Below, in pieces: positions 1 to 64,000 of a stretch of 64,000 bases of DNA. A program made the position numbers and the translations under genes. Within the stretch, counting starts at the first letter, position 1. Each line of letters begins with the position of its first letter. Location: NCBI GenBank assembly GCA_002269645.1, contig NIVC01001024.1, positions 186,001 through 250,000 on the forward strand, given 5' to 3'. The notes under the pieces are model-generated. The model had not been told where the DNA came from. It made no database searches and saw only the letters and a list, made by a program, of their open reading frames with translations. Source of the DNA: Macrostomum lignano (taxonomy: Eukaryota).

Positions 1-59
1 TGTACCTTAAGAGACTTGAGATTTGTCTTTAACTAGAAACCCACGTGGTGTCAATGGAC

Positions 60-1300
60 AGTCCTGTCTTATAGTGTTAACACCTCTATCTCATAGTGTG
101 GACACCTCTCTCATGGTGTGGACACGTCTGCCTTGGTGTGGACACTTCTGTTTTGTAATTTGAACACCTATTTTATAGTGTGGACAGTGTAGACATCTCC
201 CTTATAGTGTGGACACTTCTGTCTTATAGTGTAGACACCTCTGTCTTATAGTGTAGACACCTCTGTCTTATAGTGAGTGGACACCTGTGTCTTATAGTGT
301 TGACACTTCTTTCTTATAGTGTGGACACCTCTGTCTCCTGTGTGGAAATCCTATCTTATAGTGTGGGCACCTCTGTCTCCTAGTGTGGACAGTCCTGTCT
401 TATAGTGTGGACACCTCTGTCTCCTAGTGTGGACAGTCCTGTCTTATAGTGTGGACACCTCTGTCTCCTAGTGTGGACAGTCCTGTCTTATAGTGTGGAC
501 ACGTCTGTCTCCTAGTGTGGACAGTCCTGTCTTATAGTGTGGACACCTCTGTCTCCTAGTGTGGACAGTCCTGTCTTATAGTGTGGACACCTCTGTCTCC
601 TAGTGTGGACAGTCCTGTCTTATAGTGTGGACACGTCTGTCTCCTAGTGTGGACAGTCCTGTCTTATAGTGTGGACACCTCTGTCTCCTAGTGTGGAAAT
701 CCTGTCTTATAGTGTGGACACCTCTGTCTCCTAGTGTGGAAATCCTGTCTTATAGTGTGGACACCTCTGTCTCCTAGTGTGGACAGTCCTGTCTTATAGT
801 GTGGAAGTCCTGTCTTATAGTGTGGACACCTCTGTCTCCTAGTGTGGAAGTCCTGTCTTATAGTGTGGAAGTCCTGTCTTATAGTGTGGAAGTCCTGTCT
901 TATAGTGTGGAAGTCCTGTCTTATAGTGTGGAAGTCCTGTCTTATAGTGTGGAAGTCCTGTCTTATAGTGTGGAAGTCCTGTCTTATAGTGTGGAAGTCC
1001 TGTCTTATAGTGTGGACACCTCTGTCTCCTAGTGTGGAAATCCTGTCTTATAGTGTGGAAATCCTATCTTATAGTGTGGACACCTCTGTCTCCTAGTGTG
1101 GACAGTCCTGTCTTATAGTGTGGACACCTCTGTCTCCTAGTGTGGACAGTCCTGTCTTATAGTGTGGACACCTCTGTCTCCTAGTGTGGACAGTCCTGTC
1201 TTATAGTGTGGACACCTCTGTCTCCTAGTGTGGACAGTCCTGTCTTATAGTGTGGACACCTCTGTCTCCTAGTGTGGACAGTCCTGTCTTATAGTGAATG
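60..1300. repeat. Minisatellite array, alternating 21/22-bp units (TAGTGTGGACACCTCTGTCTCC / TAGTGTGGACAGTCCTGTCTTA)
   Basis: Direct tandem repetition; ORFs 799-1096 are its periodic translations. Confidence 0.95.
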
Positions 1301-1584
1301 GATGCGTGGACACGTCTGTCTCTATAATGTGGACACTCTGTGTGTGACATCCCAGAGTTCTAGTGTGGACGCACTGCCGTAGCAATCCAGAACTTGAATT
1401 ATTGTTAATACATAAACTATGAGTAATAATTGTAATTAAAAATGCCAACCCAACATTCCTAATGACCGATAAATGATAAAAATGATGAGCAATAGTCATA
1501 CCACAGTACTTCATCTCTGACCAGAGCAGAAAAAATTACTAACACAATGCGCATGCACAAACATTAAACTTGTATCAACAAGCT

Positions 1585-1953
1585 CTAAGCAGCATCGCGA
1601 CAAACATGATCAGCGGAACAACACGAGCTTGACAGCGACAAGCGACAATGTTCATCGTCGATGTCTTCATCATTGTCAGAGCAGTCGTCGCAATAGTCGA
1701 TTTGAACTGTTGTCGATGACTGCTGCACCTGTGTCGGCGGCGGAGGTGATGGCAGCTTCTTGCTCGGAGGTGGATCGCAGCCCAGCCAGCTGAGGCACAT
1801 CAGCAGCAGAATAAGCAACACTGTCGCCATGGAAACAGCGATCCAAGCTCCGGAATCTGGTGCACCGTAGATCCGACCCAGCTCAAGCATGCTTGGCTGA
1901 GTGGACGGTCGCGGGCTCGACTCTGCTGATCCTGTAAGCCTCTTTGCACTCAT
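1585..1953 (-). CDS. Small single-pass membrane protein, 122 aa, unknown function
   Basis: ATG-initiated ORF with one hydrophobic helix (WIAVSMATVLLILLLMCLSWLGC), then Pro-rich, acidic and Cys-rich tail. Acceptor-like TTACCAG just upstream of the ATG and a donor-like TTGC|GTAAGC near 2070 suggest a 5' UTR intron. Confidence 0.55.
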   Translation of the reverse strand: MSAKRLTGSAESSPRPSTQPSMLELGRIYGAPDSGAWIAVSMATVLLILLLMCLSWLGCDPPPSKKLPSPPPPTQVQQSSTTVQIDYCDDCSDNDEDIDDEHCRLSLSSSCCSADHVCRDAA

Positions 1954-3069
1954 TAATCATTTACTGGTAAGAGTCGTCTTAGAACTCTTGAGACTCTTCA
2001 GCTTAGGAAAGGCGAGACAAGCCATGACTAAGTATTTATTCTGACCAATGGCCCTTTTTGTGCTACCCAGCTGGGCTTACGCAAGAACCAGACCAAGAGC
2101 TCATTCTTATTGTTGCCCTGGAAAGAGATTGGAACGCTTTTTAACTTCATCTGTAAACTCTCTCCCGTGCACATAAGAGTTCTCCAGCTCAGTAGTCGTA
2201 GTAGTGTGAAGAAGAAGACTGGATGAAACCGCTTTCCGAGTCTTGCTTTTCAGGGTTCTCAATCCGCCTCCACTGTACGCAACTTGTGGATTGTGATAAT
2301 AGGACTGGAGCTGGAGGAGGAGAGGGGGAAGGCGGGAGGGGGGTTTACGTTTAAGACCCCGCTCTCAAGCGTACAAACAACTACCTAGAAAGGCAAAGTA
2401 GTTTCTGTCTCTCTCTCTCGCATTCCTTCCGTTCATGGCTGTATTGCTTGGGGAGCAGCGACCCGCTCCCCCTCACCGCATTTTGGTTCCGCATGCAGCT
2501 GGATTCAACTGGCTGCTTCCGCATTTCAAAGAACTGCATAATTTTCTGCCCGAAAGCCGGTCCAATTCTTAAACCAGACGGGTTGCACCAAGTTTTGATC
2601 GAACAAAAAAACTGAGTGACGATGCGTATTTTTTATTGCGCAGAAAACTCCGTTTTAACTCTCAGACTTTTTATACAATTAACGCTTGAAAGGATTCAAG
2701 GGGAAGGGGCATCAGAAACGAATAAAAACGATTTATGATCGAACGTCGATACTGCAGTATTGGCGCTCATTAATAGTGCATTGCATCGCAGAATTATTGA
2801 AAATAAAATTTTGAATTTACAATTTAACCATAGCATAAAAAGCGAGAGCGAAGGGTGAAGTTTTGTGTAAAAAAATAGGGCCGAATCTCGTGAATTACTT
2901 TTCTAAGTACAAGAACTAAAGAATCGAAGTATGGGCATTAATTTAGGACACACATTTACAGAACAGACCTAAGTAGTAAATCATTGTGCCGACTAGACCG
3001 CAATGGTTCGAGTCCCGCACGCAATCAAAACCTGACAGGAATGAACGGCAAAGAGAGTTTTGAGTCCAG

Positions 3070-4690
3070 TCAGGCGGTCTGAGACCTCGGCGAGCCGCCG
3101 CCATCCAGCAGGCAAAACTCGTGGCAGAAGCAGTTCTTGTCGTTCTCCGACAGGAACTGGAAGTCCTGGCTCTGAACAACGCTGCTGTAGGAAAAGTGTC
3201 GCCGAATTGCGCGCATCACGGCCAGCTGCAGCTGCGGCTCATGCAAGTGCCGGTTGCAGGTGAGCCACAGGCTGACGAGATCGCCTGGGCTCCAGCTGAT
3301 CCGAGTCTGAGTCTGAGACGCCTCGCCTGATGACGACGTCACAGAGCCGCCAGAGCCGGTCGGTTTGGCTGCGGCGTCCATCTGGAATGTAGAGATTTTA
3401 CAGAAAAATTACACGTCATTGTTTCATGACACCAAACGGATTAAAAATGGCCTAACTTTGAACTTTAACTTTGGGCGAAACATGCTTTGCTCTTAACTGT
3501 AAGGCGTAGGCCGGAAAATTTCCTAGTGACGAAAACCCAACAAATTAAAAGCAACAATACCCAATCCTTCCTTCTTTCACTACAAAGTGATTGCTCTCCG
3601 ATTTGTCCCTTTTGTGATCTAGAGGAGGAAACTTTGTAGCACACCGTCACCTTCTGCCCGCATTTCAACGAAGCGCAAAGACGGCACCTCGGACACCCGC
3701 TGGGACTGGACGAGCTCGCACCACCCCCGACCGGATCCGTGACCTGCCAAACCCTTCGGAAGCCGCCAGTCTTACCTGTAGGCAGTGGTTGATGAACCGA
3801 CTGCACTGCAGCAGAACCGCCGGCACGCCATATTGATCCGCAATGCGAGCCAGCATGCGAAACGTTTCAAACCTGGCAATGTTGAAGGACTGATGCGACT
3901 GCAGGTAGAACAGGAAGCACTTCATCTCGAAGGTGTACTCCGCGTCGCAGTGGATGGCCGCGTCTCGATCGGCGTCGAAGTTCCACAACGGCGAGGTGAG
4001 CAGCACGCGGCAGTAGTCGGAGTGCGTCAGCAGCAGCAGCCGGGGCGCCCGCACCGAGCCGTCCCGGCATCGCAGCGTCACCCAGGCCGATTCGTCGATG
4101 TCTTCTTCGCTGGGTCCGCCTTCCTCGTCCTCCTCATCATCGCCGCCGTAGCCGTTGCCGGGCACCCCGTCGAATGCGGCCACAGGCGGTGGCTTCAGGA
4201 ACGCTGGCGACGCGTCCGTGATGCGGAGGAGGAAGCAGAACTCGACAATGGATGCGCTCGGATCCGACGAAGTTTCCTCGGCGGCACCCGCAGGGTTCTC
4301 CAGATCGGAGCGGCTGAGGCAGGAGGGCAGCGTGACGATTTCTCTGCCGGTGGTCCAGGAGGCGGGCTCTGCCAGGGCTCGGCAGCTGACCAGATTGCCG
4401 TCAATCTGGATGCAGCAGGTCAGGCGAGCCCGGATCTCGTATTCGCAGCAGATGTCGAGAGCTCGAAGGCAGAAGACAACATGAAGTGAGTCGCTCTCGG
4501 CTAGGACAAGAATTCCGCAGCCGATGGAAGTGAATTCGAGACCGTCAACGCGGGAGAGCGGCTTGGACTTGACGGCTCCCTCGCTGGCGGCCTGTAGCAG
4601 ATCGAGCAGTTCCTGCTTGTTCATCCTGGTGCTCAGGCCGAACCGGATTCGGTCGTCCTCGCTAGGCGGCGATGCGGGATCCGTGCGCAT
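3070..4690 (-). CDS. MATH/TRAF-like + BTB/POZ domain protein (SPOP-like adaptor), 3 coding exons
   Basis: Exons 4690-3776, 3743-3651 and 3381-3070, all joined in phase 0 by GT-AG introns (CAG|GTAAG, AAG|GTGACG, TTCCAG|ATG). BTB-like segment: VTLRCRDGSVRAPRLLLLTHSDYCRVLL...LARIADQYGVPAVLLQCSRFI. The N-terminal MATH assignment is weaker. Confidence 0.8.
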
Positions 4691-5459
4691 GCTGACTAGC
4701 AAGATTTCGGTTCGCTATGGTTCCTGGAGTTACCAGTATACGAGCTTGACACGCGCAGGGAGTTGCCAATGTTTTGGCAAATTTTATTCTGCAAGCACTG
4801 GTGGCAGGGGTAGGGTGGGGGTGGGCCAACTGGCTGTGGTTGGCTGGCTGCTTGTCTGGATGCTTTCCAGTGTACAGTCCTGAGAGTTGGGTATTGTGAG
4901 TGTGAGAGACTCTATAGGGGTTCAATTAAAACATGCTTGTGCCCGAAAGCACTCGAATAACCTTAGGTGACCCTGTTCTCAGACTGTGAACACAGCTCAA
5001 ACTGTTTTGTTAGATTTTTAGCGTGCACAAGGCATCTGGAATTTTAATAGCGATGAAGCTGGGTGAAGTGGTCGTATAGAGACGAGATTTCGGAGTGAGT
5101 CTGGTGGGTGAGACAGGCTACAGAAGCAAATTTGCATCCAGTTTTTTCAAGAAATGGACAGATCAACACAGTCCTGTCCTCAAGTTTCGTTTAGAAGATT
5201 TGATGCCATTTTTAGAAACTTCGAACTACTTATCTCTAAAATATGAAGGCAAGTGGCGCATGCAGAGAGAGAGAGAGGTAATTTGCTTTTGGTTCGACAG
5301 CAGGGCATCTGTCTTCCATATTTGTGGATGAAACGATGCCCTGTCCATGGGGTCTGAAGGATGACGTCGTCGTCATGCGCTTTGTTTGGGACTGGAACTC
5401 ATGCGCTGCTTTTAGTGCCAAAATTTTCAAATCTTCTTAAATTTTAAAAGACTCATGAA

Positions 5460-5748
5460 GTGGCGCCCCTCCCTCAAATGAAATGGCGCCCCAGCTCTCT
5501 TAAATAAAATGGCGCCCCTCATTCAAATGAAATGGCGCCCCTCACTCAAATAAAATGGCGCCCCTCACTCAAATGAATTATGGCACCCCTCACTCAAATG
5601 AAATGGCGCCCCTCTTTTAAATGAAATGGCGCTCGTCCCCAAATGAAATGGCGCCCCTCACTCAAATGAATTGGCGCCCCTCTCCCAAATGAAATGGCGC
5701 CCCTCACTTAAATGAACTGGCGCCCCTCACTTAAATTAAAGGCGCCCC
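5460..5748. repeat. ~23-24-bp minisatellite (AAATGAAATGGCGCCCCTCACTC), left part of the array split by the pPolB element
   Basis: Tandem units; the same array resumes in the same orientation at 14489. Confidence 0.9.
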
Positions 5749-6416
5749 ACTACTAAGCAACGGTAGATCCGTCGATTTTGGAGGTGAGGTGGGTGTCAAC
5801 CCTCCGCGCCTCTCATTGGCTGGCGCCCCGATCACTAGGTGATCGATACCCGTATCGATATCGGCGCTCGGCGCGCGCGCGCGCCGCAGGCACCAAGCGC
5901 CGCAGGCGACCCTCCCCAGCCGTAGGCGCACCTACCGATATTAGATCCCAATAAATCAATCAGATCCCAAATCAATCAGATCCCAAATCAATCAGATCCC
6001 AAGCGCACCCTCCCGAGCCGCAGGCGCCCATGCAGCAGGCGCCCATGCCGCAGGCACCCCGAGTGTACACTCTACCGAGCCGCAGGCACCCCGAGTGTAC
6101 ACTCTACCGAGCCGCAGGCACCCCGAGTGTACACTCTACCGAGCCAAAGGTACACTCTACCACTCTCCCGATATGTACACTCTACCACTCTCCCGATATG
6201 TAGTCAACGATATTAGGCTAGTGAAAACTACTTATAGTAGGTGAAATTGCGTATATTTACATAAAAATGTAGATAAAACATATTGGTAGGTGAATAATGA
6301 CGCATAATACATATTGGAGCATATGAGCAGCAAAAACACACAATGTAGGTGCATTGGCAGAAATAGACAAAGCAGGTACTGTAGGCGCTACATAGGTGGA
6401 AATACACACAGCAGGT
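5749..6416 (+). repeat. Left terminal inverted repeat
   Basis: Reverse complement of ~13804-14488, e.g. TTTTGGAGGTG...GATCACTAGGTGATCGATACCCGTATCG and the AT-rich block ending GCAGGT. Contains internal ~31-bp tandem repeats. Confidence 0.9.
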
Positions 6417-7003
6417 TTACAAAGTGTACTTTCGATACATATCGGATCAATGTATAAAGCGGGTTTACAAGGCATGCATAAGGCGTAGTTGTATAATGCA
6501 GGTGCGCATGTATAATCAGATTATAGGCAAACGCCCAGGTGCAACAGACGCGTAAATAATGTCACACCGACTAAAGAGTAAATATTGTCTAACCCGCAGG
6601 TGCATAAAAATTTTAACCAAAAGCGGTTCGGGGAAATCCCAAAAGGGTGGTTCACGACCTAATGACCCGATATACTTTCAACACAATTAAACCCACAAGT
6701 GGGCTAGAAAAATGGACGTATTTCGATTGCGCTATCAGTACGCTAATCAGCGCAGCAAGTTTATGTCAGGAGTTCTACTCCAAGAGGCGGACCGCTGGGC
6801 CACAAACCGCCCCGAGGGAATAGGTGTCAAATGGGAGTTTTAACACTTGAGGGGATCCCTCATGTACAGTGGAGGTGCCAAATGAGTAAGGACCCCTAAG
6901 TACAGTGCGGGCGTAAAACCATTTTCATCCCCACGAGTCAAGGGATCCCAAGTGGGCACATAGGGGAATCCCAGGCGTGCAAAGACAGATCCTTATCTTT
7001 CAC

Positions 7004-10000
7004 TCACTCCCGAAAGCCATACGGGCGGCTAGCGGCCCCATACACCCTCTTAGTCATTACGCGCTGGAAAGTCTTGTCCATCTCGAGGGTCCGGATTGTA
7101 CAGCTAGACTTATCGCGCCTGAACTGGGCCTGGGGCAGGCGTACAGTCCCGCCGTGGCGCAGAATTTCCTGCAGCTCGTCCTCGCGCTCGGAAATCTCGG
7201 GGGTGACTCTGATGCCCTTGCACTTGAGCACCGAGTACAGCGACCCGTCGGGCTTCTCCACTAAGTACCGGTAGAGCTTGGGGCCTCCCGTGGTGAACTG
7301 TACCATGCGGCAGCCAGCAGGTACTTCGTCAGTCCACTGCCCCAAACTCGAACCGCCCGGAGGCTCGTACTCGCCCGGTGAGCAGCGGTATACAACCCTG
7401 GGAGGAGGAGAAGGATAAAGTGTTAAGGGGAGAAAGAGAGACAGAGACAGTTGAAAAAATTACTCACGAATCAGTATCGGCGTAAATGACGCGGGTTCCT
7501 AGACCCTCCAGAGCCTCGTAGAGTCGCAGCCGGGCGTGGGAGGTGGTGAAAACGCCAATAGGTACATTAGCGTACTTGAACGCCCGCTCGCCAGCACCGC
7601 CAAATCGGGGCTTGTACTCGAGCATCATGAAGCTCTCCCCAATTGGCTCGCACGACTTGACCTTGATCGAGGGGTCGGTCAGGCGCTGCAGCCACGCCTC
7701 GTAGCTGTCCACAATCTCTGTGGAGGTCAGGTCGTCGCGCTGGCAGAATTTGCCCCAGAGCCTGCAGGGAAAAATAAATTTTATGTAAGTAGAAAAACAC
7801 GGCCCCCACTGCAAGTAGAAAAAACTTACGAGTTTAGAAAAATCTTGGCCACAAAGCGCAAGCCAGGATTCTCCTCCACCTTTTCCAGCCGGACGCCTTC
7901 GCGCTCGAAAAAGCTGGCCATGTAGGCAGCCTTGGCGTCCTCAGCCATCCCCGGCGAACCGCTAGACTCGGCTTTGAGCTTCAAAAAAGTGTTTACATAA
8001 TCTGCAAACAGGCCCGTGCGAGTCTCGGTCCAATAGGCCAGGGCATGAACTGACTGCAGCTTGTAACCCAACTGCAGGGCTTTGTGGAGCTCTGGGGTCG
8101 ACCACGTGCCGCGGAGCATTCTCTCAGCGTCAGTGTGTGTACACTCGCTGCTGCACTGGGTCTCCATGCAGACGCGGCAGAGGCCGAAAACCAACTTCTT
8201 GTTAATCTTGGCGGGCAGTAGCGGGATGTGGAGATTGGTTGGCGGCAGAATCGACACCTCGGCGATGCCAAAATACCGGGCCAGCTGCAGCTCATCCAGT
8301 AGATGAGGCTCGGGGTGGTGTACCGGGTGCCCGACCGGGTACTTGTCAAACTTGTTGACAGTCGGGTAGAGCGACACCTAGGGGATAAGGATAAGATAAA
8401 CTCAAACGCATGTCAACTGTGTGTGTACAAGTGTACAAACTTACCACATCCCGATAGCGCAGCTCTACAGTCTCGGTGGCCTCGGCGTGCGGGACAAAAG
8501 CCTCGGTACGGCCGCCAAACAGGGCATCCTCCAGGCGAATAGGCTGCTGGACTGGCGCTCCCTCGTCCTGATAGTCGTGCTCCCACAGAACACGCACATT
8601 GTATGCAGTGGAGAGCAGCCGGGTGAAGCGCTCGGTCTCTTCATAAATTGCCCGCATTGGCTGGTTCTTGAGCGGGTGCAGCACGTCGCCGTTGGGGAAG
8701 CACTTGGGACAGCCATGGAAGAAACAGCCATGAAACTGCAGCACTGTCCTGGTCTCTGGGTCGAAGCCGTCGACCTTACGGCCCATGGCGAAAGCCTCGC
8801 CGCCAGAATCGGCTGTCCTCAACCGGCCGCCAAACTCGGTTGCATTTAAATGTGCCAGCCAGCACCGCGCCTTGTGCGACTGTACATCGGACCGGCGGGA
8901 AATCACCCCAAGAGTGTTGGGCTCCATAAACTTGGTGGTGAATACCGACATGGCCAAGCCCGCAATGGTGTTGGATTGAACAAATGCGTCCAGTCCGCAA
9001 ATGTCCTTAATCAGGCGGGCATATTTCAGGCAGCCTTCCCGCAAAATTAACGTGTCCTGCAGGCAATAGTCCAGGTACGCCTTATTAAAATTAAACACCT
9101 GTCCCTCCTGCTTGGCCAGCCAGTCGGCGATGGAGTCATGCTGCTTATTCTTCTTCCCGCCGTACATATCAATTGAGCAGTAGGGACCGACGTACCCCCA
9201 ATTTTGAGGCTGATTGAAGACGTGCGGGAAATCTCCTTTGGTCAGTTGGGTGCCCAAACCAAGCGCCTTTGGGAATTGCGCCAGACCAATAGGGATGAAA
9301 TTGAGGCTGTCCTTGAAGGTGATCTTGTCGCACTTCATGTACATTAGGCGGCTGTTCTGGAAGATCACCTGCGGCTTCTTCTTGGCCAGTCCGTTGAGTA
9401 GGGCGCCGAGCAGGAGGAATGCGTCATACGCAGAGCCATTGTGCGCAATAGCAATTGCCCCCTGCTTGAACACACTAGTCAGCCAGCAGTAAAATGCATC
9501 GATAGAGTGCGGCCCGACAGATACAAACTCTCGCATCCCACAGGCACAGTCATTGTGCGAGACACAGCTCGTGAAATCCAGCGCCAGATTGCGTCCCGCA
9601 ATGCAATTGGCTGAGCTGTGTAGTCCCCCGCACGCGCTGCAGCGGGGCCTGGGGAAGAGTTTGGGACACGCCTCGCAGGAGGTGGCAGCCGTAACCAAGT
9701 GTACCCGGTGCTGCTTGCCAGAGTCCACGTACGTCTCGAAATCATAGTAAACATACGGGGCGCTAGACTCTTTGGCTTTTGGCGGGGTGACAAAGCACTC
9801 GTGGGTGGCAGTTTCGTCGTACTGCTTGCAGACTGGGCACTTGGCGTAACCACACTGATGCTCAGGGGGCTGGCCTACTTTTAGTTCTTCTAGATAGCCA
9901 CACGTGCCGCAAACGTGGACCGAATCACAGCGCGATCTGCCGGCCTTATTCTTGCGTTTGTGATTTTCTAGGCACTGAGCATTATAGCAATTTAGCCCGC

Positions 10001-11991
10001 AATCATGGCATCTTACATATGCGCGGTTTGCCTTACAGTTGGAGCCCGGAGTCTTGCATGTACTGCAGGCATCGGCGCACTTGTGCTCGGCGTTGGCGCA
10101 GTCGTAGGCCATCTCGCACTTGGGGCAGTAGTGATCGGAGCCGAAAAACGCTGGCAGCTTGGTGACCACATTAAAGTGCTGCTCGACCAGGTGTAGGTGC
10201 AGAATCTCGGTGCCCGGCAGGTTGAAGATGCACCTGTTGGCCTCCTCTGCGCGGTACACGCGTACACCAAAATCGCGCCCCGGATGCAGCCGGTTCAGGG
10301 CTCGGATCGCTTCGGGCAGTGCATCCACGCCGAAAGGACCAGCCTGCGAGACGGTTTGAAGAGTCTGTGTGGAGGGTAAAATATTTCTTTTAGTATTCCT
10401 TATCGTAAAATTTCTTATCAGAAAATTTTAGTATTCCCTGATACTGCGTAAAAATTCTTATCAGAAAAATACTAGAAACTTACCGTGTAGAGGCCTGCCT
10501 CGATTTGTAGCTCAGCCACCAGCTTAGTCTGCGTGGGCGAATTGGCCTTGATCGTGCGCCACAGCCGCTCGGTGATGGACTTGGCCACGAATTGCAGGTA
10601 GGCGCAGGCCACGACCAGAGCGCGCAGCAGGCATCTCTTGTCCGAGTTGGTGATGCGGACATAGTGCCTGGAGAAGGCATGCCGCTCTTCTAGATGCTTG
10701 TTCTCGAGGGCACAGCCACCTCGAGGCACCCAGGCCTTTAGCAGACGGACAGAAAAGTTGCCTGACAATACAGTGGCATCCGACTGCACAATCTTGTCAA
10801 TGTGCTTAAACAACAATTCAGCCGTCATGCGGGCTGCACGCACCGGGGGAGTATGGGCTGCTTTGAGCATATTGTCGCTCTCGAATTTCGCGGCCATAAA
10901 GTCATCACCAGCCAAATCTTGCTTGAAAACTTCGAGCATGTCAGCAAACACCTCCCGCAAATCTTCGGTGTTGGTAATACGCACCACATACTCGACACCC
11001 TTTGCCCTAAACTTGGGCAGGTCACGCTGATTATCCAGCCGGGCCGTAAAACCTGCATGGGGGGAATGGGGGAGTGTGAGTCAGCCCGGGTCTGTGTGGG
11101 AAATGGGGGGCGGGATAACTCACCCGGTCCGGTAACAGATTCCGGCTGTGTTGGCGGGACAAACGCGTCTGAAAAAACACAAGGAGATAAAAAACCAGAA
11201 GAATCTGTCATTTTCCTGGCCCCAGCGTGTTTCCCAGCCCTAGCCCCAGCAATTTCTTAACAGAGTTTACTCTGCTGTCCCCGCAGCAACTCTCTGCAAT
11301 TTCTTATCTGCACCCCCGCTGCAGCCTGTCGCAGCAGTCTTTGTTTACTCACCCCTGCAACTCTCTGTCGCAGCAATTTGCACCTAGCTGCAGCCTGTCT
11401 GGGTAGCGCCCCTGCCAATTTCTTATCAGTCTGTCCCCGCGCTACACAGTCCCAGCAACTCTCTGCCCCCACCCGGCTGTAACTTGTCTAGCCTGCCCCA
11501 ACGATTCTGCAGCAATTTCTTATCTGCCGCAGCACCCTAGCAACTGTCTGTTTTTGCAGCAATTTCTTATCAGCACACCCCTCCCTGTCTAGACAACACC
11601 CCACCCCAGTCTTTGTTTACTCACCCCTGCAACTCTCTGTCGCAGCAATTTGCACCCCAGCTGCAGCCTGTCTGGACAACACCCCCCTAGCAGCAATTTC
11701 TTATCAGCACACACCCGGCTGAAACTTGTCTAGCCCTCCCCTGCAACTCTCTGTTACAGACCCTGCCGCAGCACCCCACCCTAGCAACTCCAGTCTAGAC
11801 CCCTGCAGCTGTCGCAGCAGTCTTTGTTGTTTACTCTGCGGTCCCACAGACCCTGCAGCTGCTGCTGCTGCTCAGCCCCTACCCCCCACCCTAGCAACTA
11901 CAGTCTAGACAGAAATTAATTAAAACTTACCATAAAGACGTTGCCTCTTGTCAGCCAGAAAAGCAGTTGCGGTGGCGCTGCGTTTAGCCAT
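7004..11991 (-). CDS. polB: Protein-primed family B DNA polymerase (Polinton type), 7 exons, 1,269 aa
   Basis: Exons 11991-11931, 11168-11124, 11052-10484, 10343-8445, 8377-7830, 7761-7468 and 7397-7004 total 3,810 nt in frame, all with GT-AG introns. Exo I YYDFET, Exo II HNGSAYD, Exo III YCLQD; motif A DV|VSLYP, motif B KIFLNS|LWGKF, motif C YADTDS|VV; GPKLY; inserted VSR-like FHGCFFHGCPKC. Confidence 0.93.
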
Positions 11992-12229
11992 TTTGCAAAC
12001 AGAGAGCGTGAGAGAGCGGAGAGAGAAGGATTATCTCTCTACCCTGGCTCTGGGGGTCTGTATATATACTAAAAAATCTGCTCAGCTCGCCTGTTATTGG
12101 TCAATCGCCAAAAACCAACCAAAATCATCAAAAATCACCCCCAAAATCATCACCCACCCCACCCTCCATCCGGGGGTATATAAGGCGCTGCACGGCTGTC
12201 AGAGAGCTCTCTGCTGCTGCTGCTAAATC
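11992..12229. promoter_or_regulatory. Putative bidirectional promoter between pPolB and the PC4-like gene
   Basis: Head-to-head ATGs 238 bp apart; TATA-like TATATATA near 12061 and TATATAA near 12178; ATTGG/CAAT near 12095. Confidence 0.55.
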
Positions 12230-12727
12230 ATGTCTTCTATCTCTCTATACGAAAACTTTGTGGCGCGGAAGCCCACATTTGAAACTGAACACAACTTGAT
12301 TGAAATTCGGCGTCTCTACACCAACGAGGCTGGAGTGTGGAAGGACGGCTTCCCTGCAATCTACTTGAGCGAGCCAGAGTGGAAGAAGCTCGAAGCTGCG
12401 CGCCCTGACCTGGAGGCTGCTGCCCGCCTTCACGTGAACAAGCGGGTCCTGTTGGGCAATTTCAAGGCAGTTGAAGCTTCGCGAGGGAGGATCCGTTTGC
12501 TGCGCAATTGGCTCAATCAGGACCCAAAGTTTAATTGGCGCTACACGATCGAATTCACGCCTGAACTGTGGCGCAGGATGTTTGCCGCCCGTTTGGACAA
12601 GCTCTTCAAGCCGGCACCTGAGGCACCCCCTCCAGCCAAGCGAGTCAAGACAGAGGACAATCTGCAGGACTGCCTTGACAGCATCAAACCCTACCCTTGG
12701 GGAAATCTGTTTGACGAGGGTTGCTAA
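12230..12727 (+). CDS. PC4/Sub1-like ssDNA-binding protein, probably a tandem PC4 fold, 165 aa
   Basis: IEIRRLY...WKDG...IYLSEPEWKKL resembles the PC4 pattern (VDIREYY..G..KPG..GISL...QW..L). A second similar unit is IRLLRNW...YTIEFTPELWRRM. NLS-like PAKRVK; TATA upstream. Confidence 0.7.
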   Translation: MSSISLYENFVARKPTFETEHNLIEIRRLYTNEAGVWKDGFPAIYLSEPEWKKLEAARPDLEAAARLHVNKRVLLGNFKAVEASRGRIRLLRNWLNQDPKFNWRYTIEFTPELWRRMFAARLDKLFKPAPEAPPPAKRVKTEDNLQDCLDSIKPYPWGNLFDEGC

Positions 12728-13803
12728 TTGAGGCGTGCCGCATCCGTACAGCGCGAACCCGATTTTGGTAAGCTTAATTTCATATAAATCGTATATAAAT
12801 TACATATAATCTGTCTACATTGAATATTTTTTACTTTGACAGATGTTTCGAGAGCGCTGATGAGGAGGAGACTGCCCTGGCTGAAGATCGCGCTCGAGTT
12901 TGACTGATAAGGGAATTTCTCTTTGTACTCTGTTACTCTCTGCATGCACTGTACTTGGGCCTCGCAACACACTGGGGGGATCCCTCAACTTGGAGAGCTA
13001 CCCTCTGGGGATCCACTAAAACCCTCATTTGGGGTGGGAGCTGCGGTAAAGTTTGACTGGAATTCTCTTTGTATGCGGTCTGTTACTCTACCTCCACTGT
13101 ACATTGGGGCGGGATCCTTCCTCATTTAACACCCCGGAGCGCACTGTGCATTGGGGGGCGGGATTCCTTCATCATTTGACACCCGGGAGCGCACTGTACT
13201 TGGGATCCGCTAAAACCCCTATTTGTATGCGGTCTGTTATTCTGCCCGCCCTGTGCAATGTGAGGGGTCCTTGATAACCCCCCATTTGGGGAGGATTGGA
13301 ATGCTCTCTGCCTGAACTGTACTTGGGATCCCCTTGAAAAAACCTTATTTGGGGCTTGGGGAGGAATGGAATTTCTCTCTGCCCGCACTGTACTGAGGAT
13401 CCCCTCTCGAAACATTGGCCCCTCGTACCCTATTTGGAAGCTATGGGTTGCAGACTAGGAACGCTCCTACCTGAACTGTACTCCGCTAGGATCCCCCGGC
13501 CCTGGGGAGGAATTTCTCTATGTTACTCCGCCCGCACTGTACATTGGGATCCCCCGGCCCTGACTCTGGGGGCGTGTCTCGAATATCCTGGGCTGGATAT
13601 TTTACTTTGCACCTATAAGCTTAATTTTGCATACATATGTTGTATTATACTTAACTTCCAGTGTGTGTATTTTATCCTATGCACTGAAATTTGTACCTGC
13701 GGGTTAATATGCAAAATGTATCGTTTAAAATGCGCCTACATTATATGCTATGTAATTTTCCTGTATTATACTCAATTTGCACCTACATTGTGTGTAAGTA
13801 TGC

Positions 13804-14488
13804 ACCTGCTGTGTGTGTATTTCCACCTATGTAGCGCCTACAGTACCTGCTTTGTCTATTTCTGCCCATGCACCTACATTGTGTGTTTTTGCTGCTCATA
13901 TGCTCCAATATGTATTATGCGTCATTATTCACACCTACCAATATGTTTTATCTACTTTTTATGTAAATATACGCAATTTCATCTACTATAAGTAGTTTTC
14001 ACTAGCCTAATATCGTTGACTACATATCGGGAGAGTGGTAGAGTGTACATATCGGTAGAGTGTACACTCGGGGCGCCTGCGGCTCGGTAGAGTGTACACT
14101 CGGGGTGCCTGCGGCTCGGTAGAGTGTACACTCGGGGTGCCTGCGGCTCGGTAGAGTGTACACTCGGGGTGCTTGCGGCATGGGGCGCCTGCAGCATGGG
14201 GGCCTGCGACATACATATCGGAAGGGTGCGCATACATATCGGGAGGGTACCCCTGCGGGATGGGCGCCTGCTGCTCTGGAGGGTCGCCTGCGGCTCGGGA
14301 GGGTGCACATATCGGGAGGGTGCGCCTGCGGCGCTTGGCGCCACGCGCCTGCGGCGCGCGCGCACCGAGCGCCGATATCGATACGGGTATCGATCACCTA
14401 GTGATCGGGGCGCCAGCCAATGAGAGGCGAGGAGGGTTGACACCCACCCCACCTCCAAAAACGCCCGGAAAACTGCACGTATAGTAGT
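13804..14488 (-). repeat. Right terminal inverted repeat
   Basis: Reverse complement of the left TIR. Confidence 0.9.
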
Positions 14489-14610
14489 CGCCCCTCTCTC
14501 AAATGAAATGGCGCCCCTCTCCCAAATGAAATGGCGCCCCTCACTCAAATGAATTGGCGCCCCTCTCCCAAATGAAATGGCGCCTCTACCTCAAATGAAA
14601 TGGCGCCCCT
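14489..14610. repeat. Right part of the interrupted GGCGCCCC minisatellite
   Basis: Same unit and orientation as 5460-5748. Confidence 0.9.
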
Positions 14611-15319
14611 ATTCTGAAACTTGAGCAGACTTGCACTTGATATTAATAGGTACGTACACTCGAGAGACTTTCTTGAGTTTAGCTTCAAGGGAAATCAGGA
14701 AATCAATCCAGGGTTGCAGATAATCACCTAAAAAGAACCGTCGCTTGTAAACAGTCTGAGTTGTAGATTTTTCTCATTTGAGTTTTCGCGTACTTTGATT
14801 GAGTCGCAAATAAAAATATCTCGGTGTGTTTTTATTTAAACAAGTGACACACCATGGAGTAGAATTGCTCTGGCATAAACATTGACATTCCTTAGCGTCT
14901 ACCTACCCAACAATATTCTGCCTTTTTACTTACACAGCTAAGCTTACAGCTGAGTTAACGGCTAAAAAGAGATTGACACTGCAACAGCGACTGCGTGAAA
15001 AGTGCAAATCGGTGCTGGGCGCCGGCCAGATTGTCTGAAACTCAACAGGCCGCCTTTATGTGACTGACTTGTTGACTGCCGCTGTGACTGGAGTGAGCGA
15101 GTCCAGCGCTTGTTTATGCGCACTGCTGTGGGCCTGAGAACGCGAAGGTTCTACTTCTATGCTCACCTCATCCCCTACCTTTCTCGGGAGTGCGTATTCG
15201 CTAGCTCTCGCTATGCTCGTTCTCGGGTTCCCTACGATTCAAGCTCTTTACCAGTCTACCAGTCTACTTCTCTACATCTCTATGTGCACTCTATCGCTCT
15301 ACCTCCTACAGATCTAATT

Positions 15320-17085
15320 CTCTAAGTCTCTACCACTCTACCTTCTATAGACATACTTCTCTACCACTCTACCACTCTATCTCCTACAGATCTACTTCTC
15401 TACCACTCTAACTTTCTACAGATCTACTTCTCTACTACTCTACCACTCTACCCCCTACAGATCTACTTCTCTACCACTCTACCACTCTACCTTCTGCAGA
15501 TCTACTTCTCTACTTCTCTACCACTCTACCTCCTACAGATTTACTTCTCTACCACTCTACCACTCTACTTTCTGCAGATCTACTTCTCTACTTCTCTACC
15601 ACTCTACCTTCTGCAGATCTACTTCTCTACTTCTCTACCACTCTACCTTCTGCAGATCTACTTCTCTACCACTCTACCTCCTACAGATTTACTTCTCTAC
15701 CACTCTACCACTCTACTTTCTGCAGATCTACTTCTCTACCACTCTACCTTCTGCAGATCTACTTCTCTACTTCTCTACCACTCTACCTCCTACAGATTTA
15801 CTTCTCTACCACTCTACCTTCTGCAGATCTACTTCTCTACCACTCTACCTCCTACAGATTTACTTCTCTACCACTCTACCACTTGTAGAGTGTTCTACCT
15901 CCCGTAAGAAGACATAAAAGTGTTAATGTACTACTCACACATTTTATTTAGTAGTAAATTGAAGAGCATGAATAAAGGTATGCTTTGAACTATAAGTATA
16001 TTCGGACTAACCAATAGGAAGAGAGAGACCTCGAGCATGCTAATTTTAGAAATCACCCAATCACGTGCGACCAACAACTGTCAATTCAAACCCCACCTTC
16101 AAGTCATCATTTTGTTTGCACTCGGGTTGCACCCGGATGAACCAATCAAAGTCTACCAGCTACGGTAACCAATCATGCGCTTTTACAGTAGACTAGTTGC
16201 GCAACTTTCTACCCTGTCATGCTTGACAGCCACCGAATCGTGACCCTTTGACATTTGCGAAGACAGTGATGTACGACCTCGAGAGAGGTCTGAACGCCTA
16301 TAAATACAAGTGGTCCGGAACGGACCCGGAGCCAGAAAATCTCCAAGAGAGAGAAGCTCCGAAGAGGAAGCTCTAGTGAAGCCTTCCTGAAGAAACTCGC
16401 GTCGTGGACGAGTTCTTGCGGTAAGCCTTACTCATTTGCGCCCGTTGGTTGAGACGTCTCGCTCAAGTCTATTGAGACTTGAGTTTATTTGAGTCTGCTG
16501 AGACTCTTGAGTCTGTTTAGACTCCACTGGTTGCAGTCTCCAGAAGGACTGCCCCTGATAGGTCTTAGAAGACTATCAGTGGTTTCCGGAGCTATACCTA
16601 GAGTGCAGAGAGGCACTACTGGAAGGAGTAGGCTTATATTAAACCGCAGTTCGGCGCAGGGATCCCCATTGTTAATTTGGAAGCTTCCTATTGGTCCGAA
16701 CGACAGATTCCGGCCGGAAATACTTCTAAAGGAGAGAAAAGGAACTCGGACCTGATCGACATCTGAAGACGTCTACAAGTCTAAGAGATCTACATAACCG
16801 AACGACTCAAGAACGAAATCAAAGAATCCGGATCAAGGTAATTGAATACCTTCATTTGATTACTGGGTTGCCTAGCTACAGAGCTAGAAGTGATTGTTCC
16901 TTGATTATCGAAGGCAGGTAATAAGGAACACATCACACTCTACTTTCTGCAGATCTACTTCTCTACCACTCTACCTCCTACAGATCTACTTCTCTACTTC
17001 TCTACCACTCTACCTTCTACAGATCTACTTCTCTACCTCTCCATACCTCCCACAGATCTACTTCTCTATCTCTACCTATCTACCT
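15320..17085. repeat. CT-rich minisatellite (CTCTACCACTCTACCTTCTGCAGATCTACTT) interrupted by the 15884-16935 insertion
   Basis: Units at ~15320-15883 and ~16936-17085. Confidence 0.9.
15884..16935 (+). mobile_element. Solo-LTR-like insertion, 1,052 bp, 4-bp TSD
   Basis: TG...CA ends (TGTAGAGTGTT ... AACACATCA) and CACT duplicated at 15880-15883 and 16936-16939; removing it restores the satellite unit. Several CCAAT boxes, TATAAATA at 16299, donor GCG|GTAAGC at 16421. Confidence 0.65.
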
Positions 17086-18236
17086 CTCCACGCACTTTAA
17101 AATAATGCATTTAAAGCTTCGTACAAAAGCTATTATTGCTTAACTGAACTTTTGCTCCACAATGCTGAAACACGGAACGGAACCAGCATGTACATAATTT
17201 AACTGACTGCTTGGTTTAAAACTTTTCCTTCTGCTTTTTTCTGACTCTGTTTTTGTCAATAAACAGCCCAGGAAGCAGGAGTTTAATAAAGTTCAAGACG
17301 ACCTTTTGTTAGTCAATACTTATCGCATTAAAGAAGAGAACTATTAAGGGCAAAGTTACAGTGGCGTGAAAGGCAAGCGGATTGTACGCTCCAGACCTTA
17401 GTGTACTTTGGTTTACAGCCTCGTTCAGGGCCTCGCACATGCGCAACGCATGACTGAGGGTCGAGAGTGGTGGGGGGGGGGGTAAGGGCTGGATTCGGCC
17501 TTGTAGAACATGCAGGGGAAAACAGCGGGGAATCGGGGGATTGACTTTTCCTCCCGAACAGATGATCGCGCCACCGCCCTCTGCAACAGCATGCTTGCTT
17601 GCGGTTCGAGTAAAAAAGTACATTACTACCAGTAGCTAGATCGAACGGGAAATGGAGAACAAGTTCATTAATTTATTCATATTTATTGTAGTTCCACTCG
17701 GAAATTGGGACGCAACCATAAGAGGTCGTTTCAGTGTGGCGAAATAGATCCGGAAATATTCCTGGAAAGTGGAAATGTCATTTTCGGTCATATCAGAGCC
17801 CTGATGACTGACTAAAATAAAAAACAAGGAGCATTTCCAGGAAAAAATATTGAAAGATAAAGTTTGAGAGGAAGTTTTTAGCTTTTCACTAACTGTAGCT
17901 GTACCTGGTGTAATATTTTTTCCTCATATATCTACAAAACAATCGATCTACCATGTCTCAATATGACAATAGTTTCCTAAGAAACGAAGCTTTAATATCA
18001 TTACGTTTTTTCCGCGTATAAAAACCTCTTTTTAAGAAATAAAGGAGAAGCAGTTGTATATGTACGTGACAAAATTGTAGGTCAATGAGAGAAGCTTAAA
18101 CATACTCTTGAAACATGAAGTTTTAAATAAATTGAAAACCATAAAAATCGTATACTATAAGTAGTCTATAATGCAAATAAACTACATAATAACATCGAAG
18201 ATCCGAAAAAAGCGATCCACACATACTGCATCACTT

Positions 18237-19601
18237 GGGTCTACGACGTTTGCCAGCGGGACGTTTGCCAGCCGACGTTTGCCTGCGGGACGTTTGCCAG
18301 CCGACGTTTGCCAGCCGACGTTTGCCTGCCGGAAGTTTGCCAGCCAAAATTTGCTAGCCAATATAAAGCCAGTCAGTGAAAAATTTGATACTGAAACATT
18401 CGCAGTTTAGCGGTTTGACAAAAACCGTTTTTACTCCAACTTTTTGACGGTTATTCGCATGTATACAAGTTTGTAAGCTAAATCTATAAATTATGCAATT
18501 TATGCAAAATCTATATAAATTATGCAATTTATATAGATATAAATTATTATGCAATTTATATAGATTTACATCTAATATCCAGTTTAACAACGATTTTCTT
18601 TGAATGTGAAAATATTGTTTACTTTTGACAATTGTGTATCGTTTTTCCCAGTTTGAGATGTTTGATTTTTGATGTGCGAAAGAAGACGCGCAGAAATTAC
18701 AACGGGAATCTCCAGCGATTTGAGTTATGAGGTAAACAAAAAGAGCTGCTGAGCGGTAATTCTGGCTCATATATTTCTCAGTTCATTGGGAGATCCAAAA
18801 GTAAGCAAATTGATACCAATTCTGTTGTATTACTACTCAAGTAAGCAAGGAAACCGCGATCTCAACGTACATGTGTAGACGAGTCGAATGCGGTACGTTT
18901 TTATAGTAAGCTATATAGCTGAATAGCCAGACAAGCCGCCAGTAGCAAGCTAGTAGAATAGCAAGCGCTAGACACTACGTATGCAAAGCTTAGTCATGCC
19001 AAGGACTACTAAAGTAGAAGTACGCAGCACTCGAAATCTATGAAAAATGTTTTGAAGGCCATAGGGAGATAGGAAGTTTTCATCTTTTCAGCACAACAAT
19101 TGTTATTGCTTTCATACGAGGCAAACCCAATGTTCATCTTTTGATATGTTGTGCCAAAATCGTTGTTAAACTAGATATTAGACGTTAGACTGATGAACTG
19201 CATAATTTATATATTTTGCATAAATTTCATAATTTATAGATTTTGCTTTCAAACTTGTATATATGCGAATAACCGTCAAAAAGTTGGAGTAAAAACGGTT
19301 TTTGTCAAACCGCTAAACTGCGAATGTTTCAGTATCAAATTTTTCACTGACTGGCTTTATATTGGCTAGCAAATTTTGGCTGGCAAACTTCCGGCAGGCA
19401 AACGTCGGCTGGCAAACGTCGGCTGGCAAACATCCGGCAGGCAAACGTCCGGCAGGCAAACTTCGGCTGGCAAACGTCCCACTGGCAAACGTCGGCTGGC
19501 AAACGTCGGCTGGCAAATGTCGGCTGGCAAACGTCCCGCAGGCAAACGTCGGCTGGCAAATGTCGGCTGGCAAACGTCCCGCAGGCAAACGTCGCTATCC
19601 C
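18237..19601. mobile_element. Non-autonomous Mutator (MULE)/foldback-like DNA transposon, 1,365 bp
   Basis: 9-bp TSD GCATCACTT at 18228-18236 and 19602-19610; GGG...CCC ends; ~360-440-bp TIRs starting with tandem CGACGTTTGCC(A/T)GC repeats; no transposase ORF. Confidence 0.85.
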
Positions 19602-19761
19602 GCATCACTTTTCCTACCTCTTAATTTTTGTAGAAATACTAAACTTTTAATACTACTTAGTTAGTAGATCAAAATATATTTCCAAACGCGTCGCCATGGA
19701 TTTTATGGTGATGGAGACAAGCCAAGAGTTCTACATGTACATTATTTTCAGAATCGGTGTT

Positions 19762-20245
19762 GCCAGTGCTCATTTTAGCGCCACAGGCACTCATTTCGGC
19801 GCCGCAGGCACTCATTTCGGCGCCGCAGGCACTCATTTTAGCACCACAGGCACTCATTTTAGCACCACATGCACTCATTTTAGCACCACAGGCACTCATT
19901 TTAGCGCCACAGGCACTCATTTTAGCACCACAGGCACTCATTTTAGCACCACATGCACTCATTTTAGCACCACAGGCACTCATTTTGGCTCCGCAGGCAC
20001 TCATTTTAGCACCACAGGCACTCATTTTAGCACCACATGCACTCATTTTAGCACCACAGGCACTCATTTTGGCTCCGCAGGCACTCATTTTAGCACCACA
20101 GGCACTCATTTTAGCACCACATGCACTCATTTTAGCACCACAGGCACTCATTTTGGCTCCGCAGGCACTCATTTTAGCACCACAGGCACTCATTTTAGCA
20201 CCACATGCACTCATTTTAGCACCACATGCACTCATTTTAGCACCG
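19762..20245. repeat. 21-bp minisatellite (GCACTCATTTTAGCACCACAG); same family as 47130-47505
   Basis: Tandem units giving 7-aa periodic ORFs. Confidence 0.95.
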
Positions 20246-20769
20246 TGGGCGCTATATTTTGTCGCCCTGAATCAAAAGTTTTTATTTCCATAACGGGTCA
20301 TTGACATGCCCCCCATTACTGTAGCTTTTATTGGGGGGGGGACACCCCCCCCTGTCCTCCCGGTGGCGACGCCCTGTACTTTTTTTACCTCAGACTCACT
20401 TTTATTGCAGAAAAAGTAAAGAGAAGAGAGATAGGAGAGACCAGAGACGCAGCAGCCATATAGGAGTAAAAAAGTTGAATTGATACTTTGACTCTAGATA
20501 ATCCCTACAAAGGAAAAACGTACCGCTCTACACGCTAGATAGCGAGCATTTAAGTTTGCCCTTGTAAGTTAACAACACTTCGATCGTGTGCATATAATAG
20601 AAGATTGTTAGCCTACGATATCCAGTTAATATCCTCTGGCTATTTTAATTCTTGCAGTACAGTAAATTTTTATGACAATTGAGCCTATCGTACGCTTTTG
20701 ATTTTCATAGTCTATGGTCTAAACTCTGGTCTTTAGAGCAGCCAATTTGAAAAAAAAACTTTTAAAAAA

Positions 20770-22026
20770 GCCCACCAAGAGACAGGGACGCCCACCAAGA
20801 CACACACTAAGAGACAGGGGCGCCCACCAAAAGACAGGGGCGCCCACCAAGAGACAGGGGGCGCCCACCAAGACAGGGGGCGCCCACCAAGAGACAGGGG
20901 CGCCCACCAAGAGACAGGGGCGCCCACCAAGACACAGGGGGCGCCCACCAAGACACAGGGATCGCCCACCAAGAGACAGGGGCGCCCACCAAGAGACAGG
21001 GGCGCCCACAGACACAGGGGGCGCCCACCAAGAGACAGGGGGCGCCCACCAAGAGACAGGGGTTTCCACTGAGAGACAGGAGTTCCACCAAGAGACAGGG
21101 GTTTCCACCAAGAGACAGGGGCGCCCACCAAGAGACAGGGGCGCCCACCAAGAGACAGGGGTTTCCACCAAGAGACAGGGGTTTCCCCCAAGAGACAGGG
21201 GTTTCCACCAAGAGACAGGGGTTTCCACCAAGAGACAGGGGCGCCCACCAAGAGACAAGGGCGCCCACCAAGAGACAGGGGTTTCCACCAAGAGACAGGG
21301 GTTTCCCCCAAGAGACAGGGGTTTCCACCAAGAGACAGGGGTTTCCACCAAGAGACAGGGGCGCCCACCAAGAGACAAGGGCGCCCACCAAGAGACAGGG
21401 GTTTCCCCCAAGAGACAGGGGTTTCCACCAAGAGACAGGGGTTTCCACCAAGAGACAGGGGCGCCCACCAAGAGACAGGGGCGCCCACCAAGAGACAGGG
21501 GTTTCCACCAAGAGACAGGGGTTTCCCCCAAGAGACAGGGGTTTCCACCAAGAGACAGGGGCGCCCACCAAGAGACAGGGGCGCCCACCAAGAGAAAGGG
21601 GTTTCCACCAAGAGACAGGGGTTTCCACCAAGAGACAGGGGTTTCTACCAAGAGACAGGGGCGCCCACCAAGAGACAGGGGCGCCCACCAAGAGACAGGG
21701 GTTTCCACCAAGAGACAGGGGTTTCCACCAAGAGACAGGGGCGCCCACCAAGAGACAGGGGCGCCCACCAAGAGACAGGGGTTTCCACCAAGAGACAGGG
21801 GTTTCCACCAAGAGACAGGGGCGCCCACCAAGAGACAGGGGCGCCCACCAAGAGACAGGGGTTTCCCCCAAGAGACAGGGGTTTCCACCAAGAGACAGGG
21901 GTTTCCCCCAAGAGACAGGGGTTTCCCCCAAGAGACAGGGGTTTCCCCCAAGAGACAGGGGTTTCCCCCAAGAGACAGGGGTTTCCCCAAGAGACAGGGG
22001 TTTCCACCAAGGGACAGGGGCGCCCA
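20770..22026. repeat. ~20-bp minisatellite (CCAAGAGACAGGGG[CGCC/TTT]C(A/C)CA)
   Basis: Tandem units; the reverse complement resembles the 60-1300 array unit. Confidence 0.95.
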
Positions 22027-22348
22027 TCATATTGGTGCCCTTAAGGGTTGCGGTCTCCGAAAATTGTTACAGTACGTCGCTGTTACAGTAAGTGCTATCA
22101 CTGTTTTCATTGCAACACATACATATACATATAAATTTCAAAAGCATGTCAAGCATCCATGAAAATGTAAAGGAAATGTTGACTTGCGCAGTGAAACGAA
22201 GCTCAATTGTACATAAAAAATTACAGCGAATGGATACAAAAGAACACATAGCAGCTCTTGTACAGCTCTGTATTTATTTACAAAGATTCCTACAAAGAAA
22301 TGTTATGGAGATTGTAATAGAGAGAAAAATCAATGCTCAGAGGTTCAT

Positions 22349-22921
22349 CTAGTTCTCAGTCAGTGCCTGAGTCTCCGCACCATCAAGCAGCTCGAGTCCC
22401 GTCAGCGATCGTCCAACAGCATCGGCAGCCGCCGCCGAAGCTGCCGCAGCCGCTACCAGCTCCTCCTTGCCAGCCGATGGCATCAGACTGCGCAATCGAT
22501 GTTGCAGAATGGTTTGCCGGAGTTCGAACCCGCGACCACCAGCAGCGCTGGCACCTCCGACGCCGAGATTGGAAGCTGCCCGATCCTCCAGAGCGCGGCA
22601 GTGGCTGCAGAGCCGCCTGTCCAGCACCTCGCAGGCGGCCAGGGCCATGTGATCGCTTGGCCGGTTGGTCAGCGGTCTCAGGCAGGTGGCGCCGAGAGCT
22701 GGCGGGTCGCTGCGGCGTTGCAGCACCACGGGACCGTAGCTGCCGACTGCGACAGTCAGGGGGCTCTGCAGCTCTTCCTCAGGCTGTTCCTGGTGCGGCG
22801 CCGGCGCTGAGCTGGCTGAGTATCTTCCACTGAGCGACTCGATGGTCTGCTCGCGTTCAAGTCGGAGCGATTCTCCTCTGCGGTGCTCAGCGAAGCTCAG
22901 CAGGTTAGCAACCGTTGCCAT
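22349..22921 (-). CDS. Hypothetical protein, 190 aa, apparently single exon
   Basis: ATG in good context (ACCATGG), GC-rich coding-like composition between AT-rich flanks; no family recognised. Confidence 0.55.
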   Translation of the reverse strand: MATVANLLSFAEHRRGESLRLEREQTIESLSGRYSASSAPAPHQEQPEEELQSPLTVAVGSYGPVVLQRRSDPPALGATCLRPLTNRPSDHMALAACEVLDRRLCSHCRALEDRAASNLGVGGASAAGGRGFELRQTILQHRLRSLMPSAGKEELVAAAAASAAAADAVGRSLTGLELLDGAETQALTEN

Positions 22922-23344
22922 GGTAACTATATGGCTTTGTGAAGCTTTGTGTGCGAAGGACTGCTTTTTTTCAAAAAAAGGTTTCTAGGACTCTTATAGC
23001 TTCGCTTGGATAGAGACAACAGCTAGCTCATATATGAGATCAGAGTACACTTTTATAACAACCTACAGTGTATTCTGGATGCGCTCTTCACGGGTGTACA
23101 TAATTGATAAGCAACTATACAATAAGCTTGTGCAGAGTGCAATAAGAGGTGCAGGGTGAGACCGTTGTGAGGAGAGAGACAGAGAGATAATGACAGTGGG
23201 TCTCTAGCAGGACTGACTGTCCGACTGCCCCTTCTTGTTCTTGTTGTTAGGCGAAGAAATTTTCATTTTTCTTTCTTGTAAAAGAGACGTCTGATGCTGG
23301 ATAGAAACATGGCTGCATGTCTATCAAAATGCATGAATTCTCCC

Positions 23345-24160
23345 CCCCCCCTAACCCCATCCACCTCCCTCTCACCCCTTTCTCCCTCCTTCTCACCCCT
23401 ATCCCCCTCCCTCTCACCCCTATCCCCCTCCCTCTCGCCCCTATCCCCCTCCCTCTCACCCCTATCCCTCTCCATCTCACCCCTCTCCCTCTCCCCCCTC
23501 TCCCTCTCCCTCTCGCCCCTATCCCCCTCCATCTCACCCCTCTCCCTCTCCCTCTCACCCCTCTCCCTCTCCCTCTCACCCTTATCCCTCTCCCTCTCAC
23601 CCCTATCTCTCTCCCTCTCACCCCTATCCCTCTCCCTCTCACCCCTATCCCCCTCCCTCTCGCCCCTATCCCCCTCCCTCTCACCCCTATCCCTCTCCAT
23701 CTCACCCCTCTCCCTCTCCCCCTCTCCCTCTCCCTCTCGCCCCTATCCCCCTCCCTCTCGCCCCTATCCCCCTCCATCTCACCCCTCTCCCTCTCCCTCT
23801 CACCCCTCTCCCTCTCCCTCTCACCCTTATCCCTCTCCCTCTCACCCCTCTCCCTCTCCCTCTCACCCCTCTCCCTCTCCCTCTCACCCTTATCCCTCTC
23901 CCTCTCACCCCTATCTCTCTCCCTCTCACCCCTATCCCTCTCCCTCTCACCCCTATCTCTCTCCCTCTCACCCCTTTCTCCCTCCTTCTCACCCCTATCC
24001 CTCTCCCTCTCACCCCTATCTCTCTCCCTCTCACCCCTTTCTCCCTCCTTCTCACCCCTATCCCTCTCCCTCTCACCCCTATCTCTCCCTCTCACCCCTA
24101 TCCTCTCCTTCTCACCCCTATCCTCTCCTTCTCACCCCTATCCCCTCCCTCTCACCCTAC
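23345..24160. repeat. C/T-rich ~21-bp array (CTCACCCCTATCCCCCTCCCT)
   Basis: Tandem units; reverse complement of the 26385-27000 array. Confidence 0.95.
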
Positions 24161-24638
24161 CCGATTGCTCAAGGGCATACTAAATGCACTAACAATACAA
24201 CAAACATACGCCCCTTATCCGACCTAAGTCCCGTTTCTAAGACAACCGAGTGTATCGGGGGCCTCAAATTTCCAAAGAGAGTTTTGAGGGCTCAGGAAAT
24301 TGCGACAGTGCTTCGGAGCCAGAGTCTGGCACTCTTCCCCGATTTTCCTGCATTCGAATAGCATTAGGATGAGTGGCTGCTCAAGGAAAGCCGAGAAGAG
24401 TCACGGAGACAGTTTATGTGCAAGAGAGATTTTCGCTTCGCGTGTTCCAATCAGAGTTGATCCGGCAGAGAGGTTTGCGTCTTTGACGGTTATTAGCCCC
24501 CCTGGCCGATAGAAACACAGGAAAAAGCAAGCTTTGCATGTATCGCTGAGGGATTCGATTTCGAGAAAGAAGAAACGAGAAAGCAGGTTGAATATTTTTG
24601 AGAAAAAGCAAAGGTCTTCCTTCAGCAGCTGCACCGCC

Positions 24639-27600
24639 ATGGCTGGACTGGGGATGTCACCTGAGGACAAAAGGTTAATAACCGAGGACTGGGCAGCCGC
24701 TTCTGCGGACAGGCGAGCCCTGGGAACCGCCATCTTCATCAGGTAAGGGAAGAAGATGCTCATACATGATCATACTTGATCATACATGAACATACATGAT
24801 CATAATCGCTCATACATGAACATACATGATCATAACCGCTAATACATGAACATACATGATCATAACCGCTCATACATGAACATACATGATCATAACCGCT
24901 CATACATGAACATACATGATCATAACCGCTCATACATGAACATACATGATCATAAACGCTCATACATGAACATACATGATCATAACCGCTCATACATGAA
25001 CATACATGATCATAACCGCTCATACATGAACATACATGATCATAACCGCTCATACATGAACATACATGATCATAAACGCTCATACATGAACATACATGAT
25101 CATAACCGCTCATACATGAACATACATGATCATAAACGCTCATAGATGCTCACACACGATCAGATGCTCGTACATTAACATAGACGCTCATAAACGCTCA
25201 TAAATTATCATGAACGCTCATACACGATCATAAATGTTCACAAAGGCTCATAAACCCTCTTACACGATCAAAAAAGCTCATAAACAATCATGCACGATCA
25301 TACACAACCATAAACGCTCATACACGCTCAGGCAGGATCATAAAAGATCATTCACGCTTATAAACGCTCATACAAGATTATACGCTTCAAATTTGGACAG
25401 CTCGCCGTTTAGTCAATGGGCAAAAGTAGCAGATATCCAAACACTAGACATGCAGGCCACCCTTTAGACTTCTTAAACTCAGTACTCATTGAAGTCTGAC
25501 AGCGAGTGGGACAGCAAGAGGACAACCGTCCATGGTGTACATGTAGCTTCTTTGATTAATGATCCTTCCCTATCATCTTTATCACCACTCACCTCTACCC
25601 CCTCTCACCCCTACCCCCTCCCTCTCATATGATGATCTATGCCAACTAAATGACAAAGGTTATCAGCCAGAATAATAAGGTACAATAAGTGTGTCGAACT
25701 TCCCAGATAACCATTAACCATCTACCTCATCTACCTTACAAACTGTGTAATTTAATTACATACTGTCTACAATCTCTGTCACCTAAAGGAATCCTATGGC
25801 CTGTCTACGCAAACGTAAAAATATATACTGCTGATAATGATGACGTTTTAGTCTCTGCAGGACTGAGCTGGACAATGAGCATTGCATATAGTGTAGATTC
25901 TCATTAAGAGGCTGCTACAAGTCAGAAGCACTGTTGCTATGCACATTGACTCGACTATTAGCGATGCTCAAAAATAATCTTTATACCTCCTTGCCTATAG
26001 CTACCTGAGGAGACACCTCTGACAAGCGATGTCCCAGTAATCCGGGGACACCCCTGACACAAAAAGTGCACTACCAGCCAAAAAAACCTGGAATTCCAAA
26101 TTTCTACAAGGCTACTATTAGTAAACGGTATGCACTCTCAAAAACCGCCGCAGGCTGTTCGAGATGTACCCGGAGGTGCAGTCAATGTTCAGCCAGTTTC
26201 GCGGCAAACCGCTATATCAGCTGACTACATCGCCTAATCTAAAAGCTCACGGACTTCGGGTGGTGAACACGCTTGACGCCGCCATCAGCGACCTGCAGCG
26301 GGACGGCGAGACGTCGGAGGAGTCACTGCGGCTGATTGGAGAGTCGCACAGGCGGCGGGGAGTGCAGATGAGCCACTTTGAGGTGGGTGAGAGGGAGGGG
26401 GTTGGGGTGAGAGGGAGGGGGATAGGGGTGAGAGGGAGAGGGATAGGGGTGAGAGGGAGGGGGATAGGGGTCAGAGGGAGGGGGATAGGGGTCAGAGGGA
26501 GGGGGATAGGGGTCAGAGGGAGGGGGTAGGGGTGAGAGGCAGGGGGTTAGGGGTGAGAGGGAGGGGATAGGGGTGAGAGGGAGGGGATAGGGGTGAGAGC
26601 CAGGGGGATAGGGGTTAGAGGGAGGGGGATAGGGGTCAGAGGGAGGGGGACAGGGGTGAGAGGCAGGGGGTTAGGGGAGAGAGGGAGGGGGATAGGGGTG
26701 AGAGGCAGGGGTTAGGGGTAAGAGGGAGGGGGATAGAGGTAAGAGGGAGGGGGATAGGGGTAAGAGGGAGGGGGATAGGGGTGAGAAAGAGGGGGATAGG
26801 GGTGAGAGGCAGGGGTTAGGGGTAAGAGGGAGGGGGATAGGGGTAAGAGGGAGGGGGATAGGGGTGAGAGGGAGGGGATAGGGGTGAGAGGCAGGGGTTA
26901 GGGGTGAGAGGCAGGGGTTAGGGGTAAGAGGGAGGGGGATAGGGGTGAGGGGGAGGGGGATAGGGGTGAGAGGGAGGGGGTAGGGGTGAGAGGGGGGCAT
27001 CACAACCCCGAAATATCACATTGTCGAAAGTCCAAAACGCGGGGGGTTGTCAGAGTTTTCGAGAATGTGATATTTAGGGTTTATGATGGGGCTTGTCAGA
27101 GTTTTCGAGAATGTGATATTTAGGGTTTATGATGGGGCCTGTCAGAGTTTTCGAGAATGTGATATTTAGGGTTTATGATGGGGCTTGTCAGAGTTTTCGA
27201 GAATGTGATATTTAGGGTTTATGATGGGGCCTGTCAGAGTTTTCGAGAATGTGATATTTAGGGTTTATGATGGGGCTTGTCAGAGTTTTCGAGAATGTGA
27301 TACTTAGGGTTTATGATGGGGCTTGTCAGAGTTTTCGAGAATGTGATATTTAGGGTTTATGATGGGGCCTGTCAGAGTTTTCGAGAATGTGATATTTAGG
27401 GTTTATGATGGGGCTTGTCAGAGTTTTCGAGAATGTGATATTTAGGGTTTATGATGGGGCCTGTCAAAGTTTTCAAGAATGTGATATTTAGGGTTTATGA
27501 TGGGGCCTGTCAGAGTTTTCAAGAATGTGATATTTAGGGTTTATGATGGGGCCTGTCAGAGTTTTCGAGAATGTGATATTTAGGGTTTATGATGGGGCTT

Positions 27601-28855
27601 GTCAGAGTTTTCGAGAATGTGATATTTAGGGTTTATGATGGGGCCTGTCAGAGTTTTCAAGAATGTGATATTTAGGGTTTGTGATGGGGCTTGTCAGAGT
27701 TTTCAAGAATGTGATATTTAGGGTTTATGATGGGGCCTGTCAGAGTTTTCGAGAATGTGATATTTAGGGTTTATGATGGGGCCTGTCAGAGTTTTCAAGA
27801 ATGTGATATTTAGGGTTTATGATGGGGCTTGTCAGAGTTTTCGAGAATGTGATATTTAGGGTTTATGATGGGGCTTGTCAGAGTTTTCAAGAATGTGATA
27901 TTTAGGGTTTATGATGGGGCCTGTCAGAGTTTTCAAGAATGTGATATTTAGGGTTTATGATGGGGCTTGTCAGAGTTTTCAAGAATGTGATATTTAGGGT
28001 TTATGATGGGGCTTGTCAGAGTTTTCGAGAATGTGATATTTAGGGTTTATGATGGGAGGAGCGTTTAGAGGTTGTGATTTTTAGGGTTTGTGATGGCGCC
28101 CCGTGAGAGGGAGAGGGGTAGAGGTGAGGGAGTAGATAAGAGGGGTTAGAGGTGAGAGAGTAGATAAGATGGGATAGAAGTGAGAGAGTAGATAAGAGGG
28201 GTTAGAGGTGAGAGAGTAGATAAGATGGGATAGAAGTGAGAGAGTAGATAAGAGGGGATAGAGGTGAGAGAGTAGATAAGATGGGATAGAGGTGAGAGAG
28301 TAGATAAGAGGGGTTAGAGGTGAGAGAGTAGATAAGAGGGGATAGAGGTGAGAGAGTAGATAAGAGGGGATAGAGGTGAGGGAGTAGATAAGAGGGGATA
28401 GAGGTGAGGGAGTAGATAAGAGGGGATAAAGGTGAGAGAGTAGATAAGATGATATAGAGGTGAGAGAGTAGATAAGAGTGGATAGAGGTGAGAGAGTAGA
28501 TAGGAGGGGATAGAAGTGAGAGAGTAGATAAGAGGGGTTAGAGGGAGATTGATAGGGATGAGAAAAGCAGAGAGTAGAGACCATAGCTACAGTCCTACAG
28601 CAAGAGAAGTGATTTTCCTTCATTGTGTTCCTAATCCTCAGCGAGAGCTACTTCAAGCAAAGCAACAATTTATATCAAACGTTTCTTTTCCAATTTTAAT
28701 TGCCGCAGTCGCTCAACAAGGTGCTGATGTCGGTTCTGGAAGAGCGACTGCGTGGGCAGGTATTCGCTGAGCACCGTCACGTGTGGATAAGTTTCCTCAG
28801 CAGCATCCTGCCCTTTATCAAAGAGGGCCTTGACAGGGCCTTATACCTGGCTTGA
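24639..28855 (+). CDS. Globin, 159 aa, 3 exons (neuroglobin/cytoglobin-like residue pattern)
   Basis: Exons 24639-24742, 26154-26382 and 28709-28855, with introns at the canonical B12.2 and G7.0 positions. B10 Phe, C2 Pro, CD1 Phe (SMF), distal E7 His (KAHG), proximal F8 His (GESH). Confidence 0.93.
24762..25145. repeat. 30-bp minisatellite in globin intron 1 (CATACATGAACATACATGATCATAACCGCT)
   Basis: Tandem units. Confidence 0.95.
26385..27000. repeat. G/A-rich ~21-bp array in globin intron 2 (AGGGAGGGGGATAGGGGTGAG)
   Basis: Tandem units starting at the exon 2 donor. Confidence 0.95.
27049..28055. repeat. 46-bp minisatellite in globin intron 2, ~22 copies
   Basis: Unit GTCAGAGTTTTCGAGAATGTGATATTTAGGGTTTATGATGGGGCCT; period confirmed at 27049/27095. 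Confidence 0.95.
28095..28560. repeat. ~28-bp purine-rich array (GAGGTGAGAGAGTAGATAAGAGGGGATA)
   Basis: Tandem units. Confidence 0.9.
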
Positions 28856-28928
28856 AGCGGATAATTCTACTAAGCAAAGACTAATTAATTGGGGAGCTCA
28901 AGATAGACATGAAGATAATTACAAGCAG

Positions 28929-31146
28929 TGATGTAACCACGCTCTGGTCGCGGGATAGGGCATGGGAACTTTTTCGAAAGTGCCTCCTATCCCGTGCACC
29001 CTCTGCACAGAGCTGTCGAGACTCGGCCAGGTCTCCGACCGGGCCTGGAGACTCCCGCTCTGCTGCACCCCTCCTGCTGCCTTGGTCCCGTCTCTCCTGC
29101 CGCCACACCTGCCTTTCCGGAGCCCCTACCCCTTTCTGTACCTCCCCCTCTACCCTATCTCTTCTGTTCCCGCCCTATTCTTCCTGTACTTTCTCTACCT
29201 CCTCCCTTTTTTTGTCTCCCTCTGCACTCTTTTCCTGCGCTGTCCCCTCTTTCCCTGTGTCTACTTACAGTACTTTGTGTGCTCACCGTCTCCCCATCCC
29301 CTCTCAAACTCCCAAACGGTGACGCAAGTCGTGTGACCCCTTCTCCCCCTCGGTGACTCATCGATGACTCATCCCCCTCTCTTGCGCAACCTTTTCTCAC
29401 GCTATTGTTCTCCTTCCCAAATTTCTCATGTGACACCCACCCCACCTCCGCTTCTATTGTTCTCGTTTTTGCTTCTTTTGTTCTCTCGACCCCCACCAAT
29501 TATCACATTTTCTCCGATTTTCTCTTTCTTTTGTTCTCGTTTTCGCACCTAATTATCACCTTTTCTCCAATGTTTACTTTTCCATTGTTCTCAGTTTTCC
29601 CCAATTATCCCCGATTTCCAATTCCTTTGTTCTCGACCCCAGCCCTATTGTTCTCAATGTTTGCTTGCGCAACACTTTCGCGACCACCCGCGGCGCCAAT
29701 TATCCCCCCACCCCACCTCCGGATTGCGCAATTTCCCGATTTCTCATGTTGCTATGCCGGTCTCATGCTTCTCATCATGACTCATTCTGACGTCATTCTG
29801 CCGGCAGCCAATCAGAGAGAGGGAGCCATGGTAACGACCTTGAGGAGGCGGCTGTGAGGTCTATAAAAGGAAGCGATTTCGGCATGAGAATACGGAACTG
29901 AGTTTATCTCTGTTCCTCTCCTCGTCCTTCTTTGGACTTGCTGTCAGATTGAGTTCTGACCCATTCGTCTATAAGACGAATCCCTGCCGGCCCGCGGTCT
30001 GTTACCGCCAAGTTATCCTTAGCTCCCCAAGTGAGCTCGCCTATCGGCCAGCGGTCTGATACCGCCCAGCATCATCAGCATCGCCTGATCTACATCAGCG
30101 CCTCGTCGCTCCAGCGCATCGCCGCTTCACCGTCTGCCTGACTGCAGCCTACAGCCGCCCTCGGTCACTCCGTCTCTCTCTCTCTCTGTGCAGCTGCCGG
30201 TAAGTTCCTGTTACTGATTTGTGCTCCAATTGCCTTTGCTTATCCGGGGTTTGCCTATTTTCCATTGTCTGATTAGAGAGCTGAGCCAATTGTGATACCG
30301 TATCTTTTGCTGTATTTTACTCAATAGTGAAGCCGCCTAATTGCCTGCTTATTTGCCTAAGGGCCTAATTATTAACTATTAACTAACTTCATCATTATTC
30401 AATCTTTCACCATCATTTCACTCATGGCTTGCTAAGCCTTTCTCCCGGGGTGGCAAAGCATAAGGAAGTTTGGGTAAGCTAATGGCCTCTCCCCGTGCAC
30501 AGCCCGCCTGTGAGTGCGTGCTGCGGGGCCGCGTGTGCGTGCAGTAGAGGGATTAGCGAGTCTTGGCACAGAATGGCAGTAGGAAGGTTGCAACCCCATG
30601 CTAACGCGTCCCTTCGCCCTGAGCAATCTAAACTGTAGACAGTACATGTTCGCCTCATACTACTCTTAGTAATCAAAGTCGCAAGTCAGCCTCGCTCACA
30701 GCCACAAAGGATCCCCTGCTGAGAAATCCTCCAGGATTGAGCCCAGAGTTCCCGATCATGCCCCAAGCAGAGTCCCTGTACTCGGCTGCATGCGTCTCCC
30801 CTGTTAGCCTAAATCCCCTGGTAACCAATCCAGGCGGGGCTCTAGCCTCGAGAGGTCTGGTAGAAAGATCCAGGTGCGCCAGGTCACATAGAGTGGTGGC
30901 AGCCACTCGGTCATACTATGACCGAGTGACCAACTATTGCACCTTGGCTACAGGTGGGGTCCATGTGGGTCCTTGGCCCTCTGGTCACGAAGCGCTACCA
31001 AAGCTACTAATCATGTGGGCGGGACAGTCTGGTGCTGGAGGTCCGTCAGGTCATTGCCCGGTCATAGGCAGCCTACGGTCATTGCCCCCTCTAGTCATGC
31101 GTTCGTCTCTCTACGGAGCGGACAGGCGACAAGGGCGGTTACATCA
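28929..31146 (+). mobile_element. Solo-LTR-like insertion, 2,218 bp, 4-bp TSD, in the globin 3' region
   Basis: Perfect 10-bp inverted ends TGATGTAACC...GGTTACATCA; TSD GCAG at 28925-28928 and 31147-31150. CCAAT near 29808, TATAAAA at 29862, donor CCG|GTAAGT at 30200. No PBS or PPT in the flanks. Confidence 0.75.
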
Positions 31147-31279
31147 GCAGTTCAATAAAGATAATGGTTTCATCAAAGAGGGAGATTTTTAATCACTAAA
31201 AGGCAACACGAGATTTCATAAGTAAACAAGTCTAAGGAATTAGAGGAGTGGATGGCGTTTGGGATTCCGATGAAAACCT

Positions 31280-32243
31280 GGGAATTAAGAATGGGATTTG
31301 GAATATGGGATAAAACAGGTGAGAGAATGGGATTTGGAATATGGGATAAAACAGGTGAGAGAATGGGATTTGGAATATGGGATAAAACAGGTGAGAGAAT
31401 GAGATTTGGAATATGGGATAAAACAGGTGAGAGAATGGGATTTGGAATATGGGATAAAACAGGTGAGAGAATGGGATTTGGAATATGGGATAAAACAGGT
31501 GAGAGAATGGGATTTGGAATATGGGATAAAACAGGTGAGAGAATGGGATTTGGAATATGGGATAAAACAGGTGAGAGAATGGGATTTGGAATATGGGATA
31601 AAACAGGTGAGAGAATGGGATTTGGAATATGGGATAAAACAGGTGAGAGAATGGGATTTGGAATATGGGATAAAACAGGTGAGAGAATGGGATTTGGAAT
31701 ATGGGATAAAACAGGTGAGAATGAGATTTGGAATATGGGATAAAACAGGTGAGAGAATGGGATTTGGAATATGGGATAAAACAGGTGAGAGAATGGGATT
31801 TGGAATATGGGATAAAACAGGTGAGAGAATGGGATTTGGAATATGGGATAAAACAGGTGAGAGAATGGGATTTGGAATATGGGATAAAACAGGTGAGAGA
31901 ATGGGATTTGGAATATGGGATAAAACAGGTGAGAGAATGGGATTTGGAATATGGGATAAAACAGGTGAGAGAATGGGATTTGGAATATGGGATAAAACAG
32001 GTGAGAGAATGGGATTTGGAATATGGGATAAAACAGGTGAGAGAATGGGATTTGGAATATGGGATAAAACAGGTGAGAATGAGATTTGGAATATGGGATA
32101 AAACAGATGAGAGAATAGGATTTGGAAAATGGGATAAAACAGGTGAGAGAATGGGATTTGGAATATGGGATAAAACAAGTGAGAATGGGATTTGGAATAT
32201 GCGATAAAACAGGTGAGAGAATGGGATTTGGAATATGGGATAA
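31280..32243. repeat. 36-bp minisatellite (GAATGGGATTTGGAATATGGGATAAAACAGGTGAGA)
   Basis: Tandem units giving 12-aa periodic ORFs. Confidence 0.95.
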
Positions 32244-32694
32244 ACATATAAGAACACAGCAAACCTAGGGTTTTGTGAAATATCCCAATTGTAATGTGTT
32301 CGTACAGTGTAGTATTGAATTTTGTTGCAATGTTAGTCTCTGTGTATTTAATGTAAAATACATGTAGTATAAATGAATGTAGAAAGTGTAATTTATTCCT
32401 AATTTATGTTGTCACCGTTTAACATAATAAAAATGAGTAAAACAAAAAATATGTGTGACTTTTTATTAATTTTTAGGGCACTTGATCACGATTGTTGGTA
32501 CAATAAATTAAAACTTTGAAATGCAGCTTAAACTACATAACGAATAATAATTGCATAACAACATCGTTTCGCATACATACTCAGTTACTTTTGCAACTAG
32601 GACTAATTTAACTAACGATATGTATCGAAAAAAACTATGCAAGTATGAATTTTACATTATAAACTTTCATATCTTGAATAGGAAAGTTGATTTA

Positions 32695-33725
32695 TAAATG
32701 ATTCACAAACTCACATGATTCACAATCTAGATGACTCACAAACTGAATGATTCACAATCTAGATGATTCACAATCTAAATGATTCACAATCTAGATGACT
32801 CACAAACTGAATGATTCACAATCTAAATGATTCACAATCTAGATGATTCAAAAACTGAATGATTCACAATCTAGATGATTCAAAAACTGAATGATTCACA
32901 ATCTAGATGATTCAAAAACTGAATGATTCATAATCTAGATGGTTCACAGTCTAGATGATTCACAATCTAGATGACTCACAATCTAGATTATTAAAAAACT
33001 GAATGATTCACAATCTAGATGACTCACAAACTGAATGATTCACAATCTAGATGATTCACAATCTAAATGATTCACAATCTAGATGACTCACAAACTGAAT
33101 GATTCACAATCTAGATGATTCACAATCTAGATGATTCAATCTGGGTGATTCACAATCTAGATGATTCACAATCTAGATGATTCACAATCTAGATGACTTA
33201 AAAACTGAATGATTCATAATCTAGATGATTCACAGTCTAGATGATTCACAATCTAGATGACTCACAATCTAGATTATTAAAAAACTGAATGATTCACAAT
33301 CTAGATGACTCACAAACTGAATGATTCACAATCTAGATGATTCACAATCTAGATGATTCACAATCTAGATGATTCACAATCTAGATGATTCACAATCTAG
33401 ATGATTCACAATCTAGATGATTCACAATCTGGGTGATTCACAATCTAGATGATTCACAATCTAGATTCACAATCTGGGTGATTCACAATCTAGATTCACA
33501 ATCTGGGTGATTCACAAACTGAATGATTCAGTCTAGATGATTCACAAACCAAATGATTCACAAACTACATGATTCACAAACTACATTAGATGATTCACAA
33601 AATACATTAGATGATTCACAAACTACATTAGATGATTCACAAAATACATTAGATGATTCACAAACTACATTAGATGATTCACAAAATACATTAGATGATT
33701 CACAAACTACATTAGATGATTCACA
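32695..33725. repeat. 16-bp-based minisatellite (GATGATTCACAATCTA)
   Basis: Tandem units with variants. Confidence 0.95.
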
Positions 33726-33746
33726 AACAAACCAGAAAGCCCAAAC

Positions 33747-36700
33747 TCAGTCCAACAGTCTCAACAGAGAGCATTCGCTACTCTCGGCTAGCAGCGGGAA
33801 TCGAGCCCAGGACTCTAGGCTAGCAGCCAGAGCTGCCACCCGAGCCTCAGCCATGGCCGGACCAATCACTTGAACAGCCAGCGGCAGGCCGGTGCCCTCC
33901 TCGAGCCCGGTTGGCAGCACAATGGAGGGCAAACCAGCCAAGTTAACACTCTGGGTGCACAGGTCCATGGTAGATGTCCTGTAGCGGTTGTCCGCCTGGA
34001 CAAAGTCTCTATAGGTCGGGGCCGCAGTGATAGCAGCTGGGCAGACCAGCAAGTCCACCGACTGGAACACTCGATCGAAATCCTCTTTGATGAGGCGCCA
34101 AACCTTGCGAGCCTGCTCATAGTAGGCTTTATAATTTCTTCTCAATAGGAAATAGTTGCCAGCAAGGACCCGACTCCGGATTACCGAGTTGAAGCCCGCC
34201 AGTCGGTTGGCGGTGTACAAAGACTCAACAGAATTCTCCGAGTCGCGAACTCGCAGCCCGAACTCGATGCCATCGTACCTGGCCATGTTGGAGGCCACCT
34301 CTGCGCAGCACAGCACTGAGTAAGCTTTGATGGACAGCGGAGTGTGCGGCAGAGACACTGGCAGGCAGGTCAGGCCCAAGTCTGACTCTAGATGGGTGAC
34401 AGCGCTGCTCCACGTGTCCAGGACTGAGGCTGACATGCCGGGAGTGCTGAACTCCTGTGGGATTCGGCTGCTTGCTGATCAGCTGATCCTGAATCTCACC
34501 TCATCAATTACCTGAATCTCACCCTATCAATTATCTGAATCTCACCCCATCAATTACCTGAATCTCACCCCATCAATTACCTGAATCTCACCCCATCAAT
34601 TACCTGAATCTCACCCCATCAATTACCTGAATCTCACCCTATCAATTACCTGAATCTCACCCCATCAATTACCTGAATCTCACCCCATCAATTACCTGAA
34701 TCTCACCCCATCAATTACTTAAATCTCACCCCATCAATTACCTGAATCTCACCCCATCAATTACTTAAATCTCACCCCATCAATTACTTAAATCTCACCC
34801 CATCAATTACTTAAATCTCACCCCATCAACTACCTGAATCTCACCCCATCAATTACCTGAATCTCACCCCATCAATTACCTGAATCTCACCCCATCAATT
34901 ACTTAAATCTCACCCCATCAACTACCTGAATCTCAACCAATCAATTACCTGAATCTGACTATCAACTTTGAATATCACCCCATCAACTACCTGAATCTCA
35001 CCCCATCAATTACCTGAATCTCACCCCATCAATTACCTGAATCTCACCCCATCAATTACCTGAATCTCACCCCATCAATTACCTGAATCTCAACCCATCA
35101 ATTACCTGAATCTCACCCCATCAATTACCTGAATCTCACCCCATCAATTACCTGAATCTCACCCCATCAATTACTTAAATCTCACCCCATCAACTACCTG
35201 AATCTCAACCAATCAATTACCTGAATCTCACCCCATCAATTACTTAAATCTCACCCCATCAACTACCTGAATCTCAACCAATCAATTACCTGAATCTGAC
35301 TATCAACTATCTGAATATCACCCCATCAATTACCTAAATATTACCCCATCAGTTCCCTGAATCTCACCCCATCGATTCTCAGTTCCTGAATCTCACCCCA
35401 TCAATTCTCAGTTCCCTGAATCTCACTTCGAGATTTAAAGATTCTAATTCATAGGGGATGAGATTTGGGATCTAATTCACTAGCCTAAATCCATCGAATC
35501 CCTAAATCCGGCAATCATACCGCGGGCACGCCAATCTTCAGTCCAGCAGCCAGCTCGTCGCTCCATCCGACAGGTTCCGGACGCTCCGGACAGCAGGTGG
35601 AGTCATTCTCGTCCGGTCCCTGCATAGCATTGAGCAGCAGGCAGGCATCAGTCACCGTGTTGGCCATGATGGACACGCAATCTAGCGCGTTCACCAGCGG
35701 CACCAGACCGTGACGGGACACCCGGCCGTAGGTCGGCTTCAGTCCCACAATGCCGCAGAAAGCCGCCGGGATTCGCGAGGAGCCGCCCGTGTCCGAGGCG
35801 AGGGCGCCGACGGCTAAACCGGAGGCCACGGCTGCCGCGCTGCCGCCGCTGCTCCCGCCAGCGATGTAGAAATTGGTGGCCGAGTCGGGAGCCACGGATG
35901 AGCTGCACGGTGACTGCGGATGGGTGATGGTGACTGGCTGAGTGACTGATGATGATTCACTGAGTGACTGATGATTCACTGAGTGACTGATGATTCACTG
36001 AGTGACTGATGGTGATTATTCACTGAGTGACTGATGATGATTCACTGAGTGACTGGTGATTATTCACTGAGTGACTGATGGTGATTTTTCACTGAGTGAC
36101 TGGTGATGATTCACTGAGTGACTGTTGATGATTCACTGAGTGACTGTTGATGATTCACTGAGTGACTGTTGATGATTCACTGAGTGACTGTTGATGATTC
36201 ACTGAGTGACTGTTGATGATTCACTGAGTGACTGATGGTGATTTTTCACTGAGTGACTGGTGATGATTCACTGAGTGACTGGTGATGATTCACTGAGTGA
36301 CTGTTGATGATTCACTGAGTGACTGTTGATGATTCACTGAGTGACGGGTGATGATTCAGTGAGTGACTGTTGATGATTCACTGAGTGACTGATGATGATT
36401 CAGTGAGTGACTGTTGATGATTCACTGAGTGACTGGTGATTATTCACTGAGTGACTGATGGTGATTTTTCACTGAGTGACTGGTGATGATTCACTGAGTG
36501 ACTGGTGATGATTCACTGAGTGACTGTTGATGATTCACTGAGTGACTGTTGATGATTCACTGAGTGACGGGTGATGATTCAGTGAGTGACTGTTGATGAT
36601 TCACTGAGTGACTGATGATGATTCACTGAGTGACTGTTGATGATTCACTGAGTGACTGGTGATTATTCACTGAGTGACTGATGGTGATTTTTCACTGAGT

Positions 36701-38281
36701 GACTGGTGATGATTCACTGAGTGACTGGTGATGATTCACTGAGTGACTGTTGATGATTCACTGAGTGACTGTTGATGATTCACTGAGTGACTGTTGATGA
36801 TTCACTGAGTGACTGGTGATGATTCACTGAGTGACTGTTGATGATTCACTGAGTGACGGGTGATGATTCACTGAGTGACTGTTGATGATTCACTGAGTGA
36901 CTGGTGATGATTCACTGAGTGACTGGTGATGATTCACTGAGTGACTGTTGATGATTCACTGAGTGACTGTTGATGATTCACTGAGTGACGGGTGATGATT
37001 CAGTGAGTGACTGTTGATGATTCACTGAGTGACTGATGATGATTCACTGAGTGACTGTTGATGATTCACTGAGTGACTGGTGATTATTCACTGAGTGACT
37101 GATGGTGATTTTTCACTGAGTGACTGGTGATGATTCACTGAGTGACTGGTGATGATTCACTGAGTGACTGTTGATGATTCACTGAGTGACTGTTGATGAT
37201 TCACTGAGTGACTGGTGATGATTCACTGAGTGACTGTTGATGATTCACTGAGTGACTGTTGATGATTCACTGAGTGACTGGTGATGATTCACTGAGTGAC
37301 TGTTGATGATTCACTGAGTGACTGTTGATGATTCACTGAGTGACTGTTGATGATTCACTGAGTGACTGTTGATGATTCACTGAGTGACGGGTGATGATTC
37401 ACTGAGTGATTGATGATGATTCACTGAGTGACTGGTAATGATTCACGGAGTGACTGTTGATGCTTCACCGAGTGACTGGTGATGATTCACTGAGTGACTG
37501 GTGATGATTCACTGAGTTACTGTTGATGATTCACTGAGTGACTGTTGATGATTCACTGAGTGACTGGTGATGATTCACTGAGTGACTGGTGATGATTCAC
37601 TGAGTGACTGTTGATGATTCACTGAGTGACTGATGATGTTTCACTGAGTGACGGGTGATGATTCACTGAGTGATTGATGATGATTCACTGAGTGACTGGT
37701 AATGATTCACGGAGTGACTGTTGATGCTTCACCGAGTGACTGGTGATGTTTCACTGAGTGACTGGTGATAATTCGCTGAGTGACTGATGATGTTTCACTG
37801 AGTGCCTCACCGATCTCCACGGATTCCTCACAGGCCCGTGCAGACCATCAGAGCAGCCAGACCCCATCCCGAACGGATCCAAGTTAGTCTTGCCCAGAAG
37901 CCAAGCTCCTTCATCCAGCAGCCTTATAATTGAGGTGGCAGTGTAACTGGGCAGAAAATTCTCCGCTAAAGTTGGCGAGCCGCAGGTGGCTGAGCCAGCC
38001 AGACCAGGTGTATCGCATCCCGCAGTGCAAAAATTGTCTTTCACAGCAATTGGCAAGCCAAACAGAGGGGAGCCCTGGCCTCGGTTAGCAACAGGAGGCT
38101 GATGCTGAGGCTCAGCCAAGCTCACAAAAGCATTGAGACTGGAACCCACACTTCTGCGACACGCCGCTACAGCCGAGGAGCGCAACAGATCAGGCGTGAT
38201 TGCGCCAGAACTGATCGCCTGCGCAAGACGATTAATTATGGATCTGCCACCGCCATGGCTCAGTCCTACTGGAGTTGCCAT
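33747..38281 (-). CDS. QRSL1: Glutamyl-tRNA(Gln) amidotransferase subunit A, mitochondrial (GatA), 523 aa, 3 exons
   Basis: Exons 38281-37811, 35913-35521 and 34454-33747, all phase 0 GT-AG. Amidase signature AVKDN, GKTNLD, GGSSGGS, SDTGGS(S)R; GatA motifs [12 protein letters not shown] and LAGNYFL. Confidence 0.93.
34490..35425. repeat. 23-bp minisatellite filling GatA intron 2
   Basis: Unit AATCTCACCCCATCAATTACCTG. Confidence 0.95.
35930..37800. repeat. 22-bp minisatellite filling GatA intron 1
   Basis: Unit ACTGAGTGACTGTTGATGATTC. Confidence 0.95.
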
Positions 38282-38344
38282 GCGACTTTATAGCTGGGAC
38301 TCGAAGCTGGATTTAGATTTTTGGATTTTGGAAATCTTCAGTGG

Positions 38345-39525
38345 TAAATGCCAAACCTCTGAGTGACCTCTCAGATACTCCAATGACTGCTGCTAGACCC
38401 CTGAGTGACCTCTCAGATACTCCAGTGGTAAATGCTAGACCCCAGAGTGACCTCTCAGATACTCCAGTGGTAAATGCTAGACCCCCGAGTGACCTCTCAG
38501 ATACTCCAGTTGCTGCTGCTAGACCCCTGAGTGACCTCTCAGATACTCTAATGGTAAATGCTAACCCCTGAGTGACCTCTCAGATACTCCAGTGGTAAAT
38601 GCTAGACCCCAGAGTGACCTCTCAGATACTCCAGTGGTAAATGCTAGACCCCCGAGTGACCTCTCAGATACTCCAGTTGCTGCTGCTAGACCCCTGAGTG
38701 ACCTCTCAGATACTCCAGTGGTAAATGCTAGACCCCAGAGTCACCTCTTAGATACTCTAATGGTAAATGCTAACCTATGAGTGACCTCTCAGATACTCTA
38801 ATGGTAAATGCTAAACCCATGAGTCACCTCTCAGATACACCAGTGGTAAATGCCAAACCTCTGAGTGACCTCTCAGATACTCCAGTTGCTGCTGCTAGAC
38901 CCCTGAGTGACCTCTCAGATACTCCAGTTGCTGCTGCTAGACCCCTGAGTAACCTCTTAGATACTCTAATGGTAAATGCTAACCCATGAGTGACCTCTCA
39001 GATACTCTAATGGTAAATGCTAAACCCATGAGTCACCTCTCAGATACTCCAGTGGTAAATGCCAAAACCCTGAGTGACCTCTCAGATACTCCAGTTGCTG
39101 CTGCTAGACCCCTGAGTGACCTCTCAGATACTCCAGTGGTAAATGCTAGACCCCAGAGTCACCTCTTAGATACTCTAATGGTAAATGCTAACCCATGAGT
39201 GACCTCTCAGATACTCCAATGACTGCTGCTAGACCCCTGAGTGACCTCTCAGATACTCCAATGACTGCTGCTAGACCCCTAAGTGACCTCTCAGATACTC
39301 CAGTGACTGCTGCTAGACCCCTGAGTGACCTCTCAGATACTCCAGTGACTGTTGCTAGACCCCTGAGTGACCTCTCAGATACTCTAATGGTAAATGCTAA
39401 ACCCATGAGTGACCTCCCAGATACTCCAGTGACTGTTGCTAGACCCCTGAGTGACCTCTCAGATACTCTAATGGTAAATGCTAAACCCATGAGTGACCTC
39501 TCAGATACTCCAGTGACTGCTGCTG
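38345..39525. repeat. 42-bp minisatellite directly upstream of GatA
   Basis: Unit CTGAGTGACCTCTCAGATACTCCAGTGGTAAATGCTAGACCC. Confidence 0.95.
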
Positions 39526-40079
39526 GACTCTCAGGAAGCCTTAAAATTAGAAAATATTGAAATCAACCAGATTAACAACACGAAAAACAAACTGAAGAAA
39601 AATTCTGCATTTTTAGGTATATTCAGGAACTGTTTTCACGCGCAGCACATTATGTTTAATAACTAATAAGGTCAATAATATTCGCTAACAATATGTACAA
39701 GTACAATAATATAGAATTCGTACTTTGCGCAATAATTTTAGTGTAGAAATAGAAAGAACAAAAAGCAAAAAATACAAAACTGTAGAGAAAGAGAAATTAA
39801 TAATCAGATTCAGCCTACTTATCAGTAGCAACAAAGGGTTAAATAAGAAATTTATATTAACAAAAATTCAGCCAATACTTTCTTCCATAGGAATTTATTA
39901 TATAACTGCATTTTTACAACAACAAAAATAGCAAAAAGTGATAGAGTTGAGTTGTGCTGCGCGTGTAAATATTCAACTGCGGGCGAAGGTATGATTAAAC
40001 ACAAAGCAGACGTTAAAAGTACATTTTGCTAATATGTACTTATCGTAGATTTTAGCTTGATCGTAAGAGGCGTGACGAC

Positions 40080-40905
40080 ATACCTAATGCCAATAGACAC
40101 AGATCTAATGCCAATGTCCACGGATCTAATACCAATGTCCAGAGTTATCTAATTCCAATGGACACAGATATCTAATGCCAATGTTCACGGATCTAATGAC
40201 AATGTCCACAGATATCTAATGCCAATGTCCACAGATATCCAATTCCAATGGACACAGATATCTAATGCCAATGTTCACGGATCTAATGCAAATGGACACG
40301 GATCTAATTCCAATGGACACAGATATCAAATGACAATGTTCACGAATCTAATGCCAATGGACACGGATCTAATGACAATGTTCACGAGTCTAATGCCAAT
40401 GGACACAGATCTAATGCCAATGGACACGGATCTAATGCCAATGGACACAGATCTAATGCCAATGGACACGGATCTAATGCCAATGTCCACGGATCTAATA
40501 CCAATTGACACATATCTAATTCCAATGGGCACAGATCTAATACCAATGTTCACGGATCTAATGCCAATAGACACAGATCTAATGCCAATGGACACGGATC
40601 TAATGCCAATGGACACGGATCTAATGCCAATGGACACGGATCTAATGCCAATGTCCACGGATCTAATACCAATTGACACATATCTAATTCCAATGGGCAC
40701 AGATCTAATACCAATGTTCACGGATCTAATGCCAATTGACACATATCTAATGCCAATTGACACATATCTAATGCCAATTGACACATATGTAATGCCAATG
40801 GACACGGATCTAATGCCAATTGACACATATCTAATGCCAATGGACACAGATATCTAATGCCAATGTCCACAGATATCTAAGGCCAATTTACACGGCTCTA
40901 ATTCC
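40080..40905. repeat. 21-bp minisatellite (ATCTAATGCCAATGGACACGG)
   Basis: Tandem units. Confidence 0.95.
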
Positions 40906-41269
40906 AATGGCCGCAAATCTACTAACCCATACAGAAAAGAATTTATCCCAAAAAGCAATGACTACAAGAAAATAATGGTTTAGTAATGAGAAAAATCAAG
41001 ATTTTTGTCAGAATTTTTTAAACAGGCAAGATTACAAAGACCAGCATTTAAACAGAATGGTAAACACATACAAAAAGCATATTCTGAATTCTGTTGAAGT
41101 AGCTATAATTAATTATACACATTTTATTTACCATTAAAGTTAAGCCATATAATTTATGACTACAGTATTACAGATAATTATACTAATTAAATTCATCAAA
41201 ACAATCGCCAACACTGAAAAGTGCACGCATTGATACTCGTAATTCAACTCAGTTAACCAGTTCAATATG

Positions 41270-45915
<4,646 letters not shown>

Positions 45916-47129
45916 CTTAGGCCTATTCTTTTGTGAAATAAAGCACAGGTTACACAAGTGAATAAGCTGCTAATTTACAATTTATTCAACAAATGAAACA
46001 ATCAACCTAATGCATGGCTACGACAGTTATCAAGTATATTCATAGAACAGTGTCGTAAGTTTAAAATTCGCAGTGTTTTTTTACGCTTTTTTTATTTGCC
46101 ATTGTTTTATTCACGGGTCCGAGGAGTCGATCTCAATTAAGTGTAGTTTGTTGCAGTATAACAAATCTTAGCAGTTTTATAAGAATACTAAAATGACCTA
46201 CGACTTTTGAAGATTATATTTGCTGGTTAAAGAAGTTTTTCATAAATAAAAAAATAAAGCGCTTATTAGCTTCAATATGTAAAATTAAAGTTATCGCGCT
46301 GTAAAATTATTAAGAACAAAGAAAGAACAAAAAAAGAACATTTGAAAGAACAAAGGTTCTGACTCATACTGGAAAAATTGACTTCAATTGCTTTCTCCGG
46401 GACTTTTTATGCTTCGATCCCCACCCAGATGTACATGTAGCGCCTAAATAGAGATTGGGTATCACTCAGATCTGCAGACGAAAACACCCCGTACAGAAAT
46501 CCGACCGCTAGCCGACTTTCTCGACATCTATACAAATTGACGAAAAATGTGCTTTTACATTACATTTGATGATCGATCAATACCGACGCGATGTCATACG
46601 TCGGCTGTAGGTTGTGTGTAATTTAAAAGTACATATTTTTCATAGACGCGGTCGGGGAACGTCTACCAGCGCGGTACGAGATCGCAATTATGCATCCATC
46701 GACCTGCATTGTCCGTGGCAATGTATCGCGGTTTCGAACTTGTCTAGAATAAGGGATCGAGGCTGCTGGATCCACAAAAGATCCACAATAGACCAGCTCC
46801 GAATCGAGGAAGCTAAGTCAACTGCAATTTTGCATGTACAGATCAGACTAAAATTCAAGTGGAAGTGCAGGAAAATAATTTCGTTATACTGACATTGTAC
46901 TGATAACTGCAGATATTTTAATGCGGTAAAAAACTGCACGCTTATTTACTTGATCCACTAAACAGCTGTCAGCTTAATGCAGCTGCACGCACAACGATGA
47001 GATAAAAATGTTCCTCTTAGTTGTATAGAACGGATATTTAAGCAGAAAACTTGTCAAAGAAAATGTGCTGACGTCGGTTAGTTGCTGTCACACTGACTCT
47101 TAGCATCTCGCTCGTATGACAGGCGCCGC

Positions 47130-47505
47130 AAATTTTGATTTTGGCGCCGCAGATTTTGATTTTAGCGCCGCAGACAGGCACTCATTTTGGCGGCGCAGGC
47201 ACTCATTTTGGCGCTGCAGACAGGCACTCATTTTGGCGCCGCAGACAGGCACTCATTTTGGCGCAGACAGGCACTCATTTTGGCGCCGCAGACAGGCACT
47301 CATTTTGGCGCCGCAGACAGGCACACATTTTGGCGCCGCAGACAGGCACTCATTTTTGCGCCGCAGGCAGACAGGCACTCATTTTGGCGCCGCAGGCACT
47401 CATTTTGGCGCCGCAGACAGGCACTCATTTTGGCGCCGCAGACAGGCACTCATTTTGGCGCCGCAGACAGGCACTCATTTTGGCGCCGCAGACAGGCACT
47501 CATTT
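47130..47505. repeat. ~25-bp minisatellite (CAGGCACTCATTTTGGCGCCGCAGA)
   Basis: Tandem units, related to 19762-20245. Confidence 0.95.
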
Positions 47506-48752
47506 TCTTGCAGTGCAAACAAAGCAAGAAATCACGGCAGAAACTCGTGCATTGGTATCTATTGTTAGCCACTGACGTCAATGACTTGCCTTTAAGGGCA
47601 AGGCAAGGGTGCGTGAGCTCTGCGATAAACAAGGGCCAAAGTGGGCAGTAAACATGTTTACTGCACTTTGGTCTGCAGGAAAAGAAGACTTCTCATGTGA
47701 CTAGATCACATGACAATGAAAACAGCGGGCGCCACTAGCGAAACCACATGCAGCGACCGCGGTGGACAAAGAGTGAACTAAGAGCAGGCTGCAGACAAGC
47801 AGATTGAGACACCTAACAGGTTAATCTAATGGCTCACTTAAGTCTCTCAGTTTAAATAACGTCGCATGAACGTATAGGGTGGAGCTTCCTTCATTTTAAA
47901 ACGAGCAGTCAAAAAGTGTCGGTGATGTCTAGGCGAGACCCAATAATTGCCGCCTGCACCCTACTGAAGATTCCGGGGCGTCAGTCGGGGGTGCCTGAAG
48001 AGGCGCTTGAATTAATACGGGTTGCCTGTATAAACAGTGGGCAGAGCCCGTAGGTAGGGATAAAATGATGCGGGTCCCATCCGTGATATCAGCTCGGCGG
48101 GAAAGCCCGCCATTAAAACGCGTCGTGAAAATTTTCCGTCACATATAGAAGCGAAAGGCCTACTAGACTATAACGAATTGTTCCTAGCGGTCCTTGATAG
48201 TCCTTGCTTCTTTTATGCTTTACATGACGCTTCTTTTATGCTTCACATGACGCTTCTTTTATGCTTTACATGACGCTTCTTTTATGCTTCACATGACGCT
48301 TCTTTTATGCTTTACATGACGCTTCTTTTATGTACTTTTTGGCCTGGTTTTGCTTCGGCACATGTTTTTTAACGTTCACGACAGCTGTAGCTGTACTTTT
48401 TGCTCTTAAACTCTTGCTGAATTGATTAATTCTTTGAATTAGATATCTTCGTATGGAAAAGCTCCAGACCTAAAAATGTGACTAAATAGCATGGCGCCAG
48501 TTTGAAGAAGATTTCTAATTATCAGTATATCGCTATCGCACAGAGTTAGCTTTAAACAGGAACTGACTGTCGCAAGCCAGCTTGACGCAGTACGCGCAGC
48601 TGCATCTGTCTAGAAAATTAAAGATAAATAACACGTGTTGAACACCTGCGCAACGGTAAGGCAAAAGGGGCTCACCTCATCCCTCAGCGGTAGACTACAG
48701 TCGCAAATGGACATGATTATCGATCACACTAATTAAAATACAGCACAATTAA

Positions 48753-48914
<162 letters not shown>

Positions 48915-49204
48915 TCAAAACGAAAGAGAAGATACGCAACAGGAATGGGAGGAAAGAAAAGGAGGGATCTTCATTAAAAGAAAATTTGAAAGAAAAGGAA
49001 GAAATTTTGAAGCAATGACGTTGCATAATTTGAAGTTACGTGATATGATGATAATATGTCCCGATGTTAAACGATGCCATTTAATTTTATGCAATTTTAA
49101 TCTATTCTCTGAATCTCCAAGCTTTAGCCTACTTCTCTTGCGCTTCTCTTTATCAGAACCTTTCTGGCGTTGGAAATTCCTACTATAGCTACAGAGCAAA
49201 ATTC

Positions 49205-50285
49205 AAGAGAGAATCACACCTCAGAGAGAATCACACCGCAGAGAGAATCACACCTCAGGGAGAATCACACCTCCGAAAGAATCACACCTCAGAGAGAATC
49301 ACACCGCAGAGAGAATCGCACCTCAGAGAGAATCGCACCTCAGAGAGAATCACACCGCAGAGAGAATCGCACCTCAGAGAGAATCACACCTCAGAGAGAA
49401 TCACACCTCAGAGAGAATCACACCTCAGAGAGAATCACACCTCAGAGAAAATCACACCTCAGAGAGAATCACACCGCAGAGAGAATCGCACCTCAAAGAG
49501 AATCACACCTCAGATAGAATCACACCTCAGGGAGAATCACACCGCAGAGAGAATCACACATCAAAGAGAATCACACCTCAGAGAGAATCACACCGCAGAG
49601 AGAATCGCACCTCAGGGAGAATCACACCTCAGAGAGAATCACACCTCAGAGAGAATCACACCTCAGAGAGAATCACACCTCAGAGAGAATCGCACCTCAG
49701 ATAGAATCACACCTCAGAGAGAATCACACCTCAGAGAGAATCGCACCTCAGAGAGAATCACACCTCAGAGAGAATCGCACCTCAGAGAGAATCACACCTC
49801 AGGGAGAATCACACCTCAGAGAGAATCACACCTCAGAGAGAATCACACCTCAGGGAGAATCACACCTCAGAGAGAATCACACCTCAGAGAGAATCACACC
49901 TCAGAGAGAATCACACCTCAGAGAGAATCGCACCTCAGAGAGAATCACACCTCAGAGAGAATCACACCTCAGAGAGAATCACACCTCAGAGAGAATCGCA
50001 CCTCAGAGAGAATCACACCTCAGGGAGAATCACACCTCAGAGAGAATCACACCTCAGAGAGAATCGCACCTCAGAGAGAATCACACCTCAGAGAGAATCG
50101 CACCTCAGAGAGAATCACACCTGAGAGAGAATCGCACCTCAGATAGAATCACACCTCAGAGAGAATCGCACCTCAGAGAGAATCACACCTCAGAGAGAAT
50201 CACACCTCAGAGAGAATCACACCTCAGAGAGAATCACACCTCAGAGAGAATCACACCTCAGAGAGAATCACACTTCAGAGAGAAT
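49205..50285. repeat. 17-bp minisatellite (CAGAGAGAATCACACCT)
   Basis: Tandem units. Confidence 0.95.
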
Positions 50286-50389
50286 CAATAAGTGATAATT
50301 ACGCTTTTCTAGCGGAATTATGCCTTACATCATGAGTGCAAAGCGAAATCGCGCAAGCACTGCAGAGGACGCCCGAGTGTTGGCTTGGA

Positions 50390-50615
50390 GATTCGAGCCA
50401 ATCAGAGACAGCCGGTCGCACAAATCCTATTTAAATCGAATACACCTATCCTAAATCAGCCGGCATTAGTCTTATGATTCTCTGACCCCAAGCAGCGAGA
50501 TACTGAGCATTTAGTGAACTCGTTTAAATCTAGTCAAATCGATTTCGTAAAAAATTCTGTTGTAGGCGGCAATCTAATAAAATAAGAGTCAATTCAACAG
50601 ATCGAGGTAAGTATA
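50390..50615 (+). promoter_or_regulatory. Putative Pol II promoter and non-coding first exon, possibly of the GPCR gene
   Basis: CCAAT near 50398, TATTTAAA near 50429, strong donor GAG|GTAAGT near 50607; the GPCR ATG is preceded by a long polypyrimidine acceptor at ~55723. Confidence 0.4.
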
Positions 50616-51126
50616 CTCGATTGATTAATATGTTCAAAAGTGTCAATACCTATGGTAATTCTATAGACATATCTATGATAAAGCTATAGAGATATCTATG
50701 GTAAAGCTATAGACATCTATGGTAAAGCTATAGACATCTATGGTAAAGCTATAGACATCTATAGTAAAGCTATAGAAATCTATAGTAATGCTATAGACAT
50801 CCATGGTAAAGCTATAGACATCCATGGTAAAGCTATAGACATCTATGGTAAAGCTATAGACAAAGCAGCGCTACCAAAGAAAGTCAGTGTGTGTGTTCCT
50901 TTCATAATCTGGAAAGTCCACATTTTTATCGACAGCTTTTTCATATAATCATTTCCTTCACGGATGTGTGTAGCATTAAAGCAGTCAATATAAGCATACG
51001 AGCTAAATAGTAAAAAAGTTATAAAAATAAAAAAAAAATTAGAAACTTAACCCTTGCGATCTGTTTCCCATAAAAGCTGTTGCTATTTTCTGCCTGCTGT
51101 ATTTTTCGAGCAAACCCACCCCAAAT

Positions 51127-51420
51127 TAATAAATTATAATTAATTACACCTGTCCTAATGGCCAGATGTGCAACCGACAGCTCAGCCGCAGCTATTGCGC
51201 GGCGCATCTGAAGGCTGCGTACGGCTGTTGTTCAGTCCAAGGACTGGGGTGGGCAGAATTTCCGTCAGAGATGGTGTGGGACGATGTCGCTGAAGGCGTT
51301 GCGTCAGGGTGCCCCCAGCCTCCCACAATAAGGCTTTAACCATGCATGTCCCAACACTTGCATAGAGACACAAAATCAAGTGCTCAATTTCTACCTCGGC
51401 ATAAAAAATCTTCAGAATTC
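51127..51420 (-). mobile_element. 5'-truncated LINE-like 3' end
   Basis: Reading frame EIEHLILC resembles the C-terminal Zn-knuckle of non-LTR ORF2; the last ~120 nt are near-identical to the 3' tail of the SINE at 58616-58921; AT-rich tail. Confidence 0.5.
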
Positions 51421-52114
51421 TTTGTAATCATTGTAGACATTTTAATAACTTGCCTGTCAAGCTTTGCGTGACTTTCAGTCAAACTAATTAAGTCAGCGAA
51501 TCTGTTGCTGCATTCATTAATCAAATTAATAATTTAGCATAGAGCTGCACTCGGGCATAGACAAAAAAGATTCTGGTTGCATTCTGAGACAACTCCCTCT
51601 CTCTATCTCTCTCACTCTCTCTCTCTCTCTCTCTCCCTCTCTCTCCCTCTCTCTGTCTCTCTCTCCCTCTGTCTCCCCCTCTCTCTCTTTCTCTGTGGAC
51701 ACCTCTGTCTCTTGTGTGGACAGTAATTTCCTTTGAAAGTTATTAATTCAACTGAAATATTCGATCATCAACGCACTAAAAGCCACTAAGTTGAAATGAT
51801 CGAAGGTCGAATGACACTCAGTGGCACCGGAAAGACTCGAAATTTTCACGATGCTTCTCTGTCATCGAGAGATGTCATCTTAATAAATTATATTTCATTC
51901 TGTCAGCCAGCTCTCATTAGTCAAAGCAACGCAGTACTGAAGATAATGATTGCCTTTATCACCACAAACCTTAATAGCCATGCAAAACTTTATGAGATTA
52001 CTAATGCAGCATTGTAACGATATCGATCGTCTTTTTATCTACATGTAACCAAATCTTCTGAAAAAAGGTCTAGAAAAAATATGCGCTGAGAAAGAAAGAG
52101 TGAAAAATGACATC

Positions 52115-52560
52115 ACATCAACACATTTTGCAAAACATCACATCGAATCTCAGCACATGGCATCACATCACGGTGCATCACAGCACATCAAATCACATCA
52201 AATTACGACGCATCACATCGCATCACATCGCATCACATCGCATCGCATCGCACCACATCGCATCACATACATCACATCACATCACATCACATCACACCAA
52301 ATCGCATCACATCGCACCACAAAGCATCACATCACATCACATCGCATCGCATCGCACCACATCGCATCACATACATCACATCACATCACATCACATCACA
52401 TCACATCACATCACATCGCATCACATCACATCGCATCACATACATCACATCACATCACATCACATCACATCACATCAAATCGCATCACATCGCACCACAA
52501 AGCATCACATCACATCACATTACATCACATCGCATCACATGGCATCATATCACATCACAT
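52115..52560. repeat. (CACAT)n-type pentanucleotide satellite
   Basis: Degenerate 5-bp repeats. Confidence 0.95.
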
Positions 52561-53809
52561 TACAACACGCAACATCGAATTGCAAAATGTCACATCAAAA
52601 ATATTGCACAGTACATTGAATACAAAATTAAATAAGAATAACTTTGCATCAATACAAATTAATTAAGCTTCTTTCCATTCACTCCAAACAAGAAAGACTA
52701 TCAAAAGATGTTGGCGTAAAACATAATTTTCTTTGAGAAAATAATCTGAAATTAACAACCTGTCAAGTGTAATCTGAGCAAGAGATTAAGTCTTACTGAA
52801 AAATTTGCACACGTCACGTGCACATAAAAAATGGAGAAAATTTGCAAAGCAACAGCCGCTGGGGGGGATTAAGACAGGGGCAAGGGCAAGGCTTCAGCTT
52901 AGAAAAGGTGAGCCTAGAATTTCCTTTTAAATCGAATAGCTCTTTGAGCCGAAGCCGTTAGAGCTTAATCCCAGTGACGTCATAGACTTATCCGATGAAA
53001 CGTTTTTATAGCTGGTCAGTTTATGAGCAGGAGAGTGGCTACTCAACTTTCTTATATTCTGTTCTCACTTTACTACGAGCTATAACCGCTAATTCTCTTA
53101 ATTGCGTCTGACGGGTGTCTCAGTGTCTCAGCAGTCTCAGTGTTGCTGATCTTTGACATGTTTACCATAAGCAAGGTTGATCAAGTCAATCCACTGTTAT
53201 TGATTGCACGCAAACGTGGCCCCGTCAAAGCAATCGCCAAGGAAGTTAATTAGGGCGTTACAAGGGATTTGAGAAACCTCAAGGGAGCCGGAAAAAACAA
53301 CGCAAAAAAATCGTGCTATTGCGCGCGAAAGATGGTGAAAAACACAGCCTCTTGTACTTCAGCTTCTTCAGTTTCTCTTCAAAATAGACCTGCCCTTGAA
53401 AAGTGCTACACCCCCTGTTTATTTCTAGGGTGAACTGTTAGACCCAAAATCAGTCCATGAACAGAAGTTGATCCTACAAAGGCGTTAATTCAATCAACGG
53501 ATTATCTTATTGTTGAGCCTTTGGCGGCTCTGCTTTCAAAAAACATTTGCGTCATCTTAGCTACAGAGAGATGGAAAAGCTTTGGCCAACTTGAGGTGAC
53601 CTTGTTTTAAGTTCTAAAAATAGCCGGCCAACCCAATATTCACATCTCGTTAGTGAAATGCTTTCCAAAAGAACTTTTAAGGACCAAGTAGCTTTTTCGT
53701 CTAAAAATTAATCTGTAAAAAATGATGAGAAGAGGTAAAAATTTGAGTGATAGACGTGAATGATAGTTTAAATTAGATGCTACCTACCTGCTGGAACCTC
53801 TTGCGCCCC

Positions 53810-55613
53810 TTGGTGCTGGCGCCCCTTGGTGCTGGCGCCCCTTGGTGCTGGCGCCCCTTGGTGCTGGCGCCCCTTGGTGCTGGCGCCCCTTGGTGCTGGC
53901 GCCCCTTGGTGCTGGCGCCCCTTGGTGCTGGCGCCCCTTGGTGCTGGCGCCCCTTGGTGCTGGCGCCCCTTGGTGCTGGCGCCCCTTGGTGCTAAAGCCC
54001 CTTGGTGCTAAAGCCCCTTGGTGCTGGCGCCCCTTGGTGCTGGCGCCCCTTGGTGCTAAAGCCCCTTGGTGCTGGCGCCCCTTGGTGCTGGCGCCCCTTG
54101 GTGCTGGCGCCCCTTGGTGCTGGCGCCCCTTGGTGCTGGCGCCCCTTGGTGCTGGCGCCCCTTGGTGCTGGCGCCCCTTGGTGCTGGCGCCCCTTGGTGC
54201 TGGCGCCCCTTGGTGCTAAAGCCCCTTGGTGCTAAAGCCCCTTGGTGCTAAAGCCCCTTGGTGCTAAAGCCCCTTGGTGCTGGCGCCCCTTGGTGCTGGC
54301 GCCCCTTGGTGCTGGCGCCCCTTGGTGCTGGCGCCCCTTGGTGCTGGCGCCCCTTGGTGCTAAAGCCCCTTGGTGCTGGCGCCCCTTGGTGCTGGCGCCC
54401 CTTGGTGCTGGCGCCCCTTGGTGCTGGCGCCCCTTGGTGCTGGCGCCCCTTGGTGCTGGCGCCCCTTGGTGCTGGCGCCCCTTGGTGCTGGCGCCCCTTG
54501 GTGCTGGCGCCCCTTGGTGCTGGCGCCCCTTGGTGCTGGCGCCCCTTGGTGCTGGCGCCCCTTGGTGCTAAAGCCCCTTGGTGCTAAAGCCCCTTGGTGC
54601 TGGCGCCCCTTGGTGCTAAAGCCCCTTGGTGCTAAAGCCCCTTGGTGCTAAAGCCCCTTGGTGCTGGCGCCCCTTGGTGCTGGCGCCCCTTGGTGCTGGC
54701 GCCCCTTGGTGCTGGCGCCCCTTGGTGCTAAAGCCCCTTGGTGCTGGCGCCCCTTGGTGCTGGCGCCCCTTGGTGCTGGCGCCCCTTGGTGCTGGCGCCC
54801 CTTGGTGCTGGCGCCCCTTGGTGCTGGCGCCCCTTGGTGCTGGCGCCCCTTGGTGCTGGCGCCCCTTGGTGCTGGCGCCCCTTGGTGCTGGCGCCCCTTG
54901 GTGCTAAAGCCCCTTGGTGCTAAAGCCCCTTGGTGCTAAAGCCCCTTGGTGCTAAAGCCCCTTGGTGCTAAAGCCCCTTGGTGCTAAAGCCCCTTGGTGC
55001 TAAAGCCCCTTGGTGCTAAAGCCCCTTGGTGCTAAAGCCCCTTGGTGCTAAAGCCCCTTGGTGCTAAAGCCCCTTGGTGCTAAAGCCCCTTGGTGCTAAA
55101 GCCCCTTGGTGCTAAAGCCCCTTGGTGCTAAAGCCCCTTGGTGCTAAAGCCCCTTGGTGCTAAAGCCCCTTGGTGCTAAAGCCCCTTGGTGCTAAAGCCC
55201 CTTGGTGCTAAAGCCCCTTGGTGCTAAAGCCCCTTGGTGCTAAAGCCCCTTGGTGCTAAAGCCCCTTGGTGCTAAAGCCCCTTGGTGCTAAAGCCCCTTG
55301 GTGCTAAAGCCCCTTGGTGCTAAAGCCCCTTGGTGCTAAAGCCCCTTGGTGCTAAAGCCCCTTGGTGCTAAAGCCCCTTGGTGCTAAAGCCCCTTGGTGC
55401 TAAAGCCCCTTGGTGCTAAAGCCCCTTGGTGCTAAAGCCCCTTGGTGCTAAAGCCCCTTGGTGCTAAAGCCCCTTGGTGCTAAAGCCCCTTGGTGCTAAA
55501 GCCCCTTGGTGCTAAAGCCCCTTGGTGCTAAAGCCCCTTGGTGCTAAAGCCCCTTGGTGCTAAAGCCCCTTGGTGCTAAAGCCCCTTGGTGCTAAAGCCC
55601 CTTGGTGCTAAAG
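53810..55613. repeat. 16-bp minisatellite, two variants (GCCCCTTGGTGCTGGC / GCCCCTTGGTGCTAAA)
   Basis: About 110 tandem units. Confidence 0.98.
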
Positions 55614-55731
55614 CCTGAAGCAATTAAAACAAACATTAATTTTTGATGTTCAAATAGTTTAAATAACGTGAAATCCCTGATTGAAGGCTCAAGTTTTTTT
55701 TCTTTTTCAACCTCCTGAATCCAGAGCAGTG

Positions 55732-56394
55732 ATGGCAGCGGTAAGGCACTTATCAGCCGACGACTTCCTCGAGGTCACACAACCGACACCGGCTCCCAGC
55801 CCTGAGCTGCTGCGCTACCGCGAGTGCGCGCTGAAGCATCTCAGCGGCACCAAGCTGGATGCGGCGGTGTTGAACCCCAGCCACATGAAGGCCCTGTACC
55901 AGATGGCCCTGTGCATCAACTCTACAGCCACCCAAGCCATAGAATCAATCAGAGACAGTCTGGCCAAAACTAAAGCTCGCGAGCTGCCAATCATGATAGG
56001 CATATTGATTGTTTACTCTTTGCTAGCCCTGTTCGGTGGGGCCGCCAACGGTGTTGTAATCGTCACCGTTTGTCGCAGCAAGCGTCTTCGCACGAGCCAC
56101 AATTTCTACATCTGCAACCTGGCCGTGTCTGACCTCATTCTCTGCGCTCTGACTCAACCGCTGAACGCACTGAGGCTGCTGCAGAACTATGTCAGCTGGG
56201 ACTATGGAGTGTGCGTCTGCAGGATGGTCAACATGCTAACTGGTCTGAACATGTTTGTGTCCACCTTTTCTATCACGGCAATTGCGGTTGACCGGTGCAA
56301 GGTGAGTCAATAAAATTCTGCTTATTTTGTTGGTCAACAAGTTAATTACTTGTAGTAACTTATAAAGTTATTTAATTAGTCAGTTAGTTATTTA

Positions 56395-56425
<31 letters not shown>

Positions 56426-56426
56426 C

Positions 56427-56459
<33 letters not shown>

Positions 56460-56502
56460 AGCCAGCCAGTCAGTCAGTCAGTCAGCCAGTCAGTCAGTCA
56501 GC

Positions 56503-56543
<41 letters not shown>

Positions 56544-56668
56544 AGTCAGTCAGTCAGTCAGTCAGTCAGTCAGTCAGTCAGTCAGTCAGTCAGTCAGTCA
56601 GTCAGTCAGTCAGTCAGTCAGTCAGTCAGTCAGTCAGTCAGTCAGTCAGTCAGTCAGTCAGTCAGTCA

Positions 56669-56711
<43 letters not shown>

Positions 56712-59322
56712 AGTCAGTCAGTCAGTCAGTCAGTCAGTCAGTCAGTCAGTCAGTCAATCAGTCACAGCTCACATCAGCAGGTTCGCAGAATCCTCACGGA
56801 CAAAAGTTCATGCGTGTAACTCAATACTCGAACTGAGCCTGACTGCTGAGTCATCTGGACACGAAACCCGAGGAGATTAACGCTTATATCTGTTGTTTGT
56901 TACAACTCAAATATTCGTTGTTCCGCGACGCTCAATCGCTGTCATCGCCCGTCAAAGATTAGCTCATATTACGATGCTGTGCTTGGGAAATGCTTCATAC
57001 TCATAGATGATGGGTTCCTCAGGTATTCGTTTTGCAAAGAGGAACTGGCTTCCGACGGCTTCTACAAGCCAAACTACCCTGTTTTAAAATTCATTTTAAA
57101 TGCATAATTACATAATTAAATAATGACGGCACTCTCTGTGCCTTCTGTGAGTTGCGGTCTAACCTTTGAAAGAGTCTGTGGCATGAATTTGAACGTCGAG
57201 TCTTTTATCTAAGCTACACACAGAAAAAAACCATCATTCTACAGACAATCGCGAGCCTGAAAGTCAAGGCTCCATCAGCTCTGCACAGGTGCAAAGGTCG
57301 CGACCTCCTGCTAAGCCTGCTGGCAATCTGGGGCGCCGCCGCCCTGGTCGCTTCGCCTCTGGCCGCATTCGCCACTGTGACGGAGAACCCGCTGCACAAG
57401 CCGCCGGTGAAGATGTGCATCGAGCAGGCTGGCGAAGACCTGGTGAACTGGGCCAAGTTGGCCTACAGCGCCGCGTCAATTCTGGTGCAGTACCTCCTGC
57501 CGCTGGCCATCGTGCTGGCTGCCTACGGAAGAATCCGGAAACGTCTGCGCCACCGAATGCTGCACCTGCGGCGTCGCAGCCTGTCGTTCTCACAGCGTCA
57601 CCTGGAAGCCAGACGTCAGCGACGCGCCAACTGGCAGTTGACGGCAATCAGTTTGACCTTCAGCTTGAGCTGGCTGCCGCTGTCGGTTGTCAACATTGTG
57701 CAGGAGTGCAAACTGATTGGGAAACTGGCGAACAATGGTGCGCCTCATGTTTCTGAAACTGCTGCTGACAACAATGTCAGCACGTTCGGAGTGGTGGCAG
57801 CTCAAACCGTGCCCCTGGTGCTGGTGCTGGTGTCCGCCTGTCTCAACCCGGTGTTCTACGGCTGGTTGAATGAAAACTTTCAGGTGAGCGAAAGCAGTGC
57901 GACAACTGGCGTTGATAATCCTGTAGTTTTGCGGTGTTCACGAAGAACAAGTCACCATGATGAGCAGAATCCCACCATTACAGAATCCCATCATTACAGA
58001 ATCCCACCATTACAGAATCCCACCATTACAGAATCCCACAATAACAGAATCCCTACAGAATCCCACCATTACAGAATCCCCCCCATTACAGAATCCCACC
58101 ATTACAGAATCCCAACATTACAGAATCCCACCATTACAGAATCCCACCATTACAGAATCCCACCATTACAGAATCCCACCATTACAGAATCCCACCATTA
58201 CAGAATCCCAACATTACAGAATCCCACCATTACAGAATCCCACCATTATATAATCCCATCATTACAGAATCCCACCATTACAGAATCCCTATATATTACA
58301 GAACCCCAACCATTACAGAACTCAACCATTACAGAATCCCTAATATTACAGAACCCCAACCATTACATAACAATGTATTTCACACACATTACACATTGAG
58401 CTGTCTTCAAAATTCTGCAATCATCTCTTATGTTATTAGTTGAAATCAGCAACCAGCTTGTCTGAAGTCAGCTCTGAGCGAATGTCGAAGTTAGTCTGCA
58501 ATGTGAGCGCATACATGTATCCCTCATAGCAGTTAGCCAATATCATTTGAGCCTGAGATCCTTTAAAGCTTTAAAAACTGGGTAGTGAGTGTCCAAGTAT
58601 TAGACATTTAGTGGAGGGGTTGCAGCCTAGTGATCAGACTCATGTCTGAAAGGTCGGTGGTTCGATTCTCGACCCACTAGGAACAATTTTGTATACTTGA
58701 GCAAGACACTTAACTCTGCATTGCTTCAGTTCACCCAGCTGTAAAATGGGTGCCAGCATTAGCTGGGGTAATTCAGGGTGTGTGTGGCGACCCCCCAGTC
58801 CTTGGACTGAACAGCCGTACGCAGCCTTCAGATGCGCCGCGCAATAGCTGCGGCTGAGCTGTCGGTTGCACATCTGGCCATTAGGGCAGGTGTAATCAGT
58901 TATAATTGTTATTATTATTACGAAGTTGGTGAATTAAGCTAACATCAACATACTCGTAAGTAAAAAAGACAGATATTTTGCTGCAGATTCTGTAAACTTC
59001 TGTACTTGGCAAACGTACTTAGCTTTGAAATTATCAGTAATCAGTAATCAGTAAGATCGTGCTTTGCAGCTGAAATCCTGATATTACCCATCAATTCCAG
59101 ACTGAGCTGAAGAGTGCAGCAGGCAGGGTGATTCGCAGAGACACGGCAGCTTCTGCTGCCAACGATCTGTCAGGTCAGGAGAGTGTACCATTGCGCCGCC
59201 TGCTGTCTAGAGATGGCTGCCGTCAGCTGGGCTCCGCGAGTGTCACTGCCATGATGACGGAGCACCGGGAGCCTAATGAATCGCCAAACGCCCTATCTGT
59301 GGAGTCTGAGCTGTTTGTCTGA
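55732..59322 (+). CDS. Class A neuropeptide GPCR, NPY/NPF-receptor-like, 476 aa, 3 exons
   Basis: Exons 55732-56301, 57245-57883 and 59101-59322, phase 0 GT-AG. Motifs ANGVV, NLAVSDL, IAVDRC, QYLLPL, SWLP and NPVFYGWLNENF. Confidence 0.9.
56397..56763. repeat. (CAGT)n microsatellite in GPCR intron 1
   Basis: Tetranucleotide run. Confidence 0.98.
57965..58370. repeat. ~16-bp minisatellite (ATTACAGAATCCCACC) in GPCR intron 2
   Basis: Tandem units. Confidence 0.95.
58616..58921 (+). mobile_element. tRNA-derived CORE-like SINE with (TTA)n tail
   Basis: A-box-like GCAGCCTAGTG; B box GGTTCGATTC at 58659; MIR/CORE-like CTTGAGCAAGACACTTAAC...CTGTAAAATGGG at 58696-58750; TTATTATTA tail. Confidence 0.75.
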
Positions 59323-59749
59323 CTCGAGCACATGATCTCAAAAGCTATTTAGAGATTTTGTTTGAACCAAATTGAAAAGCCAAATCGACAATGATATTCG
59401 AACTGAGATTAAATAAATTGGAACGATGAACTTCACGCTTTGCAGTCTCCAGCTGCTGTGTGTGGTCTAAAATTGTAATTGTCTTGGATGTATCAAATCA
59501 GACCCCTCCCATACTAGTACATTTATGAAATGTATTTTCCAACATGAAAGCTTGAATAGGCAAACATGCACATTTTTTTACAAATTGAGAGAGGAAACGA
59601 AGGGCCTGTTGAAGTTGTTATTTATTGCATGCAGTCTGGAAAGCAACTGGCGAATATTTGAATTTGTCTGCTTTGAGCTAAGATGAACTTACATGTATAG
59701 TCTAGTAATAAAATGACTATAATTGCTGTTTAACAAATGAGGCTGATGT

Positions 59750-59980
59750 CTAACAGGTGAGACTCGTGTCTAACAGGTGCCACTCGTGTCTAACAGGTGC
59801 CACTCGTGTCTAACAGGTGCCACTCGTGTCTAACAGGCGATACTCGTGTCTAACAGGTGCCACTCGTGTCTAACAGGTGCCACTCGTGTCTAACAGGTGC
59901 CACTCGTGTCTAACAGGTGCCACTCGTGTCTAACAGGTGCCACTCATGTCTAACAGGTGACACTCCTGCCTAACAGGTGA
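59750..59980. repeat. 20-bp minisatellite (CACTCGTGTCTAACAGGTGC)
   Basis: Tandem units. Confidence 0.95.
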
Positions 59981-60527
59981 CAATCGGCTATCCATACTGT
60001 AAAAAGTAAGCAAAAAGCAGTGCGTCTATTGATTTTCTAACTGAAATATTTTTGTTTCTTTGCAACTCCTACGATGCAAAGTAATTTGACACCTTCAGCT
60101 GATGTGCCGCGATAGCAAATGTTATAAGATGTCAAAGCAACTGAATTCTATAATCATTCTCCTAGCTAATTAGCAAAACCTAAAGAAAAAAAAACATATC
60201 GATTTGATCGTATAGTCTGAAGTACCTTTGTCAGATGCCTCGCTTTGATAGTCGTGATTACTTGGGTCAGAGTGTACGAGCCTGTCTACTGCAGACTAAA
60301 TAAAAGAATAATTACTGGAAGAATATTTCGCTTGCTATTGAAACATTGCGTGACATCGCGTATTTTGCGAGCTGCTACCCTTGTATGAGGAAGATGCAAG
60401 GTTAGGCCTACTCGGAATGGCCTAAGTAATGTCCGTTCTAATGCATGTTCTCAGACTCGGTGTATCTGAAGGTTCTATCGAAGCCGAAGTTCTAAATATA
60501 CTAGCTAATACAACAGCACCAACACAA

Positions 60528-60905
60528 TCGTCACGTGACTCGGTAGCGACACCCACCACAATCGCTGCTTTGGTCACGTGATTCGGTAGCGACATCCACG
60601 TCAATCGCTACTTTGGTCCCGTGACTCGGTAGCCACATCAATCCAATCGCTGCTTTGTTCACGTGATTCGGTAGCGACACCCACCACAATCGCTGCTTTG
60701 GTCACGTGACTCGGTATAGCGACATCAACCCAATCGCTGCTTTGGTCACGTGATTCGGAAGCGACATCCACCCGAATCGCTGCTTTGGTCACGTGATTCG
60801 GTAGCGACATCCACCCCAATCGCTGCTTTGGTCACGTGATCCGGTAGCGACATCCACCCCAATCGCTGCTTTGGTCACGTGATTCGGAAGCGACATCCAC
60901 CCCAG
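60528..60905. repeat. ~43-bp minisatellite carrying GTCACGTGA(C/T) E-boxes
   Basis: Period 43 (60781/60824). Confidence 0.9.
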
Positions 60906-61692
60906 TCGAACTCCTTCAGTTTTAAATGAACCCAAATCAAAGCACTAATTTGTGCTTTTTTCCCGTTTTCCTAATAAAAAGCTATAAGTATAGCATAAAT
61001 CAAAACTTGAGCATTGCCATTCACCATCTATGCAGTCAGTTGGAAGTTAGCTGGCGCTACGTGACCCGAAGAGCCAGCAGGAGGAGCACAGCTCAAAGAA
61101 AACAGGGAAGAAAAATCTGTCTGCAGACAGTCAAACGTGTGTGCCAGCATAAATAACGTTGCAAACTCGCCACACTCTAGTTCGAGTACTTGTCGGACTT
61201 TAGTCTAATGTAGGTCCTACTTAGTCACGCCCACAGAGATTTCCAATCGCGGTGTGTAAAGCAGAGTTTTTAGATTAGTGACTTCTAAATAAATGTATAT
61301 GAAAATAGCAACGCTGAATTGGTCCATTAGGCTCTTAGCTATCTACCTAACACTTTCTTGGGGCATTAGTCATGCGATTTAAATCTAAATTTAAAAATTG
61401 AAACAGAAATCTTGCGTTAGTAACAGCGTGCGGGTTAATTGTTACGAAGTGCCTAGTTTCACTGCGGCGCTGTACAATTGCTTGCACTAGCTGCTGTACA
61501 ATTTGCGGGGCAAGTTCGGCGGCGCGCGAGTACAAAATGCAGGGGCAGAGAGGACGGCCACTCTGTAAATCTCGCGCCACTACAAAATCCGGCCGCTCTA
61601 TTTAAACTACTATATAGTATCCTTCTTCTCTCGCTGTTTTTCTAATAGAGACTCAGAGATAATTTCTCTATTACGCGGTAAACGACAAAACA

Positions 61693-64000
61693 ATGTCGAT
61701 CAATCCCAGACAGAGGCGTCACAACTTGTTGATGAAGTTTTGCAAAGCAGATCGCAAACTGCTGGATCTGGAGATGCGAGTGGGTTTCTGCGCTCTGTAT
61801 CTGGAGTTTTCCGGCCTGAAGAAAAGGCACAACAAAGTGATGAAACGAGTGATCGAACTGATGGATGAGCTCATTCCCGACAAGAGACAGCCCAGGCACT
61901 ACCGGTACAGGTACTCAGAAGAATTCAAGGTGAACATCGACAGCATAGTGCTCAACTTAGCCATTGGACTGAACAAATTTCCAAGAAACTCTTTCATGAT
62001 TGCCATTGTCGCCCTGCGAGGCCAGTTGACGCCCGGGTTTTTGAACGAGCATCAGGGATTGGCGGCTAAGGTGAGTCGATCTGATCCTGCTCATAGTTTT
62101 AATGTCACAGCACTCTTTTTTTATTAGAGGCAGGGGGTTGTGTGCACCCTGGCGCACTTTAAGCGACATTGTCTCACAACCGGCGAGAGGCGTTACTGCG
62201 CCCATTCCGCCGACTCCCCTGAGTAGGCAGTGTAGGCACACAAGCGCGCGGATACGTACGCAGGCACACACTCACACAGGAGTGTACAGCGGCCCTAACT
62301 TTATTTTATCGTTAGGCATGTACACTTCACTGCGCCTTGGGGGGTTGGCTCTCAAGGCCGTTAATTGCACGAGCAGAGCCAAGCCGAGATTCAAATTCAG
62401 CCCCAAATTAATGTGACTGCACTTGGAATCGAGCCTGGGCCGCTGGCACACCAGAGCCTGCGCTAGACCGCTGGGCTACGGCCCCTCTTGTCACAGCACT
62501 CTACAAACTTTATAAAAGTCAATCTATCTGAAATTACAAGTCGTTTTCGTAAGCTTTCCCGGAGACGTCAATGACAGATTTGTACTTTTACATTACACCA
62601 ACTTTCAGCCGGTGTAATGTAAAAGTACATATCTGCCATCGACGTTTAGCGTTGTTCAGCATTTGTATCGTTGACCTATTCGTATCTGCAGTCATCTGTG
62701 TCGCTGTTTCCAAGAGTTTCTTTCTTTAAATTGGAATTCAATTAATTTAATGATGCATCCAATTCATCCTGCTTTTGAAAATTCTAATAATAGAGATGAC
62801 TTTAAATATGACGTCGAAATCTAAACTTTACTGAATCTAAGATACATGCTTATTTGTACAGTGGAACGGTGCATTTGGGGTCAGTCAGAGTTGATAGTAA
62901 CCGCATGGACAGATAGACCGAAGCGCACATTGCCAAGAAATGCTAATGCGTACACATGCGCACGCACTGTACAATGTCAAGAAACGTAAAACGTAGACGA
63001 ATGTTAAAACAGCTGGCGAGCACAGAGGTCGATACGAGGTCAATTCTAATGGATTCAATTAACTTCTGAGCGCTCGCACAAAAGAAAGCCGACAGATTTG
63101 GCGTTCCGAGTAAAAGGATGTTCAGGTGAATTCATTATACCTTAAAAGGCTTCTTGAATTATGCAGAGGCACTATCGGAACATACGTAGCTTACTTGAAG
63201 AGTGAAGCGAGCTACTATGGATATAATTTGATTTTTCGCACTGCTAACCAATCTCGTCAATTCCAGACTTTCAACTCTCAACTTTAATTAAAGTGCAATC
63301 AGAGATGCAGTCTCAAAAAGTTATGGTCCCCTGCACAAAACAATTCCTTCTGTAGTTGCGCTCGTAGAAACTCAGCGACACAGAGTGGATCTACGCAACA
63401 TTTCCACCGTTTCCGCAGGTAAACGAAGCGGCCGACGACACGTTCCAGATGCTCCGTCAAGAATTCGGCAGGAGCTTCCACGGCGGCGACCCCATCCACA
63501 ATACCTCTCTACTGCAGCAGCTCGAAAAGTTCGACCGATTCCTGTCGAAGTTCGAGCTGGCCTGGATATGCGACGGCACAAACCCGGATATTGTGGAGGC
63601 CCTGCTAGACATTCAAGCACTAAGTGAACTTTTTCTCCGAGCAGCGAGCTGGGCAGTGGAACAAAACTGCATAAACCCAGAAGATTTTGCGACATGCGAA
63701 CCGGAAATCATGACGACACTTCCTAGGCTGGCTGTCCTGCTGTACATCAGCGAGTCGACGGTTGATCAAGGATCCGGCAAGGTTCGAAAAGTCTTCCGCG
63801 AGCACCGGGAAGGCCTGGATGAAGCCAGGAAACTTCTGCACCGGCTGGAGCCGCACAAACGCAAAGAGGTGGCTCAACGGCTCTGCCTTAAGACTGACGC
63901 AAGCGATCCGGAAACCAACCGCTTATTCAGAGCCATAGCCAGCGCAGCCGACCAGCTGCAGACCAACCACCCGATCGAGTGCACGTACCTCATGTCCTAC
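61693..64000 (+). CDS. Lst2/ZFYVE28-like protein, N-terminal domain, 3' end beyond the window
   Basis: Exon 61693-62070 (LLMKFCKADRKL, IELMDELIPDKRQPR) splices in phase 0 to 63419->64000 (LEKFDRFLSKFELAWI, EPEIMTTLPRLAV, LFRAIASAADQLQTN), colinear with the Lst2 N-terminal region as recalled. Confidence 0.8.
62117..62488 (-). mobile_element. tRNA-derived SINE, 372 bp, 14-bp TSD
   Basis: TSD TGTCACAGCACTCT at 62103-62116 and 62489-62502; minus strand A box TAGCCCAGCGG and B box GGCTCGATTCC; A-rich tail. Confidence 0.85.

Follow-up and report, generated by a model that had tools for sequence, protein, structure and literature searches.

Helper enzymes are used in trans by non-autonomous and palindromic Polinton derivatives and also by satellite phages, one of which, P4, has its own replicase and borrows a capsid. 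Ordinary non-autonomous transposons are short and non-coding and share the ends of their helper. Polintons (Mavericks) are 15-20 kb in size (PMC5718144), and their definition includes a retroviral-like integrase (PMC5499653). According to PMC8097293, vertebrate Polintons end in 5'-(AG)3 or 5'-(AGT)2, intact vertebrate Mavericks are intronless, and Polinton particles are reported as not observed. Yeast cytoplasmic linear plasmids of the pGKL1/pGKL2 type are likewise Polinton-derived and capsid-less, with terminal inverted repeats (TIRs) and a terminal protein-vOTU-pPolB arrangement (bioRxiv 2024.03.18.585575), and PMC13348850 describes a 9-kb yeast plasmid with a 13-kb helper. Transpovirons are also small (~7 kb) linear TIR elements, reduced members of the Polinton supergroup without structural genes that are carried inside a helper virus and integrated into it (PMC5499653).

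The window analyzed here, a stretch of 64,000 nt of DNA from Macrostomum lignano, a flatworm kept in laboratory culture, holds an 8740-bp element (5749-14488) belonging to a ~9-kb family that has the same polymerase homology, long TIRs, 3-nt terminal repeat and 6-bp target site duplication (TSD) as Polintons (eupolintoviruses, pPolB2 type with VSR insertion). In contrast to Polintons, the family does not encode an integrase, capsids, ATPase or protease, has six spliceosomal introns, and ends in ACT//AGT instead of AGT//ACT or AG//CT, so that it fits neither of the vertebrate termini; the integrase named in the Polinton definition was not found in this element. While pGKL plasmids are cytoplasmic, and expression of the pGKL/invertron type is unspliced and cytoplasmic or mitochondrial, the family has six GT-AG introns removed, is nuclear since its pPolB is spliced, and occurs in an animal, whose genome it enters with 6-bp TSDs. 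Transpovirons carry a Tlr1-like helicase and are parasites of mimiviruses in amoebae, whereas the family has retained an intact proofreading pPolB and inserts into the chromosomes of its host. Unlike ordinary non-autonomous transposons, the family combines a coding replicon with equally long palindromes, and its ends were unseen on possible helpers. The papers searched contained no account of such a layout or of Polintons in Macrostomum, and an earlier description outside them is possible.

The family is probably best explained as a Polinton-derived nuclear replicon lineage whose integrase and virion genes disappeared in the distant past and which now survives as a satellite. A replicase-only lineage that is selected, expressed and recently inserted at about a hundred places shows that polymerase and integrase modules are separable in an animal nucleus, and parallels, in a living lineage, the presumed transition from Polintons to linear plasmids and transpovirons.

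Termini, target site and layout of the element

The element begins with ACTACTA, ends with TAGTAGT and is flanked by CGCCCC on both sides, just as the sequence-only reading of the locus had stated for the exact 6-bp TSD and the matching terminal heptamers. This hexamer is present in each unit of the 23-bp host minisatellite, and the TSD of this copy is therefore weak taken alone; in its favour, the element splits one unit and leaves the hexamer on either side, and exact 6-bp TSDs were also found at all 17 other elements checked. The features are:

5743-5748, plus strand: left 6-bp TSD CGCCCC, within the 23-bp host minisatellite (5455-5748, 14489-14610)
5749-5755, plus: terminal heptamer ACTACTA, invariant, a 3-nt repeat with polarity opposite to the canonical Polinton AGTAGT start
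5756-5775, plus: hypervariable subterminal block, 20 nt, unlike the right-end block of this element
5749-6416, plus: left inverted repeat, ~670 bp, ~86% alike to the right end, with internal 16/25/32-bp repeats
6417-6850, plus: remaining left arm of subtype-A origin, 97% to C1016, C1573 and C307
7004-7397, minus: pPolB exon 7, aa 1146-1276, stop
7468-7761, minus: pPolB exon 6, YADTDS (polymerase motif C)
7830-8377, minus: pPolB exon 5, SLYP (motif A) and K..LNSLWGK (motif B)
8445-10364, minus: pPolB exon 4, vOTU His region, Cys-rich fingers, exonuclease I-III (YYDFE 431, AHNG 532, DYCLQD 657), VSR-like insertion (~aa 756-822)
10484-11052, minus: pPolB exon 3, terminal-protein-like domain (conserved Ser, PRGG linker), vOTU catalytic Cys
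11124-11168, minus: pPolB exon 2, 45 nt
11931-11991, minus: pPolB exon 1, ATG at 11991, followed by a 762-nt intron
11992-12229, no strand: putative divergent promoter region, 238 bp, two TATA-like boxes (~12061, ~12177)
12230-12727, plus: ORF2, 165 aa, PC4-like, putative single-strand DNA-binding protein
12728-12905, plus: third-gene remnant, with a spliced intron (joint 12766-12842) and a short last exon
13090-14488, minus: subtype-B right arm, of which 13804-14488 pairs with the left end; variable block 14462-14481; ends TAGTAGT
14489-14494, plus: right 6-bp TSD CGCCCC

The TIRs had been put at ~650 bp, which holds for this copy (~670 bp) and does not hold as a usual length, the arms of non-recombinant subtype-B copies being 1.2-1.4 kb. 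They are only ~86% alike, with nt 8-27 wholly different between them, because the element is a recombinant, its left arm coming from subtype A and its right arm from subtype B; the arm sequence at 6417-6850 had no match in the subtype-B loci tested. This recombinant nature and the hypervariable nt 8-27 had escaped the sequence-only reading, as had the three-gene subtype and the ~9-kb palindromes described below.

Non-coding gaps amount to 587, 238 and 1076 nt, plus the one 762-nt intron, and the 238-nt gap would act as a divergent promoter, judging from its TATA-like boxes. Nine in-genome Polinton proteins served as queries, with cross-family controls at 1e-5 to 1e-20; searches for integrase, capsid, ATPase and protease gave nothing in the element at E < 0.2, and no helicase family match was found in it either. 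The earlier statement that integrase and virion genes are missing inside is thereby upheld, the gaps spanning only 238-1076 nt.

The spliced polymerase and its companion genes

The pPolB gene consists of seven exons joined at GT-AG introns, with an open frame of 1276 codons, a PF03175 match and intact Exo and Pol motifs. It comprises terminal-protein, vOTU, exonuclease, VSR-like and polymerase parts of predicted activity, and the VSR and vOTU labels are based on motifs together with PMC10748475 and bioRxiv 2024.03.18.585575. A structure model of exon 3 (pLDDT 88.8) has the topology of a terminal protein; its best PDB matches include little-finger domains of Y-polymerases, with middling Z values of 6.7 and 6.4, its best viral match is an adintovirus protein, and exon 3 gave no match among PDB sequences. 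Homology to Polinton polymerases extends over the full length at ~26-35% identity. In a midpoint-rooted tree, made with no clade test and without the nested C271 polymerase, three incomplete named sequences and the majority of unnamed matches, pPolB nests among animal Polinton polymerases. No relative was found in the viral contigs searched, and metagenomes yielded one 40% relative, covered here by its ORF list.

All six introns are skipped in contigs from three studies guessed to be RNA (five introns in 3/3 runs, intron 1 in 2/3), while none is skipped in a fourth run; these spliced contigs represent the family and not the element itself. Among 13 copies, dN is 0.006-0.010 against a dS of 0.043-0.105, giving dN/dS of ~0.08-0.16, and pPolB is under purifying selection. 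Together with the open frame and the GT-AG introns, this bears out the description of an intact spliced pPolB. A second polymerase family is 63% identical (54-74% by exon) and has introns at the same sites in 4/4 testable cases, from which it follows that the spliced polymerase is old. Its apparent lack of integrase and capsid genes was seen in part, and one copy of this second family carries a dUTPase. The sequence ACTACTATCTGAAAAATGAAG, with 28 matches, was considered as its termini and rejected, since identical flanks and a TSD in 0/6 cases indicate that ACTACTATCTGAAAAATGAAG is internal.

ORF2 is weakly assigned as PC4-like. Its Pfam PC4 match (E 0.034) is below the cut-off, while the Atlas score of 0.87, with the best 10 of 10 family matches in the PC4 family or clan, serves as a lead only; the single-sequence structure model is uninformative (pLDDT 38), and changes are too few to show selection. 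Subtypes A and B diverge at 12654 within ORF2, their C-termini being homologous yet different. Subtype A continues with ORF3, a spliced gene of 336 codons whose acidic, Ala/Ser/Thr-rich product has no homologue, no Pfam or Atlas assignment and no integrase match in either. Most of ORF3 is absent from subtype B, and the last exon of the remnant resembles the terminal part of the ORF3 of subtype A in patches. The proposed two-gene content is therefore right about pPolB and the PC4-like ORF2 and incomplete in regard to the third spliced gene, a remnant of which lies behind ORF2. A longer parent extending beyond 12654 was also considered and rejected, as nine diverging copies have a common ORF3 tail and measure ~9.5-9.8 kb where both ends were located.

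The ACTACTA family and its palindromes

Exact termini of the ACTACTA type number 225 in the genome, against 0 in the control; 100 of them were listed, and counts are lower bounds or estimates. All 18 elements with both ends located have 5'-ACTACTA ends and their own exact 6-bp TSD, with 17 different hexamers, which answers the earlier call for a count of full-length copies with distinct TSDs. Eighteen other loci are ~95-98% identical to the element over long stretches and have distinct TSDs, placing it in a family instead of leaving it as a lone deleted copy, and ~50 polymerase loci were counted by hand at an identity of at least 82%. The 20-mer at nt 8-27 is hypervariable between elements, and at both ends of the same element it is identical or one base apart in 30 of 34 listed pairs (hand count). 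Spans fall within 8.1-9.9 kb in 29 of the 34 pairs and outside in five; three contigs needed a choice between two partner ends, and one 9.9-kb length includes Gypsy sequence. As the sizes stem from about four or five founders, they are not independent.

About half of the ACTACTA-ended elements appear to be gene-free palindromes of ~9 kb with the same ends (~60 estimated from 120 arm candidates), and two of them, C436 and C56, have family ends and TSDs. The two non-polymerase elements inspected from end to end are palindromes without an ORF of more than 190 codons or a translated match to helper genes, micro-exon genes being beyond the scope of this comparison, and a coding second segment was rejected as a candidate on that ground.

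Different contents sharing ends and size, termini that differ from those observed on complete Polintons, 125 termini outside the listing and 8 of 20 probes without assignment could also point to a multipartite Polinton, in which an unseen, rarer ~9-kb segment with the same ends bears the integrase and capsid genes and the set is self-sufficient, like bidnaviruses or paired yeast plasmids. However, ~50 polymerase loci and ~60 palindromes roughly explain all 225-264 termini, and inside the listed pairs there is no listed capsid match and one of 150 integrase matches, that of a nested Polinton, which makes such a set unlikely. All eight unassigned probes came from single-ended termini.

Resident Polintons and the possible origin of the missing enzymes

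Possible helpers are abundant in the genome, with 73 capsid matches, none of those listed lying inside a listed terminus pair, and 150 matches among 150 scored integrase candidates (of 1452). On contig C67, capsid, ATPase and integrase genes lie together. The single integrase match inside a listed pair, on C271, belongs to a nested, AT-rich, AGTAGT-ended Polinton, so that this 40.6-kb interval was rejected as a large form of the family; the nested polymerase had no blastp match to the family pPolB. A genome-wide A32 search gave 0 matches although such ORFs exist, and was set aside as insensitive. Three complete-type Polinton regions examined have no DNA in common with the family, their one sure end is AGTAGT, and the autonomous Polinton with ACTACTA ends that the sequence-only reading had suggested looking for was not found among them. 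Integrase sharing consequently needs tolerance of a different end, and for the same reason the helper, the free linear DNA and the use of capsids are what we infer.

Palindromes and coding elements have the same ends and are cleanly inserted without an integrase gene of their own, which suggests that complete Polinton viruses supply the enzymes on which the two kinds rely. According to the mechanism proposed here, the terminal protein would be released by the vOTU domain and then prime at the ACT-repeat ends, after which the polymerase and the PC4-like protein would copy the free linear ~9-kb DNA through strand displacement. The displaced strand would fold shut on its inverted repeats, a closing by which both ends could become alike. 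This mode of copying is very likely, and the terminal-protein-like domain, the matched ends and the recombinants are indirect signs of a free linear form. Insertion would be performed in trans by the Polinton-type DDE integrase of a complete Polinton family in the same genome, for which the odds are good, if clearly lower. A replicon borrowing its integrase in trans had been proposed before, and TSDs in 18/18 elements, purifying selection, splicing and the lack of an inner integrase or capsid gene support it.

Alternatively, the family could replicate in this way and be inserted, without passing through capsids, by a non-Polinton DDE enzyme such as a Ginger-like integrase or that of an LTR retrotransposon. 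The genome does contain Gypsy and mariner sequences, and the termini of the family are unlike those observed on complete Polintons, but LTR elements end in TG...CA, which the integrated ends lack. A length of exactly 6 bp in 18/18 TSDs is, moreover, the Polinton value given in PMC8097293, and this route seems a little less probable than the multipartite one. It is less probable still that the family integrates itself by the subtype-A ORF3 product or the VSR-like nuclease of the polymerase; the lack of an ORF3 homologue and ends unlike those of possible helpers would permit it, yet the acidic ORF3 product has no integrase match, VSR insertions also occur in nematode and mollusc Polinton polymerases (PMC10748475), and a constant TSD length of 6 bp is more in keeping with a DDE enzyme. 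Equally improbable and largely refuted is an origin as decayed, passively mobilised deletion products of a complete Polinton with the polymerase as passenger, for which most of ORF3 missing from subtype B, frameshifting indels in pPolB exons at 10 of 17 other loci and C. elegans pPolB+TIR loci without integrase, reported as remnants (bioRxiv 2024.01.15.575659), might speak, because dN/dS is low across many copies, transcripts (putative RNA) are spliced, intron sites are common to the second family, no colinear parent of greater length occurs among the scored matches, and the frameshifts are mostly 1-nt deletions of the kind expected from long-read error.

Under the satellite reading, the gene-free ~9-kb palindromes would be copied by the family polymerase, and it is quite likely that they are its second-order satellites. 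Packaging in borrowed capsids may set the narrow size range, which is doubtful. More tentative still is an arrangement of three tiers in an animal germ line, where complete Polintons lend integrase and capsids to old, spliced, polymerase-only satellites, which in turn replicate palindromes padded to a ~9-kb packaging size, with the hypervariable 20-nt block passed among all of them as an origin tag within a pool of free DNA. If true, it would be the first Polinton satellite system and would argue, indirectly, for particle formation by animal Polintons. The variable nt 8-27 offer a built-in tag for tracing end correction and recombination. Arms are exchanged between subtypes, and polymerase types and palindromes recombine, as in C428, an 8699-bp element with a TSD that is half polymerase element and half palindrome arm.

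The window element and its genes

Family 1, comprising elements with ACTACTA...TAGTAGT ends, is a real, recently active Polinton-derived replicon family without integrase or capsid genes and with palindromic partners. Its copy in the window is 8740 bp long and interrupts one unit of a 23-bp minisatellite. The 6-bp TSD (CGCCCC) and the matching terminal heptamers proposed in the sequence-only reading are present at both ends, while the inverted repeats, put there at ~650 bp, were found (~670 bp) but with only ~86% identity and completely different nt 8-27. Features of the window are:

5749-14488: family-1 element, start ACTACTA, end TAGTAGT
3665-4714, minus strand: host ORF, BTB-like (E 0.003)
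33747-34478, minus strand: host ORF, amidase (PF01425)
57170-58399, plus strand: host ORF, rhodopsin-family receptor (PF00001)
18245-19478, 23342-26877, 53677-55700: repeats (a 271-bp inverted repeat pair, inverted minisatellite arrays, a 16-bp tandem array)

On the minus strand is the protein-primed family B polymerase (pPolB) gene, whose seven exons give an uninterrupted 1276-codon frame once six GT-AG introns (762, 71, 119, 67, 68 and 70 nt) are removed. Three exon frames match PF03175 (E 8e-17, 5e-13 and 0.32). Motifs for both the exonuclease and the polymerase are preserved, and an insertion, by its VSR-type motifs, corresponds to the marine pPolB2 subgroup of PMC10748475; at the vOTU Cys the alignment shows no variation. 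The spliced polymerase expected earlier was recovered. The PC4-like label of ORF2 (plus strand, 165 aa) is sub-threshold in Pfam (E 0.034) and, with Atlas neighbours at 0.87 and 10/10 best family matches in one family or clan, is a lead only. In the predicted model of exon 3 (pLDDT 88.8, 74-row alignment), a four- to five-stranded sheet is joined by two helices, and a conserved Ser follows helix 2 and precedes the final strand; as modelled, this is a terminal-protein fold with Ser at the linking position, both described in bioRxiv 2024.03.18.585575. Y-family little-finger domains stand high among the PDB matches of the model, with a score that is middling (Z 6.7 at rmsd 3.0 over 89 aligned residues); among viral proteins, one from an adintovirus comes first (E 2.8e-4).

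Selection maintains the family-1 polymerase, and it is expressed. In contigs from three runs of three studies, the RNA nature of which is a guess, each of the six introns is missing exactly where the gene model places its borders (five introns in 3/3 runs, intron 1 in 2/3), and a fourth run skips none of them. This is family-level expression, with the window copy itself not singled out; an extra splice joint, 12766-12842, marks a remnant of ORF3, the third gene of subtype A. Compared with 13 copies, pPolB shows dN of 0.006-0.010 and dS of 0.043-0.105, and ORF2 has too few changes to judge selection. Frameshifting indels are absent from the exons available for 7 of 17 other loci; in the remaining 10 they are mostly deletions of a single nucleotide, perhaps due to sequencing error.

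The proposed absence of integrase and virion genes was borne out. Nine integrase, capsid, ATPase and protease-like proteins were taken as queries from complete Polintons resident in this genome. They detected another complete Polinton family with E values of 1e-5 to 1e-20, and none of their matches was better than E 0.2 in the window element, in two palindromes, in two stretches of family 2 or in the portion of a subtype-A copy that was covered.

Copies, palindromes and matched ends

Eighteen other loci are ~95-98% like the window element over long stretches (of 450 candidates, 19 were scored), and proteins labelled Macrostomum lignano match exon 4 at 91-99% identity. ACTACTA-N20-TTTTGGAG occurs 225 times in the genome (106 forward, 119 reverse; reversed control 0), 100 of these termini being listed. 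Exactly 6 bp are common to both flanks in 18/18 elements with both ends in hand, with 17 different hexamers, as expected of copies with distinct TSDs.

Four layouts have common ACTACTA ends. Subtype B carries pPolB and ORF2 (8455-9112 bp, nine copies including the window's), and subtype A (9474-9773 bp, six measured) is like it up to window 12654, beyond which the tail of ORF2 differs and an ORF3 of 336 codons with no known relative follows. The window copy is a recombinant (left arm A, right arm B) of which C41 and C135 are the reciprocal, while C428 is a chimera of a palindrome arm and the 3′ half of the polymerase gene. Twenty probes into unclassified elements gave 8 palindrome-type, 1 A-like, 3 nested Gypsy/mariner and 8 without assignment. 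Gypsy gag-pol and mariner-type transposase sequence inside family ends (G000:C558:43471-53355; C190:160719-163952) probably represents nested insertions. In G000:C843:284969-294324 (9356 bp in total), C201 and C261, a single left terminus precedes a pair of right termini spaced 4560, 1348 and 7708 bp apart, an arrangement like that of concatemers or recombinants.

Palindromes C436 (L032, G000:C436:114944-124196; 9253 bp, 99.4% self-complementary) and C56 (L031; 8381 bp) hold no ORF >190 codons and have only the outer 300-420 bp and small patches in common with coding types. A 901-nt arm probe gave 120 candidates; similarity is 98-100% in the 40 that were scored, which suggests about 60 palindromic elements. 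The centre of C436 is an imperfect hairpin, with CA repeats present, and the palindrome could be a dimer of a 4.6-kb hairpin-ended DNA.

In all termini, nt 8-27 (window 5756-5775 and 14462-14481) form a fixed-length 20-nt block. Comparison of 17 distinct terminal 60-mers shows variation at 19/20 positions of the block and almost none at nt 36-60; the variants of the block look like shuffled blocks. By a hand count of 34 pairs among the termini listed, the two blocks are identical in 23, one base apart in 7 and widely different in 4 (C37, C41, C135, C428), the last three being shown recombinants, as is the window copy. Adenovirus ends are corrected through a panhandle during strand displacement. 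By analogy, such correction would make both blocks alike, and we infer for the matched ends this or another route copying one end from the other. The matched ends, together with the sizes below, are read as signs of a putative free phase.

Whatever the content, 29 of these 34 pairs span 8.1-9.9 kb, with medians of 8.9 kb (16 palindrome-type) and 9.5 kb (12 polymerase-type). Short parasites would be expected to prevail if replication were confined to the cell, so the padding to 9 kb is a hint of packaging, an argument tempered by few founders, three chosen pairings and 5/34 pairs outside the range. Packaged satellites in three tiers, from complete Polintons through polymerase-only satellites to gene-free palindromes, are a tentative and rather doubtful extension.

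Resident Polintons and the probable source of integrase

The genome contains many complete-type Polintons: there are 73 capsid matches, and 150/150 integrase matches scored of 1452 candidates. Some regions combine integrase, capsid and ATPase genes; the protease, minor-capsid and polymerase labels given there were assigned from motifs and cross-matches. These Polintons have AT-rich DNA with long unspliced ORFs, and the regions examined have no DNA in common with family 1. Their sole certain end is AGTAGT, a start also reported for vertebrate Mavericks (PMC8097293). Of the satellite suggested earlier, copying itself by protein priming and borrowing integrase from a helper, the integrase-less family with spliced pPolB stood, but no autonomous Polinton with ACTACTA ends was found among the regions examined.

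A rare integrase-bearing segment with family ends may exist, but ~50 polymerase loci and ~60 palindromes make up roughly the whole set of termini, so that an abundant one is hard to accommodate. Among the 150 integrase matches scored and the termini listed, only one falls inside a family-1 pair, in a nested Polinton. This AT-rich, AGTAGT-ended Polinton lies in intron 1 of a family-1 element (L058, G000:C271:282500-292499), and such nesting implies that complete Polintons were active after family-1 insertion. Insertion at unrelated sites with a TSD of constant length, 6 bp, is typical of a Polinton integrase, so the best inference is supply in trans, whereby this integrase would insert family-1 elements; it would have to tolerate the reversed end polarity (ACTACTA vs AGTAGT). 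Altogether, a Polinton-derived satellite replicon lacking integrase and virion genes and integrated in trans is the best explanation, and a reasonably probable one.

A family terminus also lies ~800 bp from a Polinton integrase gene (G000:C292:694437 and 695262). One resident integrase ORF, L054:7134-7937 (minus strand), has a weak N-terminal phospholipase A2-like match below cut-off (PF08398, E 4e-4), and a 100-bp element with AGTAGTAGT...ACTACTACT ends lies at L054:9315-9414.

Known replicons and family 2

The definition of a Polinton requires genes for both integrase and pPolB (PMC5499653), so family 1 is not a member, though by analogy it would replicate like one. Yeast cytoplasmic plasmids and transpovirons are likewise capsid-less Polinton derivatives, but family 1 is nuclear, spliced and integrated in an animal. 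bioRxiv 2024.01.15.575659 mentions C. elegans pPolB-plus-TIR loci without integrase as remnants. No account of this layout turned up in the literature searched; the comparison also drew on PMC12166617, PMC3014272, PMC5718144, PMC6431247, bioRxiv 2026.10.13.758929 and PMC13348850.

The related family-2 polymerase is 63-64% identical to that of family 1 (17 of 67 loci scored), with introns at family-1 sites in 4/4 testable cases. The proposed pPolB phylogeny (FastTree, 36 sequences, midpoint-rooted) tentatively places both families among animal Polinton polymerases as one long branch (support 1.0), neighboured by an Exaiptasia sequence and two unnamed ones (0.94). A motif first taken for family-2 termini was rejected as internal. 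Family 2 also seems to have giant palindromes of at least 9.25 kb, with symmetric probes 99.7% alike about one centre at G000:C657:75410-84662 (L061-L064). A family-2 element, L059, carries a dUTPase (PF00692, E 1.6e-30; 624-1145, minus strand) and a 241-codon ORF of no assigned family.

Follow-up and report, generated by a model that had tools for sequence, protein, structure and literature searches.

Polintons, or Mavericks, of animals carry a DNA polymerase of family B that is protein-primed (pPolB), long terminal inverted repeats with a short repeat at their extreme ends, and a 6-bp target duplication regarded as a Maverick hallmark (PMC8097293). In the available descriptions they measure 12.7-24.6 kb and end in (AGT)2 or (AG)3, and the single precedent there for an AC start is an eel Maverick type ending in 5'-(AC)3A (PMC8097293, PMC5718144, PMC6431247). 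Surveys that catalogue Polintons and endogenous DNA viruses take intact single ORFs as their yardstick, and one of them, in its available text, describes such viruses as lacking introns (PMC10120064, PMC8097293). Polymerases of the pPolB2 class contain a VSR-like motif between exonuclease and palm and sit in complete Polintons; the intron passages in the available text of that paper concern group I introns (10.1101/2023.08.22.554363). Linear plasmids and transpovirons are capsid-less and reduced to a replication protein. According to the accessible part of the source, transpovirons arose through loss of the structural module, encode a pPolB-helicase fusion and parasitize giant viruses, and linear plasmids replicate in the cytoplasm or mitochondria (10.1101/2024.03.18.585575). 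AHEV_PLV1 and Ca_PLV1 are Polinton-like viruses tied to entomopoxviruses; one is integrated without a detectable integrase and its authors suggest that integration genes act in trans, and spliceosomal introns go unmentioned in the text available (PMC11296320). Introns inside Polinton-like elements are described in dinoflagellates, where the introners are young transposons acquired mostly after integration (10.1101/2025.03.18.643946, as far as its text was available). The literature searched, which lay outside subscription journals, Repbase and supplements, contained no account of Polinton polymerases split by spliceosomal introns, of Polintons reduced to the polymerase, or of any Polinton from Macrostomum lignano.

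The window analyzed here, a 64,000-nucleotide stretch of an M. lignano contig, contains an element of 8740 bp (5749..14488) that begins ACTACTA and finishes TAGTAGT, with the 6-bp target duplication CGCCCC on either side (5743-5748 and 14489-14494). Its left terminal inverted repeat (5749..6416, plus strand; ~670 bp, with internal tandem repeats) is 86% identical over 680 columns to the right one (13804..14488, minus strand), and the repeats reach 1396 bp in other copies. Every one of the 19 family-A copies shares these ends and is bordered by an exact 6-bp duplication; the ends are precise and the insertion sites unrelated. Long terminal inverted repeats and the 6-bp duplication are thus as in Polintons. 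The extreme ends differ, since family A begins 5'-ACTACT and its sister family B 5'-ACTACGTA, in place of 5'-(AGT)2 or (AG)3. The size also differs, with family-A polymerase elements spanning 8.5-9.8 kb (family B, 9.5-10.8 kb). Unlike Polintons, the element lacks genes for integrase, capsid, ATPase and protease, and it encodes only the polymerase and a PC4-like protein. The sequence-only reading, confined to the polymerase gene, overlooked that this gene resides in an 8.7-kb element devoid of integrase and capsid genes rather than in an ordinary Polinton.

The two genes are separated by a region (11992..12229) in which two TATA-like stretches are seen and which would serve as a divergent promoter. 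The PC4-like gene (12230..12727, plus strand; 165 aa) encodes a probable single-stranded-DNA-binding protein and is followed by a 75-nt GT..AG intron in its 3' untranslated region (12768..12842, plus strand). The predicted protein matched PF02229 weakly (E=0.034); its family-B counterpart passed the cut-off (E=1e-5), and the PC4 ORF of complete Polintons in the same genome, which also carry such a gene, was matched at 1e-9. A single-sequence structure model was useless (pLDDT 38), the best result of a PDB sequence search was PC4 at E=0.35, and an Rfam search of three loci gave no match.

The polymerase gene lies on the minus strand and consists of seven stop-free exons separated by six GT-AG introns in phases 1,1,0,0,2,2. 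Exon 1 (11931..11991) starts with the ATG at 11991 and is followed by the repeat-rich intron 1 (11169..11930; 762 nt, phase 1), the 45-nt exon 2 (11124..11168), for which a counterpart was found by eye in 5 family-B copies, and intron 2 (11053..11123; 71 nt, phase 1). Exon 3 (10484..11052) would comprise a terminal-protein domain and, presumably, a vOTU-type cysteine. Intron 3 (10365..10483) is 119 nt as spliced, in phase 0. By motif patterns, exon 4 (8445..10364) contains what we take to be a vOTU-type histidine, a Cys-rich region, exonuclease motifs I-III and a VSR-like nuclease motif, for which Pfam makes no VSR call, and it extends to the first half of motif A. Intron 4 (8378..8444; 67 nt, phase 0) lies inside motif A (YRDV|VSLYP), intron 5 (7762..7829; 68 nt, phase 2) inside motif B (FLNS|LWGK), and intron 6 (7398..7467; 70 nt, phase 2) at motif C (DTDS|VV); these introns delimit exon 5 (7830..8377, motif A to motif B), exon 6 (7468..7761, motif B to motif C) and exon 7 (7004..7397, including the stop codon). 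PF03175 was matched on exons 4 (E=6.6e-14) and 5 (E=1.2e-12) and motifs A, B and C are present, as expected of a protein-primed family B polymerase. The presence of exonuclease motifs (by motif patterns) and the absence of any helicase family match set the protein apart from transpoviron polymerases, in which the exonuclease is lost and a superfamily 1 helicase is fused. Exon 3 had no Pfam match, and its domain names follow the available text of 10.1101/2024.03.18.585575. Exons 4-7 match continuous homologues end to end (in P0010, for example, at 882|883, 1048|1050 and 1161|1163), and the polymerase is ~30-37% identical to continuous database proteins of pPolB2 layout, one of them labelled a very-short-patch-repair endonuclease. 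The pPolB2-class polymerases reside in complete Polintons, unlike this one (10.1101/2023.08.22.554363, available part).

Splicing was examined in contigs from four sequencing runs: X1, X3 and X10, from three studies and probably RNA, and the DNA-like X17. The RNA nature of the three is a tool's guess, none of the runs listed being recorded as RNA; it is the joints, rather than that label, that carry the claim of splicing. Five polymerase joints were present in each of X1, X3 and X10, and the intron 4 joint in X1 and X3, it not being listed for X10; the joint of the PC4-like 3' untranslated intron (12766-12842) was present in all three, and X17 contigs contained zero splice joints. The polymerase gene is therefore transcribed and spliced at six sites, as the sequence-only reading had proposed, with the phases and five of the six intron lengths that it gave. 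The exception is intron 3, for which it claimed 140 nt. The joint in X1, X3 and X10 skips 119 nt, via a CAG located 21 nt upstream of the acceptor of the 140-nt version (10344-10483), which adds 7 stop-free codons, leaves the phase at 0 and gives a spliced product of 1276 aa. Of 19 copies, 18 retain both CAGs, the family-B acceptor is at the 140-nt type position, and, with five weaker joints lying outside those listed, minor use of the 140-nt acceptor may occur. The core genes of intact Mavericks, including the polymerases of intact vertebrate ones, are described as intronless in the available text of PMC8097293, in keeping with the earlier view that Polinton polymerases are normally uninterrupted; the six spliced introns depart from this rule.

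Some 50 A-type and 19 B-type loci are present in the genome. When each of 18 copies was compared with the window copy, pN/pS was 0.08-0.17 in 17, values that share one partner and are not independent. Families A and B are 64% identical, with dN 0.28-0.31 and dS 2.5-3.6 (saturated synonymous sites). The polymerase exons are under purifying selection, with pN/pS about 0.1, which upholds the proposed selection on the spliced product. Frameshifts or stops occur in 11 of 18 copies and reflect decay or assembly error. Introns 2-6 are at the same places in family B, where 23/23 junctions examined were GT..AG at the same codon and phase. Comparison of the sequences thus shows the introns to be older than the split of the two families, consistent with the long residence suggested earlier; dinoflagellate introners, in the accessible account, are young (10.1101/2025.03.18.643946). 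Family-B ends and 6-bp duplications were found in 5/5 copies with both ends. An apparent lack of intron 3 in family B, with an open frame of 867 aa, proved wrong; in 5 of 7 family-B copies intron 4 has a length of 81 nt, so that translation can run through it without leaving the frame. All six GT..AG pairs are kept in 17 of 18 dispersed copies, the 18th being a hybrid element, which argues for DNA-to-DNA spread with no RNA intermediate, again as first proposed.

Introns 4-6 stand at motifs A, B and C as had been described and, because none of their lengths is a multiple of 3, the unspliced gene cannot yield an in-frame palm. The adenovirus DNA polymerase is likewise protein-primed, and its mRNA requires nuclear splicing of a small upstream exon; its catalytic body is one exon, and its palm is not known to have introns. 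For three of six introns to fall in the cores of motifs A, B and C, the chance is ~1e-4; allowing any of ten catalytic motifs raises it to 3e-3, both values having been computed after the data had been seen. A break at the same motif-B codon was found in 65 of the 81 distant relatives reaching it (known from protein sequences alone), so this host's case does not stand alone. The break was apparently gained more than once, judging from a quick version of a tree of mostly unnamed sequences in which 35 of 169 eligible rows were left out. P0088, P0143 and P0031 were rejected as motif-B breaks; they end two residues past the motif and are probably truncations. Motif B was continuous in 19/19 loci reaching it, of 20 loci from other collections, and no relative turned up in three scans of viral contigs.

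The missing Polinton genes were sought in 38 elements. An integrase profile that was built from, and recovers, the integrase ORFs of complete Polintons had zero matches at E<=10 in 10,995 fragments, exons <20 codons being below its reach, and tblastn also returned no integrase. The tblastn searches gave nothing for ATPase or penton and a best E=0.47 for capsid; the best protease match (E=0.009, 28% over 64 residues) fell at a site inside the family-B polymerase. A PF04665 search of the genome reported no ATPase, yet ATPase ORFs exist, so blanks of that search are weak. Forty-six stretches with family-A ends (19 + 12 + 15) matched no Polinton integrase, capsid, ATPase or protease, and no helper element with the same ACTACT ends was found among the 100 of 199 end-motif matches listed. 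Complete Polintons of all five kinds with a readable end start 5'-AG and finish CT-3', as against 5'-AC in the element. L122, which combines the same ends with an rve domain, was rejected as a helper; the rve is part of a tandem LTR retrotransposon that also has RT, RNase H and protease, taken as a nested insertion, as was the mariner-type transposase inside L117. The same ends were found on gene-less ~9-kb palindromes (ends and 6-bp duplication in 11 of 12; 8.1-9.4 kb in 11 of 12) and on short 1-2 kb derivatives (L117, L122 and L128). In C428 a polymerase part is joined to a palindrome arm. The palindromic loci L118 and L123 also mirror flanking DNA and may be assembly artefacts.

These features are probably best explained by a reduced Polinton/Maverick derivative that keeps only the replication module, performs its own copying and relies on integration in trans, for which the integrase would most likely come from another Polinton-like element. 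Two other origins account for the missing integrase differently. Were the element one segment of a multipartite Polinton-like virus, an ACT-ended partner with integrase and capsid genes, perhaps intron-split, would have been missed. The similar sizes of the family-A, family-B and palindromic elements are what a packaging limit would give, the ends are unlike those of every complete Polinton read here, and the end-motif matches listed are 100 of 199; against this, none of the stretches with family-A ends matches a gene that such a partner would supply, and the 1-2 kb derivatives sharing these ends weaken a packaging-size rule because size is not fixed. We therefore regard a segmented virus as unlikely. 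Self-sufficiency, with the VSR-like nuclease of the polymerase cutting host DNA and host repair joining copies, would fit the VSR-like motif in exon 4 and the VSR and HNH inserts described in Polinton pPolB2 (10.1101/2023.08.22.554363, available part). It is very improbable, because precise ends together with a duplication that is exactly 6 bp long at each of 19 unrelated sites are the mark of a DDE integrase, and VSR-bearing relatives such as L097 and L103 adjoin an integrase gene in complete Polintons.

A further proposal adds to the reduced-Polinton reading and does not replace it, namely that selection has turned the introns within motifs A, B and C into a control switch, working for example through germ-line-specific or small-RNA-controlled splicing. 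The improbable placement of three introns in motif cores and the apparently repeated breakage of one motif-B codon speak for it, but a frame-shifting intron anywhere would block the enzyme, conserved codons may merely give good splice contexts, and each of the three probable RNA runs contained joints. Such a switch is rather doubtful, and the earlier claim that activity is gated by splicing holds as a need for splicing, a regulatory sense going beyond what was shown. The host-sized character that the sequence-only reading gave the introns is likewise conjectural. That the copies are dead or host-domesticated remnants, passively spread, might be argued from the frameshifts or stops and from the guessed nature of the RNA runs. 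The low pN/pS, the exact target duplications at different sites, the numbers of A-type and B-type loci and the end repeats, which agree at 97% or more inside 11 of 19 copies, make this the least credible explanation.

Under the reduced-Polinton reading, and from what is known of protein-primed replicons, host RNA polymerase II would read the polymerase and PC4-like genes off the divergent promoter, and the spliceosome would produce the 1276-aa protein. Replication of a free linear copy would take place in the nucleus and start at both ends, through protein priming on the ACT-ACT repeat and strand displacement. The PC4-like protein would coat the displaced strand, which could pair via its inverted repeats so that the two ends of a copy are evened out; template switching would yield fold-back and hybrid elements, and a retroviral-type integrase acting in trans would insert new copies. 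DNA-to-DNA copying and the rarity of exact loss would let the introns persist; their position in the catalytic motifs may be a selected safety catch or the product of biased intron gain. Left and right ends had a median identity of 0.97 within a copy and 0.78 between copies. Such even ends, the fold-backs and a hybrid are at most indirect signs of free linear replication; all copies seen are integrated. Divergence between copies is 0.9-6% at intron positions and 4-10% at synonymous sites, a difference that the reduced-Polinton reading does not explain. Since it is spliced, the element is nuclear, and it is integrated with a 6-bp duplication, unlike the linear plasmids in the available account (10.1101/2024.03.18.585575).

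Tentatively, the element can be pictured as a nuclear, intron-dependent, polymerase-only replicon amid layered parasites. It would borrow its integrase from an unseen element with non-standard ends, and its polymerase would in turn serve the gene-less 9-kb palindromes and the short same-end derivatives. Elsewhere, spliceosomal introns may have been gained repeatedly at catalytic motifs, so that a large class of seemingly broken Polinton polymerases could be spliced and working. A spliced polymerase under selection implies that the single-ORF rule misses real elements and counts them as fossils, and the motif-B breaks in distant relatives suggest that the loss to surveys is large. Retention of the polymerase while integrase and capsid are dropped reverses the usual pattern of non-autonomous transposons. 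The flatworm host makes free linear Polinton-type DNA, the evening of ends and the supply of integrase in trans testable, and the element may represent a halfway form between Polintons and linear plasmids.

The gene for the protein-primed B-family polymerase (pPolB; minus strand, 7004–11991) contains six GT..AG introns in phases 1, 1, 0, 0, 2, and 2, at the positions given by the sequence-only reading, and these separate seven exons without stops. In a Pfam profile search, PF03175 matched exons 4 and 5. Motif patterns place putative vOTU, exonuclease, and palm regions in that order in the protein. Continuous homologues aligned with exons 4–7 placed end to end, a single codon being divided at each of the phase-2 junctions; introns 4–6 are therefore exact insertions in the palm-domain catalytic motifs A, B, and C. 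A post hoc test gave a chance probability of ~1e-4 for three of six introns falling in motif cores, or 3e-3 under a wider null. In B-family polymerases, the same three motifs are also favored sites of inteins and self-splicing introns.

Spliced reads at the six junctions had been proposed as a test of this structure. Contigs, and contigs only, from four public sequencing runs were aligned to window positions 6900–12900; X1, X3, and X10 come from three studies and are putative RNA according to the tool's guess, and X17 is unlabelled. Joints skipping exactly 762, 71, 68, and 70 nt were found in X1, X3, and X10, and the joint of the 67-nt intron 4 in X1 and X3. These lengths agree with the sequence-only reading, but intron 3 was skipped as 119 nt and not 140 in all three putative RNA runs. 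X17 contigs contained no pPolB splice joints and only repeat-deletion joints, so in effect this run is a DNA control. In X1, X3, and X10, splicing also removed a 75-nt intron behind the neighboring gene. With all six junctions joined in putative RNA contigs, pPolB is transcribed and spliced; splicing is needed to produce the enzyme, a predicted product of 1276 aa.

The gene resides in an element of 8740 bp (5749–14488) with inverted repeats of ~670 bp, ends reading ACTACTA...TAGTAGT, and a 6-bp target duplication. A DNA search for copies yielded 462 candidates, and each of the 19 scored (family A, 8.5–9.8 kb) had identical ends and an exact 6-bp duplication at an unrelated site, showing that the element is mobile and has fixed ends. 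Among 70 scored of 222 candidates from a protein search were at least about 50 family-A loci and at least 19 loci of a sister family, B, whose polymerase is 63–65% identical to that of A. The database proteins nearest to pPolB are 98–99% identical and labelled Macrostomum lignano. Besides pPolB, the window's copy carries a single gene, a divergent PC4-like ORF of 165 aa; among 10 family-B contigs examined, just 2 matched the PC4-like gene. The element lacks integrase and capsid genes; a search of 38 elements (19 from A, 7 from B, and the 12 palindromes described below) and of 15 more stretches sharing its ends turned up no integrase, capsid, ATPase, or protease gene. L020 (2148–3155) and other 9.4–9.8-kb copies form a subfamily with an additional 336-aa ORF, without a Pfam match, after the PC4-like gene, and the family-B copy L052 (6976–7434; G000:C1263) has a longer PC4-like ORF and encodes a dUTPase (PF00692, E=2e-28). 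The element is surrounded by a tandem array with a ~22-bp unit (5460–5748 and 14489–14610), and tandem repeats also host several other copies. Elsewhere in the window are a single-exon ORF with a weak BTB/POZ match (3668–4693, minus strand; E=0.003) and long tandem arrays at 53677–55700 and 23300–26900 (16-bp unit; inverted array pair, 21-bp spacing).

The pPolB exons are under selection, as had been supposed for the spliced product: pN/pS was 0.08–0.17 in 17 of 18 family-A copies, all values sharing the window as common partner. The 18th copy (G000:C428:214927–223625) is a hybrid in which shared ends enclose part of the polymerase joined to a palindrome arm. All six splice-site pairs are retained in the 17 non-hybrid copies. 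Seven of the 18 are free of frameshifts and stops; those in the remainder may reflect decay or assembly error. A comparison of intron positions across homologues, also proposed earlier, showed that introns 3–6 coincide in families A and B (dN ~0.3, dS 2.5–3.6), with 23 of 23 junctions examined being GT..AG at the identical codon and phase. Intron 2 was visible by eye in five family-B copies, and the intron 1 donor was not located in copies of that family. Three ORFs from JGI and Logan contigs (P0158, P0159, and P0187) either span precisely the interval between motifs A and B or terminate at motif C. With 60–71% identity to families A and B, they show that other families share these introns. 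In a quick tree, A, B, and two of these junction-bounded ORFs formed one branch (support 96) beside the continuous polymerase P0078 (support 100). Given this placement and the shared junctions, sequence comparison dates the introns to before the A/B split and indicates that they probably arose within the A/B lineage. Copies of family A differ less in their introns than at synonymous sites, an observation that runs against the proposed reading.

More distant relatives were represented by 120 unnamed ORFs related to P0163 (P0190–P0306, P0162, P0163, and P0171; ~45% to exon 5). A pattern search of protein ends found that 81 reach motif B, with 65 breaking at the same serine codon, 14 continuous, and 2 other; an earlier search pattern gave 73 breaks, 15 continuous, and 1 other, of 89. 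The breaks consist of R/S-stop or R-Y/W plus pyrimidine-rich read-through, compatible with a GT donor, and five ORFs read through 66–78 nt and back into motif B. Judged from protein ends alone, these breaks fit a phase-2 intron. The proteins concerned lie apart from the window's element and are intermixed with continuous sequences in a quick tree, which suggests repeated gain or loss. Among 20 loci fetched from other collections, all 19 reaching motif B were continuous, and integrase, capsid, or ATPase genes adjoin many of the 20. Polinton contigs with continuous polymerases (L098–L116) were binned with bacterial genomes (Endozoicomonas, Rubritalea, and others), host contamination being the probable cause.

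All 12 further end pairs fetched (L067–L078; for example, G000:C303:572722–582109) proved to be near-perfect palindromes of 6.7–9.4 kb with ~99% arm identity, the ACTACT ends of family A, and, in 11 of 12, an exact 6-bp duplication. No polymerase match or recognizable gene was detected in these 12. Two other palindromic loci, L118 and L123, are possible assembly artefacts. Three loci (L117, L122, and L128) are 1–2-kb derivatives with family-A ends, two containing a nested mariner or LTR retrotransposon.

The 6-bp duplication, being fixed, is indicative of a retroviral-type integrase, and on this basis copies of the element would be integrated in trans. The genome contains many complete Polinton-like elements, with >100 matches for one capsid type and capsid-coding elements of several kinds on G000:C130, C1113, C906, C2692, C114, C67, C273, C2541, and C175. 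One kind has a D5-type primase, and the C2541 polymerase is fragmented into pieces. In five stretches of complete elements the polymerase, of a different type, is a single ORF of 1112–1312 aa, providing an intronless control within the same host; window pPolB exons did not match these ORFs. Complete elements start with AG in the five kinds with readable ends, whereas the window's element starts with AC, an end type documented in a single kind of eel Maverick (PMC8097293). No helper with family-A ends was found among the first 100 of 199 end-motif matches. The helper would be either an AG-type Polinton integrase tolerant of the end difference or a source among the remaining 99 matches.

The two ends within one copy are a median 0.97 alike, compared with 0.78 for ends of different copies. 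This likeness, the fold-backs, and the hybrid are indirect signs from which we infer that a free linear copy would be replicated in the nucleus by protein priming and strand displacement, assisted by the PC4-like protein. The domain order of terminal protein, vOTU, exonuclease, and palm applied here to the polymerase follows 10.1101/2024.03.18.585575.

With respect to ends, target duplication, and polymerase, the window's element resembles Polintons. It nevertheless has no integrase or structural genes, a different end motif, and introns in a core gene; on these four grounds it is a Polinton derivative rather than a member. In the portions available, PMC8097293, PMC10120064, and 10.1101/2022.07.12.499685 treat core genes as intronless, and other sources describe young introners in dinoflagellate elements (10.1101/2025.03.18.643946), group I introns (PMC12220804), and an integrated element without integrase (PMC11296320). 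The corresponding portions of 10.1101/2024.03.25.586562, 10.64898/2026.10.13.758929, PMC10468722, PMC6431247, and PMC5718144 held nothing further on an intronless core, introns, or a missing integrase. A literature search, with supplements outside its scope, found no published description of this arrangement. Overall, the observation made in the sequence-only reading stands with intron 3 corrected, and its interpretation is supported in part. What this locus newly contributes is the splice joints, a polymerase-only layout with non-standard ends, and gene-less dependants.
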